A stretch of 33,923 nt of DNA, taken from the IMG/VR virus record IMGVR_UViG_3300045988_110183; one strand, given 5' to 3'. Positions 1-33,923 of this stretch are shown piece by piece; within the stretch, counting starts at the first letter, position 1; each line of letters starts with the position of its first letter. The notes under the pieces were generated by a model, which saw nothing but the letters and a program-made list of their open reading frames with translations, searched no databases and was not told the origin of the DNA. The position numbers and the translations under genes are program-made. This stretch comes from a virus.

Positions 1-55
1 AATAATGCGAAAAAGGTGTAAAACCTCTTTCGCATTTAATACTAATATTTTCATA
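1..55. repeat. 55-bp exact terminal direct repeat, copy 1. It is identical to 33869-33923 and looks like the assembly overlap of a circular molecule.
   Basis: Bases 1-55 (aataatgcgaaaaaggtg...atattttcata) recur base-for-base as the last 55 bases of the window. Confidence 0.9.
4..36 (-). terminator. Palindrome / intrinsic-terminator-like hairpin downstream of the transposase gene. It is the same physical site as 33872-33904.
   Basis: Arms AATGCGAAAAAGGT (4-17) and ACCTCTTTCGCATT (23-36) pair at 13 of 14 positions, with a 5-nt loop. On the minus strand, across the junction, the hairpin is followed by A plus T7 (33863-33871). Confidence 0.5.
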
Positions 56-67
56 GGTGAATGTCAA
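39..67 (-). promoter_or_regulatory. Candidate sigma-70-type promoter reading towards the hairpin and the early operon
   Basis: Minus strand: TTGACA (67-62), 17-nt spacer, TAGTAT (44-39). An AATGCGAAA box lies on each side. Confidence 0.4.
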
Positions 68-91
68 GAGTAAATGCGAAAATTTCATAAT

Positions 92-1141
92 TTAATTTTT
101 TGGCAGGGCGGCGACACACTCATTATAGAGTATTTCGGCGGTCAAATAGCCCAGCACTTTTCGGGGATAGTTGTTAATCCAATCTTCTACGCGCTGCACC
201 TGCTTTCTGGTGACGCTGGCAAAACTCGTGCCCTTCGGGAAACAGCGGCGAATCATTCGGTTCAGATTTTCGTTTGACCCGCGTTCCCACGAACTGTAAG
301 GGTGGCAATAATAAAATCGTGTCCGCGCCCCGTTGTATAGAACAGATTTTTCCATACCAACCAAATCAGAAAATTCCGTGCCGTTGTCTACGGTAATAGA
401 TTTGAAGATTTTGCGGAATTTAGCACCCAAGCGCCGTTCCAGCCGATTCAGGGCACGAACGGTGCTTTTTGCTGTCCTGTCAGGCATCAGGATAATAATT
501 TCTTTGCGGGTCTTTCGCTCAGTCAGAACCAGCAGGGCGCGCAGGCTTGTTTCGGCAGCGCTGTAAACGGTATCCATTTCCCAATGTCCAAATTCATCAC
601 GGCTGTTGATGATCTCCGGGCGCTTTTCAATGCTTTCGCCGCGCGGGGGTCTGGAGCCTTGCTTGTTTTCTTTTGGCTTGCGGTGGCGCTTTGGCTTGTC
701 GGGCAGGTCTTTGTCTGTAATATCTGCAAACACGCCTTTTGCAATATAGCTGTATATCGTGCTGACGCACACGGACGTCTTGAACACCTTTCCCTCCAGC
801 ACTATATCTGCCATAGCCGCCGCCGGGGAACGCTTTTCATTTTTGATTTTGTTGCCGATATACTTTGCAAATTCGTGATCGTTTCCAATTTTCAGATCGG
901 CTCCCTTGGCGCTCAAATTCGCCCGGTAGCGTTCCTCGGCTATATCAGGGCTATAAGCCGTATAAAATTCATAAGTGTCGCCATTCAAGCGCGTGTATGA
1001 GCCGCGTTCAATTTCTCTGTATACAGTGCTGATATGCACACGCAAAACATCTGCAATTTGACGGTAGGTGTACCCCTCATTTAAGCATTTTTCAATGCGC
1101 AGTCTGTCGGTGCGTGTCAGATGCTTAAAGATGCGCGGCAT
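92..1141 (-). CDS. IS30-family DDE transposase/integrase (349 aa)
   Basis: N-terminal HTH (LTRTDRLRIEKCLNEGYTYRQIADVLRVHISTVYREIERG). DDE triad context HWEMDTV ... ITVDNGTEF ... HPYSSWERGSNENLNRMIRRCFPKG, which is typical of IS30. Confidence 0.9.
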   Translation of the reverse strand: MPRIFKHLTRTDRLRIEKCLNEGYTYRQIADVLRVHISTVYREIERGSYTRLNGDTYEFYTAYSPDIAEERYRANLSAKGADLKIGNDHEFAKYIGNKIKNEKRSPAAAMADIVLEGKVFKTSVCVSTIYSYIAKGVFADITDKDLPDKPKRHRKPKENKQGSRPPRGESIEKRPEIINSRDEFGHWEMDTVYSAAETSLRALLVLTERKTRKEIIILMPDRTAKSTVRALNRLERRLGAKFRKIFKSITVDNGTEFSDLVGMEKSVLYNGARTRFYYCHPYSSWERGSNENLNRMIRRCFPKGTSFASVTRKQVQRVEDWINNYPRKVLGYLTAEILYNECVAALPKN

Positions 1142-1155
1142 ATCAAATCCCCCTG

Positions 1156-1314
1156 TCAGATCAGCGCAGGCGCGCCCTGTGCAAGCGCAAGAAGAAATTC
1201 AAGCTGTTGGACTGTAAGCGCCGCATGGCCGCAGAAACCGCGTGCACATTCGCGTGCGCACGCATCTGGAAGCCATTCGGCAACAGCATAATCTGATGAA
1301 AAATAATTTTTCAT
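1156..1314 (-). CDS. Hypothetical small protein (52 aa, MKNYFSSDYAVAEW...) immediately upstream of the transposase
   Basis: Internal ATG of ORF 1156..1377, preceded by GGGAGGA with a spacing of about 8 nt. No recognisable domain. Confidence 0.35.
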   Translation of the reverse strand: MKNYFSSDYAVAEWLPDACARECARGFCGHAALTVQQLEFLLALAQGAPALI

Positions 1315-1416
1315 ATAGTAGGTCCTCCCATGGCCTTGATTTTCCCCGCCAAATTGATTATAATAAAAAATAAGCAAGGGGCGGTTGTAGTCTCTTAGCG
1401 GCTAAAGGTTAGATGG

Positions 1417-1536
1417 TTACTTTTGAACGGGTCTCCATCTGGCCTTTTTGTTTTTTAACTGCATCCACGCGATGTAAAGGTTGAAGTATTGCTGTTTTGA
1501 TTTCGGGCTTAACTTTTCAAACTCTTTACTTTTCAT
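1417..1536 (-). CDS. Hypothetical micro-ORF (39 aa, MKSKEFEKLSPKSKQQYFNLYIAWMQLKNKKARWRPVQK). It is the first ORF of the leftward operon.
   Basis: ATG at 1536 preceded by AAAGGAA, and the ORF lies downstream of the candidate promoter at 1580-1608. It is below the ORF-track size cut-off. Confidence 0.3.
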   Translation of the reverse strand: MKSKEFEKLSPKSKQQYFNLYIAWMQLKNKKARWRPVQK

Positions 1537-1579
1537 TTGGCGGTTCCTTTCTGTTTGTACCGCCCCTTGCTATGTTTAT

Positions 1580-1608
1580 ATTGTACTATATCTAGTGCAA
1601 TAATGCAA
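1580..1608 (-). promoter_or_regulatory. Candidate leftward promoter of the switch region
   Basis: Minus strand: TTGCAT (1608-1603), 17-nt spacer, TACAAT (1585-1580). It overlaps the TGCAAT operator-like repeats. Confidence 0.5.
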
Positions 1609-1624
1609 TGCGCAAATTGCACTA
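1593..1624. promoter_or_regulatory. Operator-like repeat set: TGCAAT-aa-TGCAAT-gcgcaa-ATTGCA
   Basis: 9-bp inverted repeat tAGTGCAAT (1593-1601) / ATTGCACTa (1616-1624), with an additional direct TGCAAT half-site in between. It lies between the divergent promoters. Confidence 0.5.
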
Positions 1625-1656
1625 TCTTTAATACAATTTATTATGCATTTTTGTAC

Positions 1657-1686
1657 TTGCTTTAGTACGCTTTCCTGTGCTATAAT
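1657..1686 (+). promoter_or_regulatory. Candidate rightward promoter of the XRE gene, with an extended -10
   Basis: TTGCTT (1657-1662), 18-nt spacer, TGcTATAAT (1678-1686). SD GAGGTG lies 6 nt before the ATG at 1727. Confidence 0.55.
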
Positions 1687-1726
1687 AGGGATACTGAAAA
1701 AGGCCACTTTATAGCGAGGTGTTTAT

Positions 1727-1948
1727 ATGATAACTTATGAAGGGCTGTATAAGCAATTATCAAAACAGGGCCATAACAAATACTGGTTGCGAAAAAACGG
1801 AATCAGTCCGTCCGTTCTGGACAAACTTGGCAAAGGCGGTGGACTTGATTATCGCTCAATAAACAAGCTGTGCGCCCTGCTGAACTGCCAGCCCGGCGAT
1901 CTCATGGAATATATTCCAGACCCAGCGCCGCAGGATACAGCAGAATAA
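1727..1948 (+). CDS. XRE/Cro-CI family HTH DNA-binding protein (73 aa), candidate repressor
   Basis: HTH-like segment (...LRKNGISPSVLDKLGKGGGLDYRSINKLCALLNCQPGDLMEY). It is divergent from the leftward operon, and is one of two credible plus-strand genes. Confidence 0.75.
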   Translation: MITYEGLYKQLSKQGHNKYWLRKNGISPSVLDKLGKGGGLDYRSINKLCALLNCQPGDLMEYIPDPAPQDTAE

Positions 1949-1996
1949 ACAGAACACGGCAGACAACCCATGCGGGCGGTCTGCCGTGTTCTGTTT
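1947..1996. terminator. Bidirectional hairpin terminator between the convergent XRE and holin genes
   Basis: 18-bp perfect stem AAACAGAACACGGCAGAC (1947-1964) / GTCTGCCGTGTTCTGTTT (1979-1996), with a 14-nt loop. It overlaps both stop codons. Confidence 0.7.
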
Positions 1997-2238
1997 TAGT
2001 CGTCGTCTACATCATCGGGGATTCCGTCGCCGTCGCAGTCAGGCACTTCGGGCAAGCCCGCAATGCTGGTAAGCAAGGACAGCAGACCGGCCAAGGCGGA
2101 CGCGCTCACCACAATGCGCCAGTCAACCGCGCCCAGAACGGCGGCGCTGCCGATCGTGGCAATAGCGGTCTGTGCAACGGTTTTGACCGCGCGCACGGCA
2201 GCGGCTTTCGCAAGAGCTGCAAGGTAGTTCTTTTTCAT
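1996..2238 (-). CDS. Holin, r1t-like family (80 aa)
   Basis: Pattern AVRAVKTVAQTAIATIG...VDW...SASALAGLLSLLTSIAG with an acidic tail. The SD is AAGGAGG. It is the last gene of the lysis cassette. Confidence 0.7.
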   Translation of the reverse strand: MKKNYLAALAKAAAVRAVKTVAQTAIATIGSAAVLGAVDWRIVVSASALAGLLSLLTSIAGLPEVPDCDGDGIPDDVDDD

Positions 2239-2241
2239 GGG

Positions 2242-2580
2242 TTATTCCTCCTTATTTCCGGCGGCACACGCCGGTAAGCGTTCACAGTTTGCCATGATGT
2301 GTTTGATAGAGGGGTCTCCATCACCCAAGGCAGCATAGGGGTCATAGTAATTGCGCAGGGTTTCCATACCATAGGGCGGAATAACGCCCTTGCTGATATA
2401 ATGCAAGCCCAAAGACATTACCTGCCCGCGCAGCAGGGCTTTCACGCCGCTTTCCATGGCTTTGTCCTTGTTCTCGGCTGCTTTCCTGTGCCCAAGGGCA
2501 AAGCCCGCCACAGCGCCCGCAAGGGCTGTCACAAGCGACGTCAACAGACCCGGCAACATCTGCAAGATGATTTGTTGCAT
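2242..2580 (-). CDS. Lysis-cassette membrane protein (112 aa, N-terminal TM helix); function unknown
   Basis: Hydrophobic N-terminus (LPGLLTSLVTALAGAVAGFALG). SD is GGAGGA. It lies between the endolysin and the holin. Confidence 0.5.
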   Translation of the reverse strand: MQQIILQMLPGLLTSLVTALAGAVAGFALGHRKAAENKDKAMESGVKALLRGQVMSLGLHYISKGVIPPYGMETLRNYYDPYAALGDGDPSIKHIMANCERLPACAAGNKEE

Positions 2581-2583
2581 GGT

Positions 2584-3306
2584 TTAGTCCTCCACCCATT
2601 TGCTTGTGTAGTGGACGCCCAGTGCGTCCGCCTTTTGCTGTAAGGCAGAGGCGGCAGCGGTAGACATTGCCTGCATGGTTACGGTGTACAGGGTCGGCGC
2701 GCTGCCGTTGTCAGCGGCAGTTTTCAGCAGGGCATCATAGTCGCCCTTGCTCATGGGGCCGATGGTGGGGATTTGCAGTTTTTTGTCTGCGGTATCGGCA
2801 GCGGGCACAGCAACGCTGTGTTCGCCCTTGTTGAACTGGTATTCCTTGCCGGTGGCAAGGGTATAATCAGCGTCAAGCCATGTAAGCGGGTTGGTGCGTT
2901 TTCCGTTGAGGATAACCTCGAAATGCAGGTGCGCGCCGTATACGTTGCCAGACGTGCCGCTGTAACCGATGATCTCACCCTCTTTAACCTTTTGCCCAAC
3001 CTTAACGCAATAGCTACTAAGGTGGGCATAGCGGGTTTGCAGAGTATGCTTTTTATAAGGGGCATGTTTGATGCGTACCATGTTGCCATAGCTCTGCATA
3101 CCTGTTTTGGTGTGCCCATCCCAGTTTTGCGTCTGATCGACCGTGCCGTCCTCGGCGGCATAGACCGGGCGGATATACATACCGTTGATCTGGGTACGCA
3201 GATCAACCGCTTGATGCAGGGAGCCGTCATTGTAATACCAGCCCTGTGTCAGCACATGAATGTCAAGCGGCCAACGCAGCAGAACTTCACCGTTGGAAAG
3301 TCGCAT
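2584..3306 (-). CDS. Endolysin, M23 (LytM-type) peptidase domain with a C-terminal extension (240 aa)
   Basis: HQAVDL ... GYSGTSGNVYGAHLHFEV matches the M23 HxxxD / HxH zinc motifs. A strong SD (GGAGGT) is present. Confidence 0.85.
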   Translation of the reverse strand: MRLSNGEVLLRWPLDIHVLTQGWYYNDGSLHQAVDLRTQINGMYIRPVYAAEDGTVDQTQNWDGHTKTGMQSYGNMVRIKHAPYKKHTLQTRYAHLSSYCVKVGQKVKEGEIIGYSGTSGNVYGAHLHFEVILNGKRTNPLTWLDADYTLATGKEYQFNKGEHSVAVPAADTADKKLQIPTIGPMSKGDYDALLKTAADNGSAPTLYTVTMQAMSTAAASALQQKADALGVHYTSKWVED

Positions 3307-3481
3307 TGTTTTTTACCTCCATTTCCGTGTTCGTAGTTTGGAATATGCCGATTGCATATTCAAATTCCAAATCAGCCAGTGCGCGGCGCTGACCGCCTGT
3401 GCAGCTGTCCTTGCGTTCAGCAAGGGCAAGTGCTTCATCGGCAAGATCAAGCGCTGCGCGGGCTATCTCTCGCGCCGTCAT
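3287..3481 (-). CDS. Possible small ORF (64 aa) bridging the RT and endolysin genes
   Basis: ATG at 3481 with a weak GGTGA SD. It overlaps the RT 3' end by 35 nt and the endolysin start by 20 nt. No domain recognised. Confidence 0.2.
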   Translation of the reverse strand: MTAREIARAALDLADEALALAERKDSCTGGQRRALADLEFEYAIGIFQTTNTEMEVKNNATFQR

Positions 3482-4562
3482 AGGCTTCACCGTCCTTGTT
3501 GGCAGATTCACGCGCCGCTTTTGCGGCAAGCGCCTCTGCCCAGATTTTACGGACGATTCCATAGGCATCGGCATGGCTTGCGTGTCCTGTCCAGCTGGTA
3601 AGCTGTTCTTGCAGTTGGTTCCAGCTGACCTCACCAGCGGCATACCGGCGGATACGTCGGCGGCAGCGGGTTATGCTGTCCTTGCGTATCAGCCGGTAAT
3701 CGTGGAAATGCCGATACCCTACAAAATCAATTCCGTGCATTGGTTTGTAAATCTTTGTTTTGGGGTTCAATTCAAGGCGCAGTTCAGTGTGTAGGAACTC
3801 GGTGATCTTTTCCAGCTGTTCAACCAGTTCGAGGCGGCTGCGCGCCAAAATGACGAAATCGTCCATGTAGCGCATATACCATTTTGCACGCAGGTTTTCT
3901 TTCACGAAACGATCAAGCGGCGTCAGGTACATACCGCCAAACAGCTGACTTGTCAGGTTACCCACAGGTACGCCGACAGGCTCGCCGGTGCCGTTGTGAT
4001 CTACGATGCAGTCCAGCAGGGCAAGCACGCGCCGGTCTTTGATTTCTTTGCGGTATTGCCACTTTAGTACGTCGTGGGACATACTCGCAAAATAACTGTG
4101 AATATCGCCCTTTAGCACCCACACATTGCCGTCCCATTCCCTGTACAGGCGGTAATACCAGCGTGACAGGTCATGACTTGCTTTGTGCGCACCGCGCCCA
4201 TCAATGCAGGCATAGGAATGGGCGTAGAACCCGCGTTCAATGATCGGGCGAATGACATTGCAGAGGGCGTGCTGGGCAACTCGGTCTTTGAATGGCAGGG
4301 CGCGAATGATTCTTTCTTTCGGCTCGTAGATGGTGAAAGACCGATAAGGCTGCGGGTGGTATGTACACATCTTGAAATCTTCCTGCAATTCCAAAAGATT
4401 TTCCGACAGGCGGGCGGTGTAGGCAAGTACCTCGGTGCGGTATCGTTTGTTTTTGCGTGCCTTTCGGTATGCTTTCAGCAGATTTTCATAGGTGTAAATT
4501 TGATCGTAAATGTTATTGATGCGTTTGTGCCCCATAAGGCAACACGGCTCCCTCTTTTGCAT
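3447..4562 (-). CDS. DGR reverse transcriptase (371 aa)
   Basis: RT motifs include the catalytic YMDD (RYMDDFVIL) and the DGR-typical VGNLTSQ segment. It lies immediately downstream of the TR. Confidence 0.9.
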   Translation of the reverse strand: MQKREPCCLMGHKRINNIYDQIYTYENLLKAYRKARKNKRYRTEVLAYTARLSENLLELQEDFKMCTYHPQPYRSFTIYEPKERIIRALPFKDRVAQHALCNVIRPIIERGFYAHSYACIDGRGAHKASHDLSRWYYRLYREWDGNVWVLKGDIHSYFASMSHDVLKWQYRKEIKDRRVLALLDCIVDHNGTGEPVGVPVGNLTSQLFGGMYLTPLDRFVKENLRAKWYMRYMDDFVILARSRLELVEQLEKITEFLHTELRLELNPKTKIYKPMHGIDFVGYRHFHDYRLIRKDSITRCRRRIRRYAAGEVSWNQLQEQLTSWTGHASHADAYGIVRKIWAEALAAKAARESANKDGEAYDGARDSPRSA

Positions 4563-4693
4563 GGGCTACTTGCGGCAGCCGTCCTTTTTGATGTTTGCCG
4601 GGTATTGCCCCGAACGGGCCGAATCCTCTGACTTCTTGAAAAGTCTGTCGGTAAAGCCTTGACCGTACCGATCTGCCCCGCGTAATAATAGAA

Positions 4694-4818
4694 GTCACAG
4701 GCCCCGCGCACGCCCACATTGGTGTTGACGTTCCAAGGGTAATTGTTGCAATTCACAGTGCGGGCACCACAGTGGGCACCGTTGTTCCAGTTGCCGCCAG
4801 CAATCAGGGCGTGGAGGG
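4694..4818 (-). repeat. DGR template repeat (TR), 125 nt
   Basis: Aligns without gaps to 5229-5353. All 13 mismatches are at TR positions that are A on the minus (coding) strand. Confidence 0.9.
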
Positions 4819-4840
4819 AAAATAAGGGTTCAGCCCATGG

Positions 4841-5182
4841 TTATGATCTTGCGTTGATGGCTTTGATAAGCCCGCCAACTCTGCCGCCAATCTCCGCCAG
4901 CTTGCGCCCGATCACTTCGTAGCGGTGGGCGTTGCAATATTTCAGGTCGTAGCCGAGGTGGAAGTAGGTGCGCAGCATATCCAGTTCCCGGTCAATGGCA
5001 TAAGCATGGCTTTTCTTCGTGCTGGATTTGCGCAAGGCAACACATTCCTCCAGCATCGTGAAAATGCAATTCTTAATCCTGTTGGTAAGGGCGAATTTCT
5101 CCGCTTTAGGCCAGTTGTTCAAGATCGGGTAGATGTACAGTGCAAAATCATAAATTAGTTGTTCTGTTTCAAGTGGATTCAT
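4841..5182 (-). CDS. avd: DGR accessory variability determinant (Avd-like, 113 aa)
   Basis: Small helical, basic protein in the canonical position between the target gene and the TR. Confidence 0.75.
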   Translation of the reverse strand: MNPLETEQLIYDFALYIYPILNNWPKAEKFALTNRIKNCIFTMLEECVALRKSSTKKSHAYAIDRELDMLRTYFHLGYDLKYCNAHRYEVIGRKLAEIGGRVGGLIKAINARS

Positions 5183-5194
5183 AGTTTTTCACAA

Positions 5195-5212
5195 GCCCCG
5201 CTTTCGCGGGGC
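5195..5212 (-). promoter_or_regulatory. GC hairpin with a GAAA loop downstream of the VR (DGR target-recognition hairpin/cruciform type)
   Basis: Minus strand GCCCCGC-GAAA-GCGGGGC, 16 nt 3' of the VR end and 7 nt 3' of the target stop codon. No U-tract follows. Confidence 0.6.
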
Positions 5213-5219
5213 AAGACGG

Positions 5220-6251
5220 TCAAACAGCGTCACAGGCCCCGCGCACGCCCACATCGGTGTGGACGTTCCAAGGGCAACTGCTGCAATACACAGCGCGGGC
5301 ACCACAGTGGGCACCGTCGCCCCAGTCGCCGCCAGCAACCAGGGCGCGGAGGGCGGTATCGGACGGCATATAAATCTGACCGTAGCCGGGTACGACGTCG
5401 TACCAGTTCCAGCTGCTTGCGGTGGGTTCAAGGCAAAGTTCGTCCAGCCATTCCCACACGTTGCCCGCGCAGTCACGCAGACCCAGCAGGCTTGTTGCGT
5501 TGGCTACATAGCCGGTCAGCTGCCGCGCCGTGTTGCTGGTAGCCGTCCAGCCGTTTGCGTTGCTGGCATCAAGCCCCTGAGGGCTTCCCTCGGCACCCTT
5601 GCACCACTCGCCGTAAGACGGCATACGCTTACCAACGCGGCGCAAGCGTTCCTGCGCAATGTACCAGTTCAGCCCCTCGGTGCCGGTAATGGGCGTGGCG
5701 TTGTACTTGCTCAACAGACCGCCGTTTGCATCGTCGCTGTTGATATAGATGTCAAGCCATGTGCCGCCGCCGATGTAAACCATAGCCTCCGGGCTGCAAG
5801 CCGGCCGCCAAAGCAGCGTCCACACGGACGCGGGCACGATGCCGTCATAGACGTCGGACACGGACAGCGATTTGCGGCATTTGCCAAAGTGGAATCCGCC
5901 GATCTTGCGGCTGGTATCGGCATTGTAGCCGGAGGGGTAGGTGCTGTTTTTGGAAATAATGTAGATTTCATCTGCATCGCTGCCGGGGTCGCACAGATAC
6001 ACATAGTAGTCAGAACCGACGGTAAAAGTGCCGCTGTCGAGGTTTGCCTCGGTCAGCACAGCGTTCTGCGTCCGAAACACACCGCCGCCGGTCAGGGCAA
6101 AAACGCAGTCGGCAAATACCGTGATCTGTTTTGCGGCGTTTGCGTCGAGGTACTTTTTGACCGGGGCAACCACATCGGACAGCGCGCCGAATACCTTGCA
6201 ATTCAGCAGGGCGCGTTTGTCGGTAAGACTATCCACAAGAAAACGGCTCAT
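5220..6251 (-). CDS. DGR target protein: tail-fibre/receptor-binding protein with a C-terminal C-type-lectin/FGE-like variable domain (343 aa)
   Basis: GNVWEW motif, and a C-terminus that contains the VR (…GGDWGDGAHCGARAVYCSSCPWNVHTDVGVRGACDAV). ATGA overlap with the upstream gene. Confidence 0.85.
   Translation of the reverse strand: MSRFLVDSLTDKRALLNCKVFGALSDVVAPVKKYLDANAAKQITVFADCVFALTGGGVFRTQNAVLTEANLDSGTFTVGSDYYVYLCDPGSDADEIYIISKNSTYPSGYNADTSRKIGGFHFGKCRKSLSVSDVYDGIVPASVWTLLWRPACSPEAMVYIGGGTWLDIYINSDDANGGLLSKYNATPITGTEGLNWYIAQERLRRVGKRMPSYGEWCKGAEGSPQGLDASNANGWTATSNTARQLTGYVANATSLLGLRDCAGNVWEWLDELCLEPTASSWNWYDVVPGYGQIYMPSDTALRALVAGGDWGDGAHCGARAVYCSSCPWNVHTDVGVRGACDAV
5229..5353 (-). repeat. 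DGR variable repeat (VR), 125 nt, ending 6 nt before the stop codon
   Basis: See the TR feature. 12 codons differ from the TR-encoded sequence (H>R, I>V, N>D, N>G, N>D, T>A, N>Y, N>S, N>S, Y>C, N>H, N>D). Confidence 0.9.
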
Positions 6252-6676
6252 AAACTCATCACCACACCTTTAATATTTTTCAGTTCGGCAGCGGTCAGCC
6301 CCATGCGCTGTGCGGCGGTGCTGGGTGCCGGAATCAGCAGGGTTTCGGTATCGGACGGCAGCGCCTTTGCAAGCGTCACCGCAGTTTTTGTCAGCTGCTT
6401 TGTGCCGGTGGCGTCATCTTCTTCGATATGCTCCACGGCGGCGATCTTGGCACCGTTGCCGGTGGTCTGACCGGCGGCAGCTTCGGCGCAGTAACCAACC
6501 GTTACCGTCGTACCGTCAACGCCCAGAATCGGGCAATGCAGGTACGCGCCCGCTTCAATCTGTTCGATAGCGGCGGCAAGCTCGCTGACAGGGAATGCGG
6601 GCGGCGTTGCCTGCGCCATGGCAAGGCAGTTCAAGAGGTCTGCCTTGGTTGCAATGGTTTTCGGAAATCCTTTCAT
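6248..6676 (-). CDS. Hypothetical tail-module protein (142 aa)
   Basis: SD AAGGAGG. Translationally coupled to the DGR target gene. No domain recognised. Confidence 0.6.
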   Translation of the reverse strand: MKGFPKTIATKADLLNCLAMAQATPPAFPVSELAAAIEQIEAGAYLHCPILGVDGTTVTVGYCAEAAAGQTTGNGAKIAAVEHIEEDDATGTKQLTKTAVTLAKALPSDTETLLIPAPSTAAQRMGLTAAELKNIKGVVMSL

Positions 6677-6691
6677 GCTATATAGCCTCCT

Positions 6692-7450
6692 TTATGTCGG
6701 CTGACAGTGGGTAAAGCCGTTGTAGCAATGCCCCACAAAGCCCTCTTTGCGTACATCTTCCCGCAAGATCGCGTCAATCTGTTCCTGCTGTTTGTCAATT
6801 TGCAGTTGCAGATTTCCGGCGGCGTCCTCGGTCAGCTGATCTTTCATGTGGGCAAACCACTTTGCAAATTCGCTTTCAAAAGCCTCCTGATCTGCAAGCG
6901 CGGTGTCGGACAGTTCGCTGAACCACGTTTCGTACTGTTTCTGCATCACGGTCAGGTCGATGCCCTTGAATTTGCAGTACACATACCCGCACAGGTCAGA
7001 ATCCGCGCGCTTGTCGGTAATCATGCTGGAGGTAATCGCGGTAGCACCGGCAGGAACGCGGACATAGTACAGGCACAGATCGTATGTTTCGGCGTCACGA
7101 ATGTAAGCGGGGGCAACCGGCGTAATGGCAGGCGTACCAGCCACGACCATTGCGTGAATATCCCGCGTGTTTACATCGCGCCGAACAACAACCGTGTCAA
7201 TACGGTCAAGCGCGCCGTCGGCATAGCCGAACGTAAGCACAAGCGGGCCGTCGTTCTTGTAGTGGTAGCCGTTCACAATAGCCCAGCCCTCGCCCAGCTG
7301 CGCGGTCATGCCGCCCGCCGGGGTAAGGGTCAGATCACCTTGCTGGCACACGCCGGAATGGAACAGAATATCCGTTGTGGCGGCGGTATCAGCGGTGGTA
7401 TATTTTCTGTCCCCATTGTGCGAGGGGAAGAATCCACTCCATTCACCCAT
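6692..7450 (-). CDS. Putative tail fibre/host-specificity structural protein (252 aa)
   Basis: SD GGAGGA. Placed in the tail module after the Tal-like gene. It has a C-terminal coiled-coil-like segment. The family is not firmly recognised. Confidence 0.55.
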   Translation of the reverse strand: MGEWSGFFPSHNGDRKYTTADTAATTDILFHSGVCQQGDLTLTPAGGMTAQLGEGWAIVNGYHYKNDGPLVLTFGYADGALDRIDTVVVRRDVNTRDIHAMVVAGTPAITPVAPAYIRDAETYDLCLYYVRVPAGATAITSSMITDKRADSDLCGYVYCKFKGIDLTVMQKQYETWFSELSDTALADQEAFESEFAKWFAHMKDQLTEDAAGNLQLQIDKQQEQIDAILREDVRKEGFVGHCYNGFTHCQPT

Positions 7451-8473
7451 TTATAAATCCTCCAAATCTAAGGTTTCGGATTTTGTTTTGCCTGTGACCG
7501 GGTAGACGGTAACGCCGCCGTTTTCGTAGATTTCCTCTACTTCGGTCACGCGCTCGGTCAGGGTCTTGCCGATGGTTGAATCGCCGGTGGTTACTTTGTC
7601 GCCTAAATCCCAATCCTCGGTGTAGACAAAATTTTCAACGTCGGTCGCCGTGCCGGTGAAGTTCTCGGTCTTGATGTGGTCGAACAGCGCCCAGCCGCAT
7701 TGTGTTTTCAGTTCGTTGCGGTATTCCGAATCAGTCTTGCCGTCCGGGGTCACGCTGGAGGCGTCAACATAGCACACCCGCTTGCGGCCACCTTTGGAAC
7801 GGTCAATGGAAACAATGGTGCCGTCGCTGCCGCGCGCATACGCAACATTGCAATAGTCGGATTCATCAAGGCTGTATTCGGCGTCGATGAAGTTCTGAAA
7901 TTCATCTGTGAAATAGACGACCGGGTTGTCCGTCTGCTCGGCGCTGTGGTCTGCGCCCTCGTACACCTGAAACGTGAATTTTTGTTCCGTGCTGTACAGC
8001 AGACGAAAGCCCAGGCCGTATGCTTTGGCAACGGCGGTCATTGCTTTCAGCGTGTTTTTGAAATCCAGCTGTATTGTGATGGCGTCGCCTGTGGGCAGGT
8101 CGGCGCGGTCAACAACCAGTTCAGGCACAGAATCGCGGGCATCTTCGGCAAGCTGGCACAGGATTTCAGCCGGGGTGCCGGTGTAGCTTTTCAAGCCGAT
8201 TACAAGCGCCATGCCGAAATAGATGGACAGCATACGCGCCGACACGGTAAGTTCGTAGCCCTTGATGTCAATGCCCATCACGCGGGCAGATTCCTTGCGG
8301 TCAACCCGGCGCAGAATGACACCGGGCTGCAACAGGGCTATGTTTTCCTCGGTGGCGTACAGGTGCAGTTCTACCTCGCCCGGTTCCCAATAACGCCGAC
8401 GCCAGCGCAGGGAGGAAAACAGGTCAATCACGCCCAGAAATTCACCGCTTTCGGCAAACACATATAATTCCAT
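7451..8473 (-). CDS. Tail-associated protein, Siphovirus Gp37-like/Tal-like (340 aa)
   Basis: N-terminus (MELYVF..GEFLGVID.FSSLRWRRRYWEPGEVELHL) resembles the Gp37-like family. It lies directly downstream of Dit. Confidence 0.6.
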   Translation of the reverse strand: MELYVFAESGEFLGVIDLFSSLRWRRRYWEPGEVELHLYATEENIALLQPGVILRRVDRKESARVMGIDIKGYELTVSARMLSIYFGMALVIGLKSYTGTPAEILCQLAEDARDSVPELVVDRADLPTGDAITIQLDFKNTLKAMTAVAKAYGLGFRLLYSTEQKFTFQVYEGADHSAEQTDNPVVYFTDEFQNFIDAEYSLDESDYCNVAYARGSDGTIVSIDRSKGGRKRVCYVDASSVTPDGKTDSEYRNELKTQCGWALFDHIKTENFTGTATDVENFVYTEDWDLGDKVTTGDSTIGKTLTERVTEVEEIYENGGVTVYPVTGKTKSETLDLEDL

Positions 8474-8476
8474 AAG

Positions 8477-9337
8477 CTATACACCCCAATAGGCGGGCGT
8501 ACTGGAAACAACAACCTCCAGATTGCCGATGCCGCTTTCCGCGTCATAGCGGAATACGTTGTCGCCGGGTTCCGCTTGCAGCCATGTGGAGCCGTACACC
8601 CACAGATTATTTGCGCTTTTTTCAACGCCGTTTTGTTTCAGCTTTACCCGCTTGTTTTTCAACCCTGTTGTTACGGTCAGCACATCACCCGCGTGCATTT
8701 CGCACAGGATTTTGAACCCCTTTTGGCGCTTGACTTCAAACAGGCTGGGGTTGTATACGGTGCCGGTCGCCTTGAATTGCACGGTCAGCCCGCGCGTAAC
8801 ATTACTGCTGTTTTCAATGGTGACAACGAGGTTGGTGCGCTTGGTCGTCATTTCAAAGGGTTCATCAGGTATTTCCATCACATCGTCTGGCCACTCGATA
8901 AGCCCCTCCCATGTAGCCATTTCCACGCGCTCATCGGTAATATCCTTGAATTGCGGGTCGGGGCACATAAGGCTGATCGTTGCCTTGCGCTGCTGGCCGG
9001 TAGGGTCAACATCTACAAATTCGGGCACATAGTCGATCTTGCGGGTGACGTCGCCGTCAGTAACGTACAGGGTGCCGGTTTCGCGCGGGAGGAAAAAGCT
9101 GTACAGCCTTTCCCGCATAGCGCGGTGGTTGTCCTTAATCCAACAGTAGATCACAATGTTCCGCTTGGCGGCGGTGCTGGATTTATAAATTTCGCCGTCC
9201 TGACCGCTGCCTTTTTCGGTTTCAACCTCAAATTCGGATTTTGTAAGGCCGTCCACGTCGTCCAACCACAGCGGCCAGCGGTAGCCGATGACGATACTTT
9301 CCCCGCCGCGCTTGCAGGTCAGCAGGAAATTTCGCAT
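8477..9337 (-). CDS. Distal tail protein (Dit), siphovirus tail component family (286 aa)
   Basis: Lies immediately after the tape measure gene. SD AAAGGGGTGA. Size and position are typical of Dit. Confidence 0.65.
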   Translation of the reverse strand: MRNFLLTCKRGGESIVIGYRWPLWLDDVDGLTKSEFEVETEKGSGQDGEIYKSSTAAKRNIVIYCWIKDNHRAMRERLYSFFLPRETGTLYVTDGDVTRKIDYVPEFVDVDPTGQQRKATISLMCPDPQFKDITDERVEMATWEGLIEWPDDVMEIPDEPFEMTTKRTNLVVTIENSSNVTRGLTVQFKATGTVYNPSLFEVKRQKGFKILCEMHAGDVLTVTTGLKNKRVKLKQNGVEKSANNLWVYGSTWLQAEPGDNVFRYDAESGIGNLEVVVSSTPAYWGV

Positions 9338-9341
9338 AAAA

Positions 9342-12300
9342 TCACCCCTTTAACTTGGCAAGCAGATCGCGGGTAGCAAAGCGGGTCTGCCGTGCGGTTT
9401 CGCCGGGCGACAGCGCTTGCGGGCTGGTTATGTTGACAGTCTGGTTCATGGTGGTGTTGTTGGTAACTGCCCCCGCGCCTGCGCCAGCGGTGGCAAGCGG
9501 CGAACCGTTTACCATAACCGCCATACCAGCGGTGATACCGTCGAGGGTCTTTTGCAGGTACGGCATAGCGCCGCGCATGGCGTCGGCGTAGCCGTGGATA
9601 AAATCAACCGGCCACTTCTCGTAATCGCGCAAGGGGCCTTCGTCCGGGCGGGAAAAGTGCAGCATACTACGGATGTTTTCGGCAATGCCGCGCACCTTTT
9701 CCACCACAGCGTTTGCGGCGGACGTGATACCGCGCGCCAAACCGTTGATGAAGTCAGAACCCCATTGCACAGCCTGCGCGGGCAGTGCCTTGATGTAAGT
9801 GATTGCCTGTGTAATACAGCTGACGGCGGCATTGTAGACCGCCCCGGCAACGCTGGTAATGCCGTTGGCAAGGGCATTGAACATACTGCTGCCGATGCTC
9901 GCAAGCGTACCGGGCAACCCACGGAAAAAGCCTAAAATGCCATTCCAAATGGATTGTACGGTGTTGCTGATACCTTGGCACACGCTGCTGACGATAGACA
10001 GCAGCCCATTCCACGCGGCAGAAACCGCGCCGGAAATTGCCGACATTGCCCCGCTGATAACCGCGTTGATGCCGTTCCAAATCGCTTGTACGGTGCTGCT
10101 GATCGCGCTGCAAACCGTGCTGATTGTAGACAGCAGACCATTCCATGCGGCGGAGACTGCGCTGACAATGGCATTTGCAACGCCGCTGACAACCGCCTTG
10201 ATGCCGTTCCAAATGCCGGAAACAGCGTTGGACAACGCCGACAGGATATTGGAAACATCGCTTTTCAGGGCGGTAAAATCGCCGGTGACTAAATCGCAGA
10301 TCACCAACACGACGCCCAGCACAAGAGTTTTGATGTAGTTCCAGACGTTAGAAAAAATCTCTTTGATGCCGTTAAAGGCGGTCGTCACACCGTCGCCGAT
10401 GGTGCCCCACACCGCTTGCAGGTTGCTGGCGATAGTGGAAACAATACCGCTGACAACGGCTTGAATTGCGCCCCACACAGCGGAGAAAACAGCCTGAATT
10501 GCACTAAGCGCCGTGGAGACAGCGCCGGTAATGCCAGCCCATGCCGCTTGCAGACCGCTGGCGATGGCAGAAACAACGGTGCTGACCGTTGTTTGTATCG
10601 CGTTCCACGCGGCGGAAAATCCCGCCTGCATACCGGCAAGAAACCCCTGTATGCCGCTGATTGCGCCGGAAACAACGCTTTTGATGGCTTCCCACAGTCC
10701 TATCCAGAAATTGCGGAAAGCCTCGCTTTTGTTCCACAGGGTTACAAATGCCACTACCAGTGCCGCAATGCCTGCCACGATCAGCACAACGGGATTTGCG
10801 CCAGATAGCAGACCAAACAGTCCGGAAATAGCGCCCTTTACTTTGCCGACGGTGGAGACGATCTCCGGCGCGGCTTTCAGCACACTTCCCACACTCGACA
10901 CCAACTTGCCGATGAACAGCAAGACCGGCGACAGCACGGCAATGATACCGCCCACGGTCAAGATCACTTTTTGGGTGGATTCGTCCAGACCGCTGAATTT
11001 CTGCACAAGCCCGGAAATGCCCTCGATGATCTGCGTGATAACCGGCAACAGGTTATCCATCAGGTCAATCGCGTTGTTTTTCAGTTCGTTCAGCGCTTTT
11101 GCAAATTTCTGGCTTGTGGTGTTCGTCACCTTTGCAAAGGCGGTGTCGGTGGCACCGGCGCTTTGCTCCATCGTCTGCAAAATTTCGTTGTAGTCGCTGC
11201 CGCTGTTGCGCGCAAGCACCATGGCGGCGGAACCGCCCTCCACACTGCTGAACATATCTTTCAGGGTCTTGCCGTCCTTGGCGGCGGCATCAGAAAGCAT
11301 ATTCAGAATATCGGAGGTGGAATTGCCATCGGCTTTCAGGTCTGCAAAGCCCTTGCCGGTCAGTTCCCGCAAGGTGGTATCCGTAGTACTGCCGGACTTG
11401 GTAAGTTCGTTCAGCATGGATTTCAGGTAAGTGCCGGATTCGGCGGTGGCAATACCGTTCTTGGTAAGCAGCGCATAGGCCGAGGACAACTCGGTCATAT
11501 CGTAGTTGGCAGCTGCCGCCACAGGTATGACCTTGCCCATGCTGGAGGCAAGCTCGTCAACGGTGGTTTTACCCTCGTTCTGGGTGGTAATCAGCAGATC
11601 GCTTATTTTGCTTGCATCTTCGGCTTGCAGCTGGTAGCCGTTGATTGCGGTTGTCATAACGTCCACGGCTTTTGCGGTGTCGGTAAAGCCGCCCTTTGCC
11701 AGCTTGACAGCGGAGGTCGTAAAATCTACGGCATCGCCTGCGTCCACGCTGGCGGAAATGGCGCTGTACACAGCCTCGGAAAAGTCGTTGACAGACACGC
11801 CGGTTTCACTGCTGGCCGCCATGATGTCAGCCTTGTACGCATCAAAATCCGTGCTAGATTCGTCCAACAGGGTACTGACCTTGGCAAAGGCATCTTCAAA
11901 GTCTGCCGCCAGCTTTACACCGGCAACGCCTGCGCCCGCCACAGCAGCGGACACCGGCGCAAGAGCCTTGCCCACGCTGCTGATACCGTCGCCGATAGTC
12001 TGCATCTTATCGCCGACGGCGGAAATACGCTCGCTTAGCGTTTTGGTAGCCGCTTCGCCCGCCCCTGCAAGGTCGTCGTAGGTGGCGGTCATGGTCTCGA
12101 TATTCTTTGTGGTGCTTTCGATTTCGCGGCACAGCTTGCGGTATTCTTCTTGGTTGACCTCGGTGCCGTTTTGCATATCGGCATCAACGGCTTTTTTGGC
12201 TTGCTGTAAAGCGGTCAGTTTATCTTTGCTTGCGGCAATTTCCTTGCTTAACAATTCTTGCTTTTGTGCAAGCAGAACCGTATTTGTGGGGTCTAATTTC

Positions 12301-12434
12301 AGCAGACGATTCAATTTGCCGATTTCGCGGGAAGAACTGCTGATCTTTCCGTTCAGTTCACTTAAAGCCGTGTTGAAATTTTTGGTATCGCCGCCGATCT
12401 CAACAGTAATGCCCTTGATGTTATAGGCAGGCAA
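9342..12434 (-). CDS. Tail tape measure protein (1030 aa), TP901-type core; TTG start
   Basis: Core segment AFAKVSTLLDESSTDF...VYSAISASVDAGDAVDFTTSAVKLAKGGFTD. Long Ala/Ser/Gly-rich repeats with periodic Trp. AAAGGAGG lies 9 nt before the TTG. Confidence 0.9.
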   Translation of the reverse strand: MPAYNIKGITVEIGGDTKNFNTALSELNGKISSSSREIGKLNRLLKLDPTNTVLLAQKQELLSKEIAASKDKLTALQQAKKAVDADMQNGTEVNQEEYRKLCREIESTTKNIETMTATYDDLAGAGEAATKTLSERISAVGDKMQTIGDGISSVGKALAPVSAAVAGAGVAGVKLAADFEDAFAKVSTLLDESSTDFDAYKADIMAASSETGVSVNDFSEAVYSAISASVDAGDAVDFTTSAVKLAKGGFTDTAKAVDVMTTAINGYQLQAEDASKISDLLITTQNEGKTTVDELASSMGKVIPVAAAANYDMTELSSAYALLTKNGIATAESGTYLKSMLNELTKSGSTTDTTLRELTGKGFADLKADGNSTSDILNMLSDAAAKDGKTLKDMFSSVEGGSAAMVLARNSGSDYNEILQTMEQSAGATDTAFAKVTNTTSQKFAKALNELKNNAIDLMDNLLPVITQIIEGISGLVQKFSGLDESTQKVILTVGGIIAVLSPVLLFIGKLVSSVGSVLKAAPEIVSTVGKVKGAISGLFGLLSGANPVVLIVAGIAALVVAFVTLWNKSEAFRNFWIGLWEAIKSVVSGAISGIQGFLAGMQAGFSAAWNAIQTTVSTVVSAIASGLQAAWAGITGAVSTALSAIQAVFSAVWGAIQAVVSGIVSTIASNLQAVWGTIGDGVTTAFNGIKEIFSNVWNYIKTLVLGVVLVICDLVTGDFTALKSDVSNILSALSNAVSGIWNGIKAVVSGVANAIVSAVSAAWNGLLSTISTVCSAISSTVQAIWNGINAVISGAMSAISGAVSAAWNGLLSIVSSVCQGISNTVQSIWNGILGFFRGLPGTLASIGSSMFNALANGITSVAGAVYNAAVSCITQAITYIKALPAQAVQWGSDFINGLARGITSAANAVVEKVRGIAENIRSMLHFSRPDEGPLRDYEKWPVDFIHGYADAMRGAMPYLQKTLDGITAGMAVMVNGSPLATAGAGAGAVTNNTTMNQTVNITSPQALSPGETARQTRFATRDLLAKLKG
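9997..10260 (-). repeat. Tandem 132-bp (44-aa) duplication inside the tape measure gene
   Basis: gacagcagcccattccacgcggc (from 9997) versus gacagcagaccattccatgcggc (from 10129). The protein repeat is AAWNGLLS..(44 aa)..AAWNGLLS. Confidence 0.7.
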
Positions 12435-12498
12435 ATGGAGCCGCCTCCTTTCGTAAGCGGCTCCATTCAGCCCTTAGTGCAGACCATTTACTGCACCG

Positions 12499-13040
12499 TT
12501 ATCCAAAGAATTTGTTGATGTCTGCCTGTGTAGCCTTGATAGGCCACTTGTAGTCGTCGTTTTCACGTTCAATAGCCATATCGTTTACCATGCCCACAGT
12601 CAGCAGGTCAAGATCGCGCAGGGAAATCCCCATCTGACAACACCGCAGCATAAACAGCGGTGTTGTCATTTCGCGGGTCGTCATCCGTGTTTTTTTTTCG
12701 GGGTTGCGGTGGTAAGCGTGTTCAGGTTCCACAGTTCAAGGATCTCCGGCAGAACTTGGTAAATGTCGAAAATCTCAAACTGTTCCAGCCATTCCTCCAC
12801 GCTGCCGGGTACGGCGTCCTTGTCCGCGTGCTTTGCCATGATGTAGGCAACGCTTTCAAACAGCCCCAGATCAGTTGCGGCAAGCTGTTCCTGTTCAGTG
12901 GTGGCTTTCTCGTAGGCGGCGGCAAGTTTTGCCAAATCCTGCATGATGTCACGCCCGAACTTGATGCGGTACAGGCGCGGCACGGCGGCGGTTGCCCGCA
13001 AGCGGACTTCCTTGCCGTCAATATTGATTGTCTTTTCCAT
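12499..13040 (-). CDS. Tail assembly chaperone G-T fusion made by -1 programmed frameshift
   Basis: ORF 12499..12732 is in the -1 frame relative to G and is open across the A9 slippery run. It has no SD of its own. Confidence 0.6.
12681..13040 (-). CDS. Tail assembly chaperone G (119 aa)
   Basis: Position between the major tail and tape measure genes. It ends ...TPKKKHG just after an A9 run. Confidence 0.8.
   Translation of the reverse strand: MEKTINIDGKEVRLRATAAVPRLYRIKFGRDIMQDLAKLAAAYEKATTEQEQLAATDLGLFESVAYIMAKHADKDAVPGSVEEWLEQFEIFDIYQVLPEILELWNLNTLTTATPKKKHG
12690..12698 (-). promoter_or_regulatory. Slippery A9 run (CCG AAA AAA AAA CAC) for the G/G-T -1 frameshift
   Basis: T9 on the plus strand at 12690-12698. 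A frame check (13040 mod 3 = 2, 12732 mod 3 = 0) fits a -1 slip on the minus strand. Confidence 0.6.
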
Positions 13041-13056
13041 GTTATTCTCCTATAAG

Positions 13057-13081
13057 GCGGGTGTTCCACTGGAACACCCGC
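13057..13081. repeat. parS-like palindrome, copy 1 (GCGGGTGTTCCAcTGGAACACCCGC)
   Basis: 12-bp arms. A 20-nt core is identical (in inverted orientation) to the copy at 27312-27330. It lies between the major tail gene and chaperone G. Confidence 0.6.
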
Positions 13082-13093
13082 GCATTCCGGGTC

Positions 13094-13663
13094 TCACTCT
13101 GCCGTGTCGGTGGGCATGGTAACTTTGGTGTACCACGCCTTGCGCACGGCTTCAGTGGCATCGTCGGCGGTATGCGCCTTGATCGTGCCGTCCTTCAGCG
13201 GGGACACGGTAAGGGAGGAACTCTGGGTGTCCGGCTCGGTGCTGTCGTTCTTGGTGTTGCCGGTAATGCCGGGGCGGGTGCCGGAGCAGTTGTACAACAC
13301 GTACTTGCGCCCGGTGATGTCGCCGTCCACCTCAAACAGCAGGGCAAAGTTGCTGGCGGCAGCGTTGGCGTTCTCGACGATCAGGCCGTTCTTGCTTTTC
13401 GTCATGCCCCAAATGTCGGTCAGCATGGATTCCGGGAACATTGCCACTTCCAGATCGCCGGAATAGCCGTTGTTGGACTGGCAGACGTAGTACACAACAC
13501 CGTCCGCGTAGAACTTGGAAACGTCACCCTCGGCGTCAAGGCTAAGGGAAACCGCACCGGGCACGGCAACCGGGGTTGCAAAGGTAACAGCGCCGTCATC
13601 GCTGGCGGTCTGCTTTGCGTAGTGTACTTTTTTCAGGTTGAACAAAACTTTATCTTTAGGCAT
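13094..13663 (-). CDS. Major tail protein, phi13-like family (189 aa)
   Basis: N-terminus (FNLKKVHYA...FATPVAVPGAVSLSLDAEGD) and position upstream of the G/G-T chaperones. SD GAGGTG. Confidence 0.8.
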   Translation of the reverse strand: MPKDKVLFNLKKVHYAKQTASDDGAVTFATPVAVPGAVSLSLDAEGDVSKFYADGVVYYVCQSNNGYSGDLEVAMFPESMLTDIWGMTKSKNGLIVENANAAASNFALLFEVDGDITGRKYVLYNCSGTRPGITGNTKNDSTEPDTQSSSLTVSPLKDGTIKAHTADDATEAVRKAWYTKVTMPTDTAE

Positions 13664-13665
13664 TT

Positions 13666-13953
13666 TTACACCTCAATTTCGTAGATGACGTATTGCATTT
13701 GTTCATCGTCAATATAGATTTCTTCGGACTTACTGTAAAAGATTCCGGCGGCAGTCAGGGCGGTTTCCAGCTGTTGTTCTGCGCCGGGGTCTTTTTCAGC
13801 TGTGTACAGTTCCAGCGCGTAGCGGGTCTTTTTGGTGTACACAACACCGTCTGCCGCAAAAGGGGTATCGCGTTCAAAATAGAACACGCCAAAGGGCAGC
13901 GCGTGGCCTTTTTTCCATGCACGGTAAGCAAACGGCAGCCCGCTGGAATCCAA
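13666..13953 (-). CDS. Putative tail terminator/tail completion protein (95 aa from the TTG start; may start at CTG 13980)
   Basis: Lies directly upstream of the major tail gene. The frame stays open upstream, and GGAGGT (13993-13988) lies 7 nt before an in-frame CTG at 13980. Confidence 0.5.
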   Translation of the reverse strand: MDSSGLPFAYRAWKKGHALPFGVFYFERDTPFAADGVVYTKKTRYALELYTAEKDPGAEQQLETALTAAGIFYSKSEEIYIDDEQMQYVIYEIEV

Positions 13954-14007
13954 AACGGTTTTTAATTCTGCTTGGGTCAGCTGTAAGACCTCCGTTTCAT
14001 CTTTTTA

Positions 14008-14036
14008 TTGCATAGATCGTGCTTTTCTGCTATGCT
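14008..14036 (+). promoter_or_regulatory. Candidate promoter of the plus-strand exonuclease moron
   Basis: TTGCAT (14008-14013), 17-nt spacer, TATGCT (14031-14036), followed by the box TAAATGCGAAAG (14045-14056). Confidence 0.45.
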
Positions 14037-14067
14037 GTAAGTAATAAATGCGAAAGGGTGTTGAACT

Positions 14068-14967
14068 ATGGCAAAGTGTAAACGCTGCGGGAAATGGGGA
14101 CTTTTCCTCAAGCTGGACAAAGACGGAAACTGCGTTGCCTGTCAACGTGAACTCGCCGAACAGCGCGAGGCTGAACTCCGCCGTCAGCGGGAAGAAGAAA
14201 AGCGCCGCCGGGAAGAAAAGCGCGCAGCCTTTTGGAAAGAAATGGACGAACTTCCCCGCGCCGAAATCCACACGGACGGAAAGAAGCATCGGGCTCAGCC
14301 CATCAGCTACATAAAAGATGAAATCTCCTATGCGCGCGTCACCAAGAGAAGCAACCCCGCAAAATTTGCGGATTTCGTCGTACTGGATACTGAAACCACC
14401 GGGCTTTCCTGCACAAAGGACGCCGTGTTGGAAGTTGCGGCAATCAAAGTAAAGAGTTATAAATTTATTGAGGTATTCCATACAATGATTACCCCCCCCC
14501 CGCAAAAACTTGAAACAGCTTCCGCTAAAGAGGCTATGTCAATCAATGGCATAACGCCGGAAATGCTGGAGGGTGCGCCCGCGCTGTATCAAATCATTCC
14601 GTCTTTGCAGGAATTTATCGGAGATATGCCCCTGCTTGGGCACAACCTTGAATTTGATTTGAAATTCTTGTGCCGCGCCGGGCTTGACATCACGATTGAT
14701 AAGCGAAAGTTTTTCGATAGCTATGTGCTGGCGGGAAGTATCCTCAAAAAGCCAAAATGGGAATATGACAGCGAACTGGGGTGCTATTCCCCGAACTATG
14801 ACAAACCCTATGACATATCAGACTATAAGCTAGATACACTTTGCCGCTACTACGCCATAGACCGCGCAGACGAACACCGCGCATTAGGGGATTGCATAGA
14901 TACAGCAAGGGTTTTTAGATGCCTCTTGCAAGAAAAAATAGATACCACAGAAGATTTTGACGCTTGA
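14068..14967 (+). CDS. Zinc-ribbon + coiled-coil + DEDDh (DnaQ/epsilon-like) 3'-5' exonuclease domain protein (299 aa)
   Basis: CKRCGKWG...CVAC zinc ribbon. ExoI VVLDTETTGL, ExoII LGHNLEFDLKFL, ExoIII HRALGDCIDTARVF. It is antisense to the surrounding late operon. Confidence 0.85.
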   Translation: MAKCKRCGKWGLFLKLDKDGNCVACQRELAEQREAELRRQREEEKRRREEKRAAFWKEMDELPRAEIHTDGKKHRAQPISYIKDEISYARVTKRSNPAKFADFVVLDTETTGLSCTKDAVLEVAAIKVKSYKFIEVFHTMITPPPQKLETASAKEAMSINGITPEMLEGAPALYQIIPSLQEFIGDMPLLGHNLEFDLKFLCRAGLDITIDKRKFFDSYVLAGSILKKPKWEYDSELGCYSPNYDKPYDISDYKLDTLCRYYAIDRADEHRALGDCIDTARVFRCLLQEKIDTTEDFDA

Positions 14968-15354
14968 TTACTTAGAGTAAATTTTCTTTACGCCCTCAAT
15001 CATGCGTTTGACAGCGCTTTCTTCGGCGGGTTTGATGTGCGGGTATGCCCGCACACGCCCGCCGTTTTTCTTTGCGTGTCCGTTTTCCAGCAGGTGCGTC
15101 AGCTGCCATGCGGATTTATTGCGCACCCGCATACGCAAGCTGTCGCTATCTTCCCACTCTTGGGTGACAGTCCAGCCTTTGCGGTATTTCCCGGTTCTCT
15201 TGGGCGAGGCTTTTTTGATCTCACTTTTGCAGGTTTCGGCAATTTCTTGAATCAGTTCCTTGGTTTCAGCGGTTTTGGCTTTGGAATATGATTCAAGCAT
15301 CTGTCTTACTACGGTAGCCATTTCCTCCGGCTTGACCTTAATAGAATTGCTCAC
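14968..15354 (-). CDS. HK97 gp10-like tail/head-tail joining component (128 aa from GTG 15354)
   Basis: KRTGKYRKGW ... ENGHAKKNGGRVRAYPHIKPA resembles the gp10 family. The GTG overlaps the upstream stop (GTGA). Confidence 0.65.
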   Translation of the reverse strand: MSNSIKVKPEEMATVVRQMLESYSKAKTAETKELIQEIAETCKSEIKKASPKRTGKYRKGWTVTQEWEDSDSLRMRVRNKSAWQLTHLLENGHAKKNGGRVRAYPHIKPAEESAVKRMIEGVKKIYSK

Positions 15355-15662
15355 GAAATGCCCTTTCTGGTGGCGGCGTACAGCTCCAGTGTGTCCGGGC
15401 TGGATTGATAGGTGCGGTACAACTGTTTTTTCACACCATGCAGCAGGGCGTATTTCTGCCCGCTGTAATCCCATGGGCGCAGCACGATCTTTTCAACCTC
15501 GCTGTACCCACGGCTGCCCGCCGTAAAGGATTCCTCCCGGCTTACACTTTTGATGTCACCGTAAACGGTGGTACGCCCGGTTTCGGTTTCCACCTGCAAG
15601 CCGATTGCATCGGTGCCGGAGGTGTCCGTGTCGATCAGGATAATTTCATCACTGAAATACAT
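15351..15662 (-). CDS. Head closure / head-tail adaptor protein (SPP1 gp16-like, 103 aa)
   Basis: Position after the gp6-like connector. SD GGAGGG. Size and beta-rich sequence are typical of the family. Confidence 0.6.
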   Translation of the reverse strand: MYFSDEIILIDTDTSGTDAIGLQVETETGRTTVYGDIKSVSREESFTAGSRGYSEVEKIVLRPWDYSGQKYALLHGVKKQLYRTYQSSPDTLELYAATRKGIS

Positions 15663-15663
15663 A

Positions 15664-15936
15664 TCAGCCCTCCAGATAATCCCCGCACAGGCTCAAGCTG
15701 ACCGCAAGGCTTTCATAGCTTTTCTGGTAGCGTTCGGCATCGCTGCCGCCGTACCCGAAATTGCCCTTGCAGTACAGCTTGACCGCCTGCTTGATAAGAG
15801 GGTCGTCGTCGCTGATCTTTACGACACCACGTTTGCGCAGATCAGCTTTGCAGGCAGCAATCAAATCTGTAAGTTCATCATCAAACGCAGTGTTGTTCTT
15901 GTTGCGCAGCACCCACACTCTTGCAAGTTCAAGCAC
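15664..15936 (-). CDS. gp6-like head-tail connector protein (90 aa, GTG start)
   Basis: Immediately downstream of the capsid gene. SD GGAGGTG. Pattern ...DDELTDLIAACKADLRKRGV...LIKQAVKLY. Confidence 0.65.
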   Translation of the reverse strand: MLELARVWVLRNKNNTAFDDELTDLIAACKADLRKRGVVKISDDDPLIKQAVKLYCKGNFGYGGSDAERYQKSYESLAVSLSLCGDYLEG

Positions 15937-15954
15937 GGTTTACACCTCCGGGGG

Positions 15955-17223
15955 TTACACCTTGGCAGCTTCGCCCTTTTTGATGATGATAACGCCGTTG
16001 GGGTCAAGCAGCTTGCCGTCACAGATGTGCAGCACCTTGGTCTTGACGGTGTTGTCGTCGTGGTCAGTCCACTTGACGGTGCTGAAAGAACCGTTGCTGT
16101 TCTCGGCGTAGTCGGTCGGGTTGAAGAACACGGCAACAACATCGCCGGTGGCGGCATCGTCATAGCTGGGAATGACGTCATCTTCCACGGTGTCAACGGT
16201 CTTGCCGCAGAAACGGTAGTTTTCCTCGCCGTCGATGCCGTAGTTGACGCGGCCGATGGGCTGACCGTTGGCGTCAACCATGCCGTCAATGTAGCCATCG
16301 AACGTACCCTGCGCCATGACGAACTCGCCCTTGCGGTATGCCTTGGGGATTTTCGCCATGACTTTCTTTTTCCATGCGGAATAAGAGGTGAACTCGTCCG
16401 GGGTCAGTGTGACAACATTCTTGGCGGGCACGTGGGTGTCCTTGGTAATGCCGAGGAATTGCCCGCTGCCGGTGCCGGAAATGATCGCCTTTTCCTTTGC
16501 GGCGACGATAGCCTCAACCGCCAGCTGCGTGAACATCTGCTGGAACTCCTCAAAGGTCACAACAGCCGCAAGCAGGGTCTGCGCAATTTTGCACTCCAAA
16601 CCGTAGTAGCTGAAAGAAACCTTGGTTTTAGCCTCCAGCTTCTGATCGTCGCTGGACTTACTCTCGCCAATCCAGCTTGCGGTGGGTTTCAGCGTCAGAA
16701 TCGGGAACTCGATACCCCCCTGCACGTTCAGCTTGCGAATCTTGGCGTACAGTCCGCCGTAAGACTTCATCTGTTTGATGATCTCGCGGGCAATCGTGGT
16801 GGGGATAACCGCGCCTGCGTCGGTGGTGGTCGTGGTAGCGGCAGCGTTCAGCATCGGAGCAACGCTGGCGCGCAGATCGGCGGAAATCTCGGTTCCGTGG
16901 CAGACATACGCCATGAACGCATTGCGGTATTCGGCGGTTTCGCTGGGGTCGGTCGGGGTGCCCTGCGGCACGGCGGCGAAATTTACAATCTGCGTCACGG
17001 CATTGGTCTGGGCGGGGGTCACGTCGGCGGGGGTAAAGCTGCGGGCGCTGTTCTGCAACGCGGCAAAATCCGCGCGCGCCTGCGCCTCGGCTTCCCACTG
17101 GTTATCCAACGCCCTGACCTGATCGCGGCAGCTGTTGGCGGTGGCCGTGTCGCCCGCGTCGATAGCGGCGCGCATATCGTTCATCAGTTTGGTGCGCTGG
17201 GTGTTATACTGTTCTCTCGTCAT
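15955..17223 (-). CDS. Major capsid protein, HK97 family, with an N-terminal delta/scaffold-like coiled coil (422 aa)
   Basis: Coiled-coil N-terminus, then GAVIPTTIAREIIKQMKSYGGLYAKIRKLNVQGG... Position after the ClpP-type prohead protease. Confidence 0.9.
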   Translation of the reverse strand: MTREQYNTQRTKLMNDMRAAIDAGDTATANSCRDQVRALDNQWEAEAQARADFAALQNSARSFTPADVTPAQTNAVTQIVNFAAVPQGTPTDPSETAEYRNAFMAYVCHGTEISADLRASVAPMLNAAATTTTTDAGAVIPTTIAREIIKQMKSYGGLYAKIRKLNVQGGIEFPILTLKPTASWIGESKSSDDQKLEAKTKVSFSYYGLECKIAQTLLAAVVTFEEFQQMFTQLAVEAIVAAKEKAIISGTGSGQFLGITKDTHVPAKNVVTLTPDEFTSYSAWKKKVMAKIPKAYRKGEFVMAQGTFDGYIDGMVDANGQPIGRVNYGIDGEENYRFCGKTVDTVEDDVIPSYDDAATGDVVAVFFNPTDYAENSNGSFSTVKWTDHDDNTVKTKVLHICDGKLLDPNGVIIIKKGEAAKV

Positions 17224-17228
17224 TTTAG

Positions 17229-17879
17229 TTACTCCTTTTTGAGAAGATTCTGATAGTCGGTTTCCGCCTGCGCAAGTTCGGCGCTTTTATCTGCGCGGAA
17301 CATGGCAAGCGTCTTTTGGATAACACTGTCGGGCAGCAGTTCGGCGCCCAGACCGGCAACGAGGTCGCCGCCCATGATCTCATCAACCAGCCCCAATTCA
17401 ACGGCGCGCTGGGCAGTAATCCACGTTTCCGCGTCCATCATTGCGCGGATTTCGTCGCGGGTTTTCCCGGACTTGCGCATATAGGCGTTGGCGAGGGAAT
17501 CGTTGGCGGTTTCCAGTACGTCTCCGGCGTGGTGCATGGCGCGGTAATCGCCCTCGGCTGTGCTGGCGACGTTGTGAATCATCAGCTGCCCAACCGGGGA
17601 AATTGCGCTGTGCCCAGCCATGGCAATGATGCTGGCGGCGCTGGCGGCAAAGATGATCTTGATATTCACACCGCCGCCGTACTCCGACAGCAGGGTATAA
17701 ATTTCGTTGCCGGCCCGCACATAACCGCCGCCGGAATTGATGTACACCTCCAGCGGTTGACCGTTGGCGGCGTCCAGTGCGTCCGAAACGTCCTTGGCGG
17801 ACGTGGATTCAATGCCGAAATAGTCATAGACGTGTTTGTAGTCGTTGGGCACGATCACGCCCTTAATATTCAGTTTCAT
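17229..17879 (-). CDS. Prohead maturation protease, ClpP (S14) family (216 aa)
   Basis: INSGGGYVRAGNEIY ... AASAASIIAMAG ... LMIHN. ATGA overlap with the portal gene. Confidence 0.9.
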   Translation of the reverse strand: MKLNIKGVIVPNDYKHVYDYFGIESTSAKDVSDALDAANGQPLEVYINSGGGYVRAGNEIYTLLSEYGGGVNIKIIFAASAASIIAMAGHSAISPVGQLMIHNVASTAEGDYRAMHHAGDVLETANDSLANAYMRKSGKTRDEIRAMMDAETWITAQRAVELGLVDEIMGGDLVAGLGAELLPDSVIQKTLAMFRADKSAELAQAETDYQNLLKKE

Positions 17880-19069
17880 TCGTTTTCACCTCCCGCTTTT
17901 GTGGTTTTGACAGGCTGTGTATCAAGGCGGCGGATAGGCTCATCACCGCCCGCAACCGGGGCAAGACCAAGGACGGCGCGCCACTCGTTAGGCAGCATTG
18001 CGCCACGGTCAACCATAGCCTGCAATGCAAGTTTGGTACTCATGCTGGCATACTGGAGGTTGCTGCTTTCCAGATACAGCCGATTTCCGAAAGCCCGCTG
18101 CCGCCGATTCCACAGCTTGCGGGTGTGTTCGGTGGCAAATTGCAGCAGGTCGGGTTCGACCTGTGCCTCGTAGTAGCTGATCCACTCATTCTCCGAAAAA
18201 GAACTTTTTACGATCTTTTCATTCGTGTTGAAAAAGCTATACAGACGGGTTATGTTGTTTTGGCTTTGCAGGGCGTTGGGCACATAGTCGTGCGGTTCCA
18301 GCTGGATTGCATCGGCTTTGACGTCCGTACCGGCAACACCCTTGCTGTTGTTGGCGTCAAGGAACGCATCGGCAAAAATGTCGGTCTGTTTCTTGATGTC
18401 CTCCGGGCGCATACCGCTGGAGGTAAATTTCAGCAACCAACGAATGACCGCGCTGTTCCGCACGGCATTGACAATACCCCGGTCGGTGGTGCCGATGACT
18501 TCCATAATATCCCGCAAGGCTGCACCGGGCGGCGTTCCGAAAACGTCATTTTCGTTGTAGTCGTTGCGCAGATGGATTATGTCGGTATAGGCGAACGTCC
18601 ATGTGCTGCCGTTCGGCAGCCAGAATTGCAGCAGCAGTTCACCGGCCTTGTTGTACAGGGCCTGCACGCTATCCGCTACCAAAGGGAAAAGGGCAACAGG
18701 GTAGCCGTTTTCATCACGCTGGATTACGGCAAACGCATTGTTGTTCAAGATCAGCTGCGTTTCCATTTTCTCTGCGTACATCTGCCATGTCATGTACTGG
18801 TTCGGTTCGTCCAGCAATGCCCGAATGTATGCGTCGGGGTTTGTCTGGGTGGTGGTCTTGCCGTCCGGGGTGGTAGTGGTGCGGATATGGCGCGGGGTTG
18901 CTTTGCCAACGGCTTTGACCTTGGGGCGAATACAGGCGCGCACAATGTCGCTTTTGTACAGGTTCCCATCGTAGGAATACAGACCGTTGCCCGCCTCCGT
19001 AACCATTTTCACTTGTGTGCTGGTGGGGCTGCGGGCAACCGCAGCGCGTAACCGCTGAAAGAATCCCAT
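17876..19069 (-). CDS. Portal protein, HK97 family (397 aa)
   Basis: Position between TerL and the protease. SD AGGAGG. Sequence and size are typical of the family. Confidence 0.85.
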   Translation of the reverse strand: MGFFQRLRAAVARSPTSTQVKMVTEAGNGLYSYDGNLYKSDIVRACIRPKVKAVGKATPRHIRTTTTPDGKTTTQTNPDAYIRALLDEPNQYMTWQMYAEKMETQLILNNNAFAVIQRDENGYPVALFPLVADSVQALYNKAGELLLQFWLPNGSTWTFAYTDIIHLRNDYNENDVFGTPPGAALRDIMEVIGTTDRGIVNAVRNSAVIRWLLKFTSSGMRPEDIKKQTDIFADAFLDANNSKGVAGTDVKADAIQLEPHDYVPNALQSQNNITRLYSFFNTNEKIVKSSFSENEWISYYEAQVEPDLLQFATEHTRKLWNRRQRAFGNRLYLESSNLQYASMSTKLALQAMVDRGAMLPNEWRAVLGLAPVAGGDEPIRRLDTQPVKTTKAGGENE

Positions 19070-19081
19070 GGGGTAAGCCTC

Positions 19082-20794
19082 CTATAACATACTTTTATAA
19101 TCGTCTTGGCAATCCTGAAACACCACAAAGGCGTCAAGCAGGGCGGCCAAACCGTCAATGCGCTTTCGCGCCTTGCTGGTTTTGTTGGGCTTGATATTGC
19201 CGTTTTTATCTTCCACAATGCCGGTGTTGGCAAGGCACCATTTCAGCACAGGGTTGTTGTTGTAGACGATAAGTTTACTATCAAAATCAGCGCCTAATTG
19301 TTTCATAGGCAGCGACAACACTTTCATTGTCTGCTGTACCGGCGTGAACACGCCTTTTCCGAAAGTCTCTTGCATTTCATCGACCCAATAGCTTGCGCTC
19401 CACGCATCGTACCCGCCCCGGTAGATATAGCAGTCAAGATCATTCTGCACTTCAAGAAACCAGTCCGTGACATCTTTTTGCCGAACTTTGTTGCCCTCGC
19501 AGGTGCGCAGATAACCTTGATCTTTCCACAGGTCATAGGGTATGCGATCTTCCCGCACACGGCGTTCCAACAATTCTTCCGGCAGCCAGAACATCGCCAT
19601 GACGTAGATGTGCGGGTCGTTGGGGAGCATGAAAAGGACAACGGCGGCGGTAAGATCGGTCGTGCTGGAAAAGTCCGCACCGCCGATGCCGTACCGGGGG
19701 TGCAGGGCGTGGACGTTGAAAAGCGCGGTGTTGTTCAGCTGTTCAAACGTCAGCCATGCCTCGCCGATGGTTTCAGGAATGTTGAAATCCTTGCAAAGCA
19801 GGTTCTTTACCAACTTTGGATTTGCAGCCGCCTTTTGGACTTTGGCGCGCAGCTGTTCAAGGGATTTAATTGTGCCGAGACCGGGGTTTGCTTTTGCCCA
19901 GCAATGCTCGTCCGTCCATTCCTTGCGGGAATCAAGTTCATAGATGACCGGCAGGAAGTGTTCGTTTTTGTAGCCGTTTTCGTCATAATATCCATTTATG
20001 ACATTCTCGGCTTCTTGGTACAGATCATCGTACAGACCCTCGCGCACCGTGCCTGCCGTGGTGGTTTCAAAGATCATGGGCTGTTCGCGGGCGGTCACGC
20101 CGTCAACAATAACGTCGTACAGCGCGCGCATCGGCGGTGCCCATGCGTGGATTTCGTCCAACAATCCGCCGTGGACGTTCAAGCCGTCCTGCGTGTCGCT
20201 GTCGTGTCCCAAGGGCTTGTACACACTGTCGTTGTACTCGCTCACCATTTCGGAAACCAGCGGTTTGATCTTTCCGTTGGGGGTCTTGCGCGTCCAGTGC
20301 AACACAGGCGATTTGCAAACCATGCGCCGGGCTTCCTGCCAAATTATCTTTGCCTGATCTTTTTTGGTGGCAACGGCGTAGATTTCTGCGCCGGGTTCAC
20401 CGTCCGCAACCATCAGATACAGACCGATTGCGGCGGACAATGTAGACTTACCGTTTTTTCGGGCAACCACCAACAGGACTTCCCGGTATTTCCGGGTGCC
20501 GTCTATCGCATGGACGAAACCGAACATTGCGGCAACGAGGGCTTTTTGCCACAGTTCCAGAATGAACGGCTTGCCGCCTGCCTTGCCCTTGCTGTGACGG
20601 CAGAAATTTTCTATAAATTCAATCGCGTGGTTGGCGCGCTTGGCTTTATAGACATACTCACCACAGCCGTTTACAACGTCCTGTGCCAGTTTGCGGTATA
20701 CGGTTGCAACTTTCTTGCTTACAGTGACCTGTCCGTTTTCAATGGCGGCGTAGTATTCAAGGATAGGGTTGTAAGTAAGCGGGTAGCGAATCAA
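19082..20794 (-). CDS. terL: Terminase large subunit (570 aa, TTG start overlapping the TerS stop)
   Basis: GKPFILELWQK...; Walker A-like VVARKNGKST; C-terminal nuclease-type region. Confidence 0.9.
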   Translation of the reverse strand: MIRYPLTYNPILEYYAAIENGQVTVSKKVATVYRKLAQDVVNGCGEYVYKAKRANHAIEFIENFCRHSKGKAGGKPFILELWQKALVAAMFGFVHAIDGTRKYREVLLVVARKNGKSTLSAAIGLYLMVADGEPGAEIYAVATKKDQAKIIWQEARRMVCKSPVLHWTRKTPNGKIKPLVSEMVSEYNDSVYKPLGHDSDTQDGLNVHGGLLDEIHAWAPPMRALYDVIVDGVTAREQPMIFETTTAGTVREGLYDDLYQEAENVINGYYDENGYKNEHFLPVIYELDSRKEWTDEHCWAKANPGLGTIKSLEQLRAKVQKAAANPKLVKNLLCKDFNIPETIGEAWLTFEQLNNTALFNVHALHPRYGIGGADFSSTTDLTAAVVLFMLPNDPHIYVMAMFWLPEELLERRVREDRIPYDLWKDQGYLRTCEGNKVRQKDVTDWFLEVQNDLDCYIYRGGYDAWSASYWVDEMQETFGKGVFTPVQQTMKVLSLPMKQLGADFDSKLIVYNNNPVLKWCLANTGIVEDKNGNIKPNKTSKARKRIDGLAALLDAFVVFQDCQDDYKSML

Positions 20795-21192
20795 TCCGCG
20801 TCACGTCCGGCAACAAAATCATCAAACTGATCTCCGGCATCACTTGTGGGCGGCGGGGTCGTCGCCTTGGGCAGCAGATCAGTCAACTTAGACAACAGCG
20901 TGGCATAGTTCTTGATCGTGGTGTTGTAGCTTTTCAGCGCGGGATTTTCCCGCAACATGGATTGTTCACCCTGCACGAACCATTCCAGCGGGCCGATTTC
21001 ATCAGCCTTGCTTTTCAAGGTGTCCATCATTTTAGACATCCAGACCAGTTCCGAAACGATGTTTGCCGCCAGTCTCCGGCGTTCGTCCGGCACAGCATCA
21101 ATCAAGGTTTGCAGTTCCTTTTCAGACAGCACCCTGGCCGACGCCTTTTTGTTGGTCTTTTTTGTTGTCCCGGTTTTCTTTGTCGCCGCCAT
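20791..21192 (-). CDS. terS: Terminase small subunit, P27-like (133 aa from ATG 21192)
   Basis: Position upstream of TerL. The ATG at 21192 is preceded by GGGGGA. The longer TTG start at 21228 lacks an SD. Confidence 0.7.
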   Translation of the reverse strand: MAATKKTGTTKKTNKKASARVLSEKELQTLIDAVPDERRRLAANIVSELVWMSKMMDTLKSKADEIGPLEWFVQGEQSMLRENPALKSYNTTIKNYATLLSKLTDLLPKATTPPPTSDAGDQFDDFVAGRDAD

Positions 21193-21249
21193 AGCGTCCC
21201 CCTGTGCCAAAAAAGAAAGAGGCCGCAAGCCATCGACATACGCGATAGC

Positions 21250-21417
21250 TTACGGCCCCACTTGGCCCTCAGTACAGCCCACTTGCTGTACCGCACTGCT
21301 TTTCACTTTTCGCCGCACTTCCAAAACGATGATTTCACCGTTTTTTCGGCGCTTGATTTCGGCGGTGTTGCCCCGGTCAAGGATTGACCGCACCGCCCGG
21401 ATTACTTCGTCCGGCAA
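21250..21417 (-). CDS. Hypothetical small protein (55 aa, TTG start, MPDEVIRAVRSILDRGNTAEIKRRKNGEIIVLEVRRKVK...)
   Basis: GGGAGGTGA lies 6 nt before the TTG at 21417. It is below the ORF-track size cut-off. Confidence 0.45.
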   Translation of the reverse strand: MPDEVIRAVRSILDRGNTAEIKRRKNGEIIVLEVRRKVKSSAVQQVGCTEGQVGP

Positions 21418-21541
21418 GTTTTTTCACCTCCCGCCAGATGCCAGCGAACCCGGCGCAAATCTTCATTTTTACTTGATACCCCCCCCCGGTCATACGAAAA
21501 TAACCTGTGTGTTCTTTGTACCTCACCCCCTCGGTTCTATG

Positions 21542-21895
21542 TCAGACCGGGTTATGGTACTTATAGGGGGGAGTACCGCCGCTGCCGCTGTTGCTTGCGT
21601 CCAGCGGTTGCGGCTGGCCTTGTTCATCAAAATAATATAGATTGCCGCCGTCGTTCTCGATCTTGTTGTGGCAGTCGTGGCAAACGTATAGAAAGTTTGC
21701 CGGATTCAATGCCACGTCAGGGTCGTCAATGTTCTGTGGCGTCAGCCATACTTTGTGATGCACAATGTAGCCGGGTTCGTCGCGGCACATCTGGCACAGC
21801 CCGCCATCAATCCTCATACGATCAGCGATAAACGCCGCGCGACATTTCCGCCAGCGGGTTGACTTGTAGAACGCTTTTGCAAAACTCTGTGCCAT
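21542..21895 (-). CDS. HNH endonuclease, packaging-associated (117 aa)
   Basis: CQMCRDE...IVHHK...LYVCHDCHNKIE. Adjacent to the terminase genes, as in cos/HNH phages. Confidence 0.85.
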   Translation of the reverse strand: MAQSFAKAFYKSTRWRKCRAAFIADRMRIDGGLCQMCRDEPGYIVHHKVWLTPQNIDDPDVALNPANFLYVCHDCHNKIENDGGNLYYFDEQGQPQPLDASNSGSGGTPPYKYHNPV

Positions 21896-21980
21896 GTGTC
21901 ACCATTCGGGAAGTGTGTTCATGCTGAACACGGTTGATTGGAAACCCGCCGGGGAATGTGTGATACACAAACCAGCGGGC

Positions 21981-22033
21981 AGGTACATCACGGAATCGAA
22001 CCGCCGCGCAGCGCGCTTGACCTACTCTGTACC
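21981..22033 (-). ncRNA. tRNA-like acceptor/T-arm minihelix element 1 (not a complete tRNA)
   Basis: Minus strand: GGTACAG-21 nt-GGCGG TTCGATT CCGTG-ATGTACC-T-GCC. There is a 6-bp acceptor-like stem and a T-loop consensus, but no D or anticodon arm. Confidence 0.3.
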
Positions 22034-22117
22034 ACAATATCCCGGATTGCCCGCCGGGTCGGGTGTCGTCACTCTTAGGAGGAAGAAAAGCCGTCAGTGT
22101 TCCCACCTGACAAATTC

Positions 22118-22146
22118 ACTATAACACACTTGAAATCCGTTATCAG
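22118..22146 (-). promoter_or_regulatory. Candidate late-operon promoter with an extended -10
   Basis: Minus strand: CTGATA (22146-22141), 17-nt spacer, TGtTATAGT (22126-22118). It is located upstream of tRNA-like element 1 and the HNH/terminase genes. Confidence 0.35.
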
Positions 22147-22173
22147 GTCAACATTGTGAACAAACTGTAAATT

Positions 22174-22503
22174 TTAGGCTTTAGGGCTTGCATCTGGAAT
22201 CAGGTGCGATTCGCGGGCAAGCACATAGCAGTATTCACGTTTGTACCGCTTGAATGTGCTTTCGCTCACGTTTAGATCAAACTGCCGTAGCAGGGTGGCG
22301 GCGCTGGGTCTGCGCGGGTGGCGAATGTTCACCTTTACGGCAGCAACCAGCCGCCGTGCCTCTTGCTGTTGTTCCGCCGGGTATTTGTCGAACAGGGTTT
22401 GTTCAGCGGCGCACAGGGCGGAAAGATACGGCTCTGTCGTTGCGCTCTGTACCAGCCCCGCGCAGACCTTGACGATGCCGGGCGGCAGGGTGTAGTTGTT
22501 CAT
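22174..22503 (-). CDS. Putative late-gene transcriptional regulator (109 aa) with a C-terminal HTH
   Basis: The C-terminal segment DLNVSESTFKRYKREYCYVLARE resembles a sigma region-4/ArpU-RinA-type HTH. It is the last early gene before the packaging module. SD GGAGG. Confidence 0.4.
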   Translation of the reverse strand: MNNYTLPPGIVKVCAGLVQSATTEPYLSALCAAEQTLFDKYPAEQQQEARRLVAAVKVNIRHPRRPSAATLLRQFDLNVSESTFKRYKREYCYVLARESHLIPDASPKA

Positions 22504-22535
22504 GGTTCAGCCTCCGACGGTGGTGGTATTGGTCG

Positions 22536-22874
22536 CTAGTGGGTGACGTTCCGCAATGTGCGGTGATTGTCCGTCAGCCATTCGCCCATCAATGGGCGGT
22601 AATACCCAACCGTAACGCCCAGCGATTTGCAATACACCTCAACGTCTGTGTACGACGGTGGCGGTTCGGTCTTGGCGTTTTTCCAGCCGCCGTGCAAAGA
22701 GGTGGAGGCGCTTTTTACTTTCCAAACAGCTTTTATAGCTTCCATTGTGCGCCGCCCCTCTGGGCTGCTGGAATTGAACGGAATATGCGCCATGATACAC
22801 GCCCCGCGAATCGCGTTCAGCGCATCGCCCCGGTAGATAAGGTCGCTTTCTTTGCCGTAACACGAAAGCTCCAT
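22536..22874 (-). CDS. Hypothetical protein (112 aa). The true N-terminus may be the SD-preceded ATG at 22908, joined through an A8 tract.
   Basis: The ATG at 22874 has no SD. The ATG at 22908 has TAGGAGGG 8 nt upstream, but is out of frame by one base across the A8 run (22874-22881). Confidence 0.55.
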   Translation of the reverse strand: MELSCYGKESDLIYRGDALNAIRGACIMAHIPFNSSSPEGRRTMEAIKAVWKVKSASTSLHGGWKNAKTEPPPSYTDVEVYCKSLGVTVGYYRPLMGEWLTDNHRTLRNVTH

Positions 22875-22964
22875 TTTTTTTCAGCAGCTTTTCTAAAGGG
22901 TCATTCATCTTGATAGCCCTCCTACCGACTAATCGCCATACAGACGTGTACCGCTTTGTCTGCA

Positions 22965-23330
22965 TCAATCAGCTGCATGATTATCCCTCACTCTCTCAAA
23001 ATAAAATTTAATTCCTTTTGCATTCGGCAGGACGTTCCCATAAACAACGCCGATTTTGAAGATGTAGTTTTCTTGCAGCTTTCGGGGGATTTCCGCAATG
23101 TACCGCCGGAATGTTTCAAGGTCGTGGGCGCGCTTGTAGTGGTTGCACATACGGCAGGACGGCATAAGATTTTCAATAGCGTCTGTGCCGGAATCCTCGG
23201 CATTCCATGCCCTTTGCGGTTTGAAGTGGTCTACCTGCATATCGTTGTATGCGATGTGGCGACCTCAGTAAGCGCAATGACCGTCAAATTTCTTGTACAC
23301 CGCAACGCGGGTCTTTTTACTGATTGCCAT
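22965..23330 (-). pseudogene. HNH endonuclease interrupted by an in-frame TGA at a conserved Cys codon
   Basis: MAISKKTRVAVYKKFDGHCAY-TGA-GRHIAYNDMQVDHFKP...NLMPSCRMCNHYK. The TGA (23267-23265) sits where the C of the CxxC knuckle is expected. Confidence 0.7.
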
Positions 23331-23597
23331 TTATTCATCCTCGCTGTACTTATAGTCGTAAAAAGTTCCGTCAGGTTCAACGAAAAATTCTTCTGCTTCC
23401 CATCGTGCATCACAGGTTTTATAATTCTCGCAAGAAGCAAGGCTCACGTCCATGGAACCATCATCACCGCGCTTATACCGTTTGCCAATTTTGCCATCTT
23501 TGCGCATTGTATAATCCAGCGAGTACTGATACAGATTGCTTACAACAATGCGTCCGCCGCAAAGCGGACAGCATTTTATAACTGTTCCAAGGTTCAT
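23331..23597 (-). CDS. Zinc-ribbon protein (88 aa from ATG 23597)
   Basis: CCPLCGG ... C..YKTC. GGAGG lies 8 nt before the ATG. TAAATG junction with the next gene. Confidence 0.6.
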   Translation of the reverse strand: MNLGTVIKCCPLCGGRIVVSNLYQYSLDYTMRKDGKIGKRYKRGDDGSMDVSLASCENYKTCDARWEAEEFFVEPDGTFYDYKYSEDE

Positions 23598-23794
23598 TCT
23601 ATGCCCTCCGTATCCGCCGGGGATTGTGTGGCAGGCTCTTTCTGCTGCCAGTAACAGCAACCGTCATCGCCGTCCGTAAAATCTGCGCAATAAGGGCTTG
23701 CACCGCAAAAGCACACGCCGTTGAAATCTTCCCAATACAGACAGGTTTCACAGCGCAGGGGTTCGGCGTGGGTGCTGTTCATTCTGGTTTCCAT
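23594..23794 (-). CDS. Small Cys-rich protein (66 aa)
   Basis: CETCLYWEDFNGVCFCGASPYC...CCYW. Overlapping stop/start with neighbouring genes. Confidence 0.5.
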   Translation of the reverse strand: METRMNSTHAEPLRCETCLYWEDFNGVCFCGASPYCADFTDGDDGCCYWQQKEPATQSPADTEGIE

Positions 23795-23796
23795 CT

Positions 23797-24129
23797 TTAC
23801 ACGTTTCCACCTTTCCAGTTTTCAATGCTTTCAATGTGCAGAATTTGCAGGATATAGTAGTATTTGTCCGGGTCTGCGCCCCATTCGCGCACACCGCCTT
23901 TGCCGAAGATGCAATGTACCCGCAATACGGCTGCCGGGGCTTTTGAATTGTACCCGGCACGAATTTTTACAGTAAAAATCTTGTATGCTTGACCTTTGCA
24001 ATTCGGGTCGGCAGCTATGGCAGAATTTATGCGAGTTTGGTAATACTCTGTCGCTTCACGGTATTCTTCGCGCTTTTCACCGCGGCAGATCATGTCAAAC
24101 CATTCCTGCTTTATGGGAAGTGTCAGCAT
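23797..24129 (-). CDS. ASCH (PUA-like) domain protein (110 aa)
   Basis: N-terminus LTLPIKQEWFDMICRGEKREEYR is typical of ASCH. SD AAGGAG. Confidence 0.65.
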   Translation of the reverse strand: MLTLPIKQEWFDMICRGEKREEYREATEYYQTRINSAIAADPNCKGQAYKIFTVKIRAGYNSKAPAAVLRVHCIFGKGGVREWGADPDKYYYILQILHIESIENWKGGNV

Positions 24130-24135
24130 TTTTCA

Positions 24136-24825
24136 TTACTCCTTTGTGACCGGGGCAAACAGTGTTTGGTCGTTGTTGGTTGCAAGGGTGGCGGAAAGCT
24201 CGGTCTGTATCAGCGCCCCTTTTCCGCCGCCGTCACAGCCTTGCCGGATTTTCAGCGTGTAGGCGAGATTTTCCCCCCCCCCGGAGGATTTCGCCTGTAC
24301 CATTCTTTCATGCCAGCAATAGCAGTCGTCAGCAAGTCCGGCAACGGCTTTCCCCGCCGGGAGGTGTTCGATTTCTCCCCAGCCGTCCGGGAATCCTTGT
24401 AGGCGGCTGCACTCCAAAGGCATAAGGCGGCGGACAATGTAATGGGGCTGATTATGGGCAACCAGTGTTTCACCACCGCCGCCGGTAGCGCCGCCGTTTG
24501 CCTTGATCGTACCGCCCGCCGGGGATAGGACGTATTCAGAATAGTTTTGCTCGGCGAACGTGTAGGCAACGGCGTGTTCATCTACGGTATTCAGGGTAAA
24601 GCACACCTCCTGATTCAGCCCATCACCTTGCGGGCCGTTTTTCTCGGCGCGGCCGATCATGGAGCCTTGTATGCAGATGCAGGGCTGGACGATCAGCGGG
24701 GTATTTCCGCCGCCGGTGCCGTAGTGGGCGGTAACGGTGTCGGCGGTGTCCAGCGGGCCGGTTGCGCGGCTGTCCTGACTATGCCAGCCAAACAGGGCGG
24801 CGCTGTTTTCAGTCGGCGGCATCAT
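24136..24825 (-). CDS. C5-cytosine DNA methyltransferase-like protein carrying only the TRD/motif IX region (229 aa), with an internal G10 tract
   Basis: IVRRLMPLECSRLQGFPDGW (motif IX-type), plus several TRD-like segments (TVTAHYGTGGGNTPLIV, CFTLNTVDEHAVA, SATLATNNDQTLF). No FxGxG, PCQ or ENV motifs. Confidence 0.5.
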   Translation of the reverse strand: MMPPTENSAALFGWHSQDSRATGPLDTADTVTAHYGTGGGNTPLIVQPCICIQGSMIGRAEKNGPQGDGLNQEVCFTLNTVDEHAVAYTFAEQNYSEYVLSPAGGTIKANGGATGGGGETLVAHNQPHYIVRRLMPLECSRLQGFPDGWGEIEHLPAGKAVAGLADDCYCWHERMVQAKSSGGGENLAYTLKIRQGCDGGGKGALIQTELSATLATNNDQTLFAPVTKE

Positions 24826-25364
24826 TTGCCCTCGCCCTGCGCAATGGCGCGTTTCAGCTTGTTCAGGTTGAAGTCCATTTCACCGACAAAGCGTAGGCAC
24901 AGATCATGATTGATACCGTTGCCCAAATAGGTATAGATGTATTCCATGCTTGTGCGTGTATAAATCGTGCCGCAAAATTGGTTGATACCGTTCAAGTGGT
25001 ATTTCTGACTTGCCGAATTGTACGACTTGCAGGCTTCACGGCTGCACCATTCAATAATCCGGGCATTCAGTTCGTCCAGCGTGTCCGCACCGTACAGCGG
25101 TACAGTGATATTGCGCGCCGGATAGACAATCAATTCAAGGCGCAGGTTCATAATTGCTTTCGGAAATGCGGATTGCAGGTCGTACCGAACCGCCCGATCT
25201 AATAAGATACCCTTTGCGTAGACAGGCGACGGGGTCACGGTGGGTTCTGCTTTGATAAGCGCCCGGAAACTTTCAACAGCAAAATTGCGGGTCATAACGT
25301 GGTTGCTGTCGTTGCTGTGGGCGGGCAGTTTGCTTTCAAGGCTGTCGGCATCTATCATTCGCAT
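24822..25364 (-). CDS. Hypothetical protein (180 aa)
   Basis: SD GGAGGA with 8-nt spacing. Coupled to the downstream gene (ATGA). No domain recognised. Confidence 0.6.
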   Translation of the reverse strand: MRMIDADSLESKLPAHSNDSNHVMTRNFAVESFRALIKAEPTVTPSPVYAKGILLDRAVRYDLQSAFPKAIMNLRLELIVYPARNITVPLYGADTLDELNARIIEWCSREACKSYNSASQKYHLNGINQFCGTIYTRTSMEYIYTYLGNGINHDLCLRFVGEMDFNLNKLKRAIAQGEGK

Positions 25365-25367
25365 TTT

Positions 25368-25592
25368 TCATTCCTCCAGTCGTGCGCAATGTTCGACGAT
25401 GATATTTTCCTTGCCCGCCGGGGTGTTTCGGGTATATTTTTCACACCGATAGGCGGGGCAGTCATCATGCAGGCACGGCATAAAATATTCATTCCTGAAT
25501 ATTGCATCTGGAATTGTGGCAGAGGGCGTGGTTACGCCGTGAACACGGAATGGGCACACCATGCGGCTTTTTTCTTCTTCCTTGTGCATCAT
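25368..25592 (-). CDS. Small Cys-rich protein (74 aa)
   Basis: SD GGAGGA. Cys residues at CPF...PCLHDDCPAYRC...HC. Confidence 0.5.
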   Translation of the reverse strand: MMHKEEEKSRMVCPFRVHGVTTPSATIPDAIFRNEYFMPCLHDDCPAYRCEKYTRNTPAGKENIIVEHCARLEE

Positions 25593-25595
25593 GAG

Positions 25596-25811
25596 TTATT
25601 CCTCCAGCAATTCAGCCGCTTTCAGCATGACGGCACAGCCGTTTGTGCGGCAGTTGTGTTCAAACCCACAGCCGACGCACTCCCAATAGCAAGGGGAGGC
25701 AGGGCGCGGGAAAGCGGCAATCTTTTTCAGCTGTTCCAGTAGTTCCGGGCTTGCTTTTTCCATGGGAACGCTTGTACAGTTGGCGGCATCAAATTTCAGA
25801 TGTTGTGGCAT
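25596..25811 (-). CDS. Small Cys-rich protein (71 aa from ATG 25811)
   Basis: AGGAGG lies 8 nt before the ATG at 25811. CYWECVGCGFEHNC..NGC. Confidence 0.5.
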   Translation of the reverse strand: MPQHLKFDAANCTSVPMEKASPELLEQLKKIAAFPRPASPCYWECVGCGFEHNCRTNGCAVMLKAAELLEE

Positions 25812-26229
25812 TGGTTGCACCTCCTGTTGTGGTGCGTTTCTGGGAAGAAACTGTGCGCAAGCGGGGATGTACTACCAACTGACAGCCGCACATCGGGCAA
25901 TCAAAAGCGTCGTGTTCGCCGTCCACAACGGCGTCTCCGCTTACAATGGTTGTGCCGCGCAAATAATTGAATCTTCCGTAGTTGTGTGTGCCGTAAACGG
26001 TATAGCGGTTATCCGGCAGCGCCGCGAACTCATACCCACACACAGGGCATTTCAGATCGTGGGCAATCGCAACCGCTTGGGGTGGCGGCAAGGGGGCTTC
26101 ATACGGCTTTGCGGGGGTATTGAGAGTTCTATTCTTGAATTTTTTATGCGGAATATCAAAGCAGATTTTAACCGCCGCGCCCGCAATGGCTGCGAACACT
26201 AAGACAACCGCGATAATCAGATATTGCAC
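25789..26229 (-). CDS. Membrane-anchored zinc-ribbon protein (146 aa from GTG 26229)
   Basis: GGGAGGTG lies 5 nt before the GTG. N-terminal TM helix (YLIIAVVLVFAAIAGAAV). CPVCG ... CPMCGC. Confidence 0.55.
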   Translation of the reverse strand: MQYLIIAVVLVFAAIAGAAVKICFDIPHKKFKNRTLNTPAKPYEAPLPPPQAVAIAHDLKCPVCGYEFAALPDNRYTVYGTHNYGRFNYLRGTTIVSGDAVVDGEHDAFDCPMCGCQLVVHPRLRTVSSQKRTTTGGATNATTSEI

Positions 26230-26231
26230 AA

Positions 26232-27299
26232 TTACACCTCCCATGTGAACGGCAGCCCAATTCGGCAGGCCCCGCGCACATCATCATAGAAATAGCAGCC
26301 TTGGCAGCATTCGCCGCTGCCATTCTGTTCACAGTAGTTGCTAAGATCGCGGGCAGCGTTGGCTAAAGCGTCGGTATCGGTGTCAGTGTCCTGCGTGGGC
26401 GGTTCCGTTGCTGGCAGTTCGGACACCGGCGCAGGGCTGACGGCAACCGCCGAGGGCTCCTTGGGTTTGGGCTGAATCGGCGGCGTGGGCTGTTCCGCCG
26501 GGGACGGCGGTGTCTCCACAGAACACGCAAGTGCCGATTGTGCAACAGGGGCGTCCGTGGTTGCAACAGCAACCTCAGTCGGGGCAGTTTGGCAGGGGGC
26601 TTTCTCCCTTTGTTTCCGGGCAGATTTCAGGGCGCGGGCGTTCTCCATCGTGGGCACCGGGTACAGCGCGGCAACTTCTTCCTGCTGACGCTTTGGCAAG
26701 CTGCTTAATTCATAGGCAACCTGCGTACCAATCACGCCGTCTTTGTATCGGCGCATCAAGGTGGGTGTCAGGTGCTTGTAGATTGCCTGATACTTGCCCG
26801 CCTGCGCCGAGGATATGCCCAGCGCCGTTGCAACTGCCGCGCGGGTCTTGCCCTCGACCTTGCCGCCGCCCGCTTTGAACTCGCGGGCAATTTCGGCGGT
26901 CTTGACGGTTTCCATCATGTTTTCATACTCGGTTTCTTTGCGGGCGGTGCGGTTCATCAAAATAAGCCGCGCCTGATCTGCAAGGGCACCGAGGCTGGTT
27001 GTCAGCCGTGCATCGACTTCCCGCCAACGGTCGGGGTCTTTGGCGTACAGGGTGAGCAGGGCAAGACGGCGGCGGTGCCCGCCGGTCAGACGGTACTTGC
27101 CGGGTTCATCATCCGCCGGGCGAACGACCAACGGCTGTTCAAGCCCGAAAGCGTCTATTGCCGCCGCAAGTTCTTCTATTTCATCGGTGTTGTAGAAATT
27201 TTCGGGGTCGGGCAGAATGTCCTCCAGCTTGACGCGAACAAAGCGGTCTTGTTCCGGCTTGCTTTCAGCTGCCCGCAATACATCTTGAATCAGGTTCAT
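26232..27299 (-). CDS. ParB-like (ParB/Srx N-terminal domain, IbrB-like) DNA-binding protein with a Pro-rich linker and Cys-rich C-terminus (355 aa from ATG 27299)
   Basis: LEDILPDPENFY...FGLEQPLVVRP...YRLTGGHRRRLAL (ParB box). HTH-like AVATALGISSAQAGKY. SD GGAGGG. Confidence 0.8.
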   Translation of the reverse strand: MNLIQDVLRAAESKPEQDRFVRVKLEDILPDPENFYNTDEIEELAAAIDAFGLEQPLVVRPADDEPGKYRLTGGHRRRLALLTLYAKDPDRWREVDARLTTSLGALADQARLILMNRTARKETEYENMMETVKTAEIAREFKAGGGKVEGKTRAAVATALGISSAQAGKYQAIYKHLTPTLMRRYKDGVIGTQVAYELSSLPKRQQEEVAALYPVPTMENARALKSARKQREKAPCQTAPTEVAVATTDAPVAQSALACSVETPPSPAEQPTPPIQPKPKEPSAVAVSPAPVSELPATEPPTQDTDTDTDALANAARDLSNYCEQNGSGECCQGCYFYDDVRGACRIGLPFTWEV

Positions 27300-27311
27300 G
27301 GTTCCCTCCGG

Positions 27312-27330
27312 GGTGTTCCAGTGGAACACC
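27312..27330. repeat. parS-like palindrome, copy 2 (GGTGTTCCAgTGGAACACC), 13 nt upstream of the ParB-like start codon
   Basis: 9-bp arms. Identical to the core of the copy at 13057-13081. The half-site TGTTCCA matches the Firmicute parS half-site TGTTNCA(C). Confidence 0.6.
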
Positions 27331-27341
27331 AAAACGGCATT

Positions 27342-27548
27342 TTATTTTTTCTTGCCGGATTCGGCGTGCCGGGCTTTGTCGCCCTGTTTCTGCCACTCCG
27401 GGAGCTTTTCGGACAGGGTCATAATGTAGAATTGGGCGATAATATCCCGCGTGTCTGTGGGTAGGCTTTCAAACTGCTGGATAATGTTTTCCCGGATTTT
27501 CGCCGGGTCTGACGTGTTATGATGCAGGGGCTTTTTCTTGGCTTTCAC
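27342..27548 (-). CDS. Hypothetical small protein (68 aa from GTG 27548)
   Basis: GGAGG lies 7 nt before the GTG. GTGA overlap with the upstream stop. Confidence 0.5.
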   Translation of the reverse strand: MKAKKKPLHHNTSDPAKIRENIIQQFESLPTDTRDIIAQFYIMTLSEKLPEWQKQGDKARHAESGKKK

Positions 27549-27757
27549 AAGATTACCTCCTTGCCGGTTCTGACATCGACTCGCACAGGGCGGGTGCCTT
27601 TCCGTGCAAATTCGGGGTGCATAGTGCGGTGGCATTGGCTTTTTGGGTCGTCGGGGTGATCGACGGCGCACCACTTGTGCATACAGGCAGTGTTCAGCGC
27701 CGGGTCACATTCATACAGGGTAATTGCGTTATTGCAAACGCAGCCAAAATCAATCAT
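27545..27757 (-). CDS. Small Cys-rich protein (70 aa)
   Basis: SD GAAAGGA. ATGA overlap with the upstream gene. Cys pattern CVC...C...C..WC...C. Confidence 0.5.
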   Translation of the reverse strand: MIDFGCVCNNAITLYECDPALNTACMHKWCAVDHPDDPKSQCHRTMHPEFARKGTRPVRVDVRTGKEVIL

Positions 27758-27969
27758 CGTTTCCGTCCTTTCCGTTGGTTGTACAGTCCGTTCTTGCGGA
27801 CGTCTCGGCGTATTTTGTCGCCGCGCTCGGCATCGGCAGAATCCATGCGCCGTTCTGCATCGCGGGCGGCGCTGATCTGATCACACAGCTTGCGGTATTG
27901 CGCATAGTCCGGGCACCGGCTGTGACAGTTCACCGCCCGCCGGGGGCATTGGTAACAGGGTGTGTTCAT
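27754..27969 (-). CDS. Small Cys-rich, basic protein (71 aa)
   Basis: CYQCPRRAVNCHSRCPDY...C. SD AAGGAA. ATGA overlap. Confidence 0.5.
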   Translation of the reverse strand: MNTPCYQCPRRAVNCHSRCPDYAQYRKLCDQISAARDAERRMDSADAERGDKIRRDVRKNGLYNQRKGRKR

Positions 27970-28130
27970 TGCTTACGTTCCTTGATCTTGTACCCGGCAG
28001 CTTTCAGCGCCTTTAGGGTGTCAGGCGGCGGAATGCAAGCCGGGCTGTCGGTCTGCATCATAATCCGCCCATCTTTTGCAAAGACCGCGAACAGCGGCGC
28101 AGGGGCTTTACAGCGGCAAGGGCTGTTCAT
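27966..28130 (-). CDS. Small Cys-containing protein (54 aa from ATG 28130)
   Basis: GGAGGTG lies 7 nt before the ATG at 28130. The longer start at 28223 would overlap parA by 116 nt. Confidence 0.4.
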   Translation of the reverse strand: MNSPCRCKAPAPLFAVFAKDGRIMMQTDSPACIPPPDTLKALKAAGYKIKERKQ

Positions 28131-28896
28131 ATCCCAACACCTCCAGCACGTCATCTGTAAGGGCGCGGAAATCGCGGGCGGCGTTGCTCCATCGACTTGA
28201 TACGGACAGCGGTGTTCCGGCATCGTTGCTATTTTCGACTTTCACAGTTGATTCCCGAATGCCGCTGCCCAACAGGGCAAGGTCGGTGTTTTCGGCAGCT
28301 TTTGCCGCCTGATCGGGGCGATAGCGGGTAATGATGACGTGGGCTTTCAGCTTTGGGTTTTCCTGCTGCGCGGCGGTGATCTGTTCCCACACCTCGGAAA
28401 GCCCTTTGCGGGCGTTTTTATCCAGCGTGATTGGCAAAAGGGCAAGGTCGGCAGCCATAAGCGCATTGATGCTTGCCATGTCAATATCCGGCGCGCAGTC
28501 CACAACAACAAAGTCAAACGCGCTTTCGTTTTCCGCAAGGTAGCGGCGCAGGCGCTTATCCCGCCCACTGGAGGTATCCAGCAGCAAGGATATGTTCGAC
28601 TTCATAAGGCGGTAGTCGCTGGGCAGGACGAACAAATGCGGGTATATATCGCCGTTCGGCTTGCGCGCGGGGCAAATGGCTTTCAGATAGAGGGCTTCAT
28701 CGGAGTTTTTAGCAGTTAGCACATCGCCCAGACCGTACTTAAAATCGCGGATTCCGTAAAACTCGGTGCTGTTGCCCTGTTTGTCGGCGTCGATCAGCAG
28801 GGTTTCGCCGACGTTGGAAAGCTCATAGGCAAGGTTTGTGGCGGTGGTAGTTTTGCCGACGCCGCCTTTCAAATTCAGAATGACAATAGTTTTCAC
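28108..28896 (-). CDS. parA: ParA/Soj-family partition ATPase (262 aa, GTG start)
   Basis: Deviant Walker A: LNLKGGVGKTTTATNLA. AAGGAG lies 8 nt before the GTG. Confidence 0.9.
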   Translation of the reverse strand: MKTIVILNLKGGVGKTTTATNLAYELSNVGETLLIDADKQGNSTEFYGIRDFKYGLGDVLTAKNSDEALYLKAICPARKPNGDIYPHLFVLPSDYRLMKSNISLLLDTSSGRDKRLRRYLAENESAFDFVVVDCAPDIDMASINALMAADLALLPITLDKNARKGLSEVWEQITAAQQENPKLKAHVIITRYRPDQAAKAAENTDLALLGSGIRESTVKVENSNDAGTPLSVSSRWSNAARDFRALTDDVLEVLGYEQPLPL

Positions 28897-29030
28897 TTTT
28901 TCTTGCTCCTTTTCTTCTTCTGGTGCTGCTTGGCTTTGGCGCGGTCTTTGCCCGGCTTGGCGTAGTAGTTCATCATAGTCTCAAAACGGCGGTACGCGCT
29001 GCCGCTGTGACGTTTCTTGCTGTTATTCAT
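28893..29030 (-). CDS. Very basic micro-protein (45 aa, MNNSKKRHSGSAYRRF...KQHQKKKRSKKK), coupled to parA
   Basis: The ATG lies 2 nt after the PAPS-reductase stop, and the TGA overlaps the parA GTG (GTGA). It is below the ORF-track cut-off. Confidence 0.4.
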   Translation of the reverse strand: MNNSKKRHSGSAYRRFETMMNYYAKPGKDRAKAKQHQKKKRSKKK

Positions 29031-29032
29031 GG

Positions 29033-30274
29033 TTAGTAATCCTCAATAGACATTTGACCGGGTAGCTGGCCGGGTTCGTTTTCCCATTCCACGCCGATGT
29101 AGTCGAGTACGCGGCCCCATCCATACCAGTCACCATTTTCGTCACGACAAACATGACGCATCCAAAATTCCCATTCTTTGGGGTTTGCGCGGCGCAGGCG
29201 GTCAAACCGGTTCGGGCGCTGTTCCAGCTGGATGCCGAAACCGCACATCGTACAGCCTGTGCGCTGCGCAAGGGTTGTGCGCAGGGTTCCGTCCTTGTCT
29301 CGGACGATCTCGCCATATTCCGCCGGGATGGGAACATTCAGATCAAGGACCAGTTGCAAAATATCCTGCCTGCTGAATATGGCGAACGGTGCGCTTCGGA
29401 TGGTACTTTTACCGTAGTAATTGCACCCATGCATCATAAGGCTTTTTCGTCTGCGTCCGCCCTCGGATGCCATCAAACCAAGATAGGGCACGCTGTTGTG
29501 TTCTTTGGCCCAGTCGTCGCACGGCTTTTCTTTGAGATAGTAGCAGCAGCGTTCGGATACTTTGAACGGAGCCGCAGTATATCCCAGCGCCGCGCCCTCT
29601 GCATCTGCGCCGCCGAACTTTTCAAGCCATTTTTGGCTTAGTTTCATGCGGCTGTCTTTCTGGAATCCGCCATATTCGCCCGTCTCGCCCGTAATGATTG
29701 CATGGCGAACAGTGGCATTTTTGGGTGTCGGGTTTTGTAATAGACTGATCTTACCCGCAATCTCTTTGCTAAGTACGGGCCAGCCCAATTCTTCAATGAC
29801 TTTGGTTTTCGGCTTCAACGGCTTCAAAAAATACATTCGCGGTGCAGGCGGGCAAGCGTCGTGTGCTACCTGTTCTCTCGCTCTGGTATCGGGGTCTGTG
29901 ATGGTGTCGATCTCATCCTGCGGCAGAGCCATGTGCGCGCCCAGCCATTCCCGCGCCGAGTAGGTGTTTTCCATTTCGGCGGCAATCTGCTTGTGTACAG
30001 CCTGCACGCCTTTCTGTTCTAGGGAAGAACAGCTGACACAAGGAACATGAACACCGCAGGATTCAAGAAAATAGTGCAGTGTGATGGAATCCAGCCCACC
30101 GACAGAGACATGGCAGTTCAGGCCCATTTCGCTGCATTTGTCCTGATAACTGCGGGCAACATTTTCAACATGGCGAATTTTCTGTTTGTAGGTGTAATGT
30201 TCCTGCATATAGCGGAAATTCTGAATGTTGGCTTCTGCGCCGGTTTCCTGCATGATCTGCTGTACTGTTTTCAT
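29033..30274 (-). CDS. PAPS-reductase family PP-loop protein, IbrA-like size and architecture (413 aa)
   Basis: PP-loop-like HVSVGGLDSITLHYF. The roughly 410-aa length with a Cys-containing C-terminal extension is as in IbrA/DUF3440-type phage proteins. Confidence 0.7.
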   Translation of the reverse strand: MKTVQQIMQETGAEANIQNFRYMQEHYTYKQKIRHVENVARSYQDKCSEMGLNCHVSVGGLDSITLHYFLESCGVHVPCVSCSSLEQKGVQAVHKQIAAEMENTYSAREWLGAHMALPQDEIDTITDPDTRAREQVAHDACPPAPRMYFLKPLKPKTKVIEELGWPVLSKEIAGKISLLQNPTPKNATVRHAIITGETGEYGGFQKDSRMKLSQKWLEKFGGADAEGAALGYTAAPFKVSERCCYYLKEKPCDDWAKEHNSVPYLGLMASEGGRRRKSLMMHGCNYYGKSTIRSAPFAIFSRQDILQLVLDLNVPIPAEYGEIVRDKDGTLRTTLAQRTGCTMCGFGIQLEQRPNRFDRLRRANPKEWEFWMRHVCRDENGDWYGWGRVLDYIGVEWENEPGQLPGQMSIEDY

Positions 30275-30738
30275 AGCTGATACTGCGGCTTATACCGCCC
30301 CTCCAGATAGTCCGTGATGACAGCGGCGGCGGCTTCCCAGCCTTTGCAAACTTCCACGGCGTAACCGGCCTCGCGCAAGTCGGAAATCCATTGCTTTTGT
30401 GCAGCTGATACCGTACCGCCGCGCTGTCGTTTCAATTCGATGTACAGGCCGTTATACTTGGTTCGGATAATGGTATACTGGCCGCGATCAACGGAATCCA
30501 ACTTTTGAATGCCTACCGGCAGGAAGATGTCAGGTACACCGGCTTTCACGCCCATGGCGCGGAACCGTGCCGCTTCGGATTTACTGCGCTTGCCGCCGTT
30601 GGGAACATGGTACATAAGCGCAAGCTCCGGGTATTTGCCCTGCTGTGCGTTTGCCCATCGGAAAAGGCAGATTTGTTCAACATCTTCGGTAGGGGGCGGC
30701 AGGGTGTATTTAATATCCGCCATTGAATGATCTTGCAC
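30271..30738 (-). CDS. VRR-NUC (PD-(D/E)xK) nuclease (about 150 aa; start uncertain, 30738 GTG or 30723 ATG)
   Basis: GVPDIFL ... LYIELK ... SAAQKQWISDLREAGYAVEVCKGWEAA. Confidence 0.8.
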   Translation of the reverse strand: MQDHSMADIKYTLPPPTEDVEQICLFRWANAQQGKYPELALMYHVPNGGKRSKSEAARFRAMGVKAGVPDIFLPVGIQKLDSVDRGQYTIIRTKYNGLYIELKRQRGGTVSAAQKQWISDLREAGYAVEVCKGWEAAAAVITDYLEGRYKPQYQL

Positions 30739-31603
30739 TTCCTTTCTTGCTGGCAGGCGGCAGGGGCGCGTAATGATCGCGCAGGGCGTAGCTTGCCGCC
30801 CCTGCTGTGGTGGTTATCATGCGGTCGAACATAGGCCCGAAAAGCTGTACAGGCGGTGGGAACTGCGCCTCTGTGTTTGCGGCGATCTGCACAACTGCTT
30901 TCACGTCCTGTTCTGTGTAGCCACGGTCAAACAGGTTGTACACCTGCTTTCTTGTTTGCTTATCACCCTGCAAATTTGCCCCTGTGTAGGATTGAATCAG
31001 GGCTATAATGCGGGTACAGCTTTCGCGTCTGTTTTCAACAGACTTTTCAACAGTCGTTTCGGGGGGAAGATTATGTTGGGGGTTAATCTCATTTTGTCTA
31101 ATATAATCTTCTGTGCGAAAACTCGGTTTTTGTGGTTCGTTATCTTGGTTTCTGTATGCGGTTATTCCGTTTTTGTGTACAAAAACTAAACCGGCGCGGG
31201 GCGTTGCCTCTAAAAGCCAGTATTCAACAATAATTGGTATTTCGCCGGTACGCCTTGCAATGCCGTCAAGATAGCGGCTTTGAATTGCGCGCGAGGTTAG
31301 TATTCCGTCCGTTGTAAATAAGGCTTTATCGAAAAGCCCTAAAGACACGCACAGATCAACGATTGCCCGAACTTGGGTTGACTTCAAGCCGCCGCCCAGC
31401 TTGCGGGCTGTACTCGCGGCGTTGTCATATCCCCAGCGGTAGAAATAACCATCGGTGGCGTAGGCTTTTTGGCACAGAGCAAAGTAGACATAAAAGCCCG
31501 CTGGCCCCTGTGCATCAATCAAGGCATCAATAGAGGTATCGTTTTCCAGTACGTCAACATCCCACGTCGAATAGTTCAGGTTCCGCTTCGGCGGTCTCCC
31601 CAT
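30710..31603 (-). CDS. Replication protein: Lin1244/DUF4373-like N-terminal domain + DnaD-like replisome organiser C-terminal domain (297 aa)
   Basis: STWDVDVLENDTSIDALIDAQGPAGFYVYFALCQKAY...; C-terminal ...YTGANLQGDKQTRKQVYNLFDRGYTEQDVKAVVQIAA. SD GGAGGA. Confidence 0.7.
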   Translation of the reverse strand: MGRPPKRNLNYSTWDVDVLENDTSIDALIDAQGPAGFYVYFALCQKAYATDGYFYRWGYDNAASTARKLGGGLKSTQVRAIVDLCVSLGLFDKALFTTDGILTSRAIQSRYLDGIARRTGEIPIIVEYWLLEATPRAGLVFVHKNGITAYRNQDNEPQKPSFRTEDYIRQNEINPQHNLPPETTVEKSVENRRESCTRIIALIQSYTGANLQGDKQTRKQVYNLFDRGYTEQDVKAVVQIAANTEAQFPPPVQLFGPMFDRMITTTAGAASYALRDHYAPLPPASKKGSARSFNGGY

Positions 31604-31626
31604 AAGCTATTCCTCCGTGTGCGGCG

Positions 31627-31977
31627 TTACTGCCCGCAGTAATCACCGGCGGCGGTATAGTTCGCCGGATTTGCGCGGGGGTCGCTCCACCCATATTGAA
31701 TACCCGCTTCCATTGCCGCCGCCTGTGCGGGGCTTACGCGCAAGGCCTGGTTCATGTAGGCGCAGGCTGTGCGGCGCACAGCGTCAAGCACGGTGTCGGC
31801 GGCGCGGGCTTTGTCATGGGGTTCAGGCGCGGAATAGTACACGCTGTCGCCGGGGTAGACAATGGCCGGTCGCCCGAAATCGTAGGGGTTGGGAACATAC
31901 GCCTGCGCGGGCAGACCCGCGTATACTTGCTGGGAAGTGTCACGGCGTGGGCTTTCGATGATGGACGTGTCGATCAT
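31627..31977 (-). CDS. Hypothetical protein (116 aa from ATG 31977)
   Basis: AGGAGG lies 9 nt before the ATG at 31977. The longer ORF-track start at 32541 runs through an intergenic region and the methyltransferase 3' end. Confidence 0.55.
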   Translation of the reverse strand: MIDTSIIESPRRDTSQQVYAGLPAQAYVPNPYDFGRPAIVYPGDSVYYSAPEPHDKARAADTVLDAVRRTACAYMNQALRVSPAQAAAMEAGIQYGWSDPRANPANYTAAGDYCGQ

Positions 31978-32095
31978 GCTTTTCAATCCTCCTGTGTTTT
32001 TCTTATCCGCCGGGGCTTCATGCGGCTTTGGCGGCTCATATAGTGCCGGTCTTTCCCGGCTGTCAGCTATGAGGAGGTAAAGAGAGAAAAGGGGC

Positions 32096-32150
32096 AGCGG
32101 GCCGTCAGAATCGAACTGACCGATGCTGTGAAATCTGCGCCAGCGCCCGC
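32096..32150 (-). ncRNA. tRNA-like acceptor/T-arm minihelix element 2 (not a complete tRNA)
   Basis: Minus strand: GCGGGCG-23 nt-GTCAG TTCGATT CTGAC-GGCCCGC-T-GCC. Perfect 5-bp T-stem, T-loop consensus and a 6-bp acceptor-like stem. Confidence 0.35.
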
Positions 32151-32350
32151 ATATATACCCAGCGGGCACGAACAGGCTTGCCCGCCGGGGCGGATAGGGG
32201 CAACGCCCCTTTAGGTGTCCGACACCTCCGTGCGGCAGATAGCGGCCCGCACGGTGCCCGGTCAGCCGTTTGCACCCCTTTCTGTAAGTTGCTTTCGGCT
32301 GCTGGCAGCGGTCAGTTCTGCGCCGATACCACCAAACGCGCATAGGGTTG

Positions 32351-33120
32351 TTATAGTAGGCACAGCTGTTCACCGGCGCTTTCTGCCGCTGCCTGCCGGA
32401 ATAGGCTTTGCTGTGCGGCGTATGCGTCAAAATCGGCGCAGCCCTTGGCATAGTATTCCGGGTCAACTTCAAACCCGATGAAATCCAGCCCCGCATCATA
32501 GGCGGCCTTGCGGCTGTTGCCGCTGCCGAGGTGGGTATCAAGGATTTTATCGCCGGGGTGACAGAACAGGCGGAAAATCCAGTCGTACAGACCGATGGGC
32601 TTTTCCGTGGGGTGCCAGTGCTTTGCGCCTTTACTGCGGGTGCTGGAAAGTGAAATCAGCTTTGCGTTTTCGTTTAAGCTGCACCACGCAAATTCACATT
32701 GCGCCATGGTAAAGTCGGTCGGTATGTTGGGCTTGTTCCAGATCAGGAAACACCGGCAGGGTGGCAGGTCAAAGTAATTGCCGCCCCAGATGATTTGTTG
32801 CTTGGAAACGCGAAACAATTCATCAAAGTATTCCGGGCGTGGCGCGTTGTCCCACGCTATGATTTTTTTGCCGTATTTCGCCGCCCATGCGCCGCCAGTT
32901 CGGGTAATGCTATACCCCCCCCCGCAAGGTTCTGAACCGCCGGGGCAGTAGAACGGTAACGATCAAACCGCCCACCAAAGCGGGTTTTATCGGAGCATTT
33001 GAACACGTTGCCCGCGCCTCCATATGGCGGGTCAACCACGGCAAGGTCAAAATAGCCATCGGGAAACTGCGCCATGCCCTGCATACAGTCAATGTTGTAG
33101 GAGTGGTTTAATTCAAGCAT
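32351..33120 (-). pseudogene. N6-adenine/N4-cytosine DNA methyltransferase (beta-class, DPPY), split by a frameshift in a G9 tract
   Basis: The N-terminal part (MLELNHSYNIDCMQGMAQFPDGYFDLAVVDPPYG) is in one frame. The C-terminal part (...TGGAWAAKYGKKIIAWDNAPRPEYFDELFRVSKQQIIWGGNYF...HPTEKP...LDTHLGSGNS) is reached only with one extra G at 32915-32923. Confidence 0.8.
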
Positions 33121-33583
33121 CAGGCGATACCCGGTGCGCATATCGGCAGACAGTTTCGGAAACGTAAGCCAAAATGCCGATTCGGTCATGCTCATCAATC
33201 GGTAAATCGACTTTATCACCGGCTGCAAACTTGATTTGAACCGAACTATTGCGCCCAGCGCAAGTGCTGTCTGCGTTCGTGCGCAGGAAGTAGTTGACTT
33301 CTGCAACCAGCGGGCAGCTGATTTTCAGCATTTCCGCAAGGCTGCGCATATAGTTTTCCGTCGGCGGTAAGCCGTAGCGCATTGCCCGGACAGCTTCAAG
33401 GGAGGTCGGGGGCAGTATTTGCGCTGCGCGATCAAGGCGGTTAAGGGTACGATCAAGCAGTTCATTCACCGCCGTTACATGGGCGAAAAGATCGTTCAAT
33501 TTCGCGTGGGCATCGTCGGTGTCCAACTGAATTTCGATTTCAATGCCGGAGCTTTTGGTGTTCTTTGTTTCAACAGGTGTCAT
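33113..33583 (-). CDS. Hypothetical early protein (156 aa)
   Basis: Coupled to the flanking genes by overlapping start/stop codons. No domain recognised. Confidence 0.55.
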   Translation of the reverse strand: MTPVETKNTKSSGIEIEIQLDTDDAHAKLNDLFAHVTAVNELLDRTLNRLDRAAQILPPTSLEAVRAMRYGLPPTENYMRSLAEMLKISCPLVAEVNYFLRTNADSTCAGRNSSVQIKFAAGDKVDLPIDEHDRIGILAYVSETVCRYAHRVSPDA

Positions 33584-33843
33584 TTTGTCGCGTCCTTTCT
33601 ATCCGCCGGGGTTCGCCCACGGCGTTTGATATTCTGATTGGTGGTTTGCTGGGCTTTCTCGGCGCTGTAAACTTTGCGCCCGCCGGGATAACGCTTGCCG
33701 GTATAGCCGCGCGGCAATTCTCGGTAGATTGTCGCCAGCGATACCCCTACAACCCCGGCAATGCTGGACGGTGTGATTCCGTGCGCATATAGCTTTTCAA
33801 TAAGTAGGCGGTCGTTGTGGGTAAGGTATCTATATTCGCGCAC
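33580..33843 (-). CDS. Stand-alone IS30-type HTH (HTH_38-like) protein, a paralogue of the transposase N-terminus (87 aa from GTG 33843)
   Basis: YLTHNDRLLIEKLYAHGITPSSIAGVVGVSLATIYRELPRG aligns with transposase residues HLTRTDRLRIEKCLNEGYTYRQIADVLRVHISTVYREIERG. GAGGTG lies 5 nt before the GTG. Confidence 0.65.
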   Translation of the reverse strand: MREYRYLTHNDRLLIEKLYAHGITPSSIAGVVGVSLATIYRELPRGYTGKRYPGGRKVYSAEKAQQTTNQNIKRRGRTPADRKDATK

Positions 33844-33868
33844 TTCCGCACCTCGCTTTCGGTAAAAA

Positions 33869-33923
33869 AATAATGCGAAAAAGGTGTAAAACCTCTTTCG
33901 CATTTAATACTAATATTTTCATA
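33869..33923. repeat. 55-bp exact terminal direct repeat, copy 2 (identical to 1-55)
   Basis: Base-for-base identity with the window start. Confidence 0.9.

Follow-up and report, generated by a model that had tools for sequence, protein, structure and literature searches.

The analysed stretch of 33,923 nucleotides (the window) most likely represents a temperate tailed phage that infects Gemmiger (Oscillospiraceae), captured in its circular, non-integrated state, and that belongs to the class of phage FP_Lagaffe and the 'IScream' phages. Based on its sequence we propose, with a probability of roughly nine in ten, that the 33.9-kb genome acts as one giant IS30-like transposon. Phages that use an IS30 transposase as integrase have already been published (Cornuault et al. 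2018, PMC5883640; Wirbel, Hickey et al. 2025, PMC12823448). To this class the window adds a phage of Gemmiger that is very widespread: an identical transposase protein is encoded on 649 public contigs, where it is labelled 'IS30 family transposase [Gemmiger sp.]'. New here are the terminal repeats, of which there is a single pair, the spacer of 2 bp, the target duplication of 15 bp and the oriented preference for sites upstream of promoters.

Phage ends and the circle junction

The window is a circular assembly with a terminal overlap of 55 bp, its unique part amounting to ~33.87 kb. The tips of the phage were defined by the breaks of similarity in relatives and by exact motif searches. Similarity between the window and its relatives ends exactly at position 56, beyond which 28 distinct host flanks follow, and the left tip is adjoined by 29 distinct host flanks. 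The right terminal inverted repeat, IRR (56-82, plus strand, tip at 56), reads inward GGTGAATGTCAAGAGTAAATGCGAAAA and holds a TTGACA that faces outward and lies 6 nt from the tip. The left repeat, IRL (27-53, minus strand, tip at 53), reads inward TGAAAATATTAGTATTAAATGCGAAAG, and its sequence is found again at 33895-33921 because of the assembly overlap. At 27 bp the two repeats have the length typical of the IS30 family, in which terminal inverted repeats of ~20-30 bp mark the ends of the mobile unit; aligned ungapped they match at 18 of 27 positions and share TAAATGCGAAA at positions 16-26. Exact copies of TAAATGCGAAA are restricted to the two terminal repeats and a single site at 14045, while a copy with two mismatches resides in a hairpin just inside the left end; TAAATGCGAAAG is present in both repeats and at 14045-14056.

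In the circular form the repeats abut with a 2-bp spacer, TA (54-55), between them, as in IS30 circles (PMC9333248), in agreement with the earlier note, which had invoked a circular intermediate with abutted ends. In circular junctions of independent samples the spacer is always exactly 2 bp long and reads TA, AA, AC, CC, GA or TT, and a variable spacer of exactly this length is seen in three lineages (A, C and D). When the spacers were set against the dinucleotides beside each tip, neither the left nor the right flank stood out as their source.

The hairpin inside IRL is terminator-like (4-36, minus strand), with a 14-bp stem, a free energy of -24.9 kcal/mol (z = -4.3) and a T-run that follows it on the minus strand (33864-33870). 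Its arms carry two inverted copies of the AATGCGAAA motif, and it is also present in lineages C and D, in Lagaffe and in Saumur. The hairpin directly follows a promoter-like site that runs across the junction (39-67, minus strand), composed of the TTGACA of IRR, 17 nt and TAGTAT of IRL; in lineage C the equivalent reads TTGACA-17-TAATAT. This arrangement exists only in the circle and is directed into the left end, pointing away from the transposase gene. The TTGACA and the -10-like hexamer of the two repeats may, in analogy to Pjunc of IS30 (PMC9333248), form a promoter that is present only in the circle.

Insertion sites in the host chromosome

Integrated copies, for which the earlier note had proposed a search, are found in host genomes; they occupy many chromosomal sites and their ends map to positions 53 and 56 of the window. 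Long host contigs, up to 264 kb in size, contain dozens of the chromosomal junctions, and the flanks are Gemmiger housekeeping genes, among them recR, spoIIAB, pheT, rplU, valS and ftsK. Exact look-ups with a 156-aa protein of the left end returned no long contigs; those with 45-aa and 71-aa proteins did. A DNA-level search of a phage collection with the window gave weak matches only. Since the closest relative among species-representative genomes is only 58% identical, the target duplications were taken from metagenome assemblies. At five independent sites they measure 15, 15, 15, 15 and 16 bp, three of the five pairs being located on a single contig, instead of the 2-3 bp that are usual in the IS30 family and that the earlier note had predicted. 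Two cases in which end pairs on one contig show no duplication, L183/L006 (36.3 kb apart) and L005, as well as the flanks of L005 and L009, which do not pair, were left out of this set as probable assembly chimeras or rearrangements. As the L006 contig stops 55 nt beyond the tip, L183/L006 is likely a chimeric assembly.

The left tip lies 26 bp upstream of a host sigma-A -35 hexamer, and the promoter fires away from the prophage. A -35 together with an extended -10 at this fixed register was detected in 19 of 27 left flanks as compared to none of 26 right flanks, and the same register recurs in 6 of the 7 left flanks of the divergent lineages C and D, so that sigma-A promoters are targeted in one orientation, as described for TnGBS-type elements. 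The gap between the -35 and the duplicated segment is 11 bp; given the 26-bp distance of the left tip, the duplicated 15 bp cover roughly promoter positions -61 to -47. A CAA motif 30 nt outside the left tip had been considered as a mimic of the phage repeat or as a terminator loop and was rejected as either, its reverse complement being a complete -35/17/extended -10 promoter.

We think it likely that host promoters guide the target choice of the IS30-type integrases found in this class of phages: insertion would occur in one orientation, 26 bp separating the left tip from the sigma-A -35 downstream of it, and would duplicate 15 bp of the UP-element zone, the core remaining intact and firing away from the prophage. 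If true, the specificity known from TnGBS would have originated independently in a second transposase superfamily, and the whole phage would be a single 34-kb IS30-like unit and not a composite transposon. The anatomy of ends, spacer, duplication and insertion would explain how these phages can reside at dozens of chromosomal sites with no gene disruption, why short-read assemblies break at the phage ends, and why they escape prophage finders that rely on integrases and att sites. For testing how a DDE enzyme reads a promoter, the donor junction and the target are now defined. Within a literature search of limited scope, we found no termini, 2-bp spacer, 15-bp duplication or promoter-oriented insertion in the Lagaffe and IScream papers (PMC5883640, PMC12823448).

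IS30-related genes reside at both ends of the phage: the right end carries a full transposase and the left end an HTH_38 fragment, as would be expected of a composite transposon in which two separate IS30 elements, one per end, carry the phage as a cassette (PMC12823448). Such an arrangement may well describe the evolutionary origin of the phage. However, there are no inner IS boundaries, exact TAAATGCGAAA copies have the restricted distribution given above, the left gene encodes a DNA-binding domain only, and both the circle junction and the target duplications involve the outermost tips alone. Functionally, these features indicate one unit with one pair of ends, and we regard two cooperating IS30 elements as unlikely.

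The left gene (33580-33843, minus strand) is directed inward, begins with GTG 78 nt from the left tip and encodes an 87-aa HTH_38-only protein with no catalytic domain, corresponding to the inward 'truncated IS30' gene of IScream phages. The protein is 47% identical to the N-terminus of the transposase, of which it is a paralogue, and it matches PHROG 11420 as well as positions 1-80 of PHROG 4646. The gene is also present in public gene calls; the window's exact protein is rare (8 contigs). The paralogue is likely to bind TAAATGCGAAA, which both repeats share, and to modulate the reaction.

Gene content and the transposase

Pfam scans of the window identified genes for replication, packaging, head, tail, a DGR and lysis; this full tailed-phage gene set, together with the closed circle and its 55-bp overlap, supports the earlier description of the genome as apparently complete. 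The replication initiator is of the Lin1244 type, and an HNH endonuclease gene adjoins the terminase. Profile matches further identify a ParA-like ATPase (28108-28896) and a ParB_N protein (26232-27332), genes that leave room for some episomal maintenance. Minus-strand ORFs were tiled, and Pfam scans covering all of them and two plus-strand genes detected no tyrosine or serine recombinase. Within this set the IS30 transposase is the only recombinase, as the earlier note had stated, and the phage combines a complete tailed-phage gene set with the lack of a tyrosine/serine integrase in the manner of IScream phages and Lagaffe.

The ParA- and ParB-like genes and the many circular assemblies could also reflect a phage-plasmid, in which lysogeny is episomal and integration incidental. 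The dozens of junctions within host contigs of up to 264 kb argue against this, and induction or lytic growth should give rise to circular forms. ParB_N proteins, moreover, are common in phages that have no plasmid prophages. We consider a phage-plasmid very unlikely.

Likewise, a DDE transposase near the immunity region, the many insertion sites and the linear contigs that in some cases end at the tips are reminiscent of a Mu-like phage, which replicates by repeated transposition and is packaged from integrated copies along with host DNA. Yet closed circles with abutted ends occur in many samples, a replication initiator is present, an HNH gene next to the terminase is typical of cos phages, a MuB-like ATPase was not found and the transposase is of the IS30 and not of the Mu type. 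The relative Lagaffe is a cos phage with a mapped cos site (PMC5883640). We consider Mu-like growth highly improbable, and the likeness to transposable phages drawn in the earlier note does not hold for a phage with terminase and HNH genes, free circles and its own replication initiator.

The transposase gene (92-1141, minus strand) encodes a 349-aa IS30-family DDE protein with an N-terminal HTH_38 domain and an rve domain (both Pfam matches). It is transcribed outward to the right tip, its stop codon at 92 lying 36 nt from the tip at 56, and is thus located <1 kb from the prophage end. The protein scores 238 bits against NCBIfam NF033563 'IS30 family transposase' (cut-off 80) and 429 bits over its full length against PHROG 4646 'transposase, integration and excision'. 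At the catalytic positions, D190, D252 and E286 are spaced D-61-D-33-E, with the 33 residues between the second D and E that characterize IS30-family DDE enzymes, and are invariant in 23 homologues of 36-100% identity, which bears out the claim of a full-length enzyme with intact catalytic contexts. Identity is 54.5% to the integrase of Lagaffe and 50% to Saumur. We infer from these features that catalysis is carried out by this protein.

The transposase is the third ORF of a leftward unit, an order that had been noted before and that we could reproduce. A plus-strand gene (1727-1948) for a 73-aa XRE/Cro-C1-type HTH protein (HTH_26, E = 5e-11), the candidate repressor, is separated by a divergent region from a 39-aa ORF (1417-1536, minus strand), the first gene of the unit, which is followed by a 52-aa ORF (1156-1314, minus strand) directly upstream of the transposase gene. 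Both small ORFs are also found in public gene calls, the 52-aa ORF being called in public assemblies, and neither has a family match. Even in the lineage with 68% transposase identity, the 39-aa ORF retains 95-100%, and the 52-aa ORF is 71-95% identical in relatives. The putative divergent control region (1537-1726), delineated by a repeat search (I3), a promoter consensus scan and direct reading, contains operator-like palindromes at 1577-1601 and 1616-1640 and a predicted extended -10 promoter for the XRE gene. A leftward promoter proposed at 1580-1608 had no match in the minus-strand consensus scan; by eye only a weak TTGCAT-17-TACAAT is discernible there.

A search of positions 1-2000 found no inverted repeats that bracket the transposase gene alone, as the earlier note had reported; one repeat pair (I1, 1359-1385/1559-1585) encloses only the 39-aa ORF. 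The gene keeps its position in relatives with no more than 50-68% transposase identity and in Lagaffe, which answers the question, raised in the earlier note, of its conservation among related phages. In the 68% lineage the neighbouring genes have diverged in step with it, in the 50-59% lineages an HTH_38 gene likewise follows it directly, and all circular-form loci retrieved through other genes carry it. Neither a relative that lacks the gene and shows a clean empty site nor a conventional integrase was encountered when these were looked for. That the gene derives from an ordinary IS30 insertion in a phage that lysogenises by other means is therefore hardly credible, even though the protein is a bona fide IS30-family transposase and insertions of this family occur in other phages (phiPV83 and bIL311, for example), because such repeats flank only the whole phage, the gene and its surroundings are conserved as described, no relative is without it and no other recombinase was detected.

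Proposed reaction and relation to known elements

We propose that the outward-facing transposase would bind both repeats, as deduced from the IS30 pathway, cut at the tips of the IRR-NN-IRL junction and paste the circle into the target, the 2-bp spacer being lost. Upon induction, the circle would be re-formed by attack 2 bp outside the opposite end, from which it would follow that the spacer differs between phage populations; in this scheme the spacer is a record of the last integration site. The circle would then replicate as an episome, using the Lin1244-type initiator and the ParA/ParB-like genes, and the terminase would package the replicated phage DNA.

IScream phages, whose integrases are IS30-type and which comprise 1,780 catalogue genomes (Wirbel, Hickey et al., Nature 2025, PMC12823448), resemble the window in several respects. 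They lack a conventional integrase, carry a conserved full-length outward IS30 transposase at one end and an inward truncated IS30-derived gene with no catalytic domain at the other, possess full sets of structural and lysis genes, form circles and have Clostridia of the human gut as hosts. The paper models them by analogy with composite transposons, whereas the window has a single pair of terminal repeats, and it makes no mention of inverted repeats, junction spacers, target duplications or promoters (PMC12823448).

The Faecalibacterium phage FP_Lagaffe (NC_047911.1) also uses an IS30-type transposase as integrase, and its prophage is flanked by direct repeats (PMC5883640). A truncated IS30-like gene at the other end is described in both the Lagaffe and the IScream papers, and virions are produced, according to these papers, by Lagaffe and by a B. 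hansenii phage (PMC5883640, PMC12823448). Lagaffe and the window share the local layout of holin, divergent regulator, small ORFs, transposase, short gap and HTH protein. In the gap they have in common the motifs TTTTCGCATTTACTCTTGAC... and ...ATATTAAATGCGAAAGG, the hairpin and the T-run, and both carry a DGR reverse transcriptase. Lagaffe differs from the window in its length of 48 kb, its classification as a myovirus and its hosts.

IS30 of E. coli belongs to the same transposase family, with D-D(33)-E, and has terminal inverted repeats of ~26 bp; its circle holds the repeats 2 bp apart, one end supplying a -35 and the opposite end a -10, and its choice of target is, like that of the phage, non-random (PMC9333248). 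The two elements differ in size (1.2 kb versus 33.9 kb) and in target duplication (2 bp versus 15-16 bp). The targets of IS30 are near-palindromic hot spots or its own repeats, whereas those of the phage are promoters, and Pjunc drives the IS30 transposase gene, whereas the junction site of the phage points away from it, into the left end.

A parallel in target choice is found in TnGBS and in ISLre2/ISKra4, in which a DDE transposase likewise directs insertion in one orientation and at a constant spacing upstream of the sigma-A -35 (PMC3942029). TnGBS, like the phage, is a large mobile element with a DDE transposase in place of the integrase, a circular intermediate and asymmetric repeats; TnGBS elements are, however, conjugative and not phages (PMC3942029). 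The TnGBS transposase is Mutator-like (p-MULT), of a superfamily unrelated to the IS30 transposase of the phage, and the distance is 15-17 bp for TnGBS-type elements, whereas in the phage the tip is 26 bp and the duplicated segment 11 bp away. In ICE6013 of Staphylococcus aureus an IS30-like transposase is the integrase/excisase of a large element that forms circles with a short coupling sequence; unlike the phage, this element is conjugative, generates short (~3-bp) duplications and inserts at AT-rich targets. Another IS30-family transposase encoded by a phage is ORF3 of the Spiroplasma plectrovirus SpV1, a small filamentous phage with single-stranded DNA that, at 27% identity, is only a distant relative.

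Gene order and the transposase

The first and last 55 bases of the window proved identical in an end comparison, so the assembly is a closed circle and holds about 33,868 unique bases. Nearly all genes lie on the minus strand, in one long leftward series that starts with ORFs of 39 aa (1417-1536) and 52 aa (1156-1314) and has the transposase (349 aa, 92-1141) as its third member, the order described in the earlier note; the leftward promoter placed there at 1580-1608 found no support in a consensus scan and is a weak match by eye only. Across the assembly join, the series continues with an 87-aa HTH_38-only protein (33580-33843), a DNA methylase, a Lin1244-type replication initiator, a VRR-NUC and a PAPS-reductase-like protein, a ParA-like ATPase (28108-28896) and a ParB_N protein (26232-27332), HNH, large terminase, portal, ClpP protease and capsid, and tail genes including a tape measure of 1030 aa; an M23 endolysin and an r1t-type holin come last. 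Only two genes, XRE-type (1727-1948) and RNase_T exonuclease (14068-14967), are on the plus strand. Minus-strand segment 3447-6251, which follows the tail genes and precedes the endolysin, is a complete diversity-generating retroelement, consisting of an Mtd-like target with a C-terminal FGE-sulfatase/C-type-lectin fold (5220-6251), bAvd (4841-5182), a reverse transcriptase (3447-4562) and a template-repeat-like segment (about 4475-4756). In relatives, repeats at 4694-4818 and 5229-5353 of this region are 89-94% identical, and the published phage Lagaffe has such a retroelement as well.

The product of 92-1141 scores 238 bits against the curated IS30 family model (cut-off 80), carries the Pfam domains HTH_38 and rve and matches PHROG 4646, 'transposase, integration and excision', over its full length (429 bits). 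D190, D252 and E286 are invariant among 23 homologues (36-100% identity), and the gap of 33 residues between D252 and E286 is the IS30-type spacing, in agreement with the full-length, catalytically intact DDE enzyme proposed previously. It was likewise proposed to be the only recombinase, and none of the window ORFs scanned contains a tyrosine or serine recombinase domain. A variant of the phage on public contig L196 has, behind its DNA methylase gene, an insertion (11328-13416) with two genes for tyrosine recombinases (PF00589; 529 and 324 aa), probably a separate mobile element within the phage.

Ends of the mobile unit and the circle junction

The ends were mapped on 64 viral and 73 genome contigs encoding relatives of the transposase. 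Similarity of the closest relatives to the window stops exactly at 56, the right tip, where the gene-sense strand ends in TTGACATTCACC and beyond which every relative contig carries a different sequence. Identical copies of the transposase are present in 1,225 index blocks of public assemblies; the ten longest contigs all have reverse transcriptase, endolysin, holin, XRE, small ORFs and transposase, followed by ten different host neighbourhoods. Look-ups via genes near the left end gave many different host genes, then TGAAAATATTAGTATTAAATGCGAAAG starting at the left tip (window 53), then the HTH_38 gene. Altogether 28 distinct right and 29 distinct left flanks were counted, and the flank proteins RecR, anti-sigma-F and PheT have exact matches named Gemmiger or Gemmiger formicilis. 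The search for integrated copies that the earlier note had called for thus placed both ends on the circle. As these copies are abundant, a prophage maintained as an episome is disfavoured, and yet the ParA/ParB-like genes mean that there could be some episomal life. Such a pair in a chromosome-integrating phage could serve to partition the circles or have an unrelated role.

Read from the tip inward, the right repeat (56-82) is GGTGAATGTCAAGAGTAAATGCGAAAA and the left repeat (53-27) is TGAAAATATTAGTATTAAATGCGAAAG; aligned without gaps from the tips they agree at 18 of 27 positions and share the block TAAATGCGAAA at positions 16-26. An exact 12-mer, TAAATGCGAAAG, the inner block of the two repeats, recurs at 14045-14056 on the plus strand. 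It is preceded there by a promoter-like TTGCAT-17-TATGCT and followed by the RNase_T exonuclease gene (14068-14967) with its ribosome-binding site, and may serve as an operator to which either the transposase or the HTH_38 protein binds. The left-end HTH_38 domain is homologous to transposase residues 1-80 and is the counterpart of the 'inward-directed truncated IS30' in the description of IScream phages. A composite transposon with an IS30 element at each end may describe the origin of this arrangement, but today activity is confined to the outermost tips, and the left 'IS30' amounts to a DNA-binding fragment.

At the window junction the tips are separated by 2 bp (TA, 54-55), and independent junction-crossing assemblies always have exactly 2 bp, being TA, AA, AC, CC, GA or TT. 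The design recurs, with other tip sequences and once more 2 variable bp, in two further lineages whose transposases share only 58% and 52% identity with that of the window; in Lagaffe and Clostridium phage Saumur, too, the same junction motifs lie at the same places. Invariant tips with a variable spacer are expected if the spacer is copied from DNA beside the previous insertion. In IS30 circles the abutted repeats also lie 2 bp apart (PMC9333248), in keeping with the IS30-style circular intermediate suggested earlier. Replication of the Mu type is unlikely, as closed circles exist, a replication initiator and a terminase plus HNH are present, and the Lagaffe cos site has been mapped (PMC5883640).

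The right repeat contains TTGACA 6 nt from its tip, and TTGACA-17-TAGTAT, spanning the junction with its 2-bp spacer (TAATAT in lineage C, a divergent relative), forms a promoter-like site that recalls the IS30 junction promoter (PMC9333248). Yet it points into the left end and meets a hairpin (14-bp stem, then a T-run) between the left repeat and the HTH_38 gene; this hairpin is kept in all lineages examined, and its arms carry two inverted copies of the AATGCGAAA motif. L197 (ENA ERZ28810366 NODE_845, 70,371 bp), about twice the phage length with an internal transposase-to-HTH_38 junction, could be a tandem dimer or concatemer, or could result from wrap-around during assembly.

Published relatives

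The ends, circles and integrated copies support the earlier proposal that the IS30-family transposase acts as the phage integrase. The idea is right but already published, for Lagaffe and for the IScream phages. Cornuault et al. demonstrated virions of Lagaffe, together with its cos site and the direct repeats at its flanks (PMC5883640); its transposase is 54.5% identical to the window's and lies in the same local gene order. The class owes its name, 'IScream phages', to Wirbel, Hickey et al. 2025, who identified 1,780 candidates in a catalogue of gut viruses and, for a phage of Blautia hansenii, demonstrated both circular forms and particles (PMC12823448). A passenger insertion sequence of the IS30 family is excluded, as it has no ends of its own (our search, like the earlier reading, found no inverted repeats bracketing the transposase gene alone) and the gene position is conserved down to about 50% transposase identity.

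Target duplication and target choice

Comparing each right flank with each left flank for a shared suffix/prefix revealed five independent sites with duplications of 15, 15, 15, 15 and 16 bp, rather than the 2-3 bp anticipated, and no matches of 8-14 bp. Three of the five pairs each lie on a single contig: one of 148 kb with ends 33.6 kb apart (L166 and L143), one of 56 kb (L193 and L146), and a 4.1-kb mini-derivative (L182 and L004). IS30 itself duplicates 2 bp. Long target duplications are known for one member of its family, IS1630 of Mycoplasma. Lagaffe is 'flanked by direct repeats' (PMC5883640), in agreement with the long duplications here.

Mini-derivatives of 3.9-7 kb (L004/L182, IMGVR_UViG_3300029576_000151; L005; L009; L010) have lost all structural genes, through a deletion of roughly window 31845 to 2394, and retain the two tips together with the transposase, immunity region and HTH_38 gene. 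In one of them a clean 15-bp duplication lies beside a tRNA gene, and L009 joins a left end of lineage A, the window's own, to a right end of lineage B, another relative. In L001 (IMGVR_UViG_3300023545_000154), 3091-4012 repeats window 6692-7613 in inverted orientation directly beside the colinear part (4011-10647); this looks like an assembly artefact.

Read outward from the tip, left flanks consist of the 15 duplicated bases, about 11 C-rich bases, cTTGACA, 16-17 bases and a TGnTATAAT-like extended -10, with T at 27 in 21/27, T at 28 in 23/27 and G at 29 in 17/27. By a fixed criterion, which asks for a promoter-like site with its -35 beginning 26-28 nt from the tip, 19 of the 27 distinct left flanks qualify as compared to none of 26 right flanks, and such sites hardly ever occur at other positions or in the opposite orientation. 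In 16 of 27 left flanks CAA, complementary to TTG, begins at -29, where the background is 0.7 per position. The host gene on this side (rplS, rplU, pheS, valS, ftsK, queT and a tRNA gene among them) is in nearly all cases divergent from the phage. In lineages C and D, divergent relatives with a similar end design, six of seven integrated left flanks have TTGnnn at 27-32 and a -10 seventeen bases on. This promoter register in lineages A, C and D argues that the phage inserts in one orientation, directly upstream of predicted sigma-A promoters, leaving the promoter core intact.

TnGBS and ISLre2-type elements likewise insert upstream of sigma-A promoters, at 15-17 bp, with a Mutator-like transposase unrelated to the IS30-family enzyme (PMC3942029). 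A link of IScream/Lagaffe-type phages to promoter targeting was not found in the literature searched, and the terms 'inverted repeat', 'target site', 'direct repeat', 'promoter' and 'intergenic' are absent from PMC12823448; the termini, spacer, duplication length and target rule appear to be additions to that literature, and the anatomy of the ends and the target specificity are testable. The right flanks of L138, L142 and L012 and positions 1-110 of L010 carry a common palindromic host repeat, AAAGTTTTTTGAAGAAnTTTCTTCAAAAAA, beside different host genes, which suggests a dispersed host repeat that is hit repeatedly.

Follow-up and report, generated by a model that had tools for sequence, protein, structure and literature searches.

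A BPP-1-type diversity-generating retroelement with a hypervariable Mtd-like target in a temperate gut siphovirus

The prototype diversity-generating retroelement (DGR), that of phage BPP-1, is arranged in the order mtd-avd-TR-brt and lies in a wider run of tail genes, the DGR, a small ORF overlapping the end of the reverse transcriptase (RT) gene, and an endolysin gene. Phages and prophages of gut Bacillota, such as Faecalibacterium prophages (PMC11792537) and Clostridium phage Saumur, carry DGRs with a target-Avd-TR-RT layout followed by endolysin and holin genes, and the Saumur element combines adenine-only mismatches between the template repeat (TR) and the variable repeat (VR) with a hairpin bearing a GRNA loop. 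In the survey of Wu et al. (2018; PMC5758913), Architecture B1 denotes an avd-TR-RT core with an upstream target, the single adjacent target carrying its VR at the C terminus and the TR lying directly upstream of the RT gene; the VR class relevant here is the C-type-lectin one.

The window analyzed here, the whole 33,923-nt stretch of viral DNA (IMG/VR record IMGVR_UViG_3300045988_110183), almost certainly holds a complete BPP-1-type DGR (target-avd-TR-RT), carried by a temperate siphovirus of ~34 kb whose host is a gut member of the Bacillota, probably Subdoligranulum. All components lie on the minus strand in the order target/VR-avd-TR-RT, which is the gene order of BPP-1, and the wider synteny is likewise retained (tail genes, DGR, small ORF, endolysin/holin). 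A complete element in this order had been proposed in a preliminary description; the RT, Avd, TR/VR pair, Mtd-like target, and hairpin were each tested and found, and gene calls and family matches agree with the order. The locus fits Architecture B1 and shares the layout, habitat, and host phylum of the gut Bacillota DGRs, as well as the adenine-only mismatches and GRNA-loop hairpin of Saumur. The carriers differ: BPP-1 is podovirus-like with a proteobacterial host, whereas this phage is a siphovirus of a Gram-positive gut anaerobe, and its lineage is distinct from that of the gut Bacillota DGR phages, with no nucleotide match in INPHARED and a TerL at most 64% identical to that of any deposited phage.

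The RT gene (3447-4535, minus strand) encodes a protein of 362 residues. Its ORF is open from 4562, where the gene had initially been started, and the second ATG, at 4535, is the most likely start, as the alignment to BPP-1 bRT and the gene calls made in every related contig indicate. The translation contains the VGNLTSQ and YMDD motifs, as had been reported, and matches Pfam RVT_1. Among solved structures, the best relative is BPP-1 bRT (PDB 8ub7; 1.2e-57, 199 bits), whereas other RTs (group II and "retron-type") reach at most 1e-23 and 87 bits. Amino-acid identity is 37-39% to the homologous Brt of BPP-1 and 38.6% to the RT of Saumur. Residues that contact the template or incoming nucleotide in bRT (K29, F66, R74, I76, D138, G182, Q187, D215, and D216) are kept, with Val at the position of I181, and among the phage RTs closest to this one are those of Bordetella phage, ANMV-1, and VP585, for which a DGR has been described. 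Motifs and homology together support a DGR-type RT.

The avd gene (4841-5182, minus strand) encodes a 113-residue accessory variability determinant, a four-helix-bundle protein homologous to bAvd of BPP-1. It matches Pfam bAvd (5.7e-24, 85 bits; cutoff 40), NCBIfam DivGenRetAVD (101.5 bits; cutoff 80), and the structure of Bbp7 (PDB 4dwl; 0.0017). An identical Avd is already known in RefSeq, auto-annotated as 'DGR protein Avd [Subdoligranulum variabile]' (WP_317320674.1).

A repeat search reported a single direct repeat, pairing the TR (4694-4818) with the VR (5229-5353), both read on the minus strand, over 125 nt at 90% identity without gaps; no additional VR-like copy was found in the window. 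The TR, 125 nt against 134 nt in BPP-1, contains 25 adenines and nine AAY codons in the VR frame, and the VR covers codons 301-341 of the 343-residue target, ending two codons short of the stop. Base-by-base comparison revealed 13 mismatches, all of them at a T on the plus strand of the TR, that is, an A on the coding minus strand, changed on the plus strand to C (11), G (1), or A (1); on realignment, none fell at a non-adenine TR position. Confinement of all 13 to 25 adenines among 125 positions has a hypergeometric P of 3.4e-11. Thirteen of the 25 TR adenines are thus substituted in the window VR, altering 12 codons within 302-333 of the target, eight of which are AAY Asn codons. Repeat boundaries, mismatch count, base specificity, adenine fraction, and the clustering of mostly AAY changes near the target C terminus all reproduce the initial reading. 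The TR adenines fall without exception on the first or second codon position, and changing them cannot create a stop codon.

The GC-rich, IMH-like 3' end of the VR (5229-5253, minus strand; TGTGGGCGTGCGCGGGGCCTGTGAC) recurs as the same 25 nt at TR positions 4694-4718. An identical end of 25 nt had been described and the shared end is confirmed, with a correction to its length: the identical run in the window is 26 nt, as is the string originally quoted, and 25 nt is the run that is invariant across the population. No sequence similarity extends beyond the repeat end, and therefore an IMH/IMH* pair with few mismatches, delineable in BPP-1, cannot be delineated here.

The target gene (5220-6251, minus strand) encodes a 343-residue Mtd-like protein composed of an N-terminal part, an Mtd second domain, and a C-terminal C-type-lectin/FGE-type domain. 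It matches Pfam mtd_2nd (4e-34) and FGE-sulfatase (3.9e-7), both exceeding cutoff, and PHROG 11262 'tail protein' (4e-74). Against the PDB structure of Mtd, to which it is 29% identical, the match is 1.7e-19 as a single sequence and 2.9e-32 as a profile, nearly full length, and a homologue in nr with 90% identity carries the name "major tropism determinant". The AlphaFold model (pLDDT 80) returned Mtd as the best Foldseek match (E = 1.3e-20, TM 0.65), followed by TaqVP, FGE, and EgtB. The Thermus aquaticus TaqVP (PDB 5vf4; E = 1e-5) likewise bears its variable residues on a C-type-lectin/FGE-type fold; it is a much weaker match than Mtd (TM 0.35 versus 0.65), lacks the Mtd second domain, and is not a phage tail protein. 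The variable positions are in register with Mtd, 11 of the 12 sites that differ among five crystallised Mtd variants aligning to adenine-containing TR codons, and in both proteins the VR lies at the extreme C terminus and ends in ...G-x-R-G-x-C-D. The target of Saumur was missing among the Mtd-like tblastn matches. The gene follows the tape-measure, Dit, and Sipho_Gp37 genes within a siphovirus tail module. Homology to Mtd and a C-type-lectin fold of the FGE subtype are thus supported at the levels of sequence, profile, and predicted structure. The preliminary description had placed the VR in the C-type-lectin tip of a tail fibre; the fold, which the model search recovered as Mtd and then FGE/C-type-lectin-fold proteins, and the C-terminal VR both stand, and "receptor-binding tail protein (Mtd homologue)" is the safer wording for "tail fibre".

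The interval that separates the target stop codon from the avd start contains, 16 nt 3' of the VR, a putative target-site hairpin/cruciform (5195-5212, minus strand) with a 7-bp GC stem (GCCCCGC/GCGGGGC) and a GAAA loop. It resembles its counterpart in BPP-1, which also lies downstream of the VR and joins a GC stem, there of 8 bp, to a GAAA loop. Folded as DNA, the hairpin of the window reaches -12.6 kcal/mol (z = -4.2), with none of 200 shuffles as stable, and it is invariant in 17 copies. A trailing T-tract is absent, and no terminator was called there. The published consensus specifies a 7-10 bp GC stem, a 4-nt GRNA loop, and a distance of 4-34 bp from the VR (PMC3240598), and the hairpin fits on stem, loop, and distance, bearing out its earlier description as Bordetella-like.

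The spacer of the DGR RNA between the TR and the RT gene (4536-4693, minus strand) resembles that of BPP-1 in being a putative structured RNA of ~140-160 nt, the family assignment differing between the two. Rfam RT-9 (RF03080) matches here at 4583-4673 with 47.5 bits, just over the gathering score of 46.1, and collinear matches to RT-14 and Phage_DGR fall below threshold, whereas the Phage_DGR model maps to the equivalent BPP-1 spacer with 104.7 bits. Within the spacer, a tetraloop stem-loop (4648-4671, minus strand) is a candidate Avd-binding element. RNAduplex and the MFE fold both predict a long-range duplex bracketing the TR on the minus strand, pairing an upstream arm (4824-4840) with a downstream arm (4614-4628) over 14 bp with one mismatch. 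The predicted stem-loop and the putative duplex resemble those described for the BPP-1 RNP, the duplex suggesting its 'cPRT Stop' duplex; the fold of the whole RNA region is no better than that of shuffles (z = -0.2).

The population was represented by 26 TR/VR pairs, comprising the window and 25 related metagenomic copies with 96.7-100% background identity. Twenty-five distinct VRs occur among the 26 copies, and 278 of the 280 TR/VR mismatches fall at TR adenines, in line with the proposed check that VR heterogeneity among related genomes be restricted to such positions. One of the two exceptions is at the repeat boundary beside an indel and the other is a C-to-T change in a VR, and this frequency is within the range of the PMC5758913 survey, in which 23% of DGRs have at least one non-adenine difference. 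Across the population, 24 of the 25 TR adenines vary (A124 is never substituted) and 43% of adenines are substituted; population and window together give about 43-52%, compared with the ~50% reported for BPP-1. The mean minor-allele frequency of the VR is 0.079 versus 0.003-0.011 in the flanks, a 7- to 25-fold excess, and the 25-nt 3' end of VR and TR shows no variation in the 26 copies save an inherited C107T. The TR is identical in 19 of the 25 related copies, and the six variant TRs carry point variants, except L014 with five changes. Private TR changes, namely C107T (L002 and L020), C56T (L011), C92T (L025), and the five in L014, all recur in the cognate VR, whereas one copy (L016) has a private VR change absent from its own TR. 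Since C107T was copied from TR to VR, the transferred tract extends at least to TR position 107. Information transfer from TR to VR is directional, the VR being hypervariable and the TR conserved, and the 26 pairs show, at the population level, that the element has been active in nature.

The RT could be that of a different kind of retroelement (a group II intron, a retron, or a defence-associated Drt), with the 125-nt repeat an unrelated duplication held similar by gene conversion: the top-scoring NCBIfam model is indeed a group II intron RT/maturase (130 bits), and some database records call close homologues 'retron-type reverse transcriptase'. Yet that group II model (TIGR04416) has a cutoff of 300 bits, the retron St85 model reaches 32 of the 235 bits required, and the Drt2-5 models score 26-49 bits against cutoffs of 200-550. 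An Rfam search over 3300-6400 (E <= 1) found neither a group II intron nor a retron RNA, and 278 of 280 differences on one base of one copy is beyond ordinary duplication or gene conversion. The sub-cutoff scores, the lead of bRT over all other solved RTs, the missing RNAs, and the adenine bias effectively refute this identity, to which we assign a negligible probability. The target, similarly, might be an FGE/EgtB-type enzyme in place of a receptor-binding virion protein, as the FGE-sulfatase match, the match of its C-terminal 100 residues alone to EgtB-IV, and the NCBI name of some homologues ('SUMF1/EgtB/PvdO family nonheme iron enzyme') would suggest. However, the resemblance to Mtd, which is the receptor-binding protein of BPP-1, holds over the whole length in both sequence and fold and includes the Mtd-specific second domain, the gene is embedded in the tail module, and the FGE-type C-type-lectin fold is the standard scaffold for DGR variable proteins, as with TaqVP, the second-best fold match. 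An enzymatic target is accordingly very improbable.

A third reading concerns activity: the element may be a genuine DGR that is silent or a recent fossil in this copy, the TR/VR differences recording past activity and the VR now being ordinarily inherited. One copy from another sample record (L030) has the same VR as the window and 100% identity over 3.3 kb, which indicates that turnover is not so fast that all samples differ; the two may, however, simply come from one strain or one sample. Three of the ten copies retrieved via the Avd protein (L013, L015, and L018) have frameshifted RTs, and L015 and L018 have each lost one further nucleotide, in the TR boundary or spacer, so that DGR decay does occur in this lineage. 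Against this, the RT, Avd, TR, spacer, hairpin, and target of the window are all intact and match the majority alleles, and 25 VRs among 26 copies that are 0-3% apart elsewhere require many recent independent homing events. We regard a silent copy as unlikely.

For an active BPP-1-type element, the BPP-1 literature suggests the following course. A minus-strand transcript spanning the avd end, the TR, and the spacer (roughly 4840 to 4536) would fold with RT and Avd into an RNP. The RT would prime on the RNA itself, inside the GC-rich 3' end of the TR, and copy the TR into cDNA with random nucleotides opposite adenines; the self-priming and the role of Avd are taken from BPP-1, as are cDNA synthesis and the priming site. 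The cDNA would then replace the VR at the 3' end of the Mtd-like gene, presumably guided by the shared GC-rich, IMH-like 3' end and the GAAA hairpin just downstream, elements whose functions are likewise extrapolated from BPP-1. Up to 15 adenine-bearing codons seen varying, nine of them AAY, could be re-randomised in this way on the predicted C-type-lectin ligand-binding face of the receptor-binding protein, giving a theoretical diversity of ~6e14 peptides without stop codons. Such diversity would allow the phage population to track changing host receptors, receptor switching being the benefit we infer from BPP-1.

Two patterns among the copies bear on the natural history of such elements. In L014, five TR adenines are replaced by exactly the bases of its own VR, and that VR has since diverged at another adenine; if the pattern is true, the template is at times rewritten from mutagenised cDNA or from the VR. 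The three RT frameshifts are independent, lie within 41 nt (window 4092-4132), and are all on contigs of 60-265 kb, longer than the ~34-kb phage, which are probably chromosomally integrated copies. That these copies capture rarely documented natural DGR dynamics, namely TR drift or erosion and recurrent RT shut-off, is a tentative and rather doubtful proposal. If real and not assembly noise, it would make this very prevalent Subdoligranulum phage a natural system for DGR switch-off and template evolution.

Gut phages are well known to carry DGRs whose targets are Mtd-like C-type-lectin proteins, and the element adds no new biology. Its value is as a clean, very prevalent example in which public assemblies alone show adenine-specific VR turnover and TR-to-VR copying, and it could serve DGR finders as a positive control or be tried in experiments on the evolution of host range in gut phages, the likely host genus, Subdoligranulum, being cultivable. 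In the assembly collection, 793 blocks and more than 400 contigs contain this Avd.

The diversity-generating retroelement (DGR) contains a single long direct repeat, composed of a template repeat (TR, 4694-4818) and a variable repeat (VR, 5229-5353) that are 125 nt long and 90% identical. Base-by-base comparison reveals a gapless alignment with 13 mismatches, each at a plus-strand T of the promoter-distal copy (A on the minus, coding strand) that changes on the plus strand to C (11), G (1) or A (1). Thirteen of the 25 TR adenines are substituted in the window VR and none of the 13 mismatches falls on a non-adenine position, with a hypergeometric P of 3.4e-11 for all 13 landing on the 25 adenines among 125 positions. 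The VR, the upstream copy, spans codons 301-341 of a 343-codon minus-strand ORF (5220-6251), and the substitutions alter 12 codons, eight of them AAY. Read in the VR frame, the TR has nine AAY codons and places all 25 adenines at codon position 1 or 2; no stop codon is reachable by any adenine substitution, and the theoretical repertoire computed from the TR adenines is ~6e14 peptides. A search of the window at up to 40% mismatch returned no third repeat copy and no additional or remote VR. The gapless repeat, the restriction of its mismatches to TR adenines, and the counts of 13/25 adenines and 12 codons match the preliminary description; the identical 3′ run reported there is also present, but is 26 nt long in the window rather than 25, as is the string quoted for it.

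Near-identical copies of the element were gathered by an RT (reverse transcriptase) peptide scan of IMG/VR, exact look-ups of the Avd (accessory variability determinant) and the RT, and a TR-spacer DNA pattern search. The dataset, composed of 26 TR/VR pairs including the window and sharing 96.7-100% identity with it over 3.3 kb, contains 25 distinct VRs. Only L030 (ERZ28627210, SAMN06164711), a contig at 100% identity to the window across the compared 3.3 kb and probably the same strain or the window's source sample, has the window's VR. Across the 26 pairs, 278 of 280 TR/VR mismatches lie at TR adenines, in line with the adenine-limited variation that the preliminary description proposed seeking in related genomes. 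Twenty-four of the 25 TR adenines vary, the exception being A124 within the GC-rich 3′ end, and 43% are substituted across copies, compared with ~50% in BPP-1, the Bordetella phage DGR prototype, in vitro and in vivo (PMC6182149). The TR is unchanged in 19 of the 25 related copies, and minor-allele frequency averages 0.079 across the VR, compared with 0.003-0.011 for the TR, spacer, avd, RT and the target gene outside the VR. The most telling population result is directionality from TR to VR: every private TR substitution is also found in the VR of the same copy, namely C107T (L002, L020), C56T (L011), C92T (L025) and five changes in L014. Another copy, L016, has a single private non-adenine VR change that is not in its TR. 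C107T is transferred and A124 never varies, which puts the beginning of the copied stretch at a point between TR positions 108 and 124, analogous to initiation at TR G117 of 134 in BPP-1. The DGR lineage has clearly been active very recently.

The RT, encoded by the minus-strand ORF 3447-4562 and carrying Pfam RVT_1, is assigned a start at the second ATG (4535), based on its alignment with the BPP-1 enzyme (bRT) and on the related contigs, all of which have the gene called at 362 aa. Among solved structures its closest relative is bRT (8ub7; E = 1.2e-57, 199 bits, residues 13-337 against 3-316), whereas the next solved relatives, group II or "retron-type" RTs, score 1e-23 or worse. Residues contacting the template and incoming nucleotide have been defined in the bRT cryo-EM structure (10.1101/2023.10.23.563531). 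K29, F66, R74, I76, G182 and Q187 of this set are kept in the aligned RT, as are the catalytic D138, D215 and D216, supporting the earlier assignment to the DGR type. A Val replaces bRT I181, giving the motif VGNLTSQ, which we take to match the DGR signature [I/V/L]GxxxSQ. Upstream, the minus-strand ORF 4841-5182 encodes the Avd proposed earlier for this cassette, passing the NCBIfam DGR-Avd equivalog model (101.5 bits, cutoff 80), with additional matches to Pfam bAvd and, in the PDB, to BPP-1 Bbp7/bAvd.

The target protein possesses two Pfam domains, "Mtd second domain" (4e-34) and FGE-sulfatase, and matches five crystallised variants of the BPP-1 protein Mtd at 2e-19 as a single sequence and at 2.9e-32, over nearly its full length, as a 28-sequence profile. 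An AlphaFold model from the 28-sequence alignment had an unusable C-terminus (pLDDT 50), and Foldseek with this model returned Mtd as the only matches (TM 0.34). A second model, from a 121-sequence alignment, reached pLDDT 80 and pTM 0.76 and ranks Mtd variants at the top (E = 1.3e-20, TM 0.65), followed by the Thermus DGR variable protein TaqVP and then FGE, EgtB and PvdO, which have the FGE-type C-type-lectin fold in common. The predicted structure agrees with the C-type-lectin fold anticipated for the target C-terminus. Comparison of the TR-encoded peptide of the window (GGNWNNGAHCGARTVNCNNYPWNVNTNVGVRGACD) with the five Mtd variants reveals that 11 of the 12 positions differing among those variants align with adenine-containing TR codons, making the scaffold under diversification positionally homologous to that of Mtd. 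One homologue, sharing 90% identity with the target, carries the name "major tropism determinant [Caudoviricetes sp.]". Among Mtd-like homologues (P0003, P0014, P0020, P0113 and others), several clusters at 90% identity hold very many distinct members (1,100; 12,503; 8,367; 33,376), as expected for DGR-diversified proteins.

A hairpin, GCCCCGC-GAAA-GCGGGGC (5195-5212), is positioned 16 nt past the VR. Its stability is far above that of shuffled sequence (z = -4.2, with 0/200 shuffles as stable), and its sequence is unchanged across 17 copies. The element fits the published consensus for phage DGR target hairpins, a GC stem of 7-10 bp with a 4-nt GRNA loop located 4-34 bp from the VR, in which GAAA is the functional loop of the BPP-1 hairpin (PMC3240598). 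The fold test and this consensus agree with the 7-bp GC stem and GAAA loop described earlier, and both the repeat pair and the hairpin are confirmed. An intrinsic terminator was rejected as an identity for the hairpin, which has no T-tract and was not called in the terminator scan.

The 158-nt TR-RT spacer matches Rfam RT-9 at 4583-4673 with 47.5 bits, just over the gathering score of 46.1, with collinear sub-threshold matches to RT-14 and Phage_DGR. Phage_DGR maps exactly onto the BPP-1 TR-brt spacer (104.7 bits), and the window spacer thus corresponds in position to the BPP-1 Sp RNA. A putative tetraloop stem-loop (4648-4671) and a predicted 14-bp long-range duplex between 4824-4840, the 17 nt just past the avd stop, and 4614-4628 are candidate counterparts of elements known from the bRT-Avd-RNA particle, which have also been predicted in 207 further DGRs. 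Sequence divergence among the related copies is too low to reveal covariation in these two elements. A fold of the whole DGR RNA region is no more stable than shuffles, and structural claims are therefore limited to the Rfam match and local elements. The 19 nt directly 3′ of the TR (4667-4685) are 79% complementary to the sense strand directly 3′ of the VR (5202-5220); this stretch takes in the 5′ arm of the GAAA hairpin, and the TR flank carries a copy of its 3′ arm, GCGGGGC. The complementarity is equalled by only 3/300 shuffles. The relation was absent from the five other DGRs checked: nothing comparable occurs in L006, L008, Saumur or YPCBV-1, and BPP-1 has only an 8-nt match elsewhere. 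Pairing of the DGR RNA with the target hairpin was rejected as a general feature and is probably GC-rich chance.

Standard mutagenic retrohoming is the best-supported explanation of the element. The cassette parts and their homologies, the adenine-specific signature, VR hypervariation and TR-to-VR copying were observed directly; self-priming from the spacer, a role for Avd, integration guided by the hairpin and IMH (the GC-rich identical 3′ end region of the repeats), and receptor switching would, by analogy with BPP-1, belong to the same process. A non-DGR RT accompanied by a coincidental repeat is effectively excluded: the RT scores far under the curated cutoffs of all NCBIfam models for group II maturase, retron St85 and Drt2-5, bRT is its best solved relative, and 278/280 mismatches fall at adenines. 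There is little support for this individual copy being currently silent, as every DGR part is intact in the window and the lineage has so recently been active. Automatic names such as "SUMF1/EgtB/PvdO family" suggest instead that the target is an enzyme, and some sources call its Mtd-like homologues 'SUMF1/EgtB/PvdO family nonheme iron enzyme'. This reading likewise has little support, being contradicted by Mtd homology across the full length of the protein and by the placement of its gene in the tail module; the naming is likely a functional misannotation of a receptor-binding protein.

The gene order is the same as in BPP-1, running from tail genes through mtd, avd, TR, brt and small ORFs to the endolysin. 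Characterised BPP-1/Mtd-type examples have RTs 37-40% identical and targets 29% identical to those of the present element, which is a divergent member of that subgroup. The element fits Architecture B1 of the Wu et al. survey, with a C-terminal C-type-lectin VR (PMC5758913), and similar cassettes occur in Clostridium phage Saumur and other gut Bacillota phages. Faecalibacterium prophages have been reported as DGR-rich (PMC11792537). The DGR components are already recognised by automatic annotation.

The window is an essentially complete siphovirus genome of ~34 kb, encoding TerL, portal, a ClpP-type protease, an HK97-type capsid and tail tube proteins, and no tRNA genes were found in it. The tail module preceding the DGR is composed of the tape measure (9342-12434), Dit, Sipho_Gp37, a 252-aa virion protein and a 142-aa protein; beyond the DGR lie a 64-aa ORF, an M23 peptidase, holin-like genes and an IS30-like transposase. 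The conserved 64-aa ORF (3287-3481, minus) overlaps the RT 3′ end by 35 nt, as the small ORF bbp4, in a similar place, overlaps the end of brt in BPP-1; gene calls include it in nearly every related contig, and neither Pfam nor PHROG assigns it to a family. The DDE transposase (92-1141, minus; HTH_38 and rve, PHROG 4646 at 3e-128) lies in a segment (1-2000) with 46% GC versus ~55%. Related phage-sized contigs conserve it, and it may therefore be an enzyme that the phage itself uses for integration instead of an IS that inserted there. INPHARED phages gave no nucleotide match to the cassette by megablast, and TerL identity to Bacillota phages is at most 64%. The RT peptide scan of GTDB representative genomes yielded candidates, none confirmed, and the host was therefore inferred by exact-protein look-up. 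The Avd is identical to WP_317320674.1, 'DGR protein Avd [Subdoligranulum variabile]', with the same protein in a phage MAG record, in 405 contigs and in 793 blocks of the assembly collection. A literature search for DGR and Subdoligranulum found no paper.

Several related contigs depart from this arrangement. In L004 (IMGVR_UViG_3300023545_000154), positions 1-1871, matching window 6692-7613, include a segment inverted relative to the window, comprising the 252-aa virion protein gene and the last 160 nt of the Sipho_Gp37 gene. The junction lies exactly at the stop-codon end of the 252-aa ORF and adjoins sequence that the window lacks and that codes for the C-terminal portion of a large serine recombinase. 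The inversion could be genuine, or it could reflect an assembly fold-back or a prophage end. L022 (OPNV01007267, 2.6 kb, 1.9x coverage) lacks 253 nt (window 3422-3674) that cover the 3′ end of the RT and the beginning of the 64-aa ORF, either as a deletion variant or as an assembly artefact. In L013, L015 and L018, independent 1-nt indels (+A 4114, -T 4092 and -A 4132, in window coordinates) frameshift the RT, all within 41 nt (4092-4132). These contigs of 60-265 kb are longer than the ~34-kb phage and probably represent prophages that have integrated. A further 1-nt deletion is present in both L015 and L018, at the TR 5′ boundary (4818) or in the small spacer hairpin (4611), and the VRs of these copies are still diversified, with 7-11 adenine changes. 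The clustering of frameshifts could reflect decay of the DGR, a hot spot for indels or errors in assembly.

L019 (ERZ825896 NODE-21325, 2.5 kb), in which a VR/TR hybrid repeat links the target directly to the 3′ half of the TR, the spacer and the RT, with avd deleted, is most likely an assembly collapse through the 125-nt repeat, the alternative being a rare VR x TR recombinant. As a hybrid contig without avd at 1.3x coverage, it was rejected as a TR variant and left out of that analysis. The TR of L014 (ERZ28616148 scaffold_196) has lost five adenines, at positions 87, 88, 94, 99 and 100, with replacement bases exactly those of its own VR, which differs from this TR at a further adenine (position 96) within that stretch. 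Only ~13 identical nt remain before the closest differences on the flanks, short for a de Bruijn assembly switch, and the variant may therefore be real. It may represent template erosion, in which VR or cDNA overwrote the TR, followed by further homing.

What the first reader, a model, noticed from the sequence alone, without database searches (positions are those of the whole stretch)
31978..32350. tRNA-like minihelix element 2 in a paralogous context inside a 370-bp highly structured non-coding region
**The element**
Minus strand 32150-32096 reads GCGGGCG / 23 nt / GTCAG-TTCGATT-CTGAC / GGCCCGC / T, followed by GCC. It has a perfect T-arm and a 6-bp acceptor-like stem. The overall plan and length (55 versus 53 nt) match element 1, and so does the T-GCC tail.

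**Shared flanking context**
On the plus strand, both elements have GGCAG immediately before them. After them comes an ATAT-CCC stretch and then TTGCCCGCCGGG (22047-22058 and 32178-32190). Two independent occurrences of this composite arrangement make chance unlikely.

**Other structures in the same intergenic region**
- Hairpin CCGTGCGG-11 nt-CCGCACGG (32228-32254).
- Hairpin GGGGC-aac-GCCCC (32197-32209).
- Palindrome GGTGTCcGACACC (32214-32226).

The region lies upstream of the replication genes.
Basis: seen in the sequence. Interest (0 to 1): 0.65.

Follow-up and report, generated by a model that had tools for sequence, protein, structure and literature searches.

The report
Anticodon-less tRNA-like element in phage
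A 55-base piece of a gut phage genome folds like the top half of a tRNA (acceptor stem plus T arm, no anticodon arm); it is strongly conserved and belongs to a recurring class of shortened tRNA look-alikes in phages, most plausibly read by the host's tRNA-processing enzymes, though its function is untested.

Summary
**Observation.** It is real. On the minus strand, which is the coding strand, 32150-32096 reads GCGGGCG / 23 nt / GTCAG-TTCGATT-CTGAC / GGCCCGC / T. The three listed hairpins are at the stated coordinates.

**Not a known RNA.** ARAGORN finds no tRNA or tmRNA. Rfam finds nothing, even at E<=10.

**More than chance:**
- A structural descriptor finds exactly two such elements in the window, against 0.05 expected.
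- Element 2 is the most conserved island of the intergenic region: 3 of 55 columns vary, against 70 of 326 elsewhere. That region is itself better conserved than the gene after it.
- The acceptor stem of element 1 shows three compensatory pairs between phage lineages.
- A covariance model built without element 2 recovers it full length at E about 0.002.
- The same model finds 43-55-nt relatives in unrelated phage contigs.

**What does not hold up:**
- The "shared flank" is a strand-polar octamer, CCCGGCGG, present 19 times in the window.
- The T-GCC tail is not conserved.

**Best reading (inferred).** This is a tRNA-derived "top half" in polycistronic RNA that serves as an RNase P/RNase Z processing signal. 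All members have U at -1 after a short leader behind a GC hairpin, and most have G at +1.

**By-product.** 30 nt downstream lies a 22-nt GAAAGA-loop hairpin. It is widespread in phages and sits 0-12 nt before tRNA genes.

The parts
32096..32150 (-). Element 2, the tRNA-like 'top half'. Acceptor 5' strand 32150-32144, 23-nt spacer 32143-32121 (starts CUGG), T arm 32120-32104 (GTCAG-TTCGATT-CTGAC), acceptor 3' strand 32103-32097, discriminator-like T at 32096.
   Evidence: Sequence. Descriptor hit. RNAalifold consensus. 3 of 55 columns vary. R2 hit at 22.1 bits, E 0.0018. No tRNA call by ARAGORN or Rfam.
32151..32157 (-). A/U-only leader TATATAT, ending with U at -1 directly before G+1 of element 2.
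   Evidence: The sister lineage has TACATGT, which also ends in U. Element 1 and the L175, L171 and L111 members likewise have U at -1.
32158..32189 (-). Hairpin D, CCCGGCGGGCA-10 nt-TGCCCGCTGGG.
   Evidence: Inverted repeat I9. G-C to G-U changes keep the pairing on the minus strand only.
32196..32254 (-).
   Evidence: Two compensatory pairs in each of the 32197-32209 and 32228-32254 hairpins. The 32214-32226 hairpin never varies in its stem.
32263..32301 (-). 5' stem-loop, CAGCCG...CGGCTG.
   Evidence: One compensatory pair, C-G to U-A.
32309..32318 (-). GAACUGACCG, complementary to CGGUCAGUUC (32113-32122), which is the T-arm 5' strand plus the loop start. A possible alternative pairing that would unfold the T arm.
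   Evidence: Inverted repeat I1, 14 nt, 93% complementary. Used in the single-sequence MFE. Both segments never vary, so covariation cannot test it.
32044..32065 (-). GAAAGA-loop hairpin motif TGACA-GCCGG-GAAAGA-CCGGC-A, 30 nt 3' of element 2. It is the second conserved island of the region.
   Evidence: 2 of 25 columns vary. At least 120 exact matches in metagenomes. The compensatory stem variant has at least 120 matches in IMG/VR. tRNA genes start 0-12 nt after it in 30 of 190 contexts.
31981..32353 (-). The whole conserved intergenic region, from the stop codon of the upstream methyltransferase-fragment gene to the ribosome-binding site of the 116-aa gene that precedes the replication initiator.
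   Evidence: 85% identity to the sister lineage, while the downstream gene is 59% identical and the upstream gene is unrelated. Indels of 1 and 2 nt argue against coding.
21981..22033 (-). Element 1, upstream of the HNH/terminase operon. GGTACAG-21 nt-GGCGG-TTCGATT-CCGTG-ATGTACC-T.
   Evidence: Three compensatory pairs plus one G-C/G-U change in the acceptor stem, with 100% of cells paired.
22034..22058 (-). Hairpin CCCGG-CGGGCAAT-CCGGG plus leader ATATTGT, ahead of element 1.
   Evidence: The same hairpin / short leader / U-1 plan is seen before element 2 and before the L175 member.

Best explanation
Element 2 is a tRNA-derived RNA module that has kept the upper half of a tRNA. That half comprises:
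- the acceptor stem;
- a GG-containing D-loop remnant;
- a T arm with a canonical UUCGAUU loop.

It has lost the anticodon arm. It is transcribed as part of the minus-strand polycistronic RNA, between the methyltransferase-containing module and the replication module.

**Proposed mechanism (inferred, not shown).**
1. The acceptor and T stems stack into the 11-12-bp helix with a tRNA elbow that bacterial RNase P recognises.
2. RNase P cuts between U-1 and G+1, after the unstructured A/U leader.
3. RNase Z and the CCA-adding enzyme may act at the 3' side.
4. The element then works as a punctuation signal. It separates the upstream and downstream parts of the transcript. It leaves either a flush, structured 5' end on the downstream RNA or a small stable tRNA-like RNA.

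Element 1 would do the same ahead of the packaging and structural operon.
For: **Shown.**
- *Architecture.* Acceptor stem and T arm as described.
- *Strand.* The element lies on the coding strand of a genome whose identified genes are all on that strand.
- *Folded strand.* G-U to G-C changes are tolerated only if the minus strand folds.
- *Selection.* Element 2 varies at 3 of 55 columns, against 70 of 326 in the rest of the region. The region is 85% identical between lineages whose downstream gene is 59% identical.
- *Covariation.* Element 1's acceptor stem has three compensatory pairs and 100% of cells paired.
- *Class membership.* R2, built without element 2, finds it at E 0.0018.
- *Independent members.* L175 is 52 nt, L171/L184 44 nt, L205 43 nt and L111 55 nt.
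- *Shared features.* All have U at -1 (G at +1 in all but L175, which has A), a 4-7-nt leader, usually A/U-rich, after a GC hairpin, and a GG early in the spacer (R2 consensus GAAGGUC).
- *tRNA origin.* The GCGC-GGCGG-TTCGATT-CCG of element 1 is identical to the variable loop plus T arm of genuine phage tRNAs.
- *No tRNA genes.* The window is a complete 33,868-bp genome with none.

**From established knowledge.** An acceptor stem plus T arm is a sufficient minimal RNase P substrate. U-1/G+1 is the preferred bacterial cleavage context.
Against: - There is no transcript, 5'-end or cleavage data.
- No CCA is encoded, and the 3' tail is not conserved.
- The T arm of element 2 never varies, so covariation cannot test it. 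Its acceptor stem shows only one one-sided change.
- The invariant 23-nt spacer points to a sequence-specific role that a pure processing signal does not need.
- A competing long-range pairing of the T-arm 5' strand is used in the single-sequence MFE.
- The two elements do not sit alike relative to promoter-like sequences. Element 1 is downstream of one. Element 2 is upstream of the only promoter-like stretch in its region.
- The diversity is essentially two phage lineages.
Confidence: 0.35

Rival explanations
1. Cis-regulatory leader. The minihelix is one domain of a roughly 330-nt structured RNA that controls the replication genes. It would act by switching between the T-arm fold and the long-range pairing GAACUGACCG:CGGUCAGUUC, or by docking its T loop on another part of the RNA or on a factor.
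For: - The whole region is conserved, and several of its hairpins covary.
- The alternative 10-14-nt pairing is used in the MFE.
- A possible closing helix joins 32328-32343 with 32020-32035, with only G-U-compatible changes.
- The spacer never varies.
Against: - No covariation supports the alternative pairing or the closing helix.
- The 3' partner of the closing helix occurs in L095 without the 5' partner.
- Fold stability is only mildly above shuffles, z = -1.7.
- Element 1 and the members in other contigs lack this surrounding architecture.
Confidence: 0.2
2. Trans-acting small tRNA mimic. Once excised and given a CCA end, the minihelix acts as a decoy or sponge for proteins that read the acceptor/T-arm half of tRNAs, for example defence toxins that modify tRNA 3' ends. 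Alternatively it is charged: element 2 carries G1-C72, C2-G71, G3-C70 and U73, which is the bacterial tRNA-Gly acceptor identity set.
For: - Strong primary-sequence conservation of the whole 55 nt, unpaired spacer included.
- Recurrence of anticodon-less tRNA-like elements in unrelated phages.
- Acceptor sequence.
- The identity rules themselves come from general knowledge. A review was listed (PMC9976931) but I did not read it.
Against: - Nothing shows that a free small RNA exists.
- Element 1 has a different and changing acceptor stem and discriminator, so no common identity is kept.
- The window shows no partner gene such as a CCA enzyme, a ligase or a synthetase-like protein.
Confidence: 0.12
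3. Decaying relic. The two elements are leftovers of phage tRNA genes that lost their anticodon arms. They persist without a function of their own, dragged along with neighbouring regulatory DNA.
For: - Sequence resemblance to real phage tRNA variable-loop and T-arm segments.
- Aberrant tRNA-like genes are common next to the GAAAGA motif.
- In phage mEp390 the tRNA-Arg present at the matching position in an E. coli prophage is missing.
Against: - Element 2 is the best conserved stretch of its region.
- Element 1 changed four acceptor positions on both strands and kept every pair.
- Independent members share length, the GG, and U-1.
Confidence: 0.12
4. DNA-level element. The hairpins and the T-arm-like palindrome act in DNA, as a replication origin, a single-strand initiation signal or protein-binding sites next to the replication initiator gene.
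For: - Position about 500 nt upstream of a replication-initiator gene (phrog_2562, Lin1244_N).
- An A/T-only heptamer lies between GC-rich hairpins.
Against: - I found no iterons.
- The changes are strand-specific, G-U being allowed on the coding strand only. This fits RNA, or one particular single strand.
- Element 1 sits ahead of packaging genes, not replication genes.
- Identity to tRNA T loops is unexplained by a DNA role.
Confidence: 0.1
5. Integration-site fragment (attP). The element is the 3' part of a host tRNA gene, carried so that the tRNA is restored after integration.
For: The T arm plus acceptor 3' strand is what tRNA-targeting attP sites usually carry.
Against: - The genes I scanned include no integrase.
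- An exact-pattern scan of 185,579 species genomes gave one hit, an unrelated Chloroflexia tRNA, and no prophage copy.
- The acceptor 5' strand is present too, and in element 1 it covaries.
Confidence: 0.02

Closest known systems
t-elements of plant mitochondrial transcripts, and the tRNA punctuation of mitochondrial RNAs
   Same: tRNA-like structures, often only acceptor plus T-arm like, embedded in polycistronic RNA and used by RNase P and RNase Z to define RNA ends. This is what I propose it works like.
   Different: Different domain of life. No cleavage is shown here. The phage elements have a defined 52-55-nt plan with a conserved GG and a hairpin-plus-A/U leader.
Minimal RNase P model substrates (acceptor stem + T arm minihelices; McClain, Guerrier-Takada and Altman 1987, cited from memory)
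   Same: The same two stacked helices, with U-1/G+1.
   Different: Those are artificial substrates and carry a 3' CCA. Here no CCA is encoded, and a 21-23-nt spacer is inserted between the acceptor 5' strand and the T arm.
tRNA-like domain of tmRNA
   Same: Acceptor stem, T arm and a D-loop remnant without a D stem; no anticodon arm.
   Different: No tag reading frame, no pseudoknots, no G3-U70. ARAGORN finds no tmRNA.
C4 RNA of phages P1/P7 and CI RNA of P4
   Same: Phage RNAs cut out of an operon leader by RNase P thanks to a tRNA-like fold; placed ahead of regulatory or replication genes.
   Different: No Rfam C4 match even at E<=10. I found no target repeats complementary to the spacer.
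Bacterial and phage Y-RNA-like YrlA
   Same: A tRNA mimic with a T arm and a D-loop-like part, found in phages (paper listed, PMC4201824; not read in detail).
   Different: No Ro-binding stem, no rsr gene nearby, no Rfam match.
Theta (HDV-like) ribozymes next to phage tRNAs (PMC10879173)
   Same: Small RNA elements of gut phages tied to tRNA end formation.
   Different: Theta ribozymes start within 5 nt of the tRNA 3' end. By eye, the 35 nt after element 2 offer no partner for a P1 helix. I ran no ribozyme descriptor.

Membership tests
Canonical tRNA | Cloverleaf with D arm and anticodon arm, recognised by tRNA finders | tested here: not met
   ARAGORN finds 0 genes in the window. Rfam RF00005 gives no hit in 31900-32420 even at E<=10. 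Only 23 nt lie between the acceptor 5' strand and the T arm, where a tRNA has about 42.
Canonical tRNA | 5-bp T stem with a 7-nt UUCRANY loop, immediately followed by the acceptor 3' strand | tested here: met
   GTCAG-TTCGATT-CTGAC-GGCCCGC. The L038 variant has TTCAATT, which keeps the purine at loop position 4.
Canonical tRNA | 7-bp acceptor stem and a 3' CCA, encoded or added | tested here: inconclusive
   6 bp plus a G.G (or G.A) at position 7. The tail is TGCC, with no CCA. Post-transcriptional CCA addition cannot be tested here.
tmRNA | tRNA-like domain plus tag reading frame | tested here: not met
   ARAGORN reports no tmRNA. Rfam reports none.
Rfam families C4, YrlA, ROOL, GOLLD and all others | Covariance-model match | tested here: not met
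   Only two chance-level hits, at E 1 and 2.8, in 31900-32420. None relevant in 21850-22250.
Shortened tRNA-like minihelix class defined here (model R2) | Match to a covariance model built from element 1 lineages plus L175, L171 and L089, with element 2 left out | tested here: met
   32095-32151 (-), 22.1 bits, E 0.0018 with rough calibration, full model length, second-best hit in the window. The next hit is at E 0.21.
Shortened tRNA-like minihelix class defined here (model R2) | Homology to element 1 detectable by a model of element 1 alone | tested here: not met
   R1 matches only the T arm of element 2, 10.2 bits, E 1.5.
RNase P substrate (functional class) | Stacked acceptor/T helix of about 12 bp, single-stranded leader, U-1/G+1 | tested here: met
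   6+5 bp, leader UAUAUAU, U-1 and G+1 in both lineages of both elements.
RNase P substrate (functional class) | Actual cleavage by RNase P | not testable with these tools
   Needs an in vitro assay or RNA-end mapping.
attP carrying a tRNA 3' fragment | Identity to a host tRNA 3' half and a neighbouring integrase | tested here: not met
   One unrelated hit in 185,579 species genomes. No integrase among the genes scanned in the complete 33,868-bp genome.

The most novel reading that the evidence does not exclude
Phages from many environments carry a so far undescribed class of 43-55-nt anticodon-less tRNA mimics. Each has an acceptor stem, a GG elbow remnant and a T arm.

They are released from operon leaders by the tRNA-processing machinery and then act in trans. 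They could serve as decoys for tRNA-end-directed defence toxins or tRNA-modifying enzymes, or as chargeable amino-acid carriers. Element 2 has the tRNA-Gly acceptor identity set.

These mimics would be genetically linked to a very widespread GAAAGA-loop hairpin that marks the 5' side of phage tRNA and tRNA-like genes.
Probability: 0.1. Interest if true: 0.85.

Novelty: new variant of a known kind. Interest (0 to 1): 0.55.

Why it matters
- **A phage without tRNA genes keeps two of these.** If shortened tRNA look-alikes are real processing signals or small RNAs in phages, tRNA-gene finders and Rfam miss a recurrent class of phage RNA. Here a 34-kb phage with no tRNA gene keeps two under selection, at the two main operon boundaries.
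- **It gives a testable handle.** It opens the question of how gut phages with all genes on one strand cut or stabilise their long transcripts.
- **It links to a second element.** The class sits next to a 22-nt hairpin motif that is nearly invariant across phages of Proteobacteria and Cyanobacteria and across gut phage contigs. That motif sits right in front of tRNA genes. I found no Rfam match for it in the stretches I scanned, and no paper containing its sequence.
- **If the function is only processing,** the finding is a modest extension of known tRNA-like punctuation.

Tried and rejected
- **tRNA, tmRNA or a known RNA family.** Rejected.
- **attP or host tRNA fragment.** Rejected.
- **Close relatives in GenBank phages or plasmids.** None found.
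- **Protein coding across the region.** The mechanical ORF 31627-32541 runs through it. I rejected it because of 1- and 2-nt indels and the compensatory substitution pattern.
- **Anti-Shine-Dalgarno pairing.** CCUCCU at about 32075 could pair with the downstream ribosome-binding site, but CCUCCU is not conserved in the sister lineage.
- **Promoter reading of TATATAT before element 2.** Not conserved; the sister lineage has TACATGT.
- **Sigma-70 promoter reading of the GAAAGA motif (CTGACA-17-TATATG).** No conserved -10 across 111 contexts, and tRNA 5' ends or ribosome-binding sites lie only 0-12 nt after the motif.
- **HDV-like or hammerhead reading of the motif.** By eye the core sequences do not fit. 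I ran no descriptor.
- **Spacer as an antisense seed.** I found no complementary target on the coding strand.
- **Joint MAFFT alignment of elements 1 and 2.** It misaligned the 5' strands. I replaced it with model-guided alignment.
- **Literature search for the motif sequence or for phage minihelices.** Nothing relevant.

Full report
**1. What is in the sequence**

The three other hairpins and the TTGCCCGCCGGG flank are at the stated coordinates, with one end off by a base.

The window carries a 55-nt direct repeat at its two ends. I take it to be a complete, circularly assembled genome of 33,868 bp.

All genes I could identify are on the minus strand:
- terminase large subunit, 19082-20794;
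- HNH endonuclease, 21542-21895;
- replication initiator, 30710-31603;
- ParA-like and ParB-like proteins;
- a diversity-generating-type reverse transcriptase, 3447-4562;
- methyltransferase fragments, 32351-32818 and 32857-33306.

The element therefore lies on the transcribed strand. It sits in a 373-nt gap between a methyltransferase fragment and a 116-aa gene that precedes the replication initiator.

**2. Not a known RNA**

ARAGORN finds no tRNA or tmRNA in the window. At gathering thresholds Rfam finds only two gut-2 motifs and one RT-9 motif, all elsewhere. At E<=10 nothing meaningful turns up in either intergenic region.

**3. More than chance**

A structural descriptor hits only element 2 and element 1 on both strands of the window. 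Shuffled windows give a mean of 0.05 hits.

Thermodynamic stability alone is unremarkable: z = -0.9 for the element and z = -1.7 for the region.

**4. The shared flank is mostly something else**

CCCGGCGG is the most frequent 8-mer of the coding strand. It occurs 19 times on that strand and never on the other, against 2.5 expected. Four of the 19 copies are in the two intergenic regions. It is equally polar in related contigs.

What the two contexts really share is a plan: a GC-rich hairpin that includes the octamer, then a 7-nt A/U-rich leader ending in U, then G+1 of the minihelix.

The T-GCC tail is not conserved. The sister lineage of element 1 has ACAC.

**5. Relatives and selection**

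GenBank phages and plasmids hold nothing similar. IMG/VR holds about 20 contigs carrying element 2's region and about 25 carrying element 1's region.

For element 2:
- The region from the upstream stop codon to the ribosome-binding site is 85% identical between the window and the L039 lineage.
- The gene after it is 59% identical, and the gene before it is unrelated.
- Within the region there are two conserved islands. The minihelix varies at 3 of 55 columns and a 25-nt stretch downstream at 2 of 25. The rest varies at 13-50%.
- Indels of 1 and 2 nt rule out coding.
- RNAalifold and pair counting show five pairs with compensatory changes in the neighbouring hairpins.
- There are many G-C/G-U alternations, which pair only if the minus strand folds. 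Overall 99.4% of cells are paired, against 36-50% when partners are slid.
- Inside element 2 the only changes are C-G to U-G at acceptor pair 6, G/A at the unpaired position 7, and G to A at the purine position of the T loop in one contig.

For element 1, two lineages differ at four acceptor pairs. Three changed on both sides and one changed G-C to G-U. Every cell still pairs.

All of this rests on essentially two lineages per element. It amounts to few independent events.

**6. Is element 2 the same kind of thing as element 1?**

- A model of element 1 alone (R1) does not find element 2.
- R1 does find full-length matches in unrelated metagenome contigs: L175 (52 nt), L171/L184 (44 nt) and L089.
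- A second model, R2, was built from element 1 plus these, without element 2. It recovers element 2 full length at 22.1 bits, E 0.0018. This is the second-best hit in the window, and the next hit is at E 0.21.
- R2 finds further short members, L205 (43 nt) and L111 (55 nt). It also finds longer aberrant tRNA-like sequences.
- The model consensus keeps U at -1 and GA-AGGUC right after the acceptor 5' strand. The GG is in the place of tRNA G18-G19. A short or absent middle hairpin and the T arm follow.
- The string GCGC-GGCGG-TTCGATT-CCG of element 1 is identical to the variable loop plus T arm of genuine tRNAs in other phage contigs.

I conclude that these are tRNA derivatives that have lost the anticodon arm, and that they recur in phages.

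**7. Explanations tested and discarded**

- An attP or host tRNA fragment is unlikely. A scan of 185,579 species genomes for the T arm plus acceptor 3' strand returns one unrelated Chloroflexia tRNA. I found no integrase.
- A promoter reading of TATATAT fails on conservation.
- An anti-Shine-Dalgarno reading of CCUCCU fails on conservation.
- The spacer has no complementary target on the coding strand.

**8. Most likely mechanism**

Shown:
- a conserved fold on the coding strand;
- the acceptor/T-arm design;
- U-1 and G+1;
- a short leader, usually A/U-rich, behind a hairpin;
- position at the two main operon boundaries of a genome without tRNA genes.

Inferred: recognition and cleavage by RNase P, and possibly RNase Z and the CCA-adding enzyme. 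This would make the element a punctuation signal or release a small tRNA mimic.

Several points speak against a pure processing role:
- the invariant 23-nt spacer;
- a competing pairing between 32309-32318 and the T-arm 5' strand;
- the different placement of the two elements relative to promoter-like sequences.

I put 0.35 on processing. The rest is spread over a cis-regulatory leader, a trans-acting mimic, a relic, and a DNA-level role.

**9. A by-product that may matter more**

The second conserved island is TGACA-GCCGG-GAAAGA-CCGGC-A at 32044-32065, 30 nt after element 2.

- Its 19-nt core has at least 120 exact matches in metagenome contigs from gut, soil, freshwater and marine samples.
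- The stem variant with a compensatory swap, GCCCG/CGGGC, has at least 120 matches in IMG/VR.
- Other copies keep the hairpin through further compensatory or G-U changes.
- It occurs in intergenic DNA of cultured phages of Escherichia, Klebsiella, Cronobacter, Pseudomonas, Stenotrophomonas, Acinetobacter, Xanthomonas and cyanobacteria.
- Outside a 23-nt core, (C)TGR plus the 19-mer, the flanks are random.
- ARAGORN tRNA genes begin 0-12 nt downstream, most often 4-5 nt, in 30 of 190 distinct contexts. About 0.12 would be expected by chance.
- Many other copies are followed by aberrant tRNA-like sequences or by a ribosome-binding site.
- This spacing, and the lack of a conserved -10, argue against a sigma-70 promoter.
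- Rfam has no match in the stretches scanned. No paper in the library contains the sequence.

I could not work out what the motif does.

**10. Verdict**

The tRNA-like reading is supported, but the 'paralogous context' only in part. The element is best described as a new variant of tRNA-like structures, a shortened anticodon-less class in phages. Its function is untested.

Noticed in passing
window 32044-32065 (-); loci L090-L209, L216-L335, L210-L215: A 22-nt hairpin motif, TGRCA-GCCGG-GAAAGA-CCGGC-A. Its loop is invariant and its stem covaries.
- It is extremely widespread in phage contigs and in cultured phages of distant hosts.
- tRNA genes begin 0-12 nt downstream in 30 of 190 contexts, against 0.12 expected. 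In other copies aberrant tRNA-like genes or ribosome-binding sites follow directly.
- It has no Rfam match and appears in no paper I could find.
- Its function is unknown.
   Followed up: partly
window, 19 sites on the minus strand (e.g. 820, 7315, 14205, 21946, 22051 ... 33680): CCCGGCGG is the commonest 8-mer of the coding strand: 19 copies against 0 on the other strand, with 2.5 expected.
- 15 of the 19 lie in the early and replication part, 21946-33687.
- It is polar in related contigs too.
- Most coding copies share one reading frame.
- It ends in GCGG, as I recall some Firmicute Chi sites do (from memory). A Chi-like or regulatory site is possible.
   Followed up: partly
window 1-55 and 33869-33923: An identical 55-nt direct repeat at both ends. 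I take the window to be a circularly assembled complete genome of 33,868 bp.
   Followed up: yes
window 12453-12500 (-), 21248-21295 (-), 4583-4673 (-): Two Rfam gut-2 RNA motifs: one ahead of the 1030-aa ORF at 9342-12434 (probably the tape-measure gene, not scanned) and one between the HNH and the gene just upstream of the large terminase (20791-21228, probably the small terminase subunit). One RT-9 motif lies next to the reverse transcriptase gene (3447-4562).
   Followed up: no
window 32351-32818 and 32857-33306 (-): Two adjacent ORFs both match DNA methyltransferase families (phrog_67, different parts). This suggests a split or frameshifted methyltransferase gene just upstream of the region.
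   Followed up: no
L104 (minus strand about 100-1000) and L158 (1400-2700): Arrays of three to four GAAAGA-motif copies. Most are followed after 4-7 nt by an odd tRNA-like sequence with a T arm, often a 3' CCA and an abnormal middle part. ARAGORN does not call these as tRNAs.
   Followed up: partly
L210 (phage mEp390, 1500-1700) and L336 (E. coli prophage, 1480-1770): In lambdoid phages the motif heads a small non-coding unit next to the repressor gene: motif, a hairpin of about 70 nt, tRNA-Arg, then a terminator. The tRNA-Arg is missing in mEp390, and the motif is degenerate in the E. coli prophage.
   Followed up: partly
window 22099-22146 (-): In element 1's region there is a promoter-like site, CTGATA-17-TATAGT with TG. 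It is followed at once by the hairpin GTCAG-GTGGGAACA-CTGAC and GGCUUUUCUU. This looks like a promoter-proximal terminator or pause site ahead of the late operon.
   Followed up: no
window 92-1141 (-): A 349-aa protein matches phrog_4646 'transposase' (E 3e-128), possibly TnpB-like. I did not look for an associated guide RNA.
   Followed up: no
L117, L135, L165 (about 40-150 nt upstream of their motif copies): Environmental contigs carry two consecutive T-arm-like hairpins followed by the GAAAGA motif. In L117 and L165 the second lies in a minihelix whose spacer contains GGUGAAAGAC; L135 has GGUGCGAAGGGA there. This may be a related composite RNA.
   Followed up: no
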